Assembly: GCF_039654945.1 (NCBI RefSeq)
Contig: NW_027361732.1
Coordinates: forward strand, 12,090,001-12,154,000
DNA length: 64,000 nucleotides
Direction: 5' to 3'
Origin: Dendrobates tinctorius
Lineage: Eukaryota
The translations under genes were made by a program, and so were the position numbers. How positions within the stretch are numbered: position 1 is the stretch's first letter; each line of letters starts with the position of its first letter. The notes under the pieces are model-generated. The model was not told where the DNA came from. It saw only the letters and a program-made list of their open reading frames with translations, and ran no database searches. Positions 1 through 64,000 of the stretch are shown piece after piece.

Positions 1-1442
1 TGAAAATGCCTAATCACACCGTGAATTTTTCAGTTGCAGAGACGTGCACTATACAAGCACCAGTATAGCTTACACTATACAGTGACTATATAGTGGTCAG
101 GTCCCAGGTGTACAATAGGCGGTCTGCAGAATATTATCCCCTGGTGAACTGATTAGATGCAGTCACAAGCAGAATACATAAGAATGAATTAGGATCTGTA
201 AGTGCTTGAAATACTTATTTTAGTAATTCTTGTGTCTGTCATAACCTAGAATACATCCTCTTAGAAGTTTAAATAGTTTACTTCTCTTCAAAGCATATAC
301 GTAGAAACATGCGTATTTACGTTTGAATACACACCAGTTGTCAATTAGTCTAGCGATAGATTGAGACTTTTCCTAACACTACTGACTGATGATGGCTTAT
401 ATTATGTGAAAAATTACTTAATTTAAATTACTAATTGACATCTGCAGTCAATAAGTCCCTGTGACTCCATGCACTGCTCTCTATTATGACAATAGCTCCG
501 TAGTTAAAATGTGGAAGAATAAATGCAGCAACTCACAGTTCTAAGTGAATATATTCCCTAAATAAATGTAAGTATAAAATGAATTTAGATTCCCAGACCA
601 TTGAATTAAATCAGTGCAAATACTAAATTCCAAAATTATTCAACCTATTGACAACATATGACATATATTTTCCGTCATATGTCATGTCCCTGACTTTGAT
701 GCTGGCTCCAATGCTGAGCCCGCTTCTTTCCCCTCACATGACAGCTAATTTAATCAGCCATCGTATGCCTTTAACCAGTCACGGCTGGGGGAGTGCTTCG
801 CTCGTAGCTGTTAACCTGTTAAATCCTGCTGTCAATCTCTGAAAGCAGGATTTAACATTCGCCGGCAAGGCGTGCGTTATTTTACGCTCCCATCGGCACA
901 CCTGTGACATAATCGTGGGGAGCCAGTGGGTTGTCATGACAGTTGGGGGTCTGCTAAAGACGTCTGTATCTATTATTACGATCATCCTGTGGATGCCGGC
1001 TCGAGTCCGGCGTTCAGAGGAGATTGTCATATCTGCTATACATACAGTCATATGTAAAAGTTTGGGCACCCCTATTAATGTTAACCTTTTTTCTTTATAA
1101 CAATTTTGGTTTTTGCAACAGCTATTTCAGTTTCATATATCTAATAACTGATGGACTCAGTTATATTTCTGGATTCAAATGAGGTTTATTGTACTAACAG
1201 AAAATGTGCAATCTGCATTTAAACAAAATTTGACCGGTGCAAAAGTATGGGCACCCTTATCATTTTCTTGATTTGAACACTCCTAACTACTTTTTACTGA
1301 CTTCCTGAAGCACTAAATTGGTTTTGTATCCTCATTAAGCTTTGAACTTCATAGCCAGGTGTATCAAATCATGAGAAAAGGTATTTAAAGTGGCCACTTG
1401 CAAGTAGTTCTCCTATTTGATTCTCCTATGAAGAGTGGCATC

Positions 1443-1976
1443 ATGGGCTCCTCAAAACAACTCTCAAATGATCTGAAAACAAAGATTATTCAACATAGCT
1501 TTTCAGGGGAAGGATACAAAAAGTTGTCTCAGAGATTTAACCTGTCAGTTTCCACTGTGAGGAACATAATAAGGAAATGGAAGAACACAGGTACAGTTCT
1601 TGTTAAGCCCAGAAGTGGCAGGCCAAGAAAAATATCAGAAAGGCAGAGAAGAAGAATGGTGAGAACAGTCAAGGACAATCCACAGACCACCTCCAAAGAC
1701 CTGCAGCATCATCTTGCTGCAGATGGTGTCACTGTGCATCGGTCAACAATACAGCGCACTTTGCACAAGGAGAAGCTGTATGGGAGAGTGATGCGAAAGA
1801 AGCCATTTCTGCAAGCACGCCACAAACAGAGTCGCCTGAGGTATGCAAAAGCACATTTGGACAAGCCAGTTACATTTTGGAAGAAGGTCCTGTGGACTGA
1901 TGAAACAAAGATTGAGTTGTTTGGTCATACAAAAAGGCGTTATGCATGCGCTGTATTGTTGACCGATGCACAGTGA
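1443..1976 (+). pseudogene. Truncated Tc1 transposase: paired-like HTH DNA-binding region through the first catalytic Asp
   Basis: MGSSKQLSNDLKTKII...GRPRKIS...KKPFL...VLWTDETKIELFG. The frame runs into the inverted arm and stops, so the rest of the DDE domain is missing. Confidence 0.9.
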
Positions 1977-2262
1977 CACCATCTGCAGCAAGATGATGCT
2001 GCAGGTCTTTGGAGGTGGTCTGTGGATTGTCCTTGACTGTTCTCACCATTCTTCTTCTCTGCCTTTCTGATATTTTTCTTGGCCTGCCACTTCTGGGCTT
2101 AACAAGAACTGTACCTGTGTTCTTCCATTTCCTAACTATGTTCCTCACAGTGGAAACTGACAGGTTAAATCTCTGAGACAACTTTTTGTATCTTTCCCCT
2201 GAAAAGCTATGTTGAATAATCTTTGTTTTCAGATCATTTGAGAGTTGATTTGAGGAGCCCAT
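1870..2262 (-). pseudogene. Inverted copy of the Tc1 transposase N-terminus (DNA-binding region only)
   Basis: The minus-strand ORF is nearly identical to the plus-strand N-terminus up to HRSTIQR. Confidence 0.85.
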
Positions 2263-5200
2263 GATGCCACTCTTTATAGGAGAATCAAATAGGAGAACTA
2301 CTTGCAAGTGGCCACTTTAAATACCTTTTCTCATGATTTGATATACCTGGCTATGAAGTTCAAAGCTCAATGAGGTTACAAAACCAATTTAGTGCTTCAG
2401 GAAGTCAGTAAAAAGTAGTTAGGAGTGTTCAAATCAAGAAAATGATAAGAGTGCCCATACTTTTGCACCGGTCAAATTTTGTTTAAATTCAGATTGCACA
2501 TTTTCTGTTAGTACAATAAACCTCATTTGAATCCAGAAATATAACTGAGTCCATCAGTTATTAGATATATGAAACTGAAATAGCTGTTGCAAAAACCAAA
2601 ATTGTTATAAAGAAAAAAGGTTAACATTAATAGGGGTGCCCAAACTTTTACATATGACTGTAGCAGTGCTGATGAATAGCACAGGCGATTATACTATCGC
2701 CTGTGCTATTCAAGTCGCTCTCGTTCAAAACTGTCCGCTCTATCAAAATATAAAATACATTAATCTGATCGGTAAATGGCATAACGAGAAAGAACATTTT
2801 CAATTACTGTTTTTTTGGTAACCACAACATTGGAATAAAATGCAATAAGAGGCGAACAAAACATCGGATCTACCCTAAAATGATATCAATAAAAATGTCA
2901 GCTCAGTGCGCAAAAAATAAGCTCCAGATCCCAAAAAATGAAAAGGTTACAGGACTCAAAAAGAAGTCGATAAAAGCAAAAACTTTTTTTCGTACAAATT
3001 TCTGATTTTATTTTTCACCACTTAGATGAAAAATAAACTATAAATGTTTGGTATCTGCATACTCGTACTGACCTGGAGAATCATATTGGCAGGTCAGTTT
3101 TACCATATAGTGAACATGGTAAATAAAAAACCCAGAAAACAATAGTGGATTCCCACTTTTTGCAATTTCACCGCACTTGGATTTTTTCTCTGTTATCTAG
3201 TACACTGTATAGTAAAAATCAACGGTGCCATTCAAAATTCCAACTTGTCCCGCATTAAAACAAGACATCTTATGGCTATATTGACGGAAAAATAGAAATA
3301 AATTATGACTCTTGGAAGAAGGGGGGGGAAATGGCCTTGGCTTGAAGGGGTTAAAACAGACCCTAAAATTGTTAGACCACACCTCAAAATATTTCACACT
3401 TCAAACTTAGCCTCCAAACCAGACAAGTAAATAAATTTGCAACATGCACCTAAATTCAGACCCAGACTTAGTAATGCACTCATAAGTCGCCCAAGGCTTT
3501 ATGAAGGACATACTACGGTCAGTAGCAGTGGCCATAGATATTGAGTCCATTACTTTTATAGTGTGGTCGTTAATATAGAAAGTCCTAGTCTCATAAAGGC
3601 CATCCATCCTCTGAAAAGAGCCACCCTGATCCGCTGATTAGGACAGGACCAGCTTCTGGAGGCTATCGTATGTTTTGTCTACATGCATTTTATCTACATG
3701 GTGGACCATGAAATAAATGGACTCCCAGAATCTGCCAGAGCAATAGCTCTTTTCTCTTGGCATCTCTCCACTATAATGTAAGGAATGTTGGAGAGTGATT
3801 ATCGTAATCTTTCAAGATATGCAGAAAGGGGTTTATTAGCAATAAATAACAAGAAGCGAGGTGTGAAGGATTTTATTATTGTTGGATTTCTGAAGTGGTT
3901 TTGCTAGTGGAATTATGCTTTAAGAGACTATTAAATATATCCTATTCAGAGAATGATACTTGCTTCAACGTGAATTATTAGTTATCTCAAGAATGTACCA
4001 TATTGTTCTGTAACTAGATAATGTAACTGAACCGGGGAACTAAGCCATCTATTCACATCAAGACATTCCAGTGAGGCTATCCAACCAAACAATGAGTAAA
4101 AACTGACCTCCTCAATAGTTTAAGGTTCAATGGAAGGTTCAAGAGGAGATGCTTTATTCATCACAGATTACATATGAAGGTATTTTAGGTATTCTGCCCT
4201 CTCTGAAAATAAGGGAATTCATGATAATGCTTTATTACTGAAAACATGTAAAACTAGATCCAGTTTGCTGAACAGCTTGTTTTCTAAAATGACCATTATT
4301 GACCCATCTCTATTCACTTTTTTCCATTCTACATGACAGCACCACGAGAGAGGGGATCCGCCCAATGAGGACAGGAAACCTTCAAGATAAAATGGGCGGC
4401 TCCTCTCTCCGCATCAGTTGGTTTCCTGTCCTCGATGGGAAACCCTCAAGATGAAAACCTCTTGAAGATTCTGGAAGAAAGAAGAGGATGCCTGGGCCTT
4501 GGTCGGGTGATTACTGGCAGGCACCGGTCTGCTACACCCGTCACCAGGTACCGGTAGTCGCCTCGGGGGCCATATATTCCTATGCCCCCCCTGAGCGAGT
4601 GCATGGCCACAGCCTGTGAGGCAATTGCCCAGGTGAAGTTTGATGCCTCGGAGACCACATTGGGTGCACCTTCCCAGATGCCGACATACCCCATAGAAGT
4701 CCACGGAGGCCACTTTTGTGCTCCCTCTCTGTTGACGTGTGGTGGTCATGCAGCCCGTGAGGCACATCGGTGCACGGGCAGAGGTAAGACTCCTCGGAGG
4801 ACCCTCTCGGAATCCCTCCTTGTTGAGCCCAGGACGCCGGTCACCATTTGGGCCATAAAGAGTACCTGCAGGAATCAGTTTTGGCCAGCGGTGTGATCGC
4901 TCCCTCCAGGTAAAACCCAGCACAGGTATGGAGGAGGTGGAGGTGACCTGGCGTCTTGGTAGCCAGTGGTGGTGCAGCGTTATCGCCCCCTCCGGGCAGG
5001 TCCAGGTAGGGAGGGGGCGGTGGTGCCGGGTGTCATGGTGGCCGGGCGACAGAAGAACGCCGGGGGGCGCGCACCGGAAGTGACACGGGCGCGCACCGGA
5101 ACTGACGCGCCCGATAGTGGCAGGACAGAGACGCGCACCAGGAACTGGCCGGAAAGGCTCCCCGAGTGTAGAAAGGGAGCGCGCACCCGAGGGAAAGGCT

Positions 5201-5339
5201 GGCGCGCTCCGGGGTATGCACGGGGAGGAGATCAGCACACACCAGTAGTGGTTACTGGGGGTGCAAACAAGTCGGATGTAGTGCGCAGGTGACCGGCATG
5301 TGCAGGATCAACCAGGTGATCAGTTAATTAAAAAAAAAA

Positions 5340-5800
5340 AAAAAACTCCCCAGATAGATTCCTGGAGGACAATCATAATTCTGGAAAGACCTCAATAGGT
5401 ATCTAATAATCCCATCTTCCAAGATGGAGACGATAAGGCCAGCAGTAGAACTCCTCCTTCCTCAAATGTTATATAACAATTCCGAGACCTCAAGAATACT
5501 TATCACCAGATCCGGCAATAAGGCCATGTATGTCTCAGAGTGACAGTCCAGATGGGTCTCAGAAGCGTCACTTCCAATACAGGGCCCTGCCCTGTGGAGT
5601 AGTGATAGCCCTCAAGTTTTTCACAAGGCTAATCGCAAAAATCACAACGCACCTCAGAGGGAAAGATACTCTGGTGATACCCTATCGGGACAACGTCTTA
5701 ATAGTGGGAAGAGATCTTCCTTACTGTCAGGATCAAGTCAGAATAGTGATGAAAACACTATAGACGCTAGGATGGCAGCTGGACCTCAAAAAAAAAAAAA
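5340..5800 (+). pseudogene. DIRS reverse transcriptase remnant
   Basis: KMETI, DLKNTYHQI, HFQYRALPCG...KFFTRL and degenerate YLDD (PYRDNVLI); frameshifted. Confidence 0.75.
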
Positions 5801-6134
5801 AAAAATGGAACCAGCAATGATCTAGAAATTCTTGAGGTTAACAGTGGACTCGGTGGAGCAGGAGTATCACCTCCCAGAGGAAGACAAGGGAGATAAAAAA
5901 AAAAAAAAAAGGCAGAAATAGTTCTGAGAAGGACCATGTTGATGTTGGGGTCCCTCACCTCTGACATACCAGCAGTGAAATGGCCTAGTTCCACACAAGG
6001 GAACGGTAAGGGTGTGTGATACAGAACAACCGGGAACTTCAGGAACGGTTAGAGCAAAAGCTCACCCTCCTGGACTCTGTACTCCAGTCACTCAGGTGGT
6101 GGTTACAGATAGCCCTCCCCGAGAGGAGTACCCT

Positions 6135-6169
<35 letters not shown>

Positions 6170-6689
6170 CTCCAAGGTGGTCACAATGGGCGCTAGTACT
6201 TGGGGATGGGGCGCCAACCTAGGCCACCGGCCCTTCTTGGATGAGCGTGACTGCTTCCAAAAGTAAACACATTATGGCTCCAGGATCCCTGGGCCCAGGA
6301 GGAAAGAAATCTATCCTCCAACAATTGAGAACTAACAATAGAAAAAAGTCAGAGGAGTTGTTACCACACTTAAAGAGGACACCACGTGAGAGTCCTATCA
6401 GACAACCAAGCGGTGGTTGCATATGTAAACCACCAGGGAGACACCCGTCCTCAGTCCTTGATGCAGATAGTCACCGGCCCTTTTTAGGCTGAAGGTGACT
6501 GCTATTGTCAAAGGGCCTCCACTAAGCAGCTTGAGACTAGATCATGACTCTGGCAGAACACCAGTCCCTCTCATTACCGGCCCTGCATATCCGAAGTATA
6601 GACAACCTGAAGGCAGACTGTCTGAGCAGGAACCACTTGAGGCAAGGAGAAGGGTACCAAAAAGAATCCATTTCTCAATGGATAGTGCA

Positions 6690-6930
6690 CATTTGGGAAA
6701 ACCCAGTATAGATCTCTCCACCTCAAAAAAGCCAACAGGGAGGTTCAGAAATTCTGCGCCCTAAGTCCAGCAGACAGACCATGGACAGTAGACACCTTCA
6801 GGATAATGTGGACATCAGGTCTCCTGTACGCCTTCCCTCCAATATGCCTCATACCAGTGGTTTTGAGGAAGATCAGGGAGGTCAGAGCCAGAGTGTTCAT
6901 AATAGCTCCCTTTTTGGCCAAAAAGAGTGA
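6690..6930 (+). pseudogene. DIRS methyltransferase-like domain remnant
   Basis: PSIDLSTSKK and LYAFPPICLIPVVLRKI...FIIAP motifs, typical of the domain downstream of DIRS RNase H. Confidence 0.65.
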
Positions 6931-6999
6931 TATCAGTAACAGAGGTCTAGGACCTTCCAACACAGCGTCCCTTCAATCACCCTCAGGGATCCAGGCTGC

Positions 7000-8035
7000 A
7001 GTTGACAACCTGAAATTTAGAAGGTCGCTACTAGAGGAAAAGGGATTCTCAGCAGCGTTAATATCTACCTTACTCAGTAGCAGAAAACTAGTGACTACAA
7101 AAATTTTTAAGAGGATATGTAAAAAATTCTTATCTCCTCAGACCCAATACGGGAAGGGAAAGTCCCGATAGGGGCAATACTGGAATTTCTGCAGAAAGGT
7201 TTAGGATTGGGGTTAGCTGTCAGTACCCTCAAAGTACACGTCTCAGCCCTGGCAGCCTTATTCAACTGCGACCAGGCAAACAATAGGTGGGTGGCCAGGT
7301 TTATCCAGGCCTGTACTAAAGCTGACTCTGTCACGTCCTCTACTCCTCCTACTCCTCCTTGGGATCTAAATTTACTCCTGTCATCTCGGACAGAGTCTGT
7401 TTGAACCATCAAAACACAACATTAGCTAAGGATTCTAACATTAAACAGCCTTATTAATGGCACGCACGTCGGCCAGTAGGTTGAGCATTCACTCGCATTA
7501 TCAATAAGACCCTCCCTACACTCAGGCCATAGACGATAGAGTTGTGTTAAAATTAGATCCAGCATACCTTCCCAAGGTGATGTCAAAATATCATAGGGCT
7601 CAGGAGATAATCTTATCATCTATTTTGTCATGATACTAACTACCAGAAGGAGGAGAGGCTTCATTGCCTAGATATGAGACGATGTCTCCTGCAGTATTTA
7701 GAGGTAACGAGTCCTTGGAGAATACAGAGGTCCTTATTTGTCTCATTCCAAGGGGCAAGGAAGAGCCTTAAAAGCCTCTAAACAGACTATAGCTAGATGA
7801 GTGAAAAAGGCCATTATGCTAACATATAGCAGTGTAGGCAGGGCTATTCCAGAAGGTATAAAGCCCACTCCACGAGGGCCATGATGACGCCCGGGATGGA
7901 GAGAGCAGACGCTCCCATAGACCAAACCTGTGAGGCGGCCTCTTGGTCCGCTCCGGCATTATAGGTTAAACCTATTTGCTACCTCTGATCTCACATTTGG
8001 GAGAAGAGTGTTACAAGCAGTGATCCCTCCCTAAG
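7000..8035 (+). pseudogene. DIRS tyrosine recombinase remnant
   Basis: LEFLQKG, LAVSTLKVHVSAL, PPWDLNLLL, ASKQTIAR*VKKAI and an HSTR-containing segment near 7866; multiple stops and frameshifts. Confidence 0.75.
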
Positions 8036-8531
8036 AGAATACAAATCTCTGTAACTCTCTCGTGGTGCCGTCATGTAGAATGGAAAAACACGGGTATTAC
8101 ATACCTGGTAATGTGTTTTTTCATGAGACATGACGGCACCCTTATATTCCCTCCCTATTGATCACATCATTAGTTGGGTGCATTATTAGCATTATACACT
8201 CCCTTGGGTGTCAGAAATTTAGTAGTGTAAAGGATGTATTATTTATATGTACACTAACCTGCGTAATTCCTCTCGTGCTCTGTAAAACAACTGATGCGGA
8301 GAGAGGAGCCGCCCCTTTTATCTTGAAGGTTTCCTGTCCTCATTGGGCGGATCCCCTCTCTCGTGGTGCCGTCATGTCTCATGAAAAAACACATTACCAG
8401 GTATGTAATACCCGTGTTTTCACATATTTGAACTGGAATGCTGCCTATTTCATGATTTTAGTCGGCGTCATGCTGCTTGCACCAATAATCCAGTATTGCC
8501 TTTGTTCTTCACAACACACACAAATATAAAT

Positions 8532-8576
8532 ATTATATATATATATATATATATACTGTATATATATATATATATG
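8532..8576. repeat. (TA)n microsatellite
   Basis: Read directly. Confidence 0.9.
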
Positions 8577-9359
8577 TAAATGTATTTATTTTCTGTTATA
8601 TTTTTGTGCCCAGAGGTGTTTTTGATGCCATTGGAGTTTTATAAGAGCAGTAAGACTGCACATGTTTGGACCAAAACGCATTGCCTGTGTGAACGCTACT
8701 TAGTGCCTATCGGAGTGCATGAATCCACAAGTCTAGTCTTCTGTGGTATCAGATCTGCTGCCATTCGTGAATACCATTGTCAAGAACGGGGGTATACTTT
8801 ATCTGCACCAATGTTTAACAAGGTGGTATATAAAAAAGTATTGTCTACGTAAATGCCAGGACCAAGGTTTCCCAGCAGAATATTGCCATGCTGTTCATCA
8901 GACCTGGCCATCGGCTTCCATCGTTCCAGGGTACAGTTTTTTGTTGGTACTTCTGATGGAGGATAGGAGTCGGTATAGGCATTCTGACGGGTTTCCGGAT
9001 TTGCAGCTCCCATGCGCTGCAAGCTGTTTGGCACTGTGTGTTCTAATTCTGTCATTTCTACTACAGTAGCTGTTTTGTAGAATCAACCCTAATGGGCTAG
9101 CCTTCACTTGCAGTTGACCATCTGACGAGGAGCTTGGCATTACTTTAGTCTGATGAGACAACTCAAACCATAACTGAATGGAGAGTGAACCAACCCTTCT
9201 ATCTTCAGAAACCACGCTCTATTTTAGGTTTAGTACCCAATTGGTTGTAGGGAGGAGATTTTTTTTTATCAGTTGTGCATGGTCACGTAATTTTTTATTT
9301 GCTGCATATTATGGTCTCTATTAAGTGGTTCACAGGAATATTGATAGTACAACAAATGA

Positions 9360-9920
9360 ATAAAAAGGCCAATAGCATGTTTACTATCAGGATAATTTAT
9401 AATCCAAAATGTCTGTAAGAAGAAACTCCATATCCTGAATAATCATAATAAAGAAAAAAGGAGTGCTGACTACATCAAAATAATGCAAATTTATTGGTTA
9501 CATATAGTGGTTCAGTATGACACAGTACAAAACAGGAGGTAAAAAAGAAAAATTCATGTAGTCACCCAGGGAATAATAAGCTTGGTAAAAAGTGCTATTG
9601 ATCGTACTCAATAAATACAAAGGAATAAAGTCTCATGCCTAAACTGTAGATTAGATATTAGGTTCATGAGGATCTCACTGAATAAAGTAAACTAGTGCAG
9701 TATCGTAAACTGAAGCTCACAGGCACATTAATGAATTAGCTGCAACTAATTAATTAAACCAAAATGATGAAGTTAAAGCCAGCAAAGTAATAAAGTGCAA
9801 AGTGCATGTGCCACAGAATTAGGATCAATAACACTTACCCATAGTCATATACGAGTGCACGATACAGTTCCCAGTTGACAGCCCCGGACGCTCGTTTCGC
9901 GTTAGCTTTTTCAACAGGGA
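9360..9920 (-). mobile_element. Probable Penelope-like element terminal fragment
   Basis: The minus strand has a degenerate hammerhead-like core (TTGAAAAAGC-TAAC-GCGAAACG) near 9885-9918, a GTAAGT donor-like motif and a downstream AATAAA. No ORF. Confidence 0.35.
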
Positions 9921-9994
9921 TCGTGGTCTCTGGCATAGGAGAACTACATAACGTATCTACTCCACACTCAGGACAGCTCTGCCAGTGTCATATA

Positions 9995-10828
9995 GGGAGC
10001 GAGAAAAAAAGTCAAAACACTAGAATTACTTTTTTTTGGTCGCCGCGACATTGCATTAAAATATCAGGCGATCAAAATATCGTATCTGCACCAAAGTGAT
10101 ATCATTAAAAACGTCATCCCGGCATGCAAAAAATAAGCCCTCACCCAACTCAAGATCACATAAAATGGAGACGCTACGGGTATCGGAAAATGGCGCAATG
10201 TTTTTTTTTTTAAATTAGCTGAAGTTTTTTATCACCACTTAAGTAAAAAAAAACAAAACCTAGACATGTTTGGTGTCTAAGAACTCATAATGACTTGGAG
10301 AATCATAATGGCATGTCAGTTTTAACAATTTAGTGAACCTGGTAAAAAAGCACTTTTTTTTTTTTTTTGCAATTTCAACACACATGGTATTTTTTTCTGT
10401 TCTCCAGTCCAAGATATATTAAAACCAATCGTGTTGTTCAAAAGTACAACTCGTCCTGCAAAAAAACAAGCCCCATATGGCCATATTGACAGAAAAAATA
10501 AAAAAGTTATGGCTCTGGGAAGAAGGGGAGCTAAGAACGAAAATGCAAAAACAAAAATCCCTCCGGTAGTGATGAGCAATCGGGTGACCTCCGAGTATTT
10601 CGGCATGCTCGGAGATTTAGTTTCTGTCACCATAGCTGCATGATTTGTGGCTGCTAGACAGTCTGAATACTTGTGGGGATTTCCTAACAAACAGGCGTAA
10701 TCAGGCTGGCTAGCAGCCGCAAATCACGCAGCTACGGTGACAGAAACTAAATCTCCGAACACAACCAAATACTCGGAAATCTCAAGTAATGTGTATTCTC
10801 GCTTCACTAACCTCCGGTCATGAAGGGG
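9995..10828. mobile_element. Right portion of a piggyBac-type non-autonomous element (same family as 2700-3350)
   Basis: Aligns by eye with 2780-3350; ends AAGGGG|TTAA. Confidence 0.65.
10567..10809. mobile_element. hAT-type MITE nested in the piggyBac-type element
   Basis: TAGTGATGAGC...GCTTCACTA termini; 8-bp TSD CCCTCCGG/ACCTCCGG (7/8 match). Confidence 0.8.
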
Positions 10829-10951
10829 TTAAGTGTACCTGCGATAAAAATTACAGACATCTCCATTCTTTGCAGGTGGGAGAGTTTGAAAAATCGTCAG
10901 TGTATGAAATACGTATTCTCTCCATTGTGAGTGTGTATGTATATGTGTGTG

Positions 10952-11665
10952 TGTCACGGTCCAATTCTTGGATCCAGAGTCTGGGTTCCCTCATGAAAAC
11001 CTTTATTTTCAGGCTTCTGGGGGCTTGATATGGGCTTTTGCCCCCGGTGGCCACAAGTGTCATTACATCTGATACTTTCTTTAGTTTACCTTTTGCCCCT
11101 GGAGGTCAGTGGGTTAGAGCAGCTTTTGGCCCCTGATCATTTGACCATTCCCTTTTCCTATATAGGGTCACATGGTCTATGTGCAGGTGTTGGTAATAGC
11201 AGCATTTTCCTTTTGGAGGCAAACCACAGTGTAGTGAGCAGCTGGCTCTGAGGTGAAGAGCCACTACTGAAACTGGTGTGAACTCTGACTGCCCGGTGTC
11301 CGCAGCAGAGTTAGATGTTGAAGGTGGCAGCTGGCTCTTAGGTGTTGAGCCACTGTGAAAAGTTTTTCCGGTGATTCACTCTGCTGCCTGATGACTGCAG
11401 CAGAGCAAGATAAGTGTTGTGGTGTTTTTCCCTTTTTCCTTTGGGTGTTGTGCAGTACACTTTATTCCCTGTCTCACCACCTGAGGAGGGGGTTGGTGGT
11501 TTAGCTCAGGGCTAAACAGGAGATAGGGACAGGTCGGGGACTTGGGCCTCACTACCTTCAAGTGTACCCCCAAGTTAAGGAAAGTCAAGGCACCTCCTTA
11601 GCCTGAGGGGCAGTTCAGGGGCCCAGGTTCCACGTCTCCTGCTTTGTCCCAACTGCCCCGTGACA
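10952..11665 (+). mobile_element. LTR 1 of a Ty3/Gypsy (Tf1/sushi-like) element
   Basis: TGTCACGG...CCGTGACA termini; TATA-like box at 11159; near-identical to 12826-13545. Confidence 0.92.
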
Positions 11666-11700
11666 TTATTACCAACCGACCCATTTTTTCCTGGTGCGCC

Positions 11701-12165
11701 ATGGCCCTAATGCAGACCTGTCTCCAATTGCTGCAGACCCTCACTGAGGAGCATGGGGTGCTGCGTGGTGTGGTGGAGCAGCAGCTGCAGCAGTGGGAGG
11801 AGTACGGGGCCTCAGCTCAGATGCCGGCTCCACCTGAGCCCAAGTTGCCTCTCCCTGACAGGTTTTCTGGAGGGAGAGAGAATTTTTTGTTTTTTCAGGA
11901 GACCTGCAAGCTACACTTCAGGCTCCGCCCTCATTCATTAGGGAGTGAGGAACAGCGGGTGGGATTCATTATAGCCCTCCTTAAAGGTGATCCCCAATCC
12001 TGGGCCTTCTCCCTGCCGACCGATTCACCATCTCTACGGTCGGTGGACGAGTTTTTTGCAGCTTTGGCGAATAAGCCCCCTGTGGTCTCTGCCAGGGAGC
12101 AGGACTTGCTCATAGACGCGGACGCACCCAGGCAGGTCCCCATGGTGCTGTCTGGGGTTCCCTGA
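11701..12165 (+). pseudogene. Truncated sushi/PEG10/RTL-like Gag
   Basis: PEPKLPLPDRFSG...CKLHFRLRP...EEQRVGFIIALLKGDPQSWAF, typical of the sushi-type capsid N-terminal region. Confidence 0.8.
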
Positions 12166-12825
12166 GGTGAAGGGGTATGTCCCTGTAGTGAGCACACTGG
12201 TGATATGGTCCGCGGGGCTCACGCCGAAAATTCTTTACCATCTATGAAGCCGCCCCCTCCTGGTCGTATGGAGGAAGACGACCAAGGAGCGTATATTTTC
12301 TCCATATCCCCGTCCCCTTCTCCTCCAGTAATGGCAGCAGGGGTGCTGCCAGGGAGTAGGGGTAAGTCGCAACCCTCACCACAAGCTGCCCCTCTGAGTC
12401 GGAGTCCTCTTTTGAGCGGGGGGGCAGAGAGGAGAGTTTGCCTCTGAGCCTTGTGGGGGTGTGAGTGTTACGACACGGGGGGACACCTCTGTTGTCGGTG
12501 CTGTGAGGAGTTCACCATCTAGTGGCAAGAGAGTGAATGGCAATAAACGTTCAGGTCCGGACCTGGGTGCGTACGTGTTTGCATGGGTGTCTGAGTTATC
12601 CTTTGTTATACCCAGGCCTAGCTCGTTCCCCAGGTTGGCGCTCTGGAGATTTGTGGTGCCTCCAGAGTATACGTCTTCGCCTCCATCTACCCTCTCTAGC
12701 CATGACCCGGAGTGCCAGATGATGGTTGAAGTGAACTCTCATGGAACAAGGCGTCCGCACTATAGGTGTTATGCAGTGTAATACGGTGTTGAGGGTCCAG
12801 AGGCCTCTCATTGAAGGAGGGGTAC

Positions 12826-13545
12826 TGTCACGGTCCAATTCTTGGATCCGTGTCAGAGTCTGGGTTCCCTCATGAAAATTTTTATTTTCAGGCTTCTGGG
12901 GGCATGATACGGGTTTTTGCCCCCGGTGGCCACAAGTGTCATTATATCTGATACTGTCTTTAGTTTACCTTTTGCCCCCGGTGGTCAGTGGGGTTATAGC
13001 AGCTTTTGGCCCCTGATCATTTGACCATTCCCTATTCCTATATAGGATCACATGGTCTATGAGCAGGTGTTGGTAACAGCAGCATTTTCCTTTTGGAGGC
13101 GAACCACAGTGTAGTGAGCAGCGGGCTCTGAGGTGAAGAGCCACTGCTGAAACTGGTGTGAACTCTGACTGCCTGGTGTCTGCAGCAGAGTTAGATGGTG
13201 AAGGTGGCAGCTGGCTCTTAGGTGTTGAGCCACTGCGAAAAGTTTTTCCGGTGATTCACTCTGCTGCCTGATGACTGCAGCAGAGCAAGATAAGTGTTTT
13301 GGTGTTTTTCCCTTTTTCCTTTGGGTGTTGTGCAGTACACTTTATTCTCTGTCTCACCTCCTGGGGAGGGGGTTGGTGGTTTAGCTCAGGGCTAAACAGG
13401 AGATAGGGACAGGTCGGGGACTTGGGCCTCACTACCTTCAAGTGTACCCCCAAGTTAAGGAAAGTCAGGGCACCTCCTTAGCCTGAGGGGCAGTTCAGGG
13501 GCCCAGGTTCCACGTCTCCTGCTTTGTCCCAACTGCCCCGTGACA
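12826..13545 (+). mobile_element. LTR 2 of the same element, followed by a second, truncated internal region (13546-13703)
   Basis: Preceded by polypurine tract GAAGGAGGGG. Followed again by TTATTACCAAC and the gag start, which is cut off at a (TA)n tract. Confidence 0.92.
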
Positions 13546-13702
13546 TTATTACCAACCGACCCATTTTTTCCTGGTGCGCCATGGCCCTAATGCAGACCTG
13601 TCTCCAATTTCTGCAGACCCTCACTGAGGAGCGTGGGGTGCTACGTGGCGTGGTGGAGCAGCAGCTGCAGCAGTGGGAGGAGTACGGGGCCTCAGCTCAG
13701 AT

Positions 13703-13707
<5 letters not shown>

Positions 13708-13758
<51 letters not shown>
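13708..13758. repeat. (TA)n microsatellite
   Basis: Read directly; a second mixed TA/TATG tract lies at about 14189-14268. Confidence 0.9.
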
Positions 13759-13760
<2 letters not shown>

Positions 13761-13799
13761 TGTATGTATATTCTGTATGTGTATATACAAATACATACA

Positions 13800-14190
13800 C
13801 AAAAGTCATGGTGCACTTTTGATCAGTCACTGGAAATCAACAAAAGACGATAGAAATGTGAAATCTGCTCCAAATAAAAGAAAAACTCTCCCAGTTTCAT
13901 ACCTCTTCGGTGCAGTTCAATGTGGGCTCCGTTTGTTGCCCTGCACACATCCAAACAACAGTGAAGCTCTTGCCACACACGGGTAAGAACATCTGCTGTA
14001 ACAGAGTGAATAACATCTGTGATTCTCTGTTTTAAGTGATTAATGTTGTTGATACGTTCAGAAGACACTGAACTTTCCTCTCTGCCGTCCACATCTCCTT
14101 TTATTTGGTGCAGATTTCCACATTTTCTAACGTCTTCTGTTGCTTTCCTGTGACTGGTCAAAAGTTCACCATGACTTTACGGACACACTG
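13800..14190 (-). mobile_element. Internally deleted mariner-superfamily element (DD41D/DD37D-like)
   Basis: ~80-bp imperfect TIRs (AAAGTCATGGTG...CCAAATAAAAG). The minus strand encodes a transposase C-terminus, HLKQRITDVIHSVTADVLTRVWQEL...CRATNGAHIE. Confidence 0.7.
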
Positions 14191-14214
14191 TATGTATGTA
14201 TGTATGTGTGTGTG

Positions 14215-14253
<39 letters not shown>

Positions 14254-14270
14254 ATATATATATATATGCA

Positions 14271-15300
14271 CAGCTCTGGCAAAAATTAAGAGACCACTGC
14301 ACAGTTTTATAAAAATCAGCTTCTCTACATGTCTGACAGCCATTCCATTCCACTGTCAGTTGAATTCCAACCAGAGTACACCTCAATCTTCTTAATGCGC
14401 CTCTGATTAGGTGATCACCTGAACCAAATCTTGTGATCCATAAGGATTGGACCATAGAGGACTGGAGTAAGGTAATCTTCTCTGATGAGTCTAATTTTCA
14501 GCTTTGCCCAAAACCTGGTCATCTAATGGTCAGGAGGAGACCTGGAGAGGCATACAAGCCATAGTCTCTTGCACCGACTTTGAAATTTGGTGGAGGATTG
14601 ATGATGATCTGGGGATGCTCCAGCAAGCCTGGAATTAGGCAAGTTAATCTTTGCGACGAACGTATGACTCAAGCCGTATACAAGGTTATCCTGGAAAAAC
14701 GGTTGATTCCTTCTGCTTAGGCAATGTTTCCCAACTCTGAGGACTGGTTTTAACAGCAGGACAATGCGCCATGCCACACAGCTAGGTCAATCAATGTGTG
14801 TATGAAGGACCTTCACATCAAATCCCTGTCATGGCCAGCCCAATCTCCAGACCTGAACCCCATTGAAAACCTCTGGAATGTAATCAAGAGGAAGATGGAT
14901 AGTCACAAGCCATCATACGAAGAACTGCTTACATTTTTGTACCAAGAGTGGCGCAAGGTCACCCAAAAGCAGTGTGAATGAAAGGACTGGTGGAAAGCAT
15001 GCCAAGACACATGAAAACTGTGATTAAAAATCATGGTTATTCCACAAAATATTCATTTCTGAACTCTTCCTGAGTTAAAACATTAGTATTGTTGTTTCTA
15101 AATGATTGTGAACTTGTTTTCTTAGCATTATTTGAGGTCTGCAAGCACTGCATTTTTTTGTTCGTTTGACCATTTCTCATTTTCTGAAAATAAATACAAA
15201 ATTTATTGCTTGGAGATTCGGAGACAAGTTGTCACTAGTTTATAGAATAAAAGAGCAATTTACATTTTACTCAAAGATATACCTATAAAGTGAAAAATCA
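14271..15300 (+). mobile_element. Deleted Tc1 element retaining catalytic-domain remnants
   Basis: Starts CAGCTCTGGCAAAAATTAAGAGACCAC; WSKVIFSDESNF, QDNAPCH and WPAQSPDLNPIENLW motifs with stops. Confidence 0.85.
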
Positions 15301-15479
15301 AAGTGAAAATTACTGAAAAAAAATTAAGACTTAAACTGTAATGCATCATTTATCTAAATGTCCACTTTGTAAATGTAAAAGTATATTGTAAGCAAAGAAA
15401 TTGGTGAGAGAGATTTTTTTGGAGAAAATGATTTTGAATACCATTTTATTTTAGATACAAAGTTTTATTCCAAAAAGTA

Positions 15480-16288
15480 CAGATAGTCCTCGGGTTACGA
15501 ATTAGATTCGTTCTGAAGCCAAATATGTATGTATGGTAAGTTGGAACAGGGTTGAGAATAAAAACAAATACTCACCGCTGACCACTCTGTCTGCCCCACT
15601 GCTCACCACCCGCCATCCAATCATCTTTTCACACTGTCATGCGCCACATCCCCAGTCTCTTCACTGTAGACCACAGACTTATGACAGCATTCACGCCTCG
15701 GAGGTTACTGCACTTCTTACGGTTATGACGTCAACGATGGAAAGAAAAGGGTCAGATGTCAGGTGGCAAGCAGCAGAGTAGCCGTAGAGGTGAGCTTTAA
15801 GTTTTTTTTCTGAACCAATATTCACCTCTGCAGCCACCTAGCTATTCACTGGTCCTCTTTTTACCATCATCGGGCATGCTGCATCTCCAGCCTATTTATT
15901 ATAAACCAGGATACTATGTTTCATAAGGTTACAATGATGATGCAACCTTATGACATAAAGTGAGCTCCAGGTTGCACTCGGTCATAAGTTTTGGTCTTTA
16001 TTGAAGAAGCCGGAGTTGCGATGCACAAAAATGGAAAGCATGGAACCGGATTTAATCTTCAGGGTTTAATCTTCAGCAGCGCACTATTTCCCTGCCTCTC
16101 TGCTTCCTGTTTGCTGGAGGAGAATGCTCCTGAAGATTGACAGCTCATCCCAGAGGCATAGTTTTGCCACTTGTCCAAATCGTGCCAGAGAGGTCAGCAG
16201 TGGGGTGAGTATATTAGGTTGAATTTGGAACATCGTAACCAGGGGTCGTACGTAAGTTGGATGTTCGTAATTTGAGGATGGGTATTTG
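15480..16288. mobile_element. Degenerate pogo/Tigger-like non-autonomous element
   Basis: TA|CAGATAGTCCTCGGGTTACG left end, with a degenerate inverted end near 16265-16288. Confidence 0.45.
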
Positions 16289-17394
16289 TGCAACTGTGGA
16301 TGAAATGTTAAGGGCCTACAATCATCATTCAACATTAACATGATAAGTTGCATCCAATAGGCACAAGTTCACTGTGGTTTGTGTTAGTTTTTCAGTTACA
16401 AAAGAATAGGCTTATAATTTCTCTTTATATTTTGAGAGTTCTTAAATTCAGGAAATAGGTAATGATCCAAATATTAGAAATTTGGTTTGACTAAATTTCT
16501 CCTTTAACAAAGTATTTTATTTTATTGTAAGTAACATCTAGCAGTAGTGCGAGCTCCCCACAGCCCGTAAACTCCCAATCCCTGCAATAGTAATTTTTGA
16601 AACAGCTAGACAATACAATAAAGGGATAGCAGCAGTGGCCATTTTAATGTTTGTTCATGTTACTCCACGCAAGACTGCATACTCATTAATCAAAGAAGTC
16701 AAAAAATGTGCCTCTCTCATAATGTGGCTATAATTCATTTTCTTAGGGAATGTTTCTAAAATGCGCTTTCTGCATCTAATTTTTCCTCACTAAAGCTAGT
16801 TATGCAAAATACATGCTCCAAATTCATTTTTCACTGTCACATATTTGTATGTGATCCAGGTGAATCAATGCAAACAATTGTCACTTCCACTTTTCCTTAA
16901 AGCATGGCTCCCCTTAGAACACCTCAAAAGTTCAGAATGCTACGTTTTTGTTCTTGGCTTATAATCATCAGCTTTAACCTTTTATGCAGGGACTAGAATA
17001 TTCTGCCTGTATATACCTTCCCAATGAAGAATTGGTCACAGGTTTAATCTTCAGGAGCGCACTATTTCCCTGCCTCTCTGCTTCCTGTTTGGTGGAGGAG
17101 AATACTTCTGAAGATTGACAGCTCATCCCAGAGGCATAGTTTTGCCACTTGTCCAAATCGTGCACTCTCTGATTGCTGTAGTGACATTGGAGATGCGCAG
17201 AGACACTAAAGACGAATGGATTGCGTGTTCCAAGGATCAAGCCAACTTTAGAGCAGCGAACAGCGCTTACAGGAATTGATTAAAATGAGCCTATAAGCAC
17301 TGCTAACCTTTAATTTTTAATATTAAAATGTAAATGGTCTCAGCTTCCTAAATAAGTAAAATGTCCTAGTGTAAATGCTGCGGAATATAATAGC

Positions 17395-17849
17395 TGTCAC
17401 TATTCCCCATAGAATCAGGGGTGTGCTGAGCTGTTAGCTTTGGGAGTGACAGCCAGCCAGACACCCATTCAGAGGCAGGGGCGTGCTAGGCTTTAAATAT
17501 TGTCATTGACAACCAAGGCTACCAATCTCGTCTGACTAGCTGGATTTCCTTCTGGTGTCATCCCTTCTGAGCGAGTACCTGGCTATTTAGCTGGCTGACA
17601 ATTATCAGATCATTGCCAGTCATATCTTTGCTCGGTGGTATGTGTGCTTGTGTTCAGCTATTCAAATCTTTGTTGCCTGACCTTGGACTTTGCCTTTGAC
17701 ATATTCTGACCTTTGCTGCCTAACCTTGGACTCTGCCTTTTGACTATTCTTTTTGCCTTATCCTTTTGCCTTTGACGTGCTCTCCTGGTATCCGACTCCT
17801 TGACTTCCTTGTCTCACAGCTTGTCTGTCATAAGTGACTTAGTGTCACA
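17395..17849. mobile_element. Solo LTR
   Basis: TG...CA termini with an exact 5-bp TSD ATAGC (17390-17394, 17850-17854); it splits a SINE/L2-like tail (GCTGCGGAATAT...GCGCTATATAA). Confidence 0.8.
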
Positions 17850-18980
17850 ATAGCGCTATATAAGCATAATAATAAAAATAACAGTGCTTGTAAAAATAAG
17901 CAACTTTGCCATTTACTTTTTAAAAATCATACCTCTTCTCACAAATGGAGGGATTTTTAATTTTATAGTTAGCTGCTGTTTTCAACTTTACTGGCCACCA
18001 CTGCAGTGCATTAGAGGTGGCTGGTTTTCTAGGCAGTACGTACAGAATTGCAAGTGCAGCTCTGAAGTTGTACGTATTAGTGGACTTGGCCAGTTGCAGT
18101 ACCCCTGCTTCTCTTCCGTCTTCCGATGCTGCGGCATGTTACCTTTGTTTGCAGCATGGGAAGAGTGCATCGTTAAGACCAGTGGTGTGACCATGCTTTT
18201 GGTTTGAATTTTTTTTTCTTTACAAAGGCACCACCCCCAGAAAGCCGAGAGACGGATAAATGGTGCGCTCCTGAAGATAATTGCACAGTCCCTTTACGTT
18301 TGTTACACGAGTGCAAAAGTTGTGCTTCTCATTTTATCTAAAATTGTTGTACTGCATACCACTTCAGAATAACATTGATTCTAAAGACAATAGAAGTCCT
18401 GCAAATCCTTGCAGCAACTTGTCTAAATCGCCAGTGCTTTCCATATTCAGGGTATTTTTTTATTAATTTTGGTACCTTTCATGTATTTACTGAATGGAAT
18501 AACAGTTATCCTTTTGTGATATTCTGATGTATTCCAGCCTGTTGGAGGCTCAAAGTACAGCTATTTTGCCTCCATCTGACAGGAGAACCCTATAGACATG
18601 TTTTATTGTGTATGTTGTGAACTTCTCTGATGCATATTCTGACAGAAAACCAGTAACTTGAGGCCCTCATTGTGAAAAATGTTATTAGATAAACTTTATA
18701 CGCAACCTCCAAAGGATTTTTCCAGCTTTTCAAGGTTAAATTGGAGCCCCCTTTTTGGTATAAAAGCTGAAATTAAACAGAGCTTATTCCACAGTGTAAA
18801 CCTACAGTGTATTTTTTAGTTATTATTTCTTCTGAACCTCTAGTCCAATCTGAATTATGATTTCATCATTGCTGCTTCTTCATGACTATTGACGTCTAGA
18901 TCCTTTACCCACGGGATAACCATTAGCTGCTAATATGTATTATAAGTTTAATCACCAGGGTACATTATACTTGAGTTTAA

Positions 18981-19419
18981 ATGGAATCTGTCAGCAGGTT
19001 TTTGCTACCTAATCTGAGAGCAGCTTGATTTAGGGGCAGAGACTCTGATTCTGGCTATGTGTCACTTACTGGTCTGCTTGTCGTAGTTTCAGTAAAATCA
19101 GTGGTTTGTCAGCAGATTATTATGAGGTCTATTTGTCTTTGAGCCATGTAGTCCCCCTGATCTGTATCCCCACCCCCACCACTGATTGGCAGCTTTCTAA
19201 CTATGCACAGTGTACACAGCTGCCAATTCGTTGTGAGGGCAGGATTGTACTGAGCTCAACCTTAACAGAACTGCTTGATCTATAACAGAGAAAAATAGGG
19301 GTTTTATCAAAACCTCACCAAGCAGTCCCAAAAGAGATTCAATGCTGAAATTGAGGGTCTCTGTCTCTACACCATGCTGCTTTCAGATTACACAGTTAAA
19401 ACCTGGTTATAGATTCCCA
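18981..19419. mobile_element. T2/Kolobok-type MITE, followed directly by a second truncated one
   Basis: TTAA flanks and imperfect long TIRs (GGAATCTGTCAGCAGGTTTT / AAAACCTGGTTATAGATTCC). Confidence 0.65.
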
Positions 19420-19982
19420 TTAAAGTGAACCTGCCAGCAGGATTGTGCACAGTGACCTATAGACAGTGTCAGGTCGGCGCCGTTATACTGATTACAATGA
19501 TACCTTGGTTGATGAAATGCGTCTTGTGGTTGTTTAAACTTTATTTGTAGTTTTCAGTAAATGGTATGCTCGTACCTTGGGGTGGTCTTCATGTGTGGCT
19601 TATGACAGGTCACAGTCACAGATCCCTCAGTGATCTGTCCCCTGTTTTACATACTGATTATTATATGTATTGAAAAAAATACATATAATAACCTCGCCTC
19701 TGTTGTTCGGTTCCAAGTAGCCATTATTCCCATCTCTGCCTTGAAGGGCGGCTATTTGAATAACCAGGGGTTATCTTCAAATTTTTATCAAGTTCCCGTT
19801 TGTGTTTGGAAACCATGTTAATTTGAAGATCACACCCATTCTGTTTTCCACATTCATTTTGACACCTACTTTCCTCATCCACAAAATAAAAGTAACAGGA
19901 GCTAAAAGTGAAAGCGCTTTCCCTTCTTACTCTACCTGTACCTTCATTTATAGTCTCAATGCCTCATGTCCAGTACAAGTTA

Positions 19983-22757
19983 CATAGAATCATAGAATCG
20001 TAGAGTTGGAAGGGACCTCCTGGGCCATCTGGTCCAACCCCCTGCTCAAAGCAGGATTCGCTAAATCATCCCAGTCAGATGTCTGTCCAGCCTCTGTTTG
20101 AAGACTTCCATTGAAGGAGAACTCACCACTTCTCGTGGCAGCCTGTTCCACTCATTGATCACTCTAACTGTCAAAAAGTTTTTTCTAATATCTAATCTGT
20201 GTCTCTTCCCATTCAGTTTCATCCCATTGCTTCTAGTCTTTCCTTGTGCAAATGAGAATAAAGTTGATCCTTCTACAATGTGACAGCCCTTTAGATATTT
20301 GTAGACAGCTATTAAGTCTCCTCTCAGTCTTCTCTTTTGCAAACTAAACATTCCCAAATCCTGCAACCTTTCCTCATAAGACAGGGTTTGCAGACCGGTC
20401 ACCATTCTGGTCGCTCTTTTCTGAACTTGCTCCAGTTTGTTGATGTCTTTTTTAAAATGTGGTGCCCAAAACTGGACACAATATTCCAGATGAGGTCTGA
20501 CCAAAGAGGAGTAGAGGGAAATAATGACTTCACGTGATCTAGACTGTATGCTTCTGTTAATACATCCTAGAATTGCATTTGCCTTTTTTGCTGCTGCATC
20601 ACACTGTTGACTCATATTCAGTCTGTGATCTATTAGTATACCCAAGTCTTTTTCACATGTGCTGTCACTTAGCCCTATTCCTCCCATTCTATATATGCTT
20701 TTTTCATTTTTATTGCCCAGATGTAGTACTTTGCATTTCTCCCTGTTAAAAACCATTCTGTTAGTTGCTGCCCACTTCTCCAGTTTATTTAAATCTTTTT
20801 GAATCCTCTCTCTCTCTTCTCTAGTATTAGCTATCCCTCCTAGCTTTGTGTCATCAGCAAATTTAATCAGTTTACCCTCAATTCCTTCATCTAAATCGTT
20901 GATAAAGATGTTGAACAATACAGGGCCCAGGACAGAGCCCTGTGGTACCCCACTTGAGACATTCTTCCAACTGGATGTGCAGCCATTTACGACCACTCTT
21001 TGGGTCCGATTACTAAGCCAGTTATGAATCCACCTAACAGTTGCCTTGTCCATTCCATACTTAGTCATTTTTTCAATAAGGATTGTATGAGAGACTGTCA
21101 AATGCTTTGCTGAAGTCAAGATATACTATATCTACAGCATTTCCTTGATCCACCCAATCAGTGATACCGTCATAGAAGGAAATTAAGTTAGTCTGACATG
21201 ACTTATTAGTTAGAAACCCATGCTGACTCTGTTTAATCACTTCATTCTTATCCAGGTATTGACATACATGTTGTTTAATAATTTGTTCAAAGATCTTTCC
21301 TGGTATAGAAGTCAGACTCACCGGCCTATAGTTGCCTGGGTCCACCTTCTTCCCCTTTTTGAAGATAGGAACAACATTTGCTCTTCTCCAGTCTTCTGGC
21401 ACTTTTCCTGTTCTCCAAGAATTTTCAAAGATTATGGAGAGGGGTTCAAAAATTTCTTCTGCTATCTCCTTCAGTACTCTGGGGTGTAATTCATCTGGAC
21501 CTGGAGACTTGAATTCATTTAGGTTAGCTAAGTGTTTCCTCACTATCTTTCTGTTTATAGATATCCTGGATTCTTCTATTCCCATAATAGGACAGTGAAT
21601 AACAGTTGATGTTGCATTTCCTTTCTGAGAGAAAACAGATGCAAAATAGGAATTTAAAAGTTCAGCCTTCTCAACATTCTGTCTTACCATTTCATCATTT
21701 TCATCCTGTAAAAATCCTATAGCATCTTTGACTTTTCTTTTACTTTTGACATATCCCCAAAATCCTTTATTATTGCTTTTGACATCTCTTGCAAGCCTCA
21801 GATCATTTTCAGCTTTAGATAATCTGAATTGTGCCCTGCAGGTTCTGCAGACAGCATTATATTCTTCTTTAGATATGCCTCCCTCTTTCCATTTTATAAA
21901 CATTTTTTTCTTCCTTTTTAGCATGTGCTTAAGTTCTGTGTTCATCCATCCTGGTTTCCTTAAATGCTTCCTATTCTTCCCTCTTTTCGGAATTGTTAAC
22001 AACTGTGCTTTGAGAATTTCATTTTTCAAGATTTCCCATCCTTCCTGGACATTTTTGTCTTTAAGGATATCCAGCCATTGGATCCCTCCAATTCTCTTTC
22101 TGAATCCCTTAAAATCTGCCTTTCTGAAATCTAACCTTGACGTCTGAGTCTTCACAGGTCTTCCACCTCTAGTTATCCAAAATTCTAAAATAGCATGGTC
22201 GCTACCTCCTAGGGTCCCAGCCACTTTTACCTCCTCAACCATTTCCTCCCTGTTTATAAGGATTAGATCCAAGGTAGCAGTTCCCCTTGTTTTCTCCCTT
22301 ACCTTTTGGAAGATAAAGTTGTCAGCAAGAGAGGATAAGAATTTCCTTGACCTGTTAGTTTTGCCTGAGAGAGATTCCCAACAAATGTCTGGATAGTTGA
22401 AATCTCCCATGACAACTATGTCATATTTTTTGGAGAACTTGGCCATCTGATGCATAAAGAGTTCATCTATATCTTCGGCTTGCACAGGCGGCCTGTAGTA
22501 AATGCCTACAATGGTGTCCTTTCCATTGTTCTGTCCTTGTATTCTTACCCAAACAGTTTCCACAGAACTCCCAGTCTCTGAAGCTTCAATCTCTGTGCAG
22601 ATATACGCGTTTCGAACATACAATGCGACACCCCCTCCTCGTTTATCAAGTCTGTTTCTTGCAAATAAGTTGTATCCTTCTAGTCTTGTATTCCAATCAT
22701 GTGTATTGTCCCACCAAGTTTCAGTGATTCCAATTACATCATATTTCTTTTCCTGTG
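19983..22757 (-). mobile_element. 5'-truncated CR1 LINE
   Basis: (ATTCTATG)n 3' tail. ORF2 has APE endonuclease motifs (ETW, GDFN, SDH) and RT motifs (QGSVLGP, FADD), split by one frameshift near 21100. Confidence 0.95.
20061..22740 (-). pseudogene. CR1 ORF2 (endonuclease-RT), frameshifted at DFSKAFD/VSH
   Basis: ORFs 21073-22623 and 20061-21119 overlap at the frameshift. Confidence 0.9.
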
Positions 22758-23146
22758 TTACACATAGTTTCAGTCACTGACAGTCACTTCTTAGTATGCT
22801 GAATAATATTAAAAGGTTTTCTGTAACTTTTGAAAATTGGTACTAAAGGAACCAATCTCAAATTCAAAACAATGACCACCGTCACACTTTGACCAGACCA
22901 CATATTACCACCACATAGCTACCAAATACTACAACATTGATCATTATTAAAAACACAATACGAATAACACTAATATTACCATCAGTACATACATAGGAGC
23001 TCTGTATATACTGTACAGGTAATACTATTATCAACGGCGACATTTTACACAGGAGCTCTGTATATAGTGCAAGTCTACAGGTAATACAGTGAACACATTA
23101 TACACAGGAGCTCTGTGTATACCATGAAGTGTAAGTGTACATTTAA

Positions 23147-23525
23147 GGGTACGTGCACACGCTGCGGAATCCGCTGCGGATTAATCCGCACGGATTTTGC
23201 AAAAACCGCAGATAATCCGCAGGTCCAAAGACCTGCGGATTATCTGCGGTTTTGCCTGCGGTTTGGTCCTGCGGATTCACTATCTCCACAATGGTGGAGA
23301 TAGGAACCCGCAGCGGTTTCCGCAGAAAGAATTGACATGCAATTCTTTCTGCGGATTCAAAACCGCAGCAAATCCGCGCGGTTTTTTCCGCAGCTTCGGC
23401 ACAGCGTTTTTTTTTTTCCCATTCAAATGAATGGTACTGTACACCGCAGCTAAAACTGCTGCGTGTCCGCAGCGGCCAAAACCGCTGCAGAAACGCAGCG
23501 GAATCCGCAGCGTGTGCACACAGCC
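23147..23525. mobile_element. PIF/Harbinger-type MITE with CCGCAG/CTGCGG subrepeats
   Basis: GGGTACGTGCACAC / GTGTGCACACAGCC TIRs; TAA and TTA flanks. Confidence 0.8.
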
Positions 23526-23929
23526 TTACACAGTGACTTCCCAGTGAAGTCTCTAGTTGAAGTAATTTATCTTTGCTTTTTTTCTTCATCTGGTGCAGAC
23601 CGCTATAACTTCTTCCAACCAGGATTCGAATGCAGAAAGTGACAGTCATATATAGCTAATCATTTCTAAAACACATTCCCCACATTCCCCAACTTCTACA
23701 TTGCGCCAGATGAAGAAAAAAGCAACATAGTGCACATTAACAGGACCTGCCTTTTTTCCCCTATTACAAAAGTATCTTCAAAAGTAAAATATATTTCAGC
23801 AGTAATAATGTCCCTTAATTGGCACCTACATTAATTATGTCCCCCACTTGCATCCGTAAATTAATAATCTAGATATCCTGGCCCTTACCTGGAATAATGT
23901 TTTCCATCCTAACCCCTTTCTCTGTTAAC

Positions 23930-24242
23930 ATCCTCCATCCCTATCCCCATATGTCCCCCCATCCTGGTCCTCATGTGGCCTCCATCCTGGTCCCCATATG
24001 TCCTCCATAATGGTCTTCATAAGTCACCCATCTTGGTCCCTGATATGTCCCCCACTCTGGTCCGCACATGTCCTCTAACCTTGTTCCCATATGTCGCCCA
24101 TCCTGGTCTGCATATGTCCCTCTTATGACCTCCATCCTGGTCCCCATTCTTGGTTCTCCACATGTCCGCCATCCCAGTCCTCCTATGTCCTCCACTTTAT
24201 GTCCCCCATATGTCCTCCACCCTGGTCCCCATATGTCCTCCA
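23930..24242. repeat. Degenerate ~24-bp minisatellite (CCATCCTGGTCCCCATATGTCC) inside an older repeat
   Basis: Read directly. Confidence 0.75.
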
Positions 24243-26029
24243 TATAGCTGCCATTCCGTAACAAAATTTAAAAAAACATCTTGTTACCTGTCCACAATCA
24301 AGCGGCATCTTTTTCATCCTCCATAAATGATGCTGATGTTTCGGCTCCTGGCATCCTTGAGCACACATTCAGTTGAAATTGGCAGGTCCTGGCCAGGTAC
24401 TGGCTCGGGGCACGGCTTCTTGCTGGTGCAGGCAACGAGCTGCAATTTTAACAATGTTTCCTTGAACCAGCTGAATCCCACCCCTGGTAATAACCCTTCA
24501 ATACAAAAGACAAACACATCCATTTTGTATAACTTACTAATTGTTCTCATTTATTACTTTTTATGGCTTTGGCTAATAATGCAGAAACTTTTTTTTTTTT
24601 ATTAGATTTTATGTTTTTATTGGATTCCACCTCAAGTTAACACTCTGTATATCCTTAATAATGTAGATAAATATTTTTTCATTTAATGTTTAATATCTTT
24701 TACTTGCACCAAGATACCAAATTACATTTTCTATCATTAATTTATAAATTCATTTGTGCTCTCTCTTCCAACTTATTGCAAAGATGCCTGATTAAACTAC
24801 AGATATGTTGTGTAGGAAAAGTACACATGAAGTTCTTTTATCTTAGTTGACTATGCTAAAAAGACATAGGACCTCATTCATCAAGAACAGTGTTTTTCAT
24901 GCTGATCTCTATGAGGCAGTGTACTAGAGTTAGGAGCACCTGATTCAGTAAGAGGTGTGCACCTTGTCACAAATCTTAATTCAGTTGGGATTGAAGTAAG
25001 ATTTGTGGCGCATGGAACGCTGCAGCTCATCATGAATTTGATTAGCGGGGTTGGCATGCCCCTATCCCACCCCATCTCCACCCGCTTTATTAGAGCTGGG
25101 CAAAAATGGTGTGGAAACACCAAAAGTCGCAAAACATTTGTGCAGCCTTGTGTTACACCAAAATTTTGGGACTTTTCAGAGTTTTTTTATGCCAGAGTTC
25201 TAGCATAAAAGCATTGATTATTGGCGCCCATAGCATAAAATTACTACTATTATGCTCCACGATATGTTTGTCCCTCCTAGATTCCAGGTAGGAAATAAGA
25301 GTACCTTACTGAAAATAAGCCAACTATTGAAATAAGTGTTCTGAGGCACATGGCAATAGAAGAATAAATGGCAAATAAATAGCAGCATCATCATTCATAG
25401 CATGGCGTTATAATGAGCAAAACCGGGGTTCCATATGCTATACATCACACAGTATACTACACTAATGTCCTTACATACTAAAAACGCCTGACAAACAATA
25501 TAGCCATTTTGACAGTTATATTTGATGGAAGAGTTGAAGAATGAGGAATCGCAAGACATGAAGAAAGGAAAGGAGTGATCATCCATTTTACCGATGAAGG
25601 GGAGAATTTATCAATTATGGTGCATTCTTTCTACACCTTCTCATAGTGGATGCTACTGTTTTCTTTGTATCTTTTATTTTACTTTTTTGACTGTACTAAG
25701 TGAGATAACAGATGTCATTTAAAGGACTGTGAGATGCATGAATTCTGAACTGTCAGCATAATATCTGCATATTATGTTCACCAGGGAATGTAAAACAAAT
25801 GTGAACAATTTTATCATTCGATGGCATTGTGACAGCTGTACCGTGGGCAGAATTCTGAAATAAATGACCAGCTTCAATAAGTAAAAAATAATTAAAGCTT
25901 CAGTCATTGAATTTTTTTTTATCATTTCATTGTATTTTAAGGTATAATTTAGTTTTTTTTCAAGAAACAGAAGCATTTGGATTTGAAAATCTAACAAGGT
26001 ATTTCATTTATAGGTGGCTACGTTAATAA

Positions 26030-26476
26030 ATCGTTAGAGTAATCATAGTTTTAATTGTTATTTCATAAATATACAGTACACATGAAAGTAAGAAACTTTT
26101 TTCTCCTCCAGGACCGATCATTCATCTTCAAAATTCTCAACTCATAAGTAAAATCTGTATTTAGTGAAGAGCTAGGAGATGGCAGTAGGTGCTCATAAGT
26201 TTCTATGTATGTGGGCGGATTGGAGGAGGAGCTACAGGAAGAGCTCCTCCCCCTCCCCGCTACAAAGAACCTTATCCGTAGTAACTTCCATCCCCTTAAT
26301 GTAACAATCTGTCTTCACTAAATACAGATTTTACTTATGAGTTGAGAATTTTGAAAATTAATATTTAGCCCTGGAAGAGAAATAAGCAGATTTCTTTGAT
26401 TAGTTATAGTGTTAAGTTTATTTTCATGTGTGCTGTTGATTTATGAAATAAAAATTTAAACCAGGGTTACTCTTTT
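26030..26476. mobile_element. Palindromic T2-type MITE
   Basis: Perfect ~43-bp inverted repeat (26128-26170 vs 26312-26354) plus imperfect outer arms. Confidence 0.65.
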
Positions 26477-28837
26477 GACTTTATTTCTACCTTTTGCATA
26501 TGGAGTATTGGCTGAAGTCTCTCACTTTCTATTGAGTTTCTCTAAGGACAATCAGCATTTCTTACATGCATCTTGTATTATTTAGAAGATCTTTACCTTC
26601 CTATTGTAGTCTAATGGACCACAACTTGGATTGTGAATCATATCCTAAAACTGCTTCTGGAATTGACTGAACTAAAATGAAATTTAGCAGGTCTCTCTTT
26701 TTTGGGGGGCAGTTGGGAGAGGATGGTCATTTGTCTAACTAGAATATTTGTATTACAGAATTGGAACAACCTAAACTTGTCGGTGACCTGGTAAAAGCGT
26801 ATGTGATTGTGTTGCCATAAAATAATGATCATTGATTTTACCTGGAGAGACTTGTTTGGGGTTAGGTTTGTTAGTGGTAACAGAATTCATATCTACACAG
26901 TTCCTGGGAACAAAGTCAATAATGAGATGTTGATTTCAGCTGCTTGGGCTTATTGTAGTAGACAGTTGGTGTGAGATAATTAGCGTTTGGATGGAAATAA
27001 AAACGTTTGACGTTTGTTGGAGTTTGCTCTCAGTGATTGCTATATGCTTTTTTTTTTTTTAGCATGAGGAGAATATCTTGTGACTTAATATTTTATCAAT
27101 AGCTGAAGGATTGCTAGTAGCTTGCGTCTACTTTCCTTCCAGGCTTCTGGTCATGCTCCTTAGTGGTGCCTGCTGCTCAGGCCATGCTCGAGCACTTGAG
27201 ATGCCTTGTTAGAGCTTGATGGGTAGCTTCTGCTAAAGAGGATGCTCGCTTGGATAATTAATTTAGACTTCAGGTATTAGAGAGCAGGACATGTATTTAG
27301 ATCTGACAATCTGCTATTCTTGCTTTTCTATGCTAGATGCCCTGCAAATTTGACCCTGATATCTCTCCAGGGAAGCACAGGCTTATAGATTTCAGCAGGA
27401 ATGTTTGCCTTCTAATTTTTTTCTGCGTTTATCACTGAGCCCTCTGGCATATATAGTATGAACCTTGTAAAAGCTGTTTACAAATGTTATATCAAATGCA
27501 CTGGTTTATAGCGGTTACTGTGAAATTCATCTTATTGCAGCGCATACATATATGTGTATAAATATTTAATAATTTTAAAGGGGTTGTCAATTTACAAAAT
27601 TTTTTCAAATGAGAACAGATTACACATTTAATCACTGGCACAAATAGGAATACATTTATTTATAACTGCTGATACATACAGCCACTCATAAGGTGACTCT
27701 AGAAATGTCATTTGAACGCTAGACTTGCTCAGGATGGTCTTTATCTGGTAGGATATCGCTCTGTGTCTTCTAATTAAACTTAGTGAATATTGTTAAGGGC
27801 CTCTTGTAAGTTAAAGGGGTTATCCAAGTTATAATTTTTTCATTTTTTTAATAGTTGCTTGTGTAAAAGAATTAATGAAGGGTCTAAGGTTGCTTTTACA
27901 ATAGACCTGGAACAATCCTCTACGACTAGAGGAAAAGGGGGTCTTATCATCACCGTGATTCTTTACTGTAAGAGCATTGAGACTATGGCACTCTCTGACG
28001 TGGTGGTGATTAATTCGCTAAAAAAGTTCAAGCAGGCCCTGGATGCCTTTCTTGAAAAATATAATATTATAGGTTATGGGTGCTTGATTCTGTATGAAGT
28101 CAGGCAGGTTTGTTTGACTCTGCAACACCTAAGTGTTTCAAAGAGAAACCTAATTTAAAAGCCACCTGGGACCGAGTAGCGCTGGAGACTAGTCGGACAG
28201 GCGGATTTCCCGTTTCCTGTCCTGAATTGACAGGACTCTTCCTACAAACACGTATAGGGAGAGATCTGTCATTCCATGGTATCGGGTGGCGTAAGTCACC
28301 AGGGACTCGAGTGTCTGACTAGTCGCCAGCAGCTTTTAAAGTATGTTTTTCTCTGAAACACCATAGTGTCTGAGGCAGACATACCTGCCTGAGTTCATGC
28401 AGCCAGTGCCTGATACATGCCGCCCGTGGATTGAGCAGCATGTATCAGCTGTCAGGTTCTCTTTAAATTACATTGGATAACGAGATACCTGCATGTGTAA
28501 GAATGACAAATAACTTGGTGTATTTTTGAGAGATACAATTCTAGAAACCACTGGAGCCATAGGCGGAGGAGGACATGACTTGGGGATGGGTGGACCTTTA
28601 CTCCTGCAGCTTTTTTGGTATAGTGGTATAGATTTTTAAGTGAGTGATGTTGCTTTCAGAGTAAGAAGCACAGTATGTCTGTGCCTGGGGGTTACTGTGA
28701 GGAGGGTGGGGCTTATATAGAGCAGGACATCTGTGTCTCTCCCTCTTTCATGCACAGGATGAACAGGAGGAAGCATGTCTGCAGTTTCAGGGAGTATAAT
28801 ACTGGGGTTATCACCTCACATTACAGATGATAGGAGC

Positions 28838-29180
28838 ACATTCACCTCAGACATCATGTACTAGTGTAGTATCAGCTCCTATATTATGTATGGGGTCAGT
28901 ATTACCTCAGCGATTCATGTAGCTGCCATGTCCCTCATGTGCATGCTACATTTTCCTCACAGACTGTGAGACAGCTTCTGTGTGACCACCCTGCAGACAT
29001 GTTTGATATGCTACTCTGCATTCACCTCAGACATTGTGTAGTGTGTACTAGGATAGTATCCGCTCCTACATCATCTCTGGGATCAAGATTACCTCAGAAA
29101 TTCATGTAGCTGCCATGTTCCCTCACTTATTGTAGAGGCAGCTTTTGTGTGACCTCCCTGCAGACATTTCTGATATACCA
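28838..29180. repeat. Diverged ~180-bp tandem duplication
   Basis: CATTCACCTCAGACAT...CCCTGCAGACAT occurs twice. Confidence 0.7.
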
Positions 29181-30299
29181 CATTACTGCTGTATTATACA
29201 GAGTCTTCATGAGTTCTGGGTTTATGTATGATAAGACAGAGCAGGGACACATACAGTGTCTGCCATTACTATGGTGGAGCTGGGCAGTCACATGTATTAG
29301 AGACACTGGTGAGAGGAGCAGTCGGGGGATGGTATATGTGTGATGATGAGAGGCTGCACTTCATGTTAGTGCACTGTATACTGGCCCTGCTGTGTGCGGA
29401 TTATCCCCCCTTCCCAGTTATGGAGTCTGATGATTGGTATGTGACCTCATCTCTGTTACATACTGTGAGGCTGGGTGTGCAGATCCAGTGTAACCAGGTT
29501 ACTCGCTATATGTGGTATATGTGTAAAGGCTCTATTCCTGTGCTGTATACTTAACCTGTACCACAGGTCTGTATACATGATATCACTCCTCACTCTGCTA
29601 TATAAGGATCATGATCATGCTGGGTATAGACATCCTGTGTCTCCAGGTTATTTTCCTGGCTGTACATATAATCTGGACATGACTTCCAGCTTAGTGCTTG
29701 ATTTCTGTAGCTATTGCTGCCTTTAGTCCTCCCCTTAGTATGTTGCATGATCAGAGTATACCTACCAAAAACTTATTTTATATACCTAAGATGGTGGATA
29801 GCACAGGCCAGAATGGATTGTTTTATCATGTGTAAAATAAATAATCGTGGAGTAACTCGGCACACTTGAGTGGGCACTAATAACGCAGCACATGGCGGGC
29901 AGTGAGTGGGCACTCCTAGTGTGAGGCTGCACATTGCTCTGGAGGACACATTATGGGCCCAGTTTTCAGCCCTGTCTCTCGTCTGTTGTAATTGTATGTA
30001 GTAGAGTGACTGGGATACAGAACTTGCAGTTTTCTGCTCACACACCTATGGCTGCAGGCAGCTTATATTAGACCTACATATTTCTTACCATTTATGTGCA
30101 GCTGGTGATTAGAGTCTGTCTGTAACTGCTGTAGAGGAGCAGGCGGCTTCTCATTCATTGTTACAGCATATAACACAGCATTGCCCATCTCTTGTCTATT
30201 TCTGGACCTTACGATGGGGTATTTTCCATTATTAACCTGTTGTATACCTTGGTTGTAAACCTGCATGGTTTTCACCCTCACTTATCCCACATCTTGAGC

Positions 30300-31740
30300 G
30301 GTTGGAGGGGTCCTTGAAGTTGGTTAAATATGGTCTTGGGGATCCAATGGGATATGGTTTTCCTCCTTTTGGAATTTAATATGGTTCTGGATCTGGTGAA
30401 AGGTGGAGGGGAGTTTCGGCAAGAGTTTGTCAGATCCCCAGGAAATTCAAGTGAACATTGGAACCCTTGTGGTTATGGTGCTCCCGGGCTAGTGGGGTAA
30501 TGGCTGAGTAATTGTTGGTACATTTTATGTTCACTTTATGTTTGGTAATCACCGGATTTTGGGAGCTTCAAGGACTCCTACCAGCGTGTTAATATTATTT
30601 ATGCTTTGATGTTTTATTGTATGTTTGTTTTAATAAAGGCATGAATAATAATTAAAAAAAAAAAAAAAAGGGATCGGTGTATACCCACCAAGTGCTTATT
30701 TTATATTACTTAAGATGGTGGATAGCACAGGCCTGAGTGGATTACCTGGAGCCTGGTGGTTGGGGGGGGTCCTTGAAGTTGGTTAGAAATTGGTCTGGGG
30801 GATCCATTGGGATATGGATTCCTCTTTTTGGAAGTTAATATGGTTCTGGACCTGGTGAAAGGTGGAGGGGAGTTTCGGCATGAATTTGTCGGATCCCCAG
30901 GTAATTCAAGTGAACATTGGAACCCTTGTGGCTATGGTACCCCTGAGCTAGTGGGGTAACGGCTGGGAGTAATTGTTGGTACATTGTATGTTTTGTAATC
31001 ACCAGATTTGGGAGCTTCAAGGACTCCCCCCAGCTTGTTAATGTTATTTATGCTTTGATGTTTATTTTATGTTTATTTTAATAACATGAATTAAAAATTT
31101 AAAAAAAAAACGTTATTTGTTTTCCTTTTAGTGGGTCCTTGAAGTTATTTATAAATTGGTCAGTAGGGGTAACCATATTAAGTATGGCCCTCTGGGGTGG
31201 GGTTCTTGGAGTTGACGCTGAGTCAGCGAAAAGGAATTGGAAGTTAAAATTCTGAACATTTAAAAACTGTGTCGGTGGATCTGGCTTTTGGTGACGGCTC
31301 TGGACGGGGTTTTACCCGGGAGCTTTTGGTGGTTGGACTTCCCGGAATGGGATGTTTTGTGCCTTCGAGCTGGTGGTTTACGGCTGAGAGTAACGTGGAG
31401 TTTTAAGTTCTTGTGTTTTTGCCAAATATTTAGCCAGAATTTTTGGGGGCTCCAAGAACCCCCCCCCCCCCCTCAGGTCGTATAAGATTGTGTATTTAAT
31501 ACTTATTGTAAATGTTTGTTATTTGTTAATAAACTGGCTGCTGACTCCCCTGGGTTTGGAAGGGTAACCATTTCAGGTATGGCACCCTGGTTTTTGAGGG
31601 GTAATCATCTCAGGTATGGCCCCCCTGGTATGGAGGGGGTAACCATCTCGTGTATGGCCCCCTGGTATGGAGGGGGTAACCATCTCTGGTATGGCCCCCT
31701 GGTATGGAGGGGTGACCATCACGGTATGGCCCCCTGGTCT
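30300..31740 (+). repeat. Array of three stem-closed modules plus a ~32-bp tandem repeat; possibly derived from the 3' region of a YR (Ngaro-like) retroelement
   Basis: Modules 1 and 2 are diverged copies with A-tails and module 3 shares the closing stem. GGGTAACCATCTCAGGTATGGCCCCCTGG occurs about 6 times at 31561-31738 and once at ~31166. Confidence 0.6.
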
Positions 31741-31826
31741 CCAGAAGCATTTATTATAATATTATATATATATATATATATATTTTATATATTATATATA
31801 TATATATATATTATTATAATATTATA

Positions 31827-32203
31827 TGCAGGATTTGGGAATGTTTAGTTTGCAAAAGAGAAGACTGAGAGGAGACTTAATAGCTGTCTACAAATATCTA
31901 AAGGGCTGTCACATTGTAGAAGGATCAACTTTATTCTCATTTGCACAAGGAAAGACTAGAAGCAATGGGATGAAACTGAATGGGAGGAGACACAGATTAG
32001 ATATTAGAAAAACTTTTTGACAGAGTGATCAATGAGTGGAACAAGCTGCCACGAGAAGTGGTGAGTTCTCCTTCAATGGAAGTCTTCAAACAGAGGCTGG
32101 ACAGAATTCTGACTGGGATGATTTAGCGAATCCTGCTTTGAGCAGGGGGTTGGACCAGATGGCCCAGGAGGTCCCTTCCAACTCTACGATTCTATGATTC
32201 TAT
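31827..32203 (+). mobile_element. Short 3' fragment of the same CR1 family as 19983-22757
   Basis: Near-identical reverse complement of ~19984-20365; ends GATTCTATGATTCTAT. Confidence 0.95.
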
Positions 32204-32469
32204 ATTTTATAGGACCCTGTTAGGGTAAAGTCCCTGGGGTCATGGCAGTCATATTTTGCATGCCTACAGAATAAATTGGCTCCTATGAGCCAGGAACAGC
32301 GGCTGGAGGGGAGAAGAGAACAAGGTAGGCATGCTTTTCAATACAATCTATAGCTTTAAGGACCCTCTCTCTTTTTTCATGTGACTTGAGCATGCCGAGG
32401 CACAGTTTTGACTGTTTATATTGACCAAACCATGTTTCTTTCCATGTTTCTTTCAAGGTTGTCGTCTGG

Positions 32470-32885
32470 ACAATGCAGTTATCTAGTGCATGAAACTGAA
32501 GAGCAATGTACCTAATCTGTGTGCCCTTGAGTCAGTGGGAGTGACTAAGGGTAAAGTAATCCAAGTGCATTAACATGAAGGGCAATATGCCTATTCCCGA
32601 TGCCCTTGAGCTGGTGGGAGCGGCTAAGTGTATAATCTAGTGCATTAACACAAAGGGCAGTATGCCTATTCCTGATGCCCTTGAGCTGGTGGGAGCGGCT
32701 AAGGGTATAATCAAGTGCATTAACACAAAGGGCAGTATGCCTACTCCCGGTACCCTTGAGCCAGTGGGAGCGGCTAAGGGTAAAGTAATCAAGTGCATTA
32801 GCACGAAGGGCAATATACCTATTCCCAATGCTTTTGACCCAGTTGGAGAGGTCAACAGTAAATGTTATCAAGTGCATGAAAAACA
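32470..32885. repeat. ~68-71-bp minisatellite, about 6 copies
   Basis: Unit AAGTGCATTAACACAAAGGGCAGTATGCCTATTCCTGATGCCCTTGAGCTGGTGGGAGCGGCTAAGGG. Confidence 0.85.
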
Positions 32886-33165
32886 ATAAACAATGGCGTG
32901 GCAGGGTTATTAATAATGCCTTTGTAGACTTTTTCTGCTTTAGGTTTATTTAAATTACTACTTGTTGATGTTATATTGTGTATAGTTTTTAATTAATCCC
33001 TATTTATAATTTCTTTCTATTGATATGTTCATCACTTTTCGGGTAGTGATAGTAAGTGGGTTTAAGAAATTTTACTGCACAGCTACTGTAAATAATGGTG
33101 GTTTCTAGAACTAAAATCTGTGAATTGGTGAATTATTAGAGCTGGCTACAATGCATGCGGTATAA

Positions 33166-33489
33166 GGGTATGTGCACACGCTGCGGTTTTGCTGCGGTTT
33201 TGGCCCTGCAGAACTGCAGCATTTCCGCAGACATGGTACTTTACCATGTTAGCCTATGGGTTTTAAAAACCGCAGTGCTCACGCTGCGGTTTTTTACCTG
33301 CGGAAAAGCTGCGTTTTTTTTTTCCGCAGCATGTCAATTGTTTCTGCAGATTCTGCTGCGGTTTGCCACCTATTCCATTGTCCAGGTGTCAAACCGCAGG
33401 GCAAAACCGCAGGTCACTTTACCTGCGGTTTTACCTGCGGTTCCGCAGGAAAAAACCCGCAGGTGAATCTGCAGTGTGTGCACATACCC
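33166..33489. mobile_element. PIF/Harbinger-type MITE
   Basis: Perfect TIR GGGTATGTGCACAC and TAA TSD. Confidence 0.85.
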
Positions 33490-35214
33490 TAATAGTTTTT
33501 TGAGGCATGACAGATGTCATTATACAGGTATTCAGATTGTAGCTACGACCTTAGTTATGGTTTACTTTCCACATTCCCCATTATGGGATCCTCATTGCAG
33601 GATGTTTAGCAACTGTTATTTTGCTGTAGTTACCGTATTATCGATCATAACTTGGTAGCATGGCATTGATAAAATTCCAGAGCTCCGACAGATTAATTTC
33701 ATATTTTTTGTTATTACTTGTGTGCACAGTCTTTCCATAGCATGTAGAAATGGTTGATGGCTTTATTAGGCATGGTTGATGGGGGTCGAGTCCATTTAAG
33801 GTGTCAAATGGCCTCTCTGGTGGAGGTTTAAGAGTCAGGTGGAAGTTGCAGACAAGTTAAGGTGGACTCATTTTAACTAATAGAGGATGTAAAACCTCAT
33901 GGTGGTGAACAAGCTCGGCTTTGGTGGCCAGCCTCAAGGACGTTGTAATGGTAACGTCAATCAGGGGCGGGCACAGTGGTTAAGCACAGGAGTGAGGATA
34001 AAAGGGTCATTGGTGCCCTGAAAGATTACTGGCTCTGCTTGAACGTCAAACCAGTGCGTGCCGCCCCTTTATGGCTGTCTAGCCTGGTTCTGTATGTCAG
34101 ACAGCTGGGGATATCACCGTACTTGTGAATCCCAATGTACTAGCACTTCACCTGACTCCTACTGTGATTGTTTTAATCCTGTGATTTAAATAAAGCTGTG
34201 GCCATTTTGACAACCAAAACAACGTGTTGTGTATTTATTCTAGTGCCTTGGTTTACTGTAGTTATGGTGGTTTTAAGATGGAGTGGAGGTCCGTCCCATA
34301 TCCATAAGTCATGGAATTGGAACAATACGTGTAACCTCTTTTTTATTTCTTTACACTTTCTGTGGATAGTGCTCTTACAGTTTAGTCAATAAATAATTTT
34401 ACTATGCACTGTTTTCCCACTCCCTTTTGGTTAGCATTTACAATCATATTAGGAACTTGAATATTGTCTGGAAAGTATATTTATACAGTAAGTTAAATTG
34501 AGACTACATTATATGGCACCATGTGAGTGATTTTTCCGTGGGGAGAGTGTTTTTCTGAGGATCTTGAGGTCATCAATATGGCCTTCTTAAGGGATTAACA
34601 GAAATTTTGCTAAAGGAAGTAAATATCAGGCTAACCTTAACAAATTAAAGGTATTGACAGAATGTGTCTAGGCTCATAGAAGAAAAAAACCATAATAAGC
34701 ATATACCCTGCAGTATATATACAAGAATAGTGCATGAAAATAATATAGGGTGCATGGTTAACATAATTTTGATCTAAAAAATGTAAAGGTCATCCCACCT
34801 CATCACTGTGACCCTATTCAGGACAGTCCTAACCTCTAATTAAAACCTTACCATTTTTCAAGTGAGGTGCATGTAGATAAGGGCTTAGAAGGACATGCAG
34901 CCATGGGGAGCCATATGAATGTAATGTCCAGCTCCGAGAAAAGGCTGGCTACACCTTTTCTATGCAAACAAACTGAAACAAAAAACCTAAAGACATGAAA
35001 TACAATGAGGTTTTTTTAGGTTTATAGAGGTTAAAGGTTATAGACACCTTAGACATGAAAAGTAATGAGTTTGACAATTTCGACTAAGTTTCAGGCAATT
35101 TCCATTATTCATTTTTGGGCTCCCTGATATGCTGTTTGCAACCTGGTCTTAATTTCAGATTTTTTGTGGCTATTTCTCCCCTAATATTAAATGATGGGTT
35201 TGAGTTCTGTGTGT

Positions 35215-35490
35215 CTACAATGCTTCGGCCCTCTGCTGCATTTGACACTGTTCATCACCAGCTTCTCCTTACTATACTCCATTCTATAGGTCTCAAAGAA
35301 ATAACTCTCTTGGTTTTCCTCCCACTTCTCTCATCACTCCTTCACTGTATTGCCTGCTCATACTCCTGTCCTCTTCCCCTTACTGCAGGAGCTCCTCTAG
35401 GGTTAGTAGTCCTAGGCCCTCTCCTCTTCTCCCTATATACTGACTAAATTGGACAAGTAATCAGCAGATTTGGTTGCCAGTACCACTAAA
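35215..35490 (+). pseudogene. Old L2/CR1-clade RT fragment
   Basis: SAAFDTVHHQLLL and VLGPLLFSLYT motifs. Confidence 0.6.
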
Positions 35491-36502
35491 CAAAACCTGC
35501 TTTTTGTAAGCGGCGGCTTTACGACCAAGAAAGCAGGATTTGCCTGCAGAAAAAAACTTCTGCAAAAACGCAATGTGTAAATGTCGCGTTACTTTGTTTT
35601 TTCTGTATGTGCTTTTCTGCCTATCCATACTGTAATACAGTACTTCTGTGTGATCCACACTTCCTGAAAATTGGGTCCTTGGGCCTGCTGCCTTTCTCTA
35701 AGGTCAGGGGCAGGCTGCCCTAGATTCTCTCATTGAGAGAAACAGACTGATTATGCAAAATACACGTTGATCAGAGTGTAATTTGCATAATCTCATCAGA
35801 CTCATTGACTTGCATGGCCAAGTGTGATCCAAATATAAGATAAAATTTGGTAATGCAGCAATTTTTTTCACAGACCATCTTTGTCTAGGAAAAAATCAGA
35901 TATTTACACGGCCCATTAGACTAACATTGGTCCGAGTGTGATCCATTGTTTTGTCGGATCGCACTTCGAAGGAAAATACACTAGTGTGCAACTGCTGTAA
36001 CACTGAGAGAAAGAAGGAGCAAAGCAGAGAAAGAGCAGTCAAAGCCAGAGCTAGTGTACTGTCCTATCTATGACAGAAGCAGCAGAATAGCCAGCTATGT
36101 GATAAAGGTACTCAGACTATACTGCAAAATTTACATTTTGAATGAATGCTATTTAGAAAGTTGCTTCATTTCAGGTTTAGGAAACAAATTGTTGATTCTT
36201 AATATTGTCTATAAATATTGCCTATATCTTTACATAACAGGCAGCTTTTGGGTGTGTATATATAATGTGTGTAATGACTGCAGCTAAATACTGTAGATCA
36301 ATACATTCCATGGCTGGTATGCAGAAGCTAGAGGATTGAGATGCACAGTGCTGCGTCTGTCTCCCTCTTAGAAAAGCACCCTTTGTATAATTTGAATTGA
36401 ACTTAAGTGAATCAAATAAATAACAATTTAGGAAGCCATCAAAGTGTTGCATAAATTTGCATGAAACAGTAATGGCTTTTTTTTGTTTGTGTTGGTTTGC
36501 AG

Positions 36503-36610
36503 CAATTAGTAGCAATGCAAGAGGAGTTAAACAACAAGAAGAGTGAACTCCAGAAAGCCAAGGAAGAACAAACTCATGCACATGCCCTAGCGAATGTTCT
36601 CAAGGAACAG
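36503..36610 (+). CDS. ENOX1: Internal coding exon (108 nt, phase 0-0) of ecto-NOX disulfide-thiol exchanger 1, coiled-coil region
   Basis: Preceded by a U-rich tract ending TTTGCAG and followed by GTGAGC. Translates as QLVAMQEELNNKKSELQKAKEEQTHAHALANVLKEQ, which matches human ENOX1 QLLTIQEELNNKKSELEQAKEEQSHTQALLKVLQEQ as I recall it. I found no neighbouring ENOX1 exons in the window. Confidence 0.88.
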
Positions 36611-36903
36611 GTGAGCCAGAACCAGACAGAGATTTGTGCTATCAGGTGGAAAATTGTACACAATCATTGTTATGCTAATTGTAGCTTGTATTTAGGAACA
36701 CTTTCTTCTATAACTGGTAGAGGGAAAATATAGGCTAGGGTGTGCAACATCACTCATCCCTGTAATAAGTCTTTGGTCTCCAGGAACTTAAGACCCCCAC
36801 CACAACCCCCTAGCTTCCTGTCACTCATTGACAACGTTTTCTTAAGAATTCCCTGCAAGAGGCCTTTACTGATATTGGCATCCATATAAATAAATGATAA
36901 CAT

Positions 36904-37138
36904 GGGTAGCAGGGTGGCTCAGTGGTCAGCACTGCAGCCTTGCAGCGCTGGGGTCCTGGGTTCAAATCCCATCAAGGACAACATCTGTAAGGAGTTTGTA
37001 TGTTCTCTCCGGTTTCTCTGGGTTTTCTCTCACACTCCAATGATGGGGAATATAGATTGTGGGCCCCAATGGGGATCGCGATGATAATGTCTGCAAAGCG
37101 CTGTGGGATATCATGGTGCTATATAAGTTAGTAAAATA
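36904..37138 (+). mobile_element. tRNA-derived SINE
   Basis: A box TGGCTCAGTGG, B box GGTTCAAATCC, A-rich tail and possible AACAT TSD. Confidence 0.85.
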
Positions 37139-38604
37139 AACATAAAATATCACTGATTTTGAATAAGAGGATAGTATCCGAACTCTTTTCCACATATCTG
37201 CCACATTACTTTGTAAAAGTTGTAAGTTTTCCCAATATCTCTTACCCTTGTAATCGCAGTCATATTGATCATTAATATAGACTTGCAAACATAGCTATAA
37301 TTCTGTAGTACCACAACTTGATAGCATCCTCCTACTTTTCTAACGCTATTTTTTTTGTGAATTGTTTTACCTGACGTAATGTATGGATTGCTATGTAGGA
37401 ACATAAGAAATCTTATTTAAAGTGTATGGTCAGCTCTGAACACTGCTTTATTTATGAAGAATCTGCATTACAAGTCGAAAAACATGCACTGTATTCTGGA
37501 AACGATAAGCAAGCAGGTAGACACATCTCCATAGGTGCATTACACTAGTTAATGTTCAAGGTAAATGGCCACCGGTCAGCACCATGTTTGCCCATCGGTC
37601 ATCATTTAATAAACTGTTTAGACAGGTAGAGTGCGCTTTAGGTGTACACTATCACCTATATTAAATTTCTCTGTGCATATACGCAGCCATTGTTCTCTAG
37701 TCTAAAAGTCTTGTTTACACAGGAGAATGTGCTGCCGAAAACAATTATATTTTATCCTAAAGAACATTTTACCCAACAAACAAGTGTTTTTCTCTTTTGT
37801 CGGATGATTGGCACACTATTTGCACTGGACTGCTCCTTGGAACGCCCGTGGCAGATAATCATTATACTATTAGGTTCTAACAGAAGACAATTATGGTCAT
37901 AGGCCCACAAGTAGAGCAATGTGAATAAAAGTATAGGATTTATTAGGAAAATATACCACAGAAAAGTGGCGTCATGAAAGCCATGAGAGGACGAAAAAGG
38001 GGCAAAAAGTATTGACTTAAAAATGTTTTAAGGTATGCCAATATATGACTCAATACATACAATGTCAGATAAGTATAAATAAAAGGCTCCATAAACCGAT
38101 GGAAACCTTAGCCTACCCTTGACGCCAACCTGCAACTTAATTTTCCTGTTGAGCCTTTTTCGACTTAGGTTCTAACAGAGCAGATTGCAGTTTTGGGCAG
38201 TGTTTGATGCTTGCTTTCACTTTTTTTTTATAAACCTAGAAGAAAGTAGAAAAGCCTCTTCGCTCAACCATAAAGCAGCCATGTTTTCTCATCACTGTGA
38301 CAGTCACAACTGGACCAACCCTGGGACTCATGGCCTGACCAGATGCATCAAAATCCCATGTACTTCTGTTAGTTTGAATCATAAGACTAGCAGTTGTGCT
38401 TTGACTTCCAGCCGAAACACAGATGAGAAACTGTTACTGCAATATGCTTGTGTGAAGTAGCATGGGGCTTTGTGAAATCTGATTTTTCCCACTGTACTTT
38501 GATTGTGAGTTTGCATAGGCTCACTGCCTTGTCGTCATCAAGACTTTTTATCTTTTTATTTTTTTGAACCAGTAAAGGAAAATAAAATCGGTAGGCAAAA
38601 AACA

Positions 38605-38790
38605 CATCTGTAAAGAGGAACAATATCAATATATATCCTTACGGGAGAGTGGTTTTGTTTAGCTTGTTTGTAAATTCTACTCAGAATTCATATTTGTCAT
38701 CTGTAAAGAGGAACAATATCAATATATATCCTTACGGGAGAGTGGTTTTGTTTAGCTTGTTTGTAAATTCTACTCAGAATTCATATTTGT
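38605..38790. repeat. Perfect 93-bp tandem duplication
   Basis: Two identical units starting CATCTGTAAAGAGG. Confidence 0.9.
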
Positions 38791-39846
38791 TCATTTTAGC
38801 GACAATAATTCTAGTTTTTGTTTTATTACCCAATATGTTGCTTTAGAATACCATACCTGCTGAATTAACAGGAGCATGAGCTTTACCAGAGCTGCCAAGT
38901 GTAACTTCTGTAGGGCTCTTAATGGTGGGCTTAATTGAAAAAGGCTGAGTAATATAGAACAAAAAAAATTTACAAATGGAACAACCAATTAGAAGCACAG
39001 TGCAAGGAATAATATGTATTGGAAAAGAAAACAATGCATTGAGCAGAGCTTCTGTGTAAGATTTCATGGAAATGAGATTTTCTGTCTTTTAACAATAAAA
39101 TTTGTACCCCTTCACAACCTCTCACTTATTGATACGTAATAGGTCGTGTCTCTCCCTTTGATGCAGGCTTCGGCTCTGAGCCCTCATCTTTCCCAGCACA
39201 TGACAGCTGATTTAATCAGCTGGAATGTGCCCGCTAACAGCCTCGGGTGGAATCGCGATCCTCCCTCAGCGTCAACATGTTAAATGCCATTGTCAATCAC
39301 TGACAGCAGCATTTAACTTGAACGCGCTGGAAGCGCATCATAAGACCCGCCCATCGGCGCCCCTGTCATGTAAAGATAGGGTACGTAGGTGGCATGCAGC
39401 GTCATGCGCCCCTAGGCGGAGCTAACAGGAGGAGGTGCGGCAGGGGGTGGAGCTTAGCGGCGGCCGTGCGCAGACCGACGCAGGTCAGTGCAATGCAAGT
39501 GTCAAAGTAGCCTAAGCTGGAGAGGTGAAAGGTGTTGTAGATACGCTCACCTGATAGGGTTGTGGCAGTCACAACACCTATAGAAGCTTGTACAGGTTGC
39601 AGCAAGATCACCAAGGAGATACGATGAAATAAATGAGGAATACGGTGGTTTAAAATCTGCGCTGCCGAAGGTTCCAAAAATGCCATCACACACCATGATG
39701 ATCATTGTGGTTCTGTGTTAATGAAGAGGTTTGGAAACCTTGAAACGTGTTGACAAACCGCATTCATGCTTCACCTCCGTGTGTGATTGCATTTTTGGAA
39801 CCTTGGGCAGCACTGATTTTAAACCACTGTATTTTTCATTCATTAC

Positions 39847-40133
39847 TAGTGATGAGCGAGTAGACTCATTGCTCGTGTTCGAGTATTTTAGCTTGCTTGG
39901 AGATTTAGTTTTTGTTGCCTCAGCTGAATGATTTGCAGCTGCTAGACAACCTTGAATACATGTGGGAATTCCCTAACAAACAGGTAACCCCCACATGTAT
40001 TCAGGCTGTCCAACAGCCGCGAATCATGCAACTACGTGGACACAAACTAAATCTCCGAGCACATCCAAATACTCGGAGGACACCCGAGCATGCTCGGGAA
40101 AACCCGAGCAACAAGTATACTCGCTCATCACTA
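39847..40133. mobile_element. hAT-type MITE (same family as 10567-10809)
   Basis: TAGTGATGAGCGAGTA TIRs; 8-bp TSD TTCATTAC/TTCATAAC. Confidence 0.85.
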
Positions 40134-40149
40134 TTCATAACTTCACTTT

Positions 40150-40650
40150 AAGATGTAATCAGTAGGATAAACCCTCCTAGGCCGTCTATATGGGCACATA
40201 GGTCATAGGAAGCTGAATAAAATGATATCTTGATATCTGCGATCTAGTGTTTTATTACAGAAAAATCCACGTTTTTCTTATATTTAAATGATTTGTTCCA
40301 GGCTATGGGCGGACACAGATCTGCATGAGAATCTGCCTCCAGAGATTATTATAGATAAGGGGGCATTACCACTGTGAGACATGTAACTAACACAGAACTG
40401 TAGAATTAAACTTTTTCCTTTTACAAATACATTTCCTGCCACTCTCACAGCTCTACTCTATTGCAGCCCTGTCTGCCTGTAAGATGGAAGGTGAAGCTGA
40501 GAGGACCTGCAGATGTGTCAGATATAATCACACACAGCTCTGCAGGTAGAGCAGCCATTACACATCACACTGGTAACCATTAGATGTCTTACACGAGAAC
40601 CTTCATCTTATATTTATAATAATCTCTGGAGGCAGATTCTCATGCTGACC
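40150..40650. mobile_element. Palindromic T2-type MITE remnant
   Basis: 30-bp perfect IR GCATGAGAATCTGCCTCCAGAGATTATTAT (about 40323 vs 40617). Confidence 0.5.
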
Positions 40651-41587
40651 AATGCTTACATTTCTGTGTTAAAAAATGTGCTAAAAATTCACAAAATCAA
40701 GAAAAAATATTCCAAACACAAAAATGCATCCAAATTATACCAAAATTGTGGCCAAAAATTGCTTTGAGTGGTGATTGTTTAATGGAATTTTTGGCCTGAA
40801 GAATCTTAAAAAAAAAACTTTGTGTTAACATACTCTTATAGCAACTTGCCCAGTGAATGAAGAACAATGATGGCAAATCCTCCCAGCTGTGACCAAGAAG
40901 GAAACTAAGAGAAATGTGATCTATCTTTACATGTGGATCCAACACCCAAAATCAAGTCTCCTGAATAAATAACACTTTGACTAGACCCATGAAAAATGAT
41001 AACAGGAACCCAACAGAAATAATGAGGGAGTTGATTTACGGTAATAACCTGTGTTTGAATTCTTGAGACGGACAGTGTGTGGGTCCGAAGACCAGGCCCA
41101 ACCGCTGGGTTTCTCAACATGAGCCTACTGCTTCATGGGCATATATGTAGCAGTTTGTTCAGTTCAGGAGACCCAGAAGTCTGGTCGTATCTTTTGATCC
41201 AAGCACAGCCTTGTACTTTATATGTGTGAAACCGGCCTAATGAAGAGTTGCCCAGCATGACACGCTTGCTCATCTTTCTGATCACTGCCAGTGTGCCTGT
41301 CTGATTATGAATAGTGACATAAATATTTGCAACACTGCTCTATAAAGAGATCTTTAATGAACCTCTCATCTCTATTTAACGCTCTGTCTGCCAAGATCAA
41401 TTCTGACCGTACCACTCGAATGTAGAGACTGATGGGGAATCCTGATTGTATTGAGGCCACACCAGTTTAGGCAAAAATATTAGGGTATTCTGAAGGACTT
41501 GTAAAAAAGAAAAGTCCAGCTCACCCCGTAGTAGACATCCTTAGGTGTTCGGAGAACTGGGAACACTATGTCAAGGCGTGGAGCAAT

Positions 41588-41795
41588 CAAAACATGAGAA
41601 ATCCAGCTCAGAGAACTAGTAAAAAAAAGTCTTTATTCACCAAAAAGTGCTCAGCAGAGGGTAAAACAACATCAACGTTGACAGTTACATGATATGCGAT
41701 GCCGTCGCTGATGTTGTTTTACTCTCTGCTGAGCACTTTTTGGTGAATAAAGAAGTTTTTTCACCAGTTCATTGACCTGGATTTCTCATGTTTTG
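41588..41795. repeat. ~90-bp-arm inverted repeat (foldback), probably Penelope-derived
   Basis: Arms 41588-41677 and 41706-41795. Confidence 0.8.
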
Positions 41796-43695
41796 TCTAC
41801 TGAAGGAAATACACAAAAAGCAGTGCTACATCTGTATTCATGTATTTTTACATTTTACAGATGAACATTGTCATTAGTGTTATAGAGGACATGAAAGGTA
41901 GTAATTAAAATTTACTATGTCACGTAGTGTTAGATTAAATTAGTTTGTCAAATGCAGCTTCAAGTTTGCTGGCAGTTCCATAATGATGATATATGTCCTG
42001 TATTATTCCAATGAATTACACACATTTTTTTCAATGAGCTACATATCACTCACAGAGTCGGCCTTCCATAACGACAAACAATGCGTTGTAGCGCCTCCTG
42101 AAATGAGTTTTTGCACATATTCCAGTAGTCTAGCTCTGGCTGTTTGGCAGGTGCATGTTCTAGCGGCGGACCCCAGGCTTGTGCTACCGTTGTAATTAGA
42201 TAACTTACGATCAGTTTGGCTTATTCCATAGGGGATAGATTAGGAGGAAAATCTTCAATGCAGAACTTGCCCAGAGCTTAGGGAAATCACAGTGACAATA
42301 TCCAGGGAGCATATTCTTAATTTTTTTTTATTATGTCAACGTCGGTTACCCTTTAACGGATTCCATCCAATGTTTATCATATAGAACAAGTCAGAACAAA
42401 GGGAATGATACTGCATGTGTCCTGTTCATACCAATGCCTGATACCCTATAGACCCTTGTGCACATAGTTCTTATTTTCCTTTACCTACATTTTCCTCTTT
42501 ATCATAAAGCAGGAATCTTGTTTGTGCTTACACTAAAAGCCTGTTTATTCTTATTATTCAACCCAACAAATGGGTCACAGCCTGAGATTATAAAGCGCAT
42601 ATTCCCCTCTAGGGGCTGGCAATGTAGGGGGTTATGTAGTCAGAGGGGTAAGAGTATCACTGTATTTTGTTGGTGAAGAACTCGTATTCGAACAGTTTAT
42701 GGAACTGTATAGCATTATACTGCAAGAACTACGTAGCACTGTTATGGCGAAATTATTCCATACAGTACTCAGAATACATTTATTACTAGCCACACTTGAT
42801 CAATGCAGTGTTACAGGTATAGCTCAGGACTATATCATGTATTTCCTATGATCCACCGACACAGTCCGAAATGGAAATAAGCTAAATGTCATATAGAAGC
42901 TGCAGATCAGCCCCAAATGAATTAATCACAACATTAAAAAAAAATTAATTTTATAAGTTTTGAAATTTTGTGTGTGCATAGATAGATAGATAGATATATA
43001 TATATATATATATTTGTTTTAATAATGTTACATTCGGTATAGAAAACAATTCAGCAAATCCCAACAGGACAATGCAGGAAAAAGTCCCCTAAAACAGTGC
43101 AATAAGTCCTAAGCAAAGTCCTAACCATGCATAATATATTCCTCAATAAGTGCACAAGTATATACGGTACTTAAAAAAGAAACTGTACCTTCAACATATT
43201 TTGTAAAAATCAACATTTCAGGAAATTATAAGAAACTTTGTTATCTTATCAGAGAAATGGCTCCCCCCCCCGACTCCTGATCTTACTATTCACTTTGAAA
43301 AAGCAGCTCAAGCTCAGGGGAAACAGATTACAGGGTTGTTACCTTACACAGCCCATTATCATTTATGGAGTGTTGAGGCACATCGAAAGGAAGAGAGACA
43401 GAAATATGTGGTGCAGAGCTCTGTAACAAGTGTTACCTCACATCAGAGCTTGATTAAGACAAGCACAGCTCAGCTCTGGTGTAAAATGTCCTCCATGTTG
43501 CTGCAACTTGTCTCTGTGACCAAAAAGTGAATGTAGAGGAGCTGCAGCGATTTCTCCCATAGACATCTGTGTTGTGATGTCTATGGGAGGAATCGCTGCA
43601 GCTCATCTCTACTCCGCTCCCAGTGGATTGTAAATTACAGATAGAGCATGCAGACTGGAAACTGGTGAGAATACAGGATATAAGTCACATGATGG

Positions 43696-43948
43696 AGGGT
43701 GGCACGGTGGCTCAGTGGTTAGCACTGCAGTCCTGGGTTCAAATCCCACCAAGGGCAACATCTGCAAGGAGTTTGTATGTTCTCCCCGTGTCTGCGTGGG
43801 TTTCCTCCGGGTTCTCCGGTTTCCACCCACATTCCAAAGACATACTGATAGGGAATTTATATTGTGAGCTCCATCGGGGACAGTGCTGATAATGTCTGTA
43901 AAGCGCTGTGGAATTAATTTCGCTATATAAATGAGTAAAATAAATAAA
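43696..43948 (+). mobile_element. tRNA-derived SINE (same family as 36904)
   Basis: A and B boxes, tail AGCGCTGTGG...CGCTATATAAATGAGTAAAATAAAT, and TSD ATGATGG. Confidence 0.88.
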
Positions 43949-45032
43949 ATGATGGCCAGGCCAGAAATGCTGTTATTCCTCATGTACACACACAACACCT
44001 TAATCTAAAAAGTTACTTGGAAACTTGAAGCAAGTTAGAAGCAACGAATGTTCAGATGCAACAGAGGGCAATGACACAATATCCAAGGCATGAGCCAATG
44101 AATAAAATGCTTCACTTGTAGCCCTCACTTGTAGCCCTGCCCTGAGTAAGTTACCTGTGGACATGGTAGCGCAAGAGAACGACAGTCCACAAGTACCTTG
44201 ACGTATGTTTTATGCCTTCATCGAGCCATCAGTCTGAGAACTCCATGTCCTAAATAAACACCTCATTTGTTAATTGGTGTTTCCAATGGGCACAGCATGT
44301 ATAAAGCTGGCACCTGCCCTCCATCAGCGTGACAGAGATGGACAATGTCTGAGAAGATGAAATTCACTCATAATGACTTCCTCCCTGAATGTGACTGTGA
44401 CAGTTTTATAAACACTCATGCACACTGTGTACTGCCCTGCACAATGTTGCATCAGCTATGTTAGAACATGAATGTACCAGTATTACGTATGGCTCAGGTG
44501 AGAGATAAAAAAAACAAACATTCTTCATGAAATACATTTCAGTAACTTTAGATTGCTGTCAAAAAACAATGATGCAAACATTTACTATTGATTTGCATAT
44601 AAAAAGACAAAGACAGAAACATAATAATAATAATAATCTTTATTTTTATATAGCGCTAACATATTCCGCAGCGCTTTACAGTTTGCACATATTTTCATCA
44701 CTGTCCCTGATGGGGATAACAAGCAAATCCACTACAGTAGATAAACTGCAATAGTGCATGAAAATAATAGAGTACTTAGTTAACATAGTTTTGATTTAAG
44801 AAAAATGCAAAAGCCATCCCACCACTTCACGATGACCCTAATCGGGACGGTCTGTATTGCCAAGTTTTTTAACACTAAGGTTCGGATACAGCTTTAAAGA
44901 AGGCTACTGCTTGTGATATAACGCAATTTTATTTGAAGGTACAAAATTAAAGGAATTGTATGATTCGATAGTATGATTGCATACACGTTTGTATATTTTT
45001 TTAAGATACAAAGGTTAAGTACATATAAAGAT

Positions 45033-48000
45033 CAAATCAATCAATCAAATCAAATTTATTATCGCCAAGTACATATTACATATATACAAGGAATTCTTTG
45101 TGGCAAAGAGGCAACATAATATATAACAACAGATACAACAAGTAACATCTAACAAGACAGATACAGTATATAGTCTACACATGACGATTTAATTGTTGAA
45201 CAGAGAGTGGATAGAAGCTGTTCATATGGCGGTTGGTACTGCATTTGGGGACTCTGAAGCGACGTCCTGAAGGGAGTAGTTGGAATGAGGAGTGTCCCGG
45301 GTGAGAGGGATCGGATGAAATTTTCAATGCGTGGGATCGAATACTCTTATCATAAAGATCCTGGATTTTAGGCAGGGGGGAGCCTATAATTCTCTCTGCT
45401 GTTCTGAAAGTCCTTTGTAAGCGGAGTTTGTCATGCGCAGTGGCTCCCCCATACCAGACTATCAGAGAGGAACAAATCACAGATCTGATGACAGCATTAA
45501 AGAATAAGATCAGCAGATTCTTAGACAAACCATATCTTTTCAGCTGACGCAGGAAGAACATCCTCTGTTGTGCTTTTCTTATAACAGCATCCACGTTTTT
45601 CCCCCATTTAAGATCATGAGAGATGATAACACCAAGGAATTTGGTCTCTGTGACCCTAAGAACCACTTCGTCATGGATGTAGATTGGAAGTATCTCATGT
45701 TGATCTTTCCTAAAATCCACAACCATCTCAGCAGTTTTTTCAGTGTTGAGTACAAGATTATTGGCTTTACACCAGTCACATATTCTTTCCACCTCACTCC
45801 GATACAAGTCTTCAGCATTTCCCCTGATGAGACCAATCAGTGTCATATCATCGGCAAATTTCAAGATTTTTACTGAGTCTGCTGAAGAGATGCAATCATT
45901 CGTATAGAGAGAAAACAGTAACGGGGACAAAACACACCCCTGAGGTGCCCCGATGTTTGTGACCAAGGTGTCCGAAGTGAATGGTCCAACTTTTACACTC
46001 TGTATCCTGGCTGTCAGGAAGTTATAAATCCACAAGCATAAGTTGAGAGGGACTCCAAGAGCTACCATTTTCTTATGAAGTAAATTCGGATCAATGGTAT
46101 TGAACGCTGAGCTAAAGTCCATGAAAAGAATCCGGACATATGAGTGCCGTTCATCTGTATGATCCAAAATGTACTTCAGTGCCAGATTGACAGTGTCGTT
46201 TGCCGAACGATTCTCCTTATAGGCAAACTGAAGCGGGTCCCATAGCTTCTGCGTGAATTTTATCAGGTGGGACATCATAATTCTTTCGAAGACTTTCATA
46301 GCTACAGATGTGAGAGCTACTGGTCTATAGTCGTTTAACTCAGAGGATCCCACTTTCTTGGGGACAGGGATAATTGTGGAATTTTTCTAACACTGAGGTA
46401 CAACGCACTCTTTCAGTGACACATTGTATATATTTGTCAGTATAGGGGCAAGCTGGGTAGCACATACTTTCAGACACATTGGAGATACACCATCAGGGCC
46501 AGGTGCCTTTTTGACCTTAAGTCCCTTCAGGATGCGTATCACCTCTGCCTCGGAGATCACTACTTGGGTGTTGCACAATGAATGATCTTTATATGAACAG
46601 ACTGAGGAGCTTAGAGATGAATAGCCACTGTGTGTAGAGCTTGCCTCAAATCTGCAGTAGAATTCATTTAACTCTGCTGCCAGACTTCTGCTGGGGTTCA
46701 CTATAGTGGGGTGGCTTTTATAATTGGTGACCTCTCTTAATCCTCTCCATGCAGATCTAGTATCTTTTGATGAGAACCTTTCCACCAGAATCTTTGCATA
46801 CTCGTGTTTGGCTAACTTGATCTCTTTAGATAGCGAGTTCCTAAGTTTCTTGAATTCAGTAATATCGCCTGCTTTATAAGCCTCCTCTTTTCTCTTACGG
46901 ATCAACCTGACTTTATTTGTAAACCACGGCTTGTTGTTTCCCCGAAAGTGGACAGATTTGGATGGAATAAACGTGTCTTCACAAAAACGGATATATGAGG
47001 ACACTGCATCAACCCATTCATCCAGACCCGAGCATGTTTCCTGGAATACCTCCCAGTCCGTGCATTCAAAGCATGCTTGCAGTTGCAATTTTGCCTCCTC
47101 AGACCATGTCTTCTTTGTATAAACTGTAGGTTTGGATGTTTTCAACCTTTGCCTGTAGGCTGGAATTAAATGAATTAGACAATGATCTGAAAAGCCCACT
47201 GCTGCTCTCCTCACTGCCCTGTAGGCCCCTTTTAAGACAGTATAGCTGTGATCAAGCGTATTGTTCTCTCTCGTGAAGCAGTTTATATGTTGAGTAAATT
47301 TGGGGAGATCCAGGTTGAGTTTTCCTTTGTTAAAGTCCCCCATTACGATCACAAATGCTTCAGGAGATCCTTTCTCCCATTCTGATATTTTGCAAGCTAA
47401 TTCACCAATAGCAGCTTTAACAGATGCTTGAGGGGGAATATATACTGCAACCAGAACCATAGATGAAAACTCTCTTGGAGCGTAAAATGGTCTACAATTG
47501 AGTGCAAGGTACTCTAGATCTGGAGAGCAACCTTTTCCCAGTATGTTAACATCACAGCACCAGCTAGTGTTGATGTAGAGACATACCCCACCCCCCCTTT
47601 GTTTACCTGAAGCTACACAATCACGGTCAGCTCTGTAGATAACAAAACCAGGTAGATCCAGACTACAATCAGGGATGGTGTCATTCAACCAGGTCTCAGT
47701 AAAACAAAGAGCAGCTGAATTGGCCATATCAGATCTCATGTTACAAAGTAAGTTCAGATCCTCCATTTTGTTAGATAAGGAACGGACATTAGCCAAGTGG
47801 AGTGAAGGAAGAGCTGTTCTGAACCCTCTCCTCCGAAGGCGTGCCAGGATGCCTCCTCTCCTACCTCTCTTGCAGTACACCTCCACAGGTTTCACAGAAG
47901 TAATGGATTTTATGTACTCAATTGTTGAATTAGCAATCATGCTCCAAGAAGGGGAGTCCATGAGAAATTGTGGATGATTCCAGAATAATAAATCGTCCCT

Positions 48001-48732
48001 TGAAATCATAAGAGTAGGTTTACAGAGTGCAGTGGCCATGACTACACTCAGCTTGTAGCTAAAAAGACTGAACAGTCACAGCTTAGCAGAGTTAAAAGTA
48101 CAACTTTCCATAAAGGGTGCTCCCAGCACTGCTGGGGGGGAGGGCATGGGTGCAACAAGACAGGGACATCAGGGGACATGCCAACAGTCAGTCCAAACCT
48201 GCCCAGCTCACCCTTTCAGCTCCACCTGGATCACAAGATCTCCAGAACATCTCCAGCACCGCACACTCCACCAGCTTTCCTATCCCGGGATCATCTACAT
48301 GCTGGAAATGGGTACAAGGCAGGTAGCCAGCAGCTTCACTCTCCCAGCTGAAACCAGGCACGGAGCTCCACGAGGACAGAAAGACACCGGTCCCAGCTGG
48401 TCGCAGTCTCCACACTACTCCCAGCTCTGCCGAATCCTGTAGCCCTACAGCTCCATGTGGACCACAAGATCTCCAGAACAACTCCAGCACCGCACACTCC
48501 ACCAGGTTTCCTATCCTGGGATCATCTGCATGCTGGAAATGGGTACAAGGCAGGCAGCCAGCAGCTTCACTCTCTCCCAGCTGAATCCAGGCACGGAGCT
48601 CCACGAGGACAGAAAGACACCGGTCCCAGCTGATCGCAGTCTCCACACTACTCCCAGCTCTGCCGAATCCTGTAGCTACGCAATGGTGAGTGAACCAAAG
48701 GGAGAATTAACAATTAAACGGGGTAAAAAACT
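45033..48732 (-). mobile_element. Apparently full-length Rex1/Babar LINE inserted in the ERV 3' LTR
   Basis: Short-repeat 3' tail (TTGAT-like); AGAT duplicated at both ends relative to the empty site in the 5' LTR; two ~236-bp tandem units in the 5' UTR (48220-48676). Confidence 0.9.
45175..48039 (-). pseudogene. Rex1 endonuclease-RT ORF with one in-frame nonsense codon
   Basis: ORFs 46387-48039 and 45175-46353 are in the same frame, separated by TAG (VVPQC*KNSTIIPVPKK). Motifs ANVRSL, FTETW, GDFN, SDH, DFSSAFNTI, PQGCVLSP, KFADD and KAQQRMFFLRQL are present. Confidence 0.9.
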
Positions 48733-49150
48733 AGATTGAATACATATAATGATTAAGTATAAGTATATATAAAGAATAACTATATACAGTATACTCACAT
48801 CATCAATCACCAAGAGGCTTTTAAACATCATCCGTCTGGAATATCAGAGAAACAACACCAAGACCGAGAACCCCTGGAAGATTCACAACACTGCATGGGC
48901 GTCCCCAATTATGCAGGTATCAACACTGTACACATACAGGTATCCAGTTTTGCTTCAGTCTTAGTCATGTTTCTCTGGCCTTAAATAATAAATCACACTT
49001 ATGTGTAACTTGCTTCACCCAACCCTTTCAGTGGCCAGCCTTCAAGGCCGGATGAAACAGACAACATGGCATCATCAGACAATGGGTCGTAAACCCTAAC
49101 AATATAAAAGCCACATGGATTTAGATAAAACCAACACAGACAGAGGTTAA

Positions 49151-51325
49151 CCCCTTAGCGACTGCCGATACGCCTTTTAACGGCGGTATTTATCTGTACT
49201 AAAACCACAGTGCCACTAATTCACGGCGCTGTGGAGAAAGTGAATAGCGCCCCCCAGTGTCGGATTTCCTCCGGGGTTTCGGCTGCCGGGGGTAGCCGAG
49301 ACCCCAGAGAACATGAATCGGTCGGTTTTTACCGACCCCGCTTTTGCGATCGCCGTTATTAACCCTATAACGGCGACCGCAAAAAAAAAACGTGATTTTA
49401 TATTTAATTTCTCTTTCCTCTGATGTGATCGCATATCAAAGGAGAGAGAAAGCGGGTCACCGATCCCCCCCGGTACCTCTCCGTGGTCCTCTGTCCCCTC
49501 CCGGTGGTCCTGCGTCCCGCCAACGTCCTTCGGTGGGTGCCGCCATCTTGGATCCGGGGAATCTGCCGGCTCCGGCTGGCAGATTCCATTCATTCATTTT
49601 GATCACGATGATAAACTATCATCGTGATCAAAATAAACAAAATAGTACATAATCCCCCCGTTTATCACCCCCTTAGTTAGGCCAATATAACGAAACAAAG
49701 AAAATATTTTTTTTTCAGTTTTCCATTAGGGTTAGGGTTGGGCTTGGGTTAGGGTTGGGCTAGGGTTAGAATTAGGGTTAGGGCAAACTAGGATTAGGGT
49801 TAGAATTAGGATTTGGGATTAGGGTTAGTGGTGTGTTGGGGTTAGGGTTGGAGCAAGAATTGAGGGGTTTCCACTATTTACCAACTTTGGGGGTCTAAAA
49901 ATTGGGTCTAAAAAATCACTTTTGTGGAATTAAGAAAGACTTTATTTTCACGGCTCTGCGTTTATAAACTTCTGTGAAGCGCTTGGGGGTTCAAAGTGCT
50001 CACCACACATCTAGATAAGTTCCTTAGGGGGTCTAATTTCCAAAATGGGGTCACTTGTGGGGGGTTTCCACTGTTTAGGCCCATCAGGGGCTCTGCAAAT
50101 GCAACATGACGCCCGCAGACCATTCCATCAAAGTCTGCATTCCAAAATGGCACTCCTTCTCTTCCGAGCTCTCCCATGCGCCCAAACAGTGGTTCCCCCC
50201 CATATATTTGGTATCGGCGTACTCAGGACAAATCGCACAACAACTGTGGGGGTATGATTTCTCCTGTTACCCTTGTAAAAATAAAAATTTGGGGGCGAAA
50301 AGATCATTTTTGTGGAAAAAAATGGATTTCTTATTTTCACGGCTCTACGTTATAAACTTCTGTGAAGCACTTGAAGGTTCAAATTGCTCACCACACATCT
50401 AGATAAGTTCCTTGGGGGGTCTAGTTTCCAAAATGGGGTCACTTTTTGGAGGTTTCCACTGTTTAGGCACATTAAGGGCTCTCCGAACGCAACATGGCGT
50501 CCGATCTCAATCCCAGCCAATTCTGCGTTGAAAAAGTCAAACGACGCTCCATCCCTTGCGAGCTCTGCCGTGTGCTGAAAAAGTGGTTTACCCCCACATA
50601 TGGGGTATTGGCGTATTCAGGAGAAATTGTACAACAAATTTTGTGGTTGATTTTCTCTTTTAACACTTGTGAAAATAAAAAAAATTGGTTCTGAAGTAAA
50701 TTTTTTGCAAAAAAAAGTTAAATGTTAATTTTTTCCTTCCACATTGCTTTAGTTCCTGTGAAGCACTTAAAGGGTTAATAAACTTCTTGAATGTGGTTTT
50801 GAGCACCTTGAGGGGTCTAGTTTTTAGAATGGTGCCACTTTTGGGTATTTTCTGTCATGTACACCCCTCAAAATGACTTTAAATATAATGTGGTCCCTAA
50901 AAAAAATGGTTTTGTAAATTTTGTTGTAAAAATGAGAAATCGCTGGTCAACTTTTAACCCTTATAGCTTCCTAACAAAAAAAAATTTTGCTTCCAAAATT
51001 GTGGTGATGTAAAGTAGTCATGTGGGAAATGTTATTTATTGAGAAATTTTTGTGACACATCTCTCTGATTTAAGGGCATAAAAATTTAAAGTTTTAAAAT
51101 TGCAAAATTTTTGCCATATTTCCATTTTTTTTCATAAATAAACACAAGACTTATCAAAGAAATTTTACCACTAGCATGAAGTACAATATGTCACGAAAAA
51201 ACATTCTCAGAATCAGCGGGATCCATTAAAGCGTTCCAGAGTTATAACCTCATAAAGGGACAGTGGTCAGAATTGTAACAATTGGCCTGGTCATTAAGCT
51301 GCAAACTGGCTATGTCGCTAAGGGG
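49151..51325. mobile_element. piggyBac-type non-autonomous element in the ERV 3' LTR
   Basis: Perfect 12-bp TIR CCCCTTAGCGAC; TTAA duplicated relative to the empty site CAGAGGTTAAATAAACC in the other LTR; internal ~395-bp tandem units and a TTAGGG-like tract. Confidence 0.9.
49726..49860 (+). repeat. Degenerate telomere-like (TTAGGG/TTGGGC)n tract
   Basis: Read directly. Confidence 0.8.
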
Positions 51326-51959
51326 TTAAATAAACCTTAATGTTTTACAATGACAAACATAGATAAACATAGAACTGATTGTGAAACAACAGTTCTCAAG
51401 ATTGGCACTGGGGGCAGAAATGCAGCTATGTAATATACAGAATGCATTCTATATATTTCAATATGGACTCAAAATAACCATGTTTATATTTGCACTACAA
51501 TCCACCCTTGGCTATTTTGAGCCAAACATTATTTATACAAGGTACCATATAAGTGTACACTGTATACAACAACACAACGCAATGCATGCACAAATTTTAG
51601 CAAAAATTCCTATTGTATATGAAGTTCTGGGTCATATTTTCTTCTTGTATGTCTTCATCTTGAATAGATAGCCCTATCAGCTTTGTCCATAACTGTAAAG
51701 GGGTTGGTACCGCCACCAGACAAGTTTCTAATAGCAGTAGTAGTCTTTTTCATACCAAAATGACTAGTGTTCATCAGCTACGCAAAGTAAATCCATAGAT
51801 TCTGTTTGGTTTTCCATAAAGCTCTATTTTCCATGGTTGGTCTCTCGGTTTTTCATCTGAAGAATTCTTGGGAAGTGGAAGAAGTTGAAAGGACCATGAC
51901 ACTGTGGCTGCAACGATGCACCATTTCCAGATTCTAATCTAAAGGGAAAAATATATATA

Positions 51960-52635
51960 TGTATTATTCTCTGAGATAACACCTGTCAGTTGGGATGTGT
52001 TCCCACTTATTTTGCCCAGGTTTCATAACTATCAGCAAATGATCTGCTCCACGAGCAATTACTTCAGCAGGTTCTGGAGGACCTCTGTCCCCCCAGATTT
52101 TTACACCATCATTGATGGGATGTGAGGATCCAAATCCTTTATCAAATCTAACTGATGGACACCCCTCTGGTCTGTGCCCATTGGTAAGCAGTTATTTCTC
52201 CCAGGTGTCCATATTTCTGGTGTGCCCACTGAGTCAATCTGAGCAGTCCCTCAGTGGCGTCAGTCTTTTGAATTGGATTCAGCGACTGATATTTTGGAAT
52301 GTTCCTCTGCTAATAAGTTGAAGAGTCTTTCCAGTGTACCTGAAGCACAATAAGCATCAACATTAAACACAGTCACTTTAATACTTTGTACAACTGGCCA
52401 GATATCTTGCCACAACTATTTCTCCACACTCAGGATTGTTCCATTCAGTAATAGTAGGCACAAGCACACTGGTCTCCTCCTAATCCTGTAACCTTGCACC
52501 CACTGAATTGTTTTGGATTTACATAAATCAAACTGGCCTCCACCCACCACTCTTGTATCTACCAAAGCTTTATCATGTTGGCTGCTTTTATTGTTCAGTT
52601 AATTACCAAATCTACATGGTGGCATCTATCCATTT
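51960..52635 (-). pseudogene. Pol remnants: protease, RNase H C-terminus, integrase HHCC start and integrase C-terminus; RT and integrase core absent
   Basis: KALVDT...EASLIYVNPKQFSGCKVTGLGG; LWQDIWPVV...VFNVDAY; QWAHQKYGHLGEITAYQWAQTRG; EPAEVIARG. Confidence 0.7.
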
Positions 52636-52922
52636 GTGAAGTGTGGCCAGCAAGTCAATAACTCTTATCTTTCCCACCCCCATTGATCCTCCATTTTAGG
52701 TGATGATATCTTGGAAGTATCAAATGATAGCCTCTTCATATGGGCTTTGAATTCCTGTATCAAGGATTTCATTTCAGCATAAAGATCCTCAATCCCCGGT
52801 GCTGTAGGCTTTGACGAAGAAGGAAAGGGAGTGGGCCCTCTCTCTCCCCGTGTCCTGTCTCGTCCCTGCTGTGAAGATTCAGAATCTTTCACTGTAACCT
52901 CTCTATTATGTGAAACATCCAG

Positions 52923-54212
52923 CTATTTATTAATTCCTCTCTTTTGATACAGTTTCCACATCTCTCCAGTACCAATCCCGTCTATTTTATCCCTGTGGAC
53001 GCCATCCTTTATTAAGGCCCTAAACATATATTTCCGGGTAATACGGGGTCTAGGATTGTAATGACTTTTGTCACTGTAATGCTGCTCTTCAGAGGGAAAA
53101 TTACCTTTTTGTTTGGGACCCCAGTCTCCCAGATCCCTTAACTCTCGAATTGCCTCCAATGTATTAGCAATTGTTTTCCCAGTCTGATTTACCATTAGCG
53201 TCATCATGATATGTTTATAAGCTGGAGGGGCATTTCTAATGATGCGATTTCTAACAGCTACACTTACACCATCTTGCATATAAGCATCATAGGTGTTTGC
53301 TGAAATAGCATTTTTCATTACCTCCTCCTTCAACCTCTGAGCATAATCTTTTAACTTAAACCATGGTTTTTCATAGGGCGGCCAGTCCGCCTCAAATGGG
53401 TATTTATGCCGCAAAGCCACAGCCACAACATCAAGCATACTACACACCACATGTGGTTGCTGGATTATCAAGGTACGGAATGCCTCCTTCACTACAGGCT
53501 CATGACTGAGCTGGACAAATTTTGTGCCATCCACAGAATCCACCTGTACTTCATGAGCCCCCATCTCCCATAATCTGACTGCCCAAGCTACCAGGGATTC
53601 ATTTGACTTTTGAGAAAAACGATCATGAAGATCCTTAAGCTCCTGCTGACTGTAATCCTCTACCGCATTCTCATTCCGTTTACCTGTAGCTGTCTCTACA
53701 ATCCGTCTCCGATGTATAGGATGAACTTTCACTGGGTTAAGAGGAGGAGCAATTTCCTTCTTTCCATGGAAATGTTCAGACTCGGGATCGGTGATGTTTT
53801 CGGAATCAGTTGAATTCCACACATCACCATCCCACTGATCAGGGTTCCACTCTATCCCTGCTTTGGCTATAGCCAAAGCTACTTTCTTTTTATTCACCTT
53901 GCCTTTCCTCCTCCTGTATTTATACTCTGCTACACGTACAGCTGCCTTTTCTGCAACAAGCTGATAACCATCAAATTTATCCATTAATAACTTATTCTGA
54001 CATTGTGCTATAACCAATGCATTCTGGGCCTCACACAACTGTTTTTCCAAGTCCTGTACTTTTGATAACATACCTAATCTTTCCTTATGCTGTTTTCTAT
54101 ATGCAGACAACAATATCCATCCGCGCCTACCAACTTCGCTCAACTCTTTACCTTTCTCAACTTTCACTTTCTCTAAGCATGCAGCCACATCACCCGGTTC
54201 TGCGTCCTTCAT
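52923..54212 (-). CDS. ERV-L-like Gag, 429-aa open frame (the frame continues past a TAG to 52665)
   Basis: EWNPDQWDGDVW and YSQQELKDL..RFSQKSNESLVAWAVRLWEMG resemble ERV-L/Fv1-family Gag motifs; lies just downstream of the PBS. Confidence 0.78.
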   Translation of the reverse strand: MKDAEPGDVAACLEKVKVEKGKELSEVGRRGWILLSAYRKQHKERLGMLSKVQDLEKQLCEAQNALVIAQCQNKLLMDKFDGYQLVAEKAAVRVAEYKYRRRKGKVNKKKVALAIAKAGIEWNPDQWDGDVWNSTDSENITDPESEHFHGKKEIAPPLNPVKVHPIHRRRIVETATGKRNENAVEDYSQQELKDLHDRFSQKSNESLVAWAVRLWEMGAHEVQVDSVDGTKFVQLSHEPVVKEAFRTLIIQQPHVVCSMLDVVAVALRHKYPFEADWPPYEKPWFKLKDYAQRLKEEVMKNAISANTYDAYMQDGVSVAVRNRIIRNAPPAYKHIMMTLMVNQTGKTIANTLEAIRELRDLGDWGPKQKGNFPSEEQHYSDKSHYNPRPRITRKYMFRALIKDGVHRDKIDGIGTGEMWKLYQKRGINK

Positions 54213-54416
54213 TTATCCCATTCTTCACCCAAGCCAGCATTGTGCGACCACTTGGTTGCCAAAATATGATAGGGAGCCTGTTCCCAGCCTGGAATCTCAG
54301 TCGATTCACACACAGCCACCTTTTTCTTAAAGACAGGCATGTTTTACGCAATATCACACTATCACAAAGAGTACTGTTAATATTAATAAAAAAAAAAACT
54401 TCTGAGCCTTCTGCGT

Positions 54417-54434
54417 ATCCTGCCGACTACACCA
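54417..54434 (-). other. Primer-binding site complementary to the 3' end of tRNA-Ser
   Basis: Plus strand reads ATCCTGCCGACTACACCA versus vertebrate tRNA-Ser(AGA) 3' end ATCCTGCCGACTACGCCA (17/18, recalled); 4 nt from the LTR. Confidence 0.85.
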
Positions 54435-54824
54435 ATTATGTATTGCCAAGTTTTTTAACACTAAGGTTCGGATACGGCTTTTAAAGAAGGCTACTACTTG
54501 CAATATAATGCAATTTTATTTCAAGGTACAAAATTAAAGGAATAGTATGATTACGTACACTTTTGTATATTTTAAGATACAAAGGTTAAGTACATATAAA
54601 GATTGAATACATATAATGATTAAGTATATATAAAGAATAACTATATACAGTATACTCACATCATCAATCACCTAGAGGCTTTTAAACATCATCCGTCTGG
54701 AATATCAGAGAAGCAACACCAAGACAGAGAACCCCTGGAAGATTCACAACACTGCATGGGTTTCCACAATTATGCAGGTATCAACACTGTGCACATACAG
54801 GTATCCAGTTTTGCTTCAGTCTTA

Positions 54825-55232
54825 AGGGTCTGTAACCCTAAGCGATATTGCTAGCAATATCGCTATAACGTCACTGGTTTTTGTGACGTTATAGCGATAT
54901 TGCTAGTGACATCGCTGTGTCTGATACTTACCTCCGACCGCTCCCCCGCTGGTTATCGCTGATCGCGCGAGAACGTCCTGGACCGTTTCTCGTCGTCAGC
55001 TTTCTGCTGGGCTTCCTGCTGTGACGACGAGCGACGCGTGGACACGGACGGGAGGACATCAGGATCGCCTCGTCTGACAGGTAAGTAGCGACCCCCTGAC
55101 CCCTGCGATGTTGCTGGTGAGATCTGCCTGTGTGGCAGCTCACTAGCGACCACTTAGCGATGTACCAGCGATCCTGACCGCATCATATTGCTGGTCGGGA
55201 TCGCTGGTACATCGCTAAGTGTGACAGTACCT
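54825..55232. mobile_element. Harbinger-type MITE in the ERV 5' LTR
   Basis: TTA duplicated relative to the empty site CAGTCTTAGTCATG in the 3' LTR; AGCGAT/ATCGCT subrepeats. Confidence 0.88.
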
Positions 55233-56695
55233 TTAGTCATGTTTCTCTGACCTTAAATAATACACTTATGTGTAACTTGCTTCACCCAACCCTTTCAGTG
55301 GCCAGCCATCAAGGTCGGATGAAACAGACAACATGGCATCATCGGACAATGGGTCGTAAACCCTAACAATATAAAAGCCACATGGATTTAGATAAAACCA
55401 ACACAGACAGAGGTTAAATAAACCTTAACGTTTTACAATGACAAATATTTATAAACCTAGAACTGTTTGTGAAACAACAGTTCTCAAGATTGTCACTGTG
55501 GGCAGAAATGCAGCTATGTAATATACAGAAGGCATTCTATATATTTCAATATGGACTCAAAATTACCATTTTTATATTTGCTCTACACGGTCCTAACTCT
55601 AATATTAAACCCTTACTGTTTGTCAAGTGAAATGCAGGTAGATAAGGGCTGAGAAGGACTGAACCCACTTGGCTAGAAGACAGCCATAGCGAACCACATC
55701 AATATAACATCCAGCTAAAAGAAAATGCGGGCCTCACCAATATATGCACAGAGTGTGTATAAAACACTGTCAGACTAGTCCAGACTAGTTTGGCTAGTCC
55801 GTTACTGCAAAATTAACATTTGAATTGATATGAAATGGTGGCTGCAGTTCTGAAGTTCTGTCACTCCAGCTCTATATCCCCGACGAGTGCCGCCTCCACC
55901 TGTTTGACTGACAGCCTATATACTGTGTATCTTCAGTCAAAGGAGCCGTCAGGCAGGAGGAGAAAGCGTTGTGCGGGGAATAAAGCTGGAGTGACAGAGG
56001 ATTAAGATCTACAGCCTCATTTGCATATCAATTCAGTTGCTTATTTCTCAGTAATGGGGAAAGGACTGGTCATGTAAAGGTATTGCTGGAATGGTCTTTG
56101 AAAGAGTTACATGCGCAAATAAGTTTGGGAGGTAAAATCCTGCTGGCGGATTCCCTTTTCAGCATGCTGCAAAAAATTGCAGCAATATGCAGCACACATT
56201 AACTGTGTACAGGCAAAGCCCAGTAACATGTAAATGGGTAATGGTAATATCATTACTACTACAGAGGATAATGAAGCTTATGGCTCACAGAAATAGCTTT
56301 CTGCTAAAGTGAAAATGTTTTATGCATGGGCATGCCGGCTATGAATAGAACACACTAGACGTTCTCTAACGTTCTCTAAGCCATGTTTTAATAGAAATAT
56401 GGCTGGGTTTTTTTTTCCCGTCATGTAATTTAGTCTAGTAAATATTAAGTCAACTCTGAGATAAATCTAACCCATCAATTGTCTGCCAGGTTACATTTGC
56501 TAGTAATTCATACAAATTCTGTTACAGAAGAGAAGTGACTATAACAGAAAATGAAACCGGTAATGAGGCTTTATATTTAATGTAGGTTAATTGAGAAAGT
56601 GGAGTATGAAGAGATAAACAGCCTCTGAAAGTGCAAATTATTGGCCATATACACACTACCTGGACTACTAATCAATGATTCTTGCATTCTCTATA

Positions 56696-57845
56696 TACCG
56701 CATTTTCTGGACTATAAGACACACTTTTTTCCTCCAAAAATGTGGATGAAAATGGGGGGTGCATCTTATAGTACGGATGTTCCTGCTCTGGCTGTGGTCA
56801 CATGTCCCCGCTACTAATTAATGTTCATTGCTCTCCACTCCGATAGGCGTGGAATGCAGTTAATATTCCCTATAAGCAGCACAAGTGACTGCCCGGCAGC
56901 TGCCGGAAGCCTGTGGCTAAAACTCTGCGCTACGAAAGAGCAATTAACACTCGCTGCCCTCCACGCACATAGTCTCGGCGCGGAGAGCAGTGAGTATTCC
57001 GGCAGCTGTCCTTTGGCATGAGAGCAGCGCATGACGTCACTGCCATGCAATGCTGGCACCAGAACAAGACACTGCGTGGGAACAGTGGAAGGTAAGTGTA
57101 ATGTGTTTGTTTTTTTTAAATGTATTTCTGATGGGGCCATGTATACCAGGATGGGGATGGTGGCCAATCATACCCGGATATGGATGGGGCCATGTTTACC
57201 AGGACAGACATCGGGGCCAATCATACCAGGGTAAGGATGGGGCCCTGCATACCAGGATGGAGATGGGGGCCCTGCACACGAGAATAGGGATGAGGGGGCC
57301 ATGCCTACCAGTCTAGGTATAAGGAGAACTTGCCTACCAGGCAAGGGATGAGGGGGGCATGCATACCAGGATGGGGATGAGGAGGCCATGCATACCAGAA
57401 TAGGGATGAGGGTGCCATGCACACCAGGATGGGGATGAGAGGGGCCATGCATACCACGATAAGGATGAGAGGGCCCATGTACACCAGAATGGGGATGAGA
57501 GGGGCCATACATGCCAGAATAGGGATCAGGGGGCCATGCACACCAGGATGAGGATGAGAGGGGCCATACATACCAGGATAGGGATGAAGGAGCCATGGAT
57601 ACCAGGGTAGGGATGACGGGCCATGCATACCAGGGTAGGGATGAGCGGGGCCATGCACACCAGGATTGGGATGAGGGGGTCATTCATACCAGGATTGGGA
57701 TGAGTGGGCCATGCATACCAGGATGGGAATGAGGGGACCATATTTACCAGGGTAGGGGAAATTAAGTACAAAATTGATCACATTTTTGCTTCTATTATTT
57801 TTTCTAATTTCCTCCTCTAAAGCCTAGGTGTATCTTATGGTAGTT
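56696..57845. mobile_element. Tc2/pogo-like non-autonomous element carrying a ~30-bp minisatellite (57130-57750)
   Basis: Left end CCGCATTTTCTGGACTATAAGACACAC with a partial inverted right end; unit CATGCATACCAGGATGGGGATGAGGGGGC. Confidence 0.6.
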
Positions 57846-58670
57846 ATTTACCTATTTAGAATATATGCATTAAAGTGGACCTGCCAGCTGTGTTCTCGCA
57901 GCATGCGAATACTTACGGCCAGTTCCGGGTGTCCCATATTCACAATCCGATATTGATGGCCCTTCCTGATGCTAGGCCATCAATTAAAATCCTTTAATTA
58001 TATTTTTTTTCTAGTTTGTTAATGGGATTTTATAACATAGTTATCAATGTTCCAATCGGTAGCCTGGTTCATCCATACAAACAGCGGTCCTTCACTCACT
58101 TTAAACATAGTTGCTTTTCTGATTTAAAATTTAAAAAAAAGGAAGAACTTAATTCTCTGGTTGAATAAAATAATTACACATTTGAAAAGGATGAAGGGAG
58201 GAAGCAAATCTATTGTTTTAAAATTGATTTTGTGTCTGCTAAAAGCACTAATTACACAGTGTCTGAATAATGGCCTGGAATATAATTGTTGTTTATCCTG
58301 TGTAAGAGAGACGGCAGAATCATATATTTAAATGTGCATGTAGTATAGATGGGAGAATATGTATGAGATGTTTTTGAGCGGGAGAACCCAACTATCTAAG
58401 TGTTCACTGTCACTCTCTATTGTCCAGAACTCACAAAAGTCGTATACTGATAGCATTGTGATTTGTAGCATCTCCAGCTAATGTTTTACTGCTACAACTT
58501 CAGTCAGCTTATTATATATTTTCATTATAAACTTTCATAAGTTTTTACGTTTTTGAAAAATATGTCAAATTTATGTAAAGATTCAATATTTACAGTGTTG
58601 TCCCTTATTTATTATTATGCATTTATATAGTTCCATTTATTCCATGGCGATTTACATGTGAAATATAACT

Positions 58671-59333
58671 CATGGTTTGGACAGGGTTATTGCCCTGCAC
58701 TCACAGGGTTAAGTGTACGTGGCCTCTTTCTGGATCTGGGAGGGGTATTTATACTCACTCTTTACCATGGTTCTCTGTCAGCTATACTGTTGTTCTGATT
58801 GTGTGTCTGGCCCCCCTGGTGTGCGTGTGCACTGCATTGCTTGTTTGCTTCCCGTGTATGACCCGGTCTGTCCCCTCACTCTGTACTCTGTCTCTCATTT
58901 TAGTATTATTGTCTTTTCCGGTCCTGAACTCCTGGCTTGGCTATCGTTACTCCGTTACAGTTTGTCCCTTTTGTACCGTCTATTGCCCGTTCTGGTTTTC
59001 TGATCTAGTGCTACGTCCTGACTATCCATTCTGCCTAACCCTTTGGTACTGTAGTGCTATCTTGTGCTTTGACCCTGGCTTGATCTGGTTTCTGTCTCTG
59101 TCTATGCCTCTTGGTAGCATTGTCCTGTAGTTACCTTTCTGGAAGTTTTCCTCAGCTCCTAGCTCTCTGGAGTTTAGACCACGCCCTCAGCAGTCACTTG
59201 CTTCAGGTCCTGTGAGCCTGGAGCATGCATCATCACCACTGCTGCCCCATTCCACAGGTATCTTTGTGCACAGTTTTGTACTCAGGACACGCGTACTGGC
59301 TCAGTGAGCAGGTGCAGTGCGGTGTTCCTGACA
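58671..59333. mobile_element. Solo LTR splitting a SINE/L2 tail
   Basis: ATAAC direct repeats at 58666-58670 and 59334-59338; ends CCTGACA; the left end lacks the TG. Confidence 0.55.
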
Positions 59334-59639
59334 ATAACAAGTACAACAAACATGAGCAAAACAAGGCACACACAAGTACAGGAGGAGAGAGGACCCTGCC
59401 CGCGAGGGCTCACAGTCTCAAGACTTCTGCAAATTGTCCTGATATGGATATCTGCTTCTGGTCTAAATCCTGCCTGATGGCAACCCGATCTTACCTGATC
59501 GGTGCTTGGAGTTTATCACAATTTCTGTATTTTTGTTTGCCCACTAGCGTTTTGAGGATTGACCACGAGTTCTAAATGGTATTGAGATGTGGGGATTTTC
59601 CTAGCTATGGTCCCAAAATTTCAATGTTTGTTCCCCAAG

Positions 59640-61005
59640 TCATTAACACACTTACTGTGTATTTACCATGGTACTTCATCGCTCGGGAAAAAGCATTGCT
59701 GATCATCAAATTATTCCTGGATCATTGGGAAAAGTTGCTCTTGGAGTATATTTAATACTAATGGATAAATATCCATGGCAGCATTGTTTGCCAAAATTGT
59801 GAGTGAGCCTAATCTGTTAGATGAAAAGCAACCCCACACATGAATGTCTGTTTTTTTCAGGATGATTTACCGTTTCTTCTCCGGACAGTCATTCTTCTAG
59901 GTGTCCCAAACAGTCTGAAGGGGCGATTCATCAGTCTGTCCTTGATGTTATTCTTGGAGAGAAGTGGTCTCTTTGCTGCTCTTTTTGACACCAGGAGAGC
60001 CTACAAAATCCTTCACCTCACTGTGTGTGTAGATGCACTAACACCCGTTTGCTGCCATTCATGAGCAAGCTCTGCACTGGTGTTGAAGCTGATACCTTAA
60101 CTGAATTTTATAGGAGGCAGTCTTGGCAGTTGCTGGACTTTCTTGGGTGCCCTGTAGCCTTCTTTCCAGAAAGTGAACTTGTTTCTTTGACTGCTGATTT
60201 AGGGGCAGTCTTATAAGCAGCAGTGTTCTTACTTGTAAAGTCCTCTTTATGAGAAGCTGTTATGACTACAGATATTTCCTTGGAGGAAACTATGGCTAAA
60301 GGTCCCGTTACCCAGTGATCCCGACAACAATACGACCTGGTCAGGATCGCTGGTGCATCGCTAAATGGTCGCTAGTGAGCTGCCAAACAGGCAGATCTCA
60401 CCAGCGATGCAGCAGCGGTCGACACTTACCTGTCAGACGGCAGCTGTGGTGACGACTTCCTCCCGCATCCATGGAGTCGCTCGTCGGCACCAGCAGGACG
60501 CCAATGACGAGAAATGGACCAGGGCGATCTCGCGCGATCAACAATAGCCAGCGGGGAAGTCGGTCGGAGGTAAGTGTCACATGTAGCGAGATCGCTACCA
60601 ATATTGCTGTTGCGTCACAAAATCGGTGACGCTTTAGCGATATCGCTATGTGTAAAAGGCCCTTAACACTTGAAGTTAACAAAATGAGTCACCAGTACCC
60701 TTTCATTGCAACCAGTTTTCTCTTAGAATTAAATTAGCATGACAGAGTGATATCAGATGCCTTGTCCTCAATAACGCGTTCTCCTGAGCGAACAAGAGAT
60801 TATCATTGAAATAAAGAAAGCAGGTCATTTTGTGGTAGGGTTGACATTCTTTGGAAACTGGTATTAGTTCATGACAAGGAATGACTTTGCAGTGTTTTTC
60901 AATTCATCTGATCACTCGTAATAATAATCTATAGTTACTGTGAATTGTCATAAACCTGAAGCAGCAAAATTTGTATCAGTCTCAAAACCTTTGGTCACAA
61001 ATGTA
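59640..61005 (-). mobile_element. Old Tc1-like remnant
   Basis: Tc1-like terminus ...GTCTCAAAACCTTTGGTCACAAATG|TA and degenerate transposase-like sequence; left boundary uncertain. Confidence 0.4.
60300..60663. mobile_element. Harbinger-type MITE (family of 54825-55232)
   Basis: Shared internal sequence; TAA flanks. Confidence 0.8.
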
Positions 61006-61450
61006 CAGCTGGTCCAATATTGCATTTAAAGAGGGTGGCTTAGAAAAATGAACAAAGCACATTCTATCCCACAGTGCTATAGTCAGAATTCTGCATGCAT
61101 ATTAGCAATGATTTAACAACTGCCAGCATCCTCTGCTGGTTCATTCTTTGTACTGGGCATCTTCGTCAGATTTATATTGTGGGTAGGTGTATTTTTTATA
61201 CTTGAAGTGGACCTGACAGTTGATACATGCTGTCCGATTCACGAGCAGCATGTATCATACACTGACAGCACAATTTCAGCTGCCGTGTTTCAGAGAAATA
61301 TATACGGTAGTTTACTAGCCTCCAAGGATCGAGACGCATGAGAGTCAAGTCGGACAGGCAGGTCTCCGGCGGCTTCTCCCTGCCTGCTGCCCTTGATTGA
61401 TAGGTCTTTCCCTGTACACACTCGCAGGTACAGATGTGCTCCAGAGCTAA

Positions 61451-61884
61451 AGGGGTTGTCCGGTCAAAATTGATAAGTCTTCAGTCACTCTGGGTGACTG
61501 CAGACTTACGAATCCCCCCAGTGCATACAACTGTGTGCTGCAGGCATTTGCCGAATTCAGACCCTGAACCAGAGGGTATGTATGAGTTGTACATACCCCC
61601 GGCCAATGGGCGTGGCCTCCCTCCATACACTTGTATGGAGCCGAGGCCATGCACTAACTAGTGACGCGGCTAGCTAGTGGGCGTGTCTGACTAGAGGGTG
61701 TGGCCTTGTTCCACACAAGTGTATGGAGAGTGAGGCCGCGCCCACTGCCCGGGAATTTCTATTACTCATACATACCCGCTGGTCCCAGGTCTGAAACCGG
61801 CGGGTATGTGCGCTGCAGGGGATTCATAAGTCTGCAGTTACACAGAGTGACTGCAAACTTACTGGATTTGACCTGACAACCCCT
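61451..61884. mobile_element. T2/Kolobok-type MITE nested in another T2-type MITE (about 61205-61975)
   Basis: AGGGGTTGTC TIRs, CTAA/TTAA flanks and long imperfect arms; the outer element resembles 28150-28465. Confidence 0.75.
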
Positions 61885-62011
61885 TTAAAGCATATATGAA
61901 TGAAATTATGCAGCCAGTGCCTGATAAGTACTGCCTATGGATCGGGCAACATGTATCAGCTGCAAGGTTCTTTTTAAAGCTGTACATTAAACATTGCAGC
62001 ATACAGTGTTA

Positions 62012-62403
62012 GGGTACCGTTACACCTAGCGATGCACCAGCGATCCCGACTAGCGATATGACGCGGTCAGGATCGCTGGTGCATCGCTAGGTGGTCGCTA
62101 GTGAGCTGCCACACAGGCAGATCTCACCAGCGACATCGCAGGGGACGGAGATCGCTACTTACCTGTCAGACGCGGCGATCCTGCGTCCTCCCGCTCGGCT
62201 CCACGCGTCGCTCGTCGGCGCCACAGGAAGCCCCAGCAGGAAGTGGCCAACGAGGAATGGTCCAGGAGCTTCTCGCGCGATCAGCGATAACCAGCGGGGG
62301 AGCCGGTCAGAGGTATCACATGCTAGCAATATCGCTGCAACGTCACAAAATCGGTGACTTTACAGCGATATTGCTAGCGATATCGCAGTGTGTAACGGGG
62401 GCT
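62012..62403. mobile_element. Harbinger-type MITE (family of 54825-55232)
   Basis: TTA TSD and shared internal sequence. Confidence 0.85.
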
Positions 62404-63048
62404 TTAATTCTCCCGGCCATAATCCACCTTATCTTCTAAAGACTCTCCTAAGTGCTATTCTACAAGGGCAGAAGGGTACATTGCAGTGTAAGAGAAAATG
62501 TTTTTCAAACGGTTTCTATTGATTCCATTGGCAAGTGAGCCATCACACAGTCTTTTTTTCATATAGTAGTCTTTTTACTTGGTAGCTGTAGTAATAGTAG
62601 TGTGTGAATTGTGGACCGTTGTATAAACCAAAATGTGAAAGTTCTATTATTCCTTATTGTGTGTTTTCTGCAGAGAGACACTAGTTATATAAGTGTTTAA
62701 GTGTCCCCTGTACAGCACTTTCTGGACTTTCTGAACAAGGATAATTGTCTGTTGTCATCATGTAATTTTATAGCTCCTATCAGTGCAGTTCAAAATAAAG
62801 AGCAGGTAAAACTTCTTCAAGGTAATTTCACAAAGTGTTGCAAGTAAAACAGCTCTGGTGATTTTTCTGCAGATGGAAGGAGAATTCCTTCCTGTATATT
62901 TTTTTCCTTTTAAATCTATATCTGGCTTTGCATAAAAAACAGCAGTGGCATCCAAGTTATGTGAAACCACAAAGTTTTGGTGAAGTTTCTTTGCCATTTT
63001 TGCTACCTTTTTTGGCAAAAAATTGTTGCTGCCAAATGTTAACTGTAA

Positions 63049-63418
63049 GGGTATGTGCATATGAAGTTTCTTTTTTGCAGCTCTTCTTCAAACAACACCT
63101 GAAACATTGCATCAAATACACAGACTTCTTGTATCGTCAAACTATCTGCTGTTCATATTTTCCATCTTCTGAGCATTTTTCCCATTCTAGGTGTTGCAAA
63201 ATGCCTAGTGGGAAAAAGAAATGGCTCCTGATGGAATCCAGACTACGCACTATCCAGTCAAAAGATGCGAGAACACTTCCGGAAAAGAAAGTCTTCAAAA
63301 TTGCTTTGTAAAATTAAAAAATTCTCCCAAACTTCTGCAGAAAGGAGGAATTTCCACAATCTCCACTAGAAAACTTGCCATTTTTGAATGCCTCTCAAAA
63401 AACAATGTGCACATACTC
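63049..63418. mobile_element. Degenerate Harbinger-type MITE
   Basis: TAA|GGGTATGTGCAT...GTGCACATACTC|TAA. Confidence 0.55.
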
Positions 63419-64000
63419 TAAATCTATGAGAAAATATGAAACAAACTATTCATTTTTAACATTTGGAAAAAAAACAAAAATAAATGGTTAAAGAGAAGTA
63501 TGATGGGGTTCTTTTACACTTAAGCATTAACCTGCTAAGCTCTAGGTAAAATGGATTGAATATTTATAATAAACAGAGACAGGCTCGCCTTCCATCTACC
63601 CTTAGGACACAGCACAGGCAGCTCCAGATCGGGGTCTGCCTGGTTTGGAAGTACCAATACCGCTTCAACGGTCAAGTGAATAGAAAAGTGCATCGTCTGA
63701 GAGATATCCGATATATGACCGCTGCAGATAGTTACACGTCTGGATCCACGGGAGTATTTAGAGGGGGGAATGCCTGTTTATTATTGTTAATCTTTCTTTG
63801 GCTAAAAAAAATATATATTTTACTGTCTGTCAACTCCTGTAATATAAGTTTTATTTATGGCGCTTTTATTTATTTTTTTTCTTTTTAAGAATTTGCTCAA
63901 TATACTACATTAGAAATTGTGTATTTGTTAATAAGTTTAATATGTGCTCTCTTTTTCTCTGTTTGTTGTAATGTTATTGTAAGTCATTCTGGAGCTTTTC

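What the first reader, a model, noticed from the sequence alone, without database searches (positions are those of the whole stretch)
1045..2660. Tc1 foldback with two left ends: a candidate Mu-killer-like silencer or repressor locus
Seen: two ~714-bp inverted arms (about 10 mismatches by manual count) around a 188-bp spacer, bounded by one TA duplication. Each arm holds the left IR/DR, the 5' UTR and the transposase DNA-binding coding region; the catalytic domain is lost. The total, 1616 bp, is close to normal Tc1 size. Known: maize Mu killer is an inverted duplication of MuDR that makes hairpin RNA and silences its family. Inferred: read-through in the host intron or convergent promoters could give a long hairpin RNA (endo-siRNA or ADAR substrate), the open 178-codon frame could encode a binding-only repressor, and the unit may still be mobile in trans.
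Basis: partly seen in the sequence, partly recalled or inferred. Interest (0 to 1): 0.72.

Follow-up and report, generated by a model that had tools for sequence, protein, structure and literature searches.

The report
Fold-back Tc1 transposon, two left halves
A defective Tc1 "jumping gene" in a frog genome is built from two mirror-image copies of its own front half. The structure is real, but it is a known kind of repair accident, the scan has noted look-alike copies elsewhere in this genome, and its proposed self-silencing role remains untested.

Summary
Arms 1043-1758 and 1947-2662 are 716 nt with their TA flanks and differ at 10 positions (98.6% identical). They enclose a 188-nt spacer, and the element (1045-2660) is 1616 bp.

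- **Structure:** each arm carries the outer and inner direct repeats of a Sleeping-Beauty-type (IR/DR) Tc1 end, the 5' UTR and the paired-like DNA-binding coding region. The spacer continues the left copy up to just past the first catalytic Asp. The DDE domain is otherwise absent.
- **Junction:** the two copies overlap by 2 nt (TG). This fits abortive gap repair with template switching or snap-back synthesis.
- **Parent family:** summed contig depth in the element is 2-5x10^5, against about 9 for the contigs that cover the flanks alone, so the family is very abundant.
- **Found before by this scan:** notes record fold-backs of 1614-1616 bp, several described with 714-bp arms, on at least five other pieces of this genome. 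That points to a family mobilised in trans. I could not test this here.
- **Function:** there is no evidence for silencing or repressor activity. The open frame is expected by chance (P about 0.83), the arms differ by 3 nonsynonymous and 1 synonymous change, no RNA or small-RNA data bear on the locus, and no host exon was found.

Verdict: a real but ordinary non-autonomous fold-back Tc1. The Mu-killer analogy is structural only.

The parts
1043..1044 (.). Left TA of the target-site duplication
   Evidence: TA directly abuts the CAGT... terminus. Complementarity between the arms ends just outside it.
1045..1758 (+). Left arm: left IR/DR end, 5' UTR and the first 105 codons of the transposase
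   Evidence: 714 nt, with 10 mismatches to the right arm.
1053..1075 (+). Outer direct repeat (putative transposase binding site), left arm
   Evidence: family D1: 23 nt, 87% identical to the inner copy 185 nt downstream. This is the IR/DR layout.
1238..1260 (+). Inner direct repeat, left arm
   Evidence: family D1. Contigs that match up to 1255 and then carry other sequence are read here as right ends of full-length copies, which puts the end of the family's terminal inverted repeat near 1255 (table 7).
1382..1388 (+). TATA-like motif about 55 nt upstream of the ATG (possible internal promoter; inferred only)
   Evidence: motif scan.
1443..1976 (+). 177-codon ORF: PAI+RED paired-like DNA-binding domain, linker with basic residues, and the start of the catalytic domain including the first Asp (WTDET). 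The last 9 residues are read from the antisense of the other arm.
   Evidence: Homology to Tc1 transposases ends at residue 168.
1759..1946 (+). 188-nt spacer: unique continuation of the left copy's coding sequence
   Evidence: The ORF runs through it, and contigs of full-length family members continue past 1948 (table 7).
1947..1948 (.). Junction with 2-nt (TG) overlap between the forward copy and the inverted copy
   Evidence: The forward copy matches full-length contigs up to 1948, where contigs carry a different, consistent continuation behind 1948 in X1, X5 and X15. The inverted arm starts at 1947.
1947..2660 (-). Right arm: inverted second copy of the left end (IR/DR, 5' UTR, first 105 codons)
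2445..2467 (-). Inner direct repeat, right arm. It has one substitution (2450) in the GGGCACCC core shared by the other three repeats.
2630..2652 (-). Outer direct repeat, right arm
   Evidence: pair I2.
1870..2262 (-). 130-codon ORF of the right arm from the canonical ATG: DNA-binding domain up to mid-RED, then a 25-residue tail read from the antisense of the spacer
   Evidence: HTH_SB E 7.9e-14; HTH_Tnp_Tc3_2 partial, profile positions 1-38 of 72.
2515..2520 (+). AATAAA on the + strand. Its mirror image lies at 1190-1185 on the - strand. Transcripts starting inside either arm would cross most of the opposite arm before reaching it.
2661..2662 (.). Right TA of the target-site duplication

Best explanation
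This is a non-autonomous fold-back derivative of a very abundant Sleeping-Beauty-type (IR/DR) Tc1 family of a frog genome.

**Origin (inferred).** During repair of a double-strand gap in or at a Tc1 copy, a nascent strand had copied the left end up to element position 904. It then either switched template or snapped back on itself at a 2-nt microhomology, and copied positions 714 to 1 in the opposite sense. The result has two left ends, keeps all four transposase-binding repeats and is 1616 bp long, against about 1640 bp for the full-length element.

**Spread (inferred).** Because the ends are complete and the natural spacing between them is kept, transposase from autonomous copies could cut and paste it. 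This copy most likely arrived at its TA site that way, and its arms have since accumulated 10 differences.

**Function.** It encodes no catalytic domain. Any transcript through it must fold into a hairpin of about 700 bp, and its 177-codon frame would give a protein that only binds DNA. Both are by-products of the structure, with no sign of selection or use.
For: - **Structure, TA duplication and IR/DR repeats:**
- **Coding content:** DNA-binding domains are present and the DDE domain is absent. Homology to Tc1 transposases stops at residue 168.
- **Junction:** contigs from three runs (X1, X5, X15) match the window up to 1948 and then carry the same different continuation, read as the full-length coding sequence. 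This defines the 2-nt overlap (table 7).
- **Full-length size:** an 882-nt contig of a run labelled RNA links a terminal repeat, about 520 nt of unmatched sequence, and 1848-1948 in reverse. That gives about 1.64 kb for a full-length relative (table 8).
- **Abundance:** summed contig depth is 2-5x10^5 in the element, against about 8-10 for contigs that cover the flanks alone. This agrees with 78,037 Tc1 copies reported in the strawberry poison frog (PMC6278860). Many different sequences abut the left tip (table 7).
- **Both borders:** each is bridged without mismatch by short-read contigs, 813-1064 and 2638-2768.
- **Common source of the arms:** both arms share the minority base A at 1389, where 85% of family depth has G. 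The arm differences at 1329, 1337 and 1569 are private to the left arm.
- **Precedent:** the Goblin element of the Aedes Tc1/mariner element Ozma has inversely duplicated subterminal sequence, explained by abortive gap repair with template switching and microhomology (PMC3814204).
- **Spacing rule:** IR/DR elements are not mobilised as short MITEs and appear to need spacing between their ends (PMC5224488). A fold-back of natural length satisfies that.
- **Scan notes:** fold-backs of 1614-1616 bp are recorded on at least five other pieces of this genome.
Against: - The inner junction was not shown in independent reads here. All runs were contigs, and the listed pieces do not bridge 1946/1947.
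- The multi-copy status of the fold-back, as opposed to the Tc1 family, rests only on unchecked scan notes.
- A 2-nt microhomology is weak evidence for any particular repair route.
- In organism A the left and right terminal repeats of the family are too alike to tell whether the outer 214 bp of the right arm is a copied left end or an original right end. Formation in place therefore cannot be excluded from this locus alone.
Confidence: 0.8

Rival explanations
1. Mu-killer-like silencer. The locus is transcribed by read-through or from the two facing 5' UTR promoters. The hairpin of about 700 bp is diced into endo-siRNAs, or feeds piRNA production, and silences the Tc1 family in trans.
For: [quoted passage not shown]
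- A near-perfect hairpin is predicted on both strands.
- No AATAAA occurs before most of the opposite arm has been crossed.
- Fold-back of read-through Tc1 transcripts triggers RNAi in C. elegans, and Sleeping Beauty transposition rises when RNAi is suppressed (review PMC3878927).
- Frog intronic transposon remnants give small RNAs (PMC3875865).
Against: - There is no evidence of transcription at this locus. The runs labelled or guessed as RNA have no contigs on the bins of lowest repeat depth in the flanks (700-776, 854-1007, 2933-3000), and their pieces on the element are those of full-length family members.
- No small-RNA data were available, and no host exon was found.
- With 10^4-10^5 copies in both orientations, sense-antisense and inverted-pair dsRNA of this family should exist anyway.
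- From general knowledge, long nuclear dsRNA in vertebrates is more likely to be hyper-edited by ADAR than diced. Xenopus eggs and embryos are the classic source of that activity.
- The family remains extremely abundant, so it is not evidently silenced.
Confidence: 0.07
2. Binding-only repressor. The 177-residue product (PAI+RED domain and basic linker, no catalytic core) is made and competes with transposase at the direct repeats or poisons its oligomers, like the KP protein of P elements or dominant-negative mariner transposases.
For: - The frame from the canonical ATG is intact, with complete HTH_SB and HTH_Tnp_Tc3_2 domains and a TATA-like motif upstream.
- The isolated N-terminal domain of Sleeping Beauty (N123) binds the direct repeats in vitro (PMC5224488).
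- Dominant-negative complementation is documented for mariner (reviewed in PMC3878927).
Against: - An open frame is expected by chance: P = 0.83 at 0.7% divergence per arm.
- The two copies of the domain differ by K5N, G24R and I43V plus one synonymous change, close to the neutral ratio.
- At position 1569 the left copy carries a private change away from the family consensus.
- No protein with the junction-derived tail turned up in the protein word search, which found only more distant Tc1 fragments from other organisms.
- Any decayed full-length copy with a stop after the DNA-binding domain would give the same kind of product.
Confidence: 0.04
3. Formed in place. A normal Tc1 inserted at this TA and its right two-fifths were later replaced by an inverted copy of its left part during repair. 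The fold-back never moved as a unit.
For: - Gap repair after excision, with the right 3' end re-invading a template's left end through terminal-repeat homology, would leave exact termini and the original TA duplication.
- Nothing at this locus distinguishes the two histories. Searches showed no empty-site paralogue or joint.
Against: - Scan notes list fold-backs of the same or nearly the same length (1614-1616 bp), several described with 714-bp arms, on at least five other pieces of the genome. Independent accidents would not repeat the same two breakpoints. These notes are leads and were not verified here.
Confidence: 0.08
4. Assembly artefact: a chimeric or palindromic long read, or a mis-join of two Tc1 copies.
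For: Inverted repeats are a known source of mis-assembly. The inner junction was not seen in the contig pieces listed.
Against: - The arms differ at 10 scattered positions, and the fold is asymmetric with a 188-nt one-sided spacer. Palindromic read artefacts are exact and symmetric.
- The termini are exact, with matching TA on both sides in non-palindromic flanks.
- Both outer borders are present without mismatch in short-read contigs.
- Look-alike structures of 1614-1616 bp are noted at other loci.
Confidence: 0.02

Closest known systems
Goblin, a derivative of the Tc1/mariner element Ozma in Aedes aegypti (PMC3814204)
   Same: It is a non-autonomous derivative whose terminal repeats were lengthened by inverse duplication of subterminal sequence of the autonomous parent. 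It has a junction with microhomology, is explained by abortive gap repair plus template switching, and was amplified in trans.
   Different: Goblin is a miniature element with 54-bp repeats and 6-bp microhomology, in a simple-IR lineage. Here the arms are 714 bp, include the coding sequence of the DNA-binding domain twice, the overlap is 2 nt, natural length is kept, and the parent is an IR/DR-type element in a vertebrate.
Fold-back Tc1-related elements of C. elegans (Tc7/CeleTc1 and others listed in PMC3814204; the Tc7 details are from memory: Rezsohazy et al. 1997)
   Same: They consist mostly of two long inverted arms around a unique centre, carry Tc1-type tips, use TA targets and are mobilised by Tc1 transposase.
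   Different: In Tc7 only the outermost few dozen bp match Tc1 and the arms are non-coding. Here the whole arm is a recent copy of the parent's left 714 bp.
Maize Mu killer (PMC3440606)
   Same: It is a partial inverted duplication of a transposase gene's 5' part together with two copies of the adjoining terminal repeat, able to form a long hairpin RNA.
   Different: Mu killer is a single locus, is shown to be transcribed from a flanking gene, yields siRNAs and heritably silences MuDR through plant RNA-directed DNA methylation. None of those steps is shown here. The pathway does not exist in that form in vertebrates, and this element appears to be a multi-copy mobile family.
Sleeping Beauty and other IR/DR Tc1 elements (PMC5224488)
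   Same: It has a TA target, terminal repeats of about 214-230 bp each with an outer and an inner direct repeat, and a paired-like PAI+RED DNA-binding domain. The left end is the preferred end for transposase, and substrates with two identical left IRs are used experimentally.
   Different: It has no catalytic domain and no right-end internal sequence. IR/DR families are reported not to spawn short deletion derivatives, and this derivative keeps full length by duplication in place of deletion.
KP repressor of the Drosophila P element and dominant-negative mariner transposases (the latter reviewed in PMC3878927; KP from general knowledge)
   Same: A truncated transposase retains the DNA-binding part and lacks catalysis.
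   Different: Those products are shown to be expressed and inhibitory, and KP spread under selection. Here neither expression nor constraint is seen.

Membership tests
Tc1/mariner superfamily, IR/DR (Sleeping-Beauty-like) subgroup | TA target-site duplication flanking CAGT-type termini | tested here: met
   TA at 1043-1044 and 2661-2662. The termini are CAGTCATATG... and its reverse complement.
Tc1/mariner superfamily, IR/DR (Sleeping-Beauty-like) subgroup | Long terminal repeats, each with two direct repeats (outer and inner transposase binding sites) | tested here: met
   23-nt repeats at 1053-1075 and 1238-1260, 87% alike and 185 nt apart, mirrored in the right arm. The end of the family's terminal repeat is inferred near 1255.
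Tc1/mariner superfamily, IR/DR (Sleeping-Beauty-like) subgroup | Transposase with a paired-like N-terminal DNA-binding domain | tested here: met
   HTH_SB E 1.2e-16 and HTH_Tnp_Tc3_2 E 1.7e-23. The ORF is 72-89% identical to fish Tc1 transposase fragments.
Tc1/mariner superfamily, IR/DR (Sleeping-Beauty-like) subgroup | DDE catalytic domain (required for an autonomous member) | tested here: not met
   There is no DDE_3 hit. Only about 45 residues of the domain, including the first Asp, remain in the left copy. It is therefore a non-autonomous derivative and not an autonomous member.
Fold-back derivative made by abortive gap repair with template switching | Subterminal sequence of the parent duplicated in inverse orientation, replacing the other end's internal sequence | tested here: met
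   Positions 1-714 of the element recur inverted at 903-1616. The parent's continuation beyond position 904 is seen in contigs.
Fold-back derivative made by abortive gap repair with template switching | Microhomology or filler at the junction | tested here: inconclusive
   There is a 2-nt TG overlap and no filler. Two nucleotides would occur by chance in about 1 of 16 junctions.
Fold-back derivative made by abortive gap repair with template switching | Same junction at several loci with different flanks (a family amplified in trans) | not testable with these tools
   Only one copy is in the window. The junction is absent from metagenome and viral collections. Scan notes list at least five further copies of 1614-1616 bp, which I did not verify.
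Mu-killer-like hairpin silencer | Inverted duplication of the 5' part of the transposase gene with its terminal repeat | tested here: met
Mu-killer-like hairpin silencer | Transcription through the inverted duplication, giving a hairpin RNA | tested here: inconclusive
   The fold is certain if the locus is transcribed. The runs labelled or guessed as RNA (X15, X19) show no contigs on the flank bins of lowest repeat depth and none listed across the junction. Those runs are small, consist of contigs only, and one is from another organism.
Mu-killer-like hairpin silencer | Arm-derived small RNAs and heritable silencing of the autonomous element | not testable with these tools
   No small-RNA runs were offered. 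Genetic tests are needed.
DNA-binding-only transposase repressor (KP-like) | Frame kept open by selection and product expressed | tested here: inconclusive
   P(open by chance) is 0.83. The arm copies differ by 3 nonsynonymous and 1 synonymous change. No protein with the junction tail was found in the protein word search. The test has low power.

The most novel reading that the evidence does not exclude
The fold-back is a mobile family, a 'self-spreading hairpin'. Each insertion into a transcribed region produces a 700-bp dsRNA covering the Tc1 promoter, 5' UTR and DNA-binding-domain coding sequence. Collectively these copies seed siRNA or piRNA silencing, or ADAR hyper-editing, of the most abundant DNA transposon of a poison-frog genome. 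This would be an animal counterpart of Mu killer that, unlike Mu killer, propagates using the transposase it suppresses.
Probability: 0.07. Interest if true: 0.75.

Novelty: new member of a known kind. Interest (0 to 1): 0.3.

Why it matters
As it stands, this is a well-preserved example of how cut-and-paste transposons rearrange during gap repair. It also bears on a rule proposed for IR/DR-type Tc1 elements, which are said not to spawn short deletion derivatives because their ends need spacing (PMC5224488). A fold-back that keeps natural length would get round that rule.

If the family were shown to feed small-RNA or editing pathways, it would give a testable vertebrate model for how a genome first recognises an invading DNA transposon. 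That question is open in frogs whose genomes are swollen by active Tc1 elements (PMC6278860, PMC11152451). Nothing found here shows that.

Tried and rejected
- **Other copies in the window:** blastn and tblastn of the left copy and the ORF found only the two arms. The junction 24-mer is unique even with 3 mismatches allowed.
- **Junction in public collections:** there were no matches in metagenome or viral contigs. Frog DNA is not expected there, so this says nothing.
- **Proteins with the junction tail:** the word search on residues 118-177 gave 52 Tc1 fragments of 49-85% identity, and the alignments inspected stop before the tail. The exact-protein look-up was blank. The collection evidently lacks this frog's Tc1 products, so absence is uninformative.
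- **Read laying:** all runs were Logan contigs, so they gave no usable depth, starts, strands or small RNAs.
- **Empty-site paralogue:** the flanks match other window regions only at 69-76% and away from the insertion point. No clean 1044-to-2663 joint was listed.
- **Host gene:** Pfam scans of 20 long ORFs gave only LINE or retroviral reverse transcriptase and endonuclease domains, plus a low-complexity false hit to WBP-1. Rfam found nothing in 1-16000.
- **Scan notes by sequence:** the search with the junction was blank.
- **Assembly artefact:** considered and rejected for the reasons given under rivals.


Full report
**1. The observation**

The repeat finder reports a single large inverted pair, 1043-1758 and 1947-2662. 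It is 716 nt long, 99% complementary, with 188 nt between the arms. A base-by-base comparison gives exactly 10 mismatches. Complementarity ends immediately outside the TA dinucleotides at 1043-1044 and 2661-2662, and immediately inside at 1759 and 1946. The element between the TAs (1045-2660) is 1616 bp. An inverted repeat of this size cannot arise by chance, and no other copy or fragment of this element lies in the 64-kb window.

**2. What the arms contain**

- **Binding sites:** each arm starts with CAGT... next to the TA. It carries two 23-nt direct repeats 185 nt apart (1053-1075 and 1238-1260, 87% alike, mirrored at 2630-2652 and 2445-2467). This is the outer and inner binding-site layout of the IR/DR (Sleeping-Beauty-like) branch of Tc1 elements (PMC5224488).
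- **Left ORF:** from the ATG at 1443 a 177-codon frame runs to 1976. Pfam finds the Sleeping Beauty HTH domain (residues 1-52, E 1.2e-16) and HTH_Tnp_Tc3_2 (residues 69-140, E 1.7e-23), and no DDE domain.
- **Where homology ends:** pairwise comparison with fish Tc1 transposase fragments (72% and 89% identity) shows that homology ends at residue 168. That is shortly after the WTDET motif that holds the first catalytic Asp. The last nine residues are read from the antisense of the other arm.
- **Right ORF:** the right arm has its own open frame (130 codons from the ATG at 2262, minus strand), truncated inside the second HTH.

**3. The junction and the parent element**

The contigs of four public runs were laid on 700-3000. 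In three runs (X1, X5, X15) contigs match the window up to 1948 and then carry one consistent, different continuation (agreement 0.99-1.0). This is read as the normal coding sequence of full-length family members. The forward copy therefore extends to 1948 and the inverted copy begins at 1947, a 2-nt (TG) overlap with no filler.

An 882-nt contig of a run labelled RNA (X19, another organism, about 93% alike) joins three parts: a terminal repeat (1042-1255), about 520 nt not present in the window, and 1848-1948 in reverse orientation. This gives about 1.64 kb for a full-length relative and about 214 bp for its terminal repeat. The fold-back is thus element positions 1-904 followed by positions 714-1 inverted, and it has almost the natural length.

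**4. How it most likely arose (inferred)**

Two routes give exactly this sequence.

- **Template switching:** during synthesis-dependent repair of the gap left by excision, the right-hand 3' end copies the terminal repeat. It then re-invades a template's left end through terminal-repeat homology and copies inward to position 714. It finally anneals with the strand coming from the left at the TG/CA microhomology.
- **Snap-back synthesis:** a nascent strand that had reached position 904 pairs its terminal TG with the CA at 1757-1758 and copies itself backwards.

Abortive gap repair with template switching and microhomology has been proposed for Goblin, a derivative of the Aedes Tc1/mariner element Ozma with inversely duplicated subterminal sequence. 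Fold-back Tc1-related elements are also listed for C. elegans (PMC3814204). Two nucleotides of overlap cannot discriminate between the routes.

**5. Family context**

- **Depth:** in run X1, probably the sample behind the assembly, contigs that cover the flanks alone have depth 7.9-9.9. The summed depth over the element is 2-5x10^5. The tool warns that this is not a copy number. As an order of magnitude (10^4-10^5 copies at 90% identity or more) it agrees with the 78,037 copies reported for the commonest Tc1 family of the strawberry poison frog (PMC6278860), and with Tc1 making up 6.6% of the dyeing poison frog assembly (PMC11152451).
- **Spread across runs:** runs under seven further organism labels hold 13-48% of the stretch's words. 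This fits their holding the element and not the flanks.
- **Different flanks:** many different sequences abut the left tip (loose ends before 1037-1042, agreement 0.4-0.55).
- **Direction of the arm differences:** at 1329, 1337 and 1569 the left arm carries private changes, while the other runs and the right arm have the family base. Both arms share the minority A at 1389, where 85% of the family depth in X1 has G. This is consistent with both arms descending from one source copy.

**6. Is the fold-back itself a family?**

I could not test this. Only one copy is in the window. The public collections I could scan do not hold frog DNA. The protein collection lacks this frog's Tc1 products. The single read-laying run returned contigs whose listed pieces bridge only the outer borders: 813-1064 and 2638-2768, both without mismatch.

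The scan's own notes list fold-back Tc1 elements of 1614-1616 letters on at least five other pieces of the same genome, several described with 714-bp arms: s1-369568, s1-366875, s1-386095, s1-377011 and s1-382891. They also list a 1450-letter one (s1-377367). Follow-up agents judged those real, and in most cases inserted as a unit or part of a multi-copy family.

These are unverified leads. If they hold, the same two breakpoints recur at independent loci, so the rearrangement happened once and the product was then mobilised in trans. That is mechanistically reasonable. All four binding repeats are present, the left end is the preferred end of Sleeping Beauty transposase, and substrates with two identical left IRs are in experimental use (PMC5224488). 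The natural spacing that IR/DR elements seem to require is also kept: the same paper reports that they do not amplify short deletion derivatives. In this copy the right inner repeat has one substitution (2450) in the core shared by the other three repeats.

**7. Function**

- **Hairpin:** a transcript of either strand must fold. 706 of 714 arm positions pair with their mirror partner, with dG -1349 and -1343 kcal/mol for the two strands against about -380 for shuffles. The only AATAAA signals lie far inside the opposite arm, at 2515 on the plus strand and 1190 on the minus strand. Transcripts started at the TATA-like motif (1382, and its mirror) would therefore include about 570 bp of duplex.
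- **No evidence of transcription:** these are consequences of the structure and do not show use. The runs labelled or guessed as RNA gave no contigs on the flank bins of lowest repeat depth, and their pieces on the element are those of full-length copies. No small-RNA run was offered.
- **No host intron shown:** Pfam scans of 20 long ORFs found only LINE or retroviral domains, and Rfam found nothing. The 'host intron' is therefore unverified.
- **No constraint on the frame:** 5% of possible substitutions would create a stop. At 0.7% divergence per arm the frame stays open with probability 0.83. The two copies of the DNA-binding domain differ by K5N, G24R, I43V and one synonymous change, which is about the neutral ratio.
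- **Not a special source:** with tens of thousands of family copies, inverted pairs and truncated frames that would produce dsRNA and binding-only proteins are likely to be common. This is an inference. Scan notes record inverted Tc1 pairs elsewhere.

**8. Comparison with known systems**

- **Structure:** the element resembles Mu killer, a partial inverted duplication of mudrA with two TIRA copies (PMC3440606). It is also a large-scale analogue of Goblin and the nematode fold-back elements (PMC3814204).
- **Mu killer function:** the defining functional features of Mu killer are transcription into a hairpin, siRNAs and heritable silencing. None of them is shown here.
- **RNA pathways:** RNAi-type control of Tc1 and Sleeping Beauty (PMC3878927) and small RNAs from intronic transposon remnants in Xenopus (PMC3875865) make a small-RNA outcome conceivable. 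From general knowledge, ADAR hyper-editing is the more usual fate of long nuclear dsRNA in vertebrates.

**9. Verdict**

The element is a new member of a known kind: a non-autonomous fold-back derivative of a Tc1/mariner element. It is unusual mainly for its 714-bp coding arms, its preserved length and its IR/DR parent. The scan had already found this element on other DNA of the same genome.

Noticed in passing
window 2673-2712, and the insertion site 1030-1044 with 2661-2670: Ten bases right of the element lies a 40-nt near-perfect palindrome (90% self-complementary). The reconstructed empty target site is itself nearly palindromic, with 7-nt arms around a 2-nt centre. The flank may belong to a small hairpin-forming repeat.
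   Followed up: partly
window 777-853 and 2702-2932: Contig depth in these flank stretches is 5,000-13,600, against about 9 for the contigs that cover the flanks alone. 817-857 is self-complementary (83%). 648-856 resembles 39111-39317 (72%), and 2802-3324 resembles 10024-10528 (69%). The fold-back therefore sits among other moderately repeated elements.
   Followed up: partly
window 20061-22623, minus strand: Two overlapping long ORFs carry endonuclease (Exo_endo_phos_2) and reverse-transcriptase domains. This is a LINE-type retrotransposon with a frameshift between the parts.
   Followed up: no
window 45175-46353, minus strand: A 392-aa ORF matches reverse transcriptase (RVT_1, E 7.6e-31) followed by a match to ALKBH8_N (E 4e-9). 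It lies inside the stretch another note calls a class III ERV with 'gutted pol', so it may be a separate insertion worth checking against that reading.
   Followed up: no
run X19 laid on window 1042-1948: A metatranscriptomic RNA run labelled with a different organism holds contigs that together cover 1042-1948, about 93% alike. One of them is an 882-nt contig reading as the right part of a full-length relative. This indicates either expression or carried-over DNA of the family in another host or sample.
   Followed up: no
window 1045-2660: The element is strongly CpG-depleted, with 10 CpG observed against about 60 expected from its base composition.
   Followed up: no
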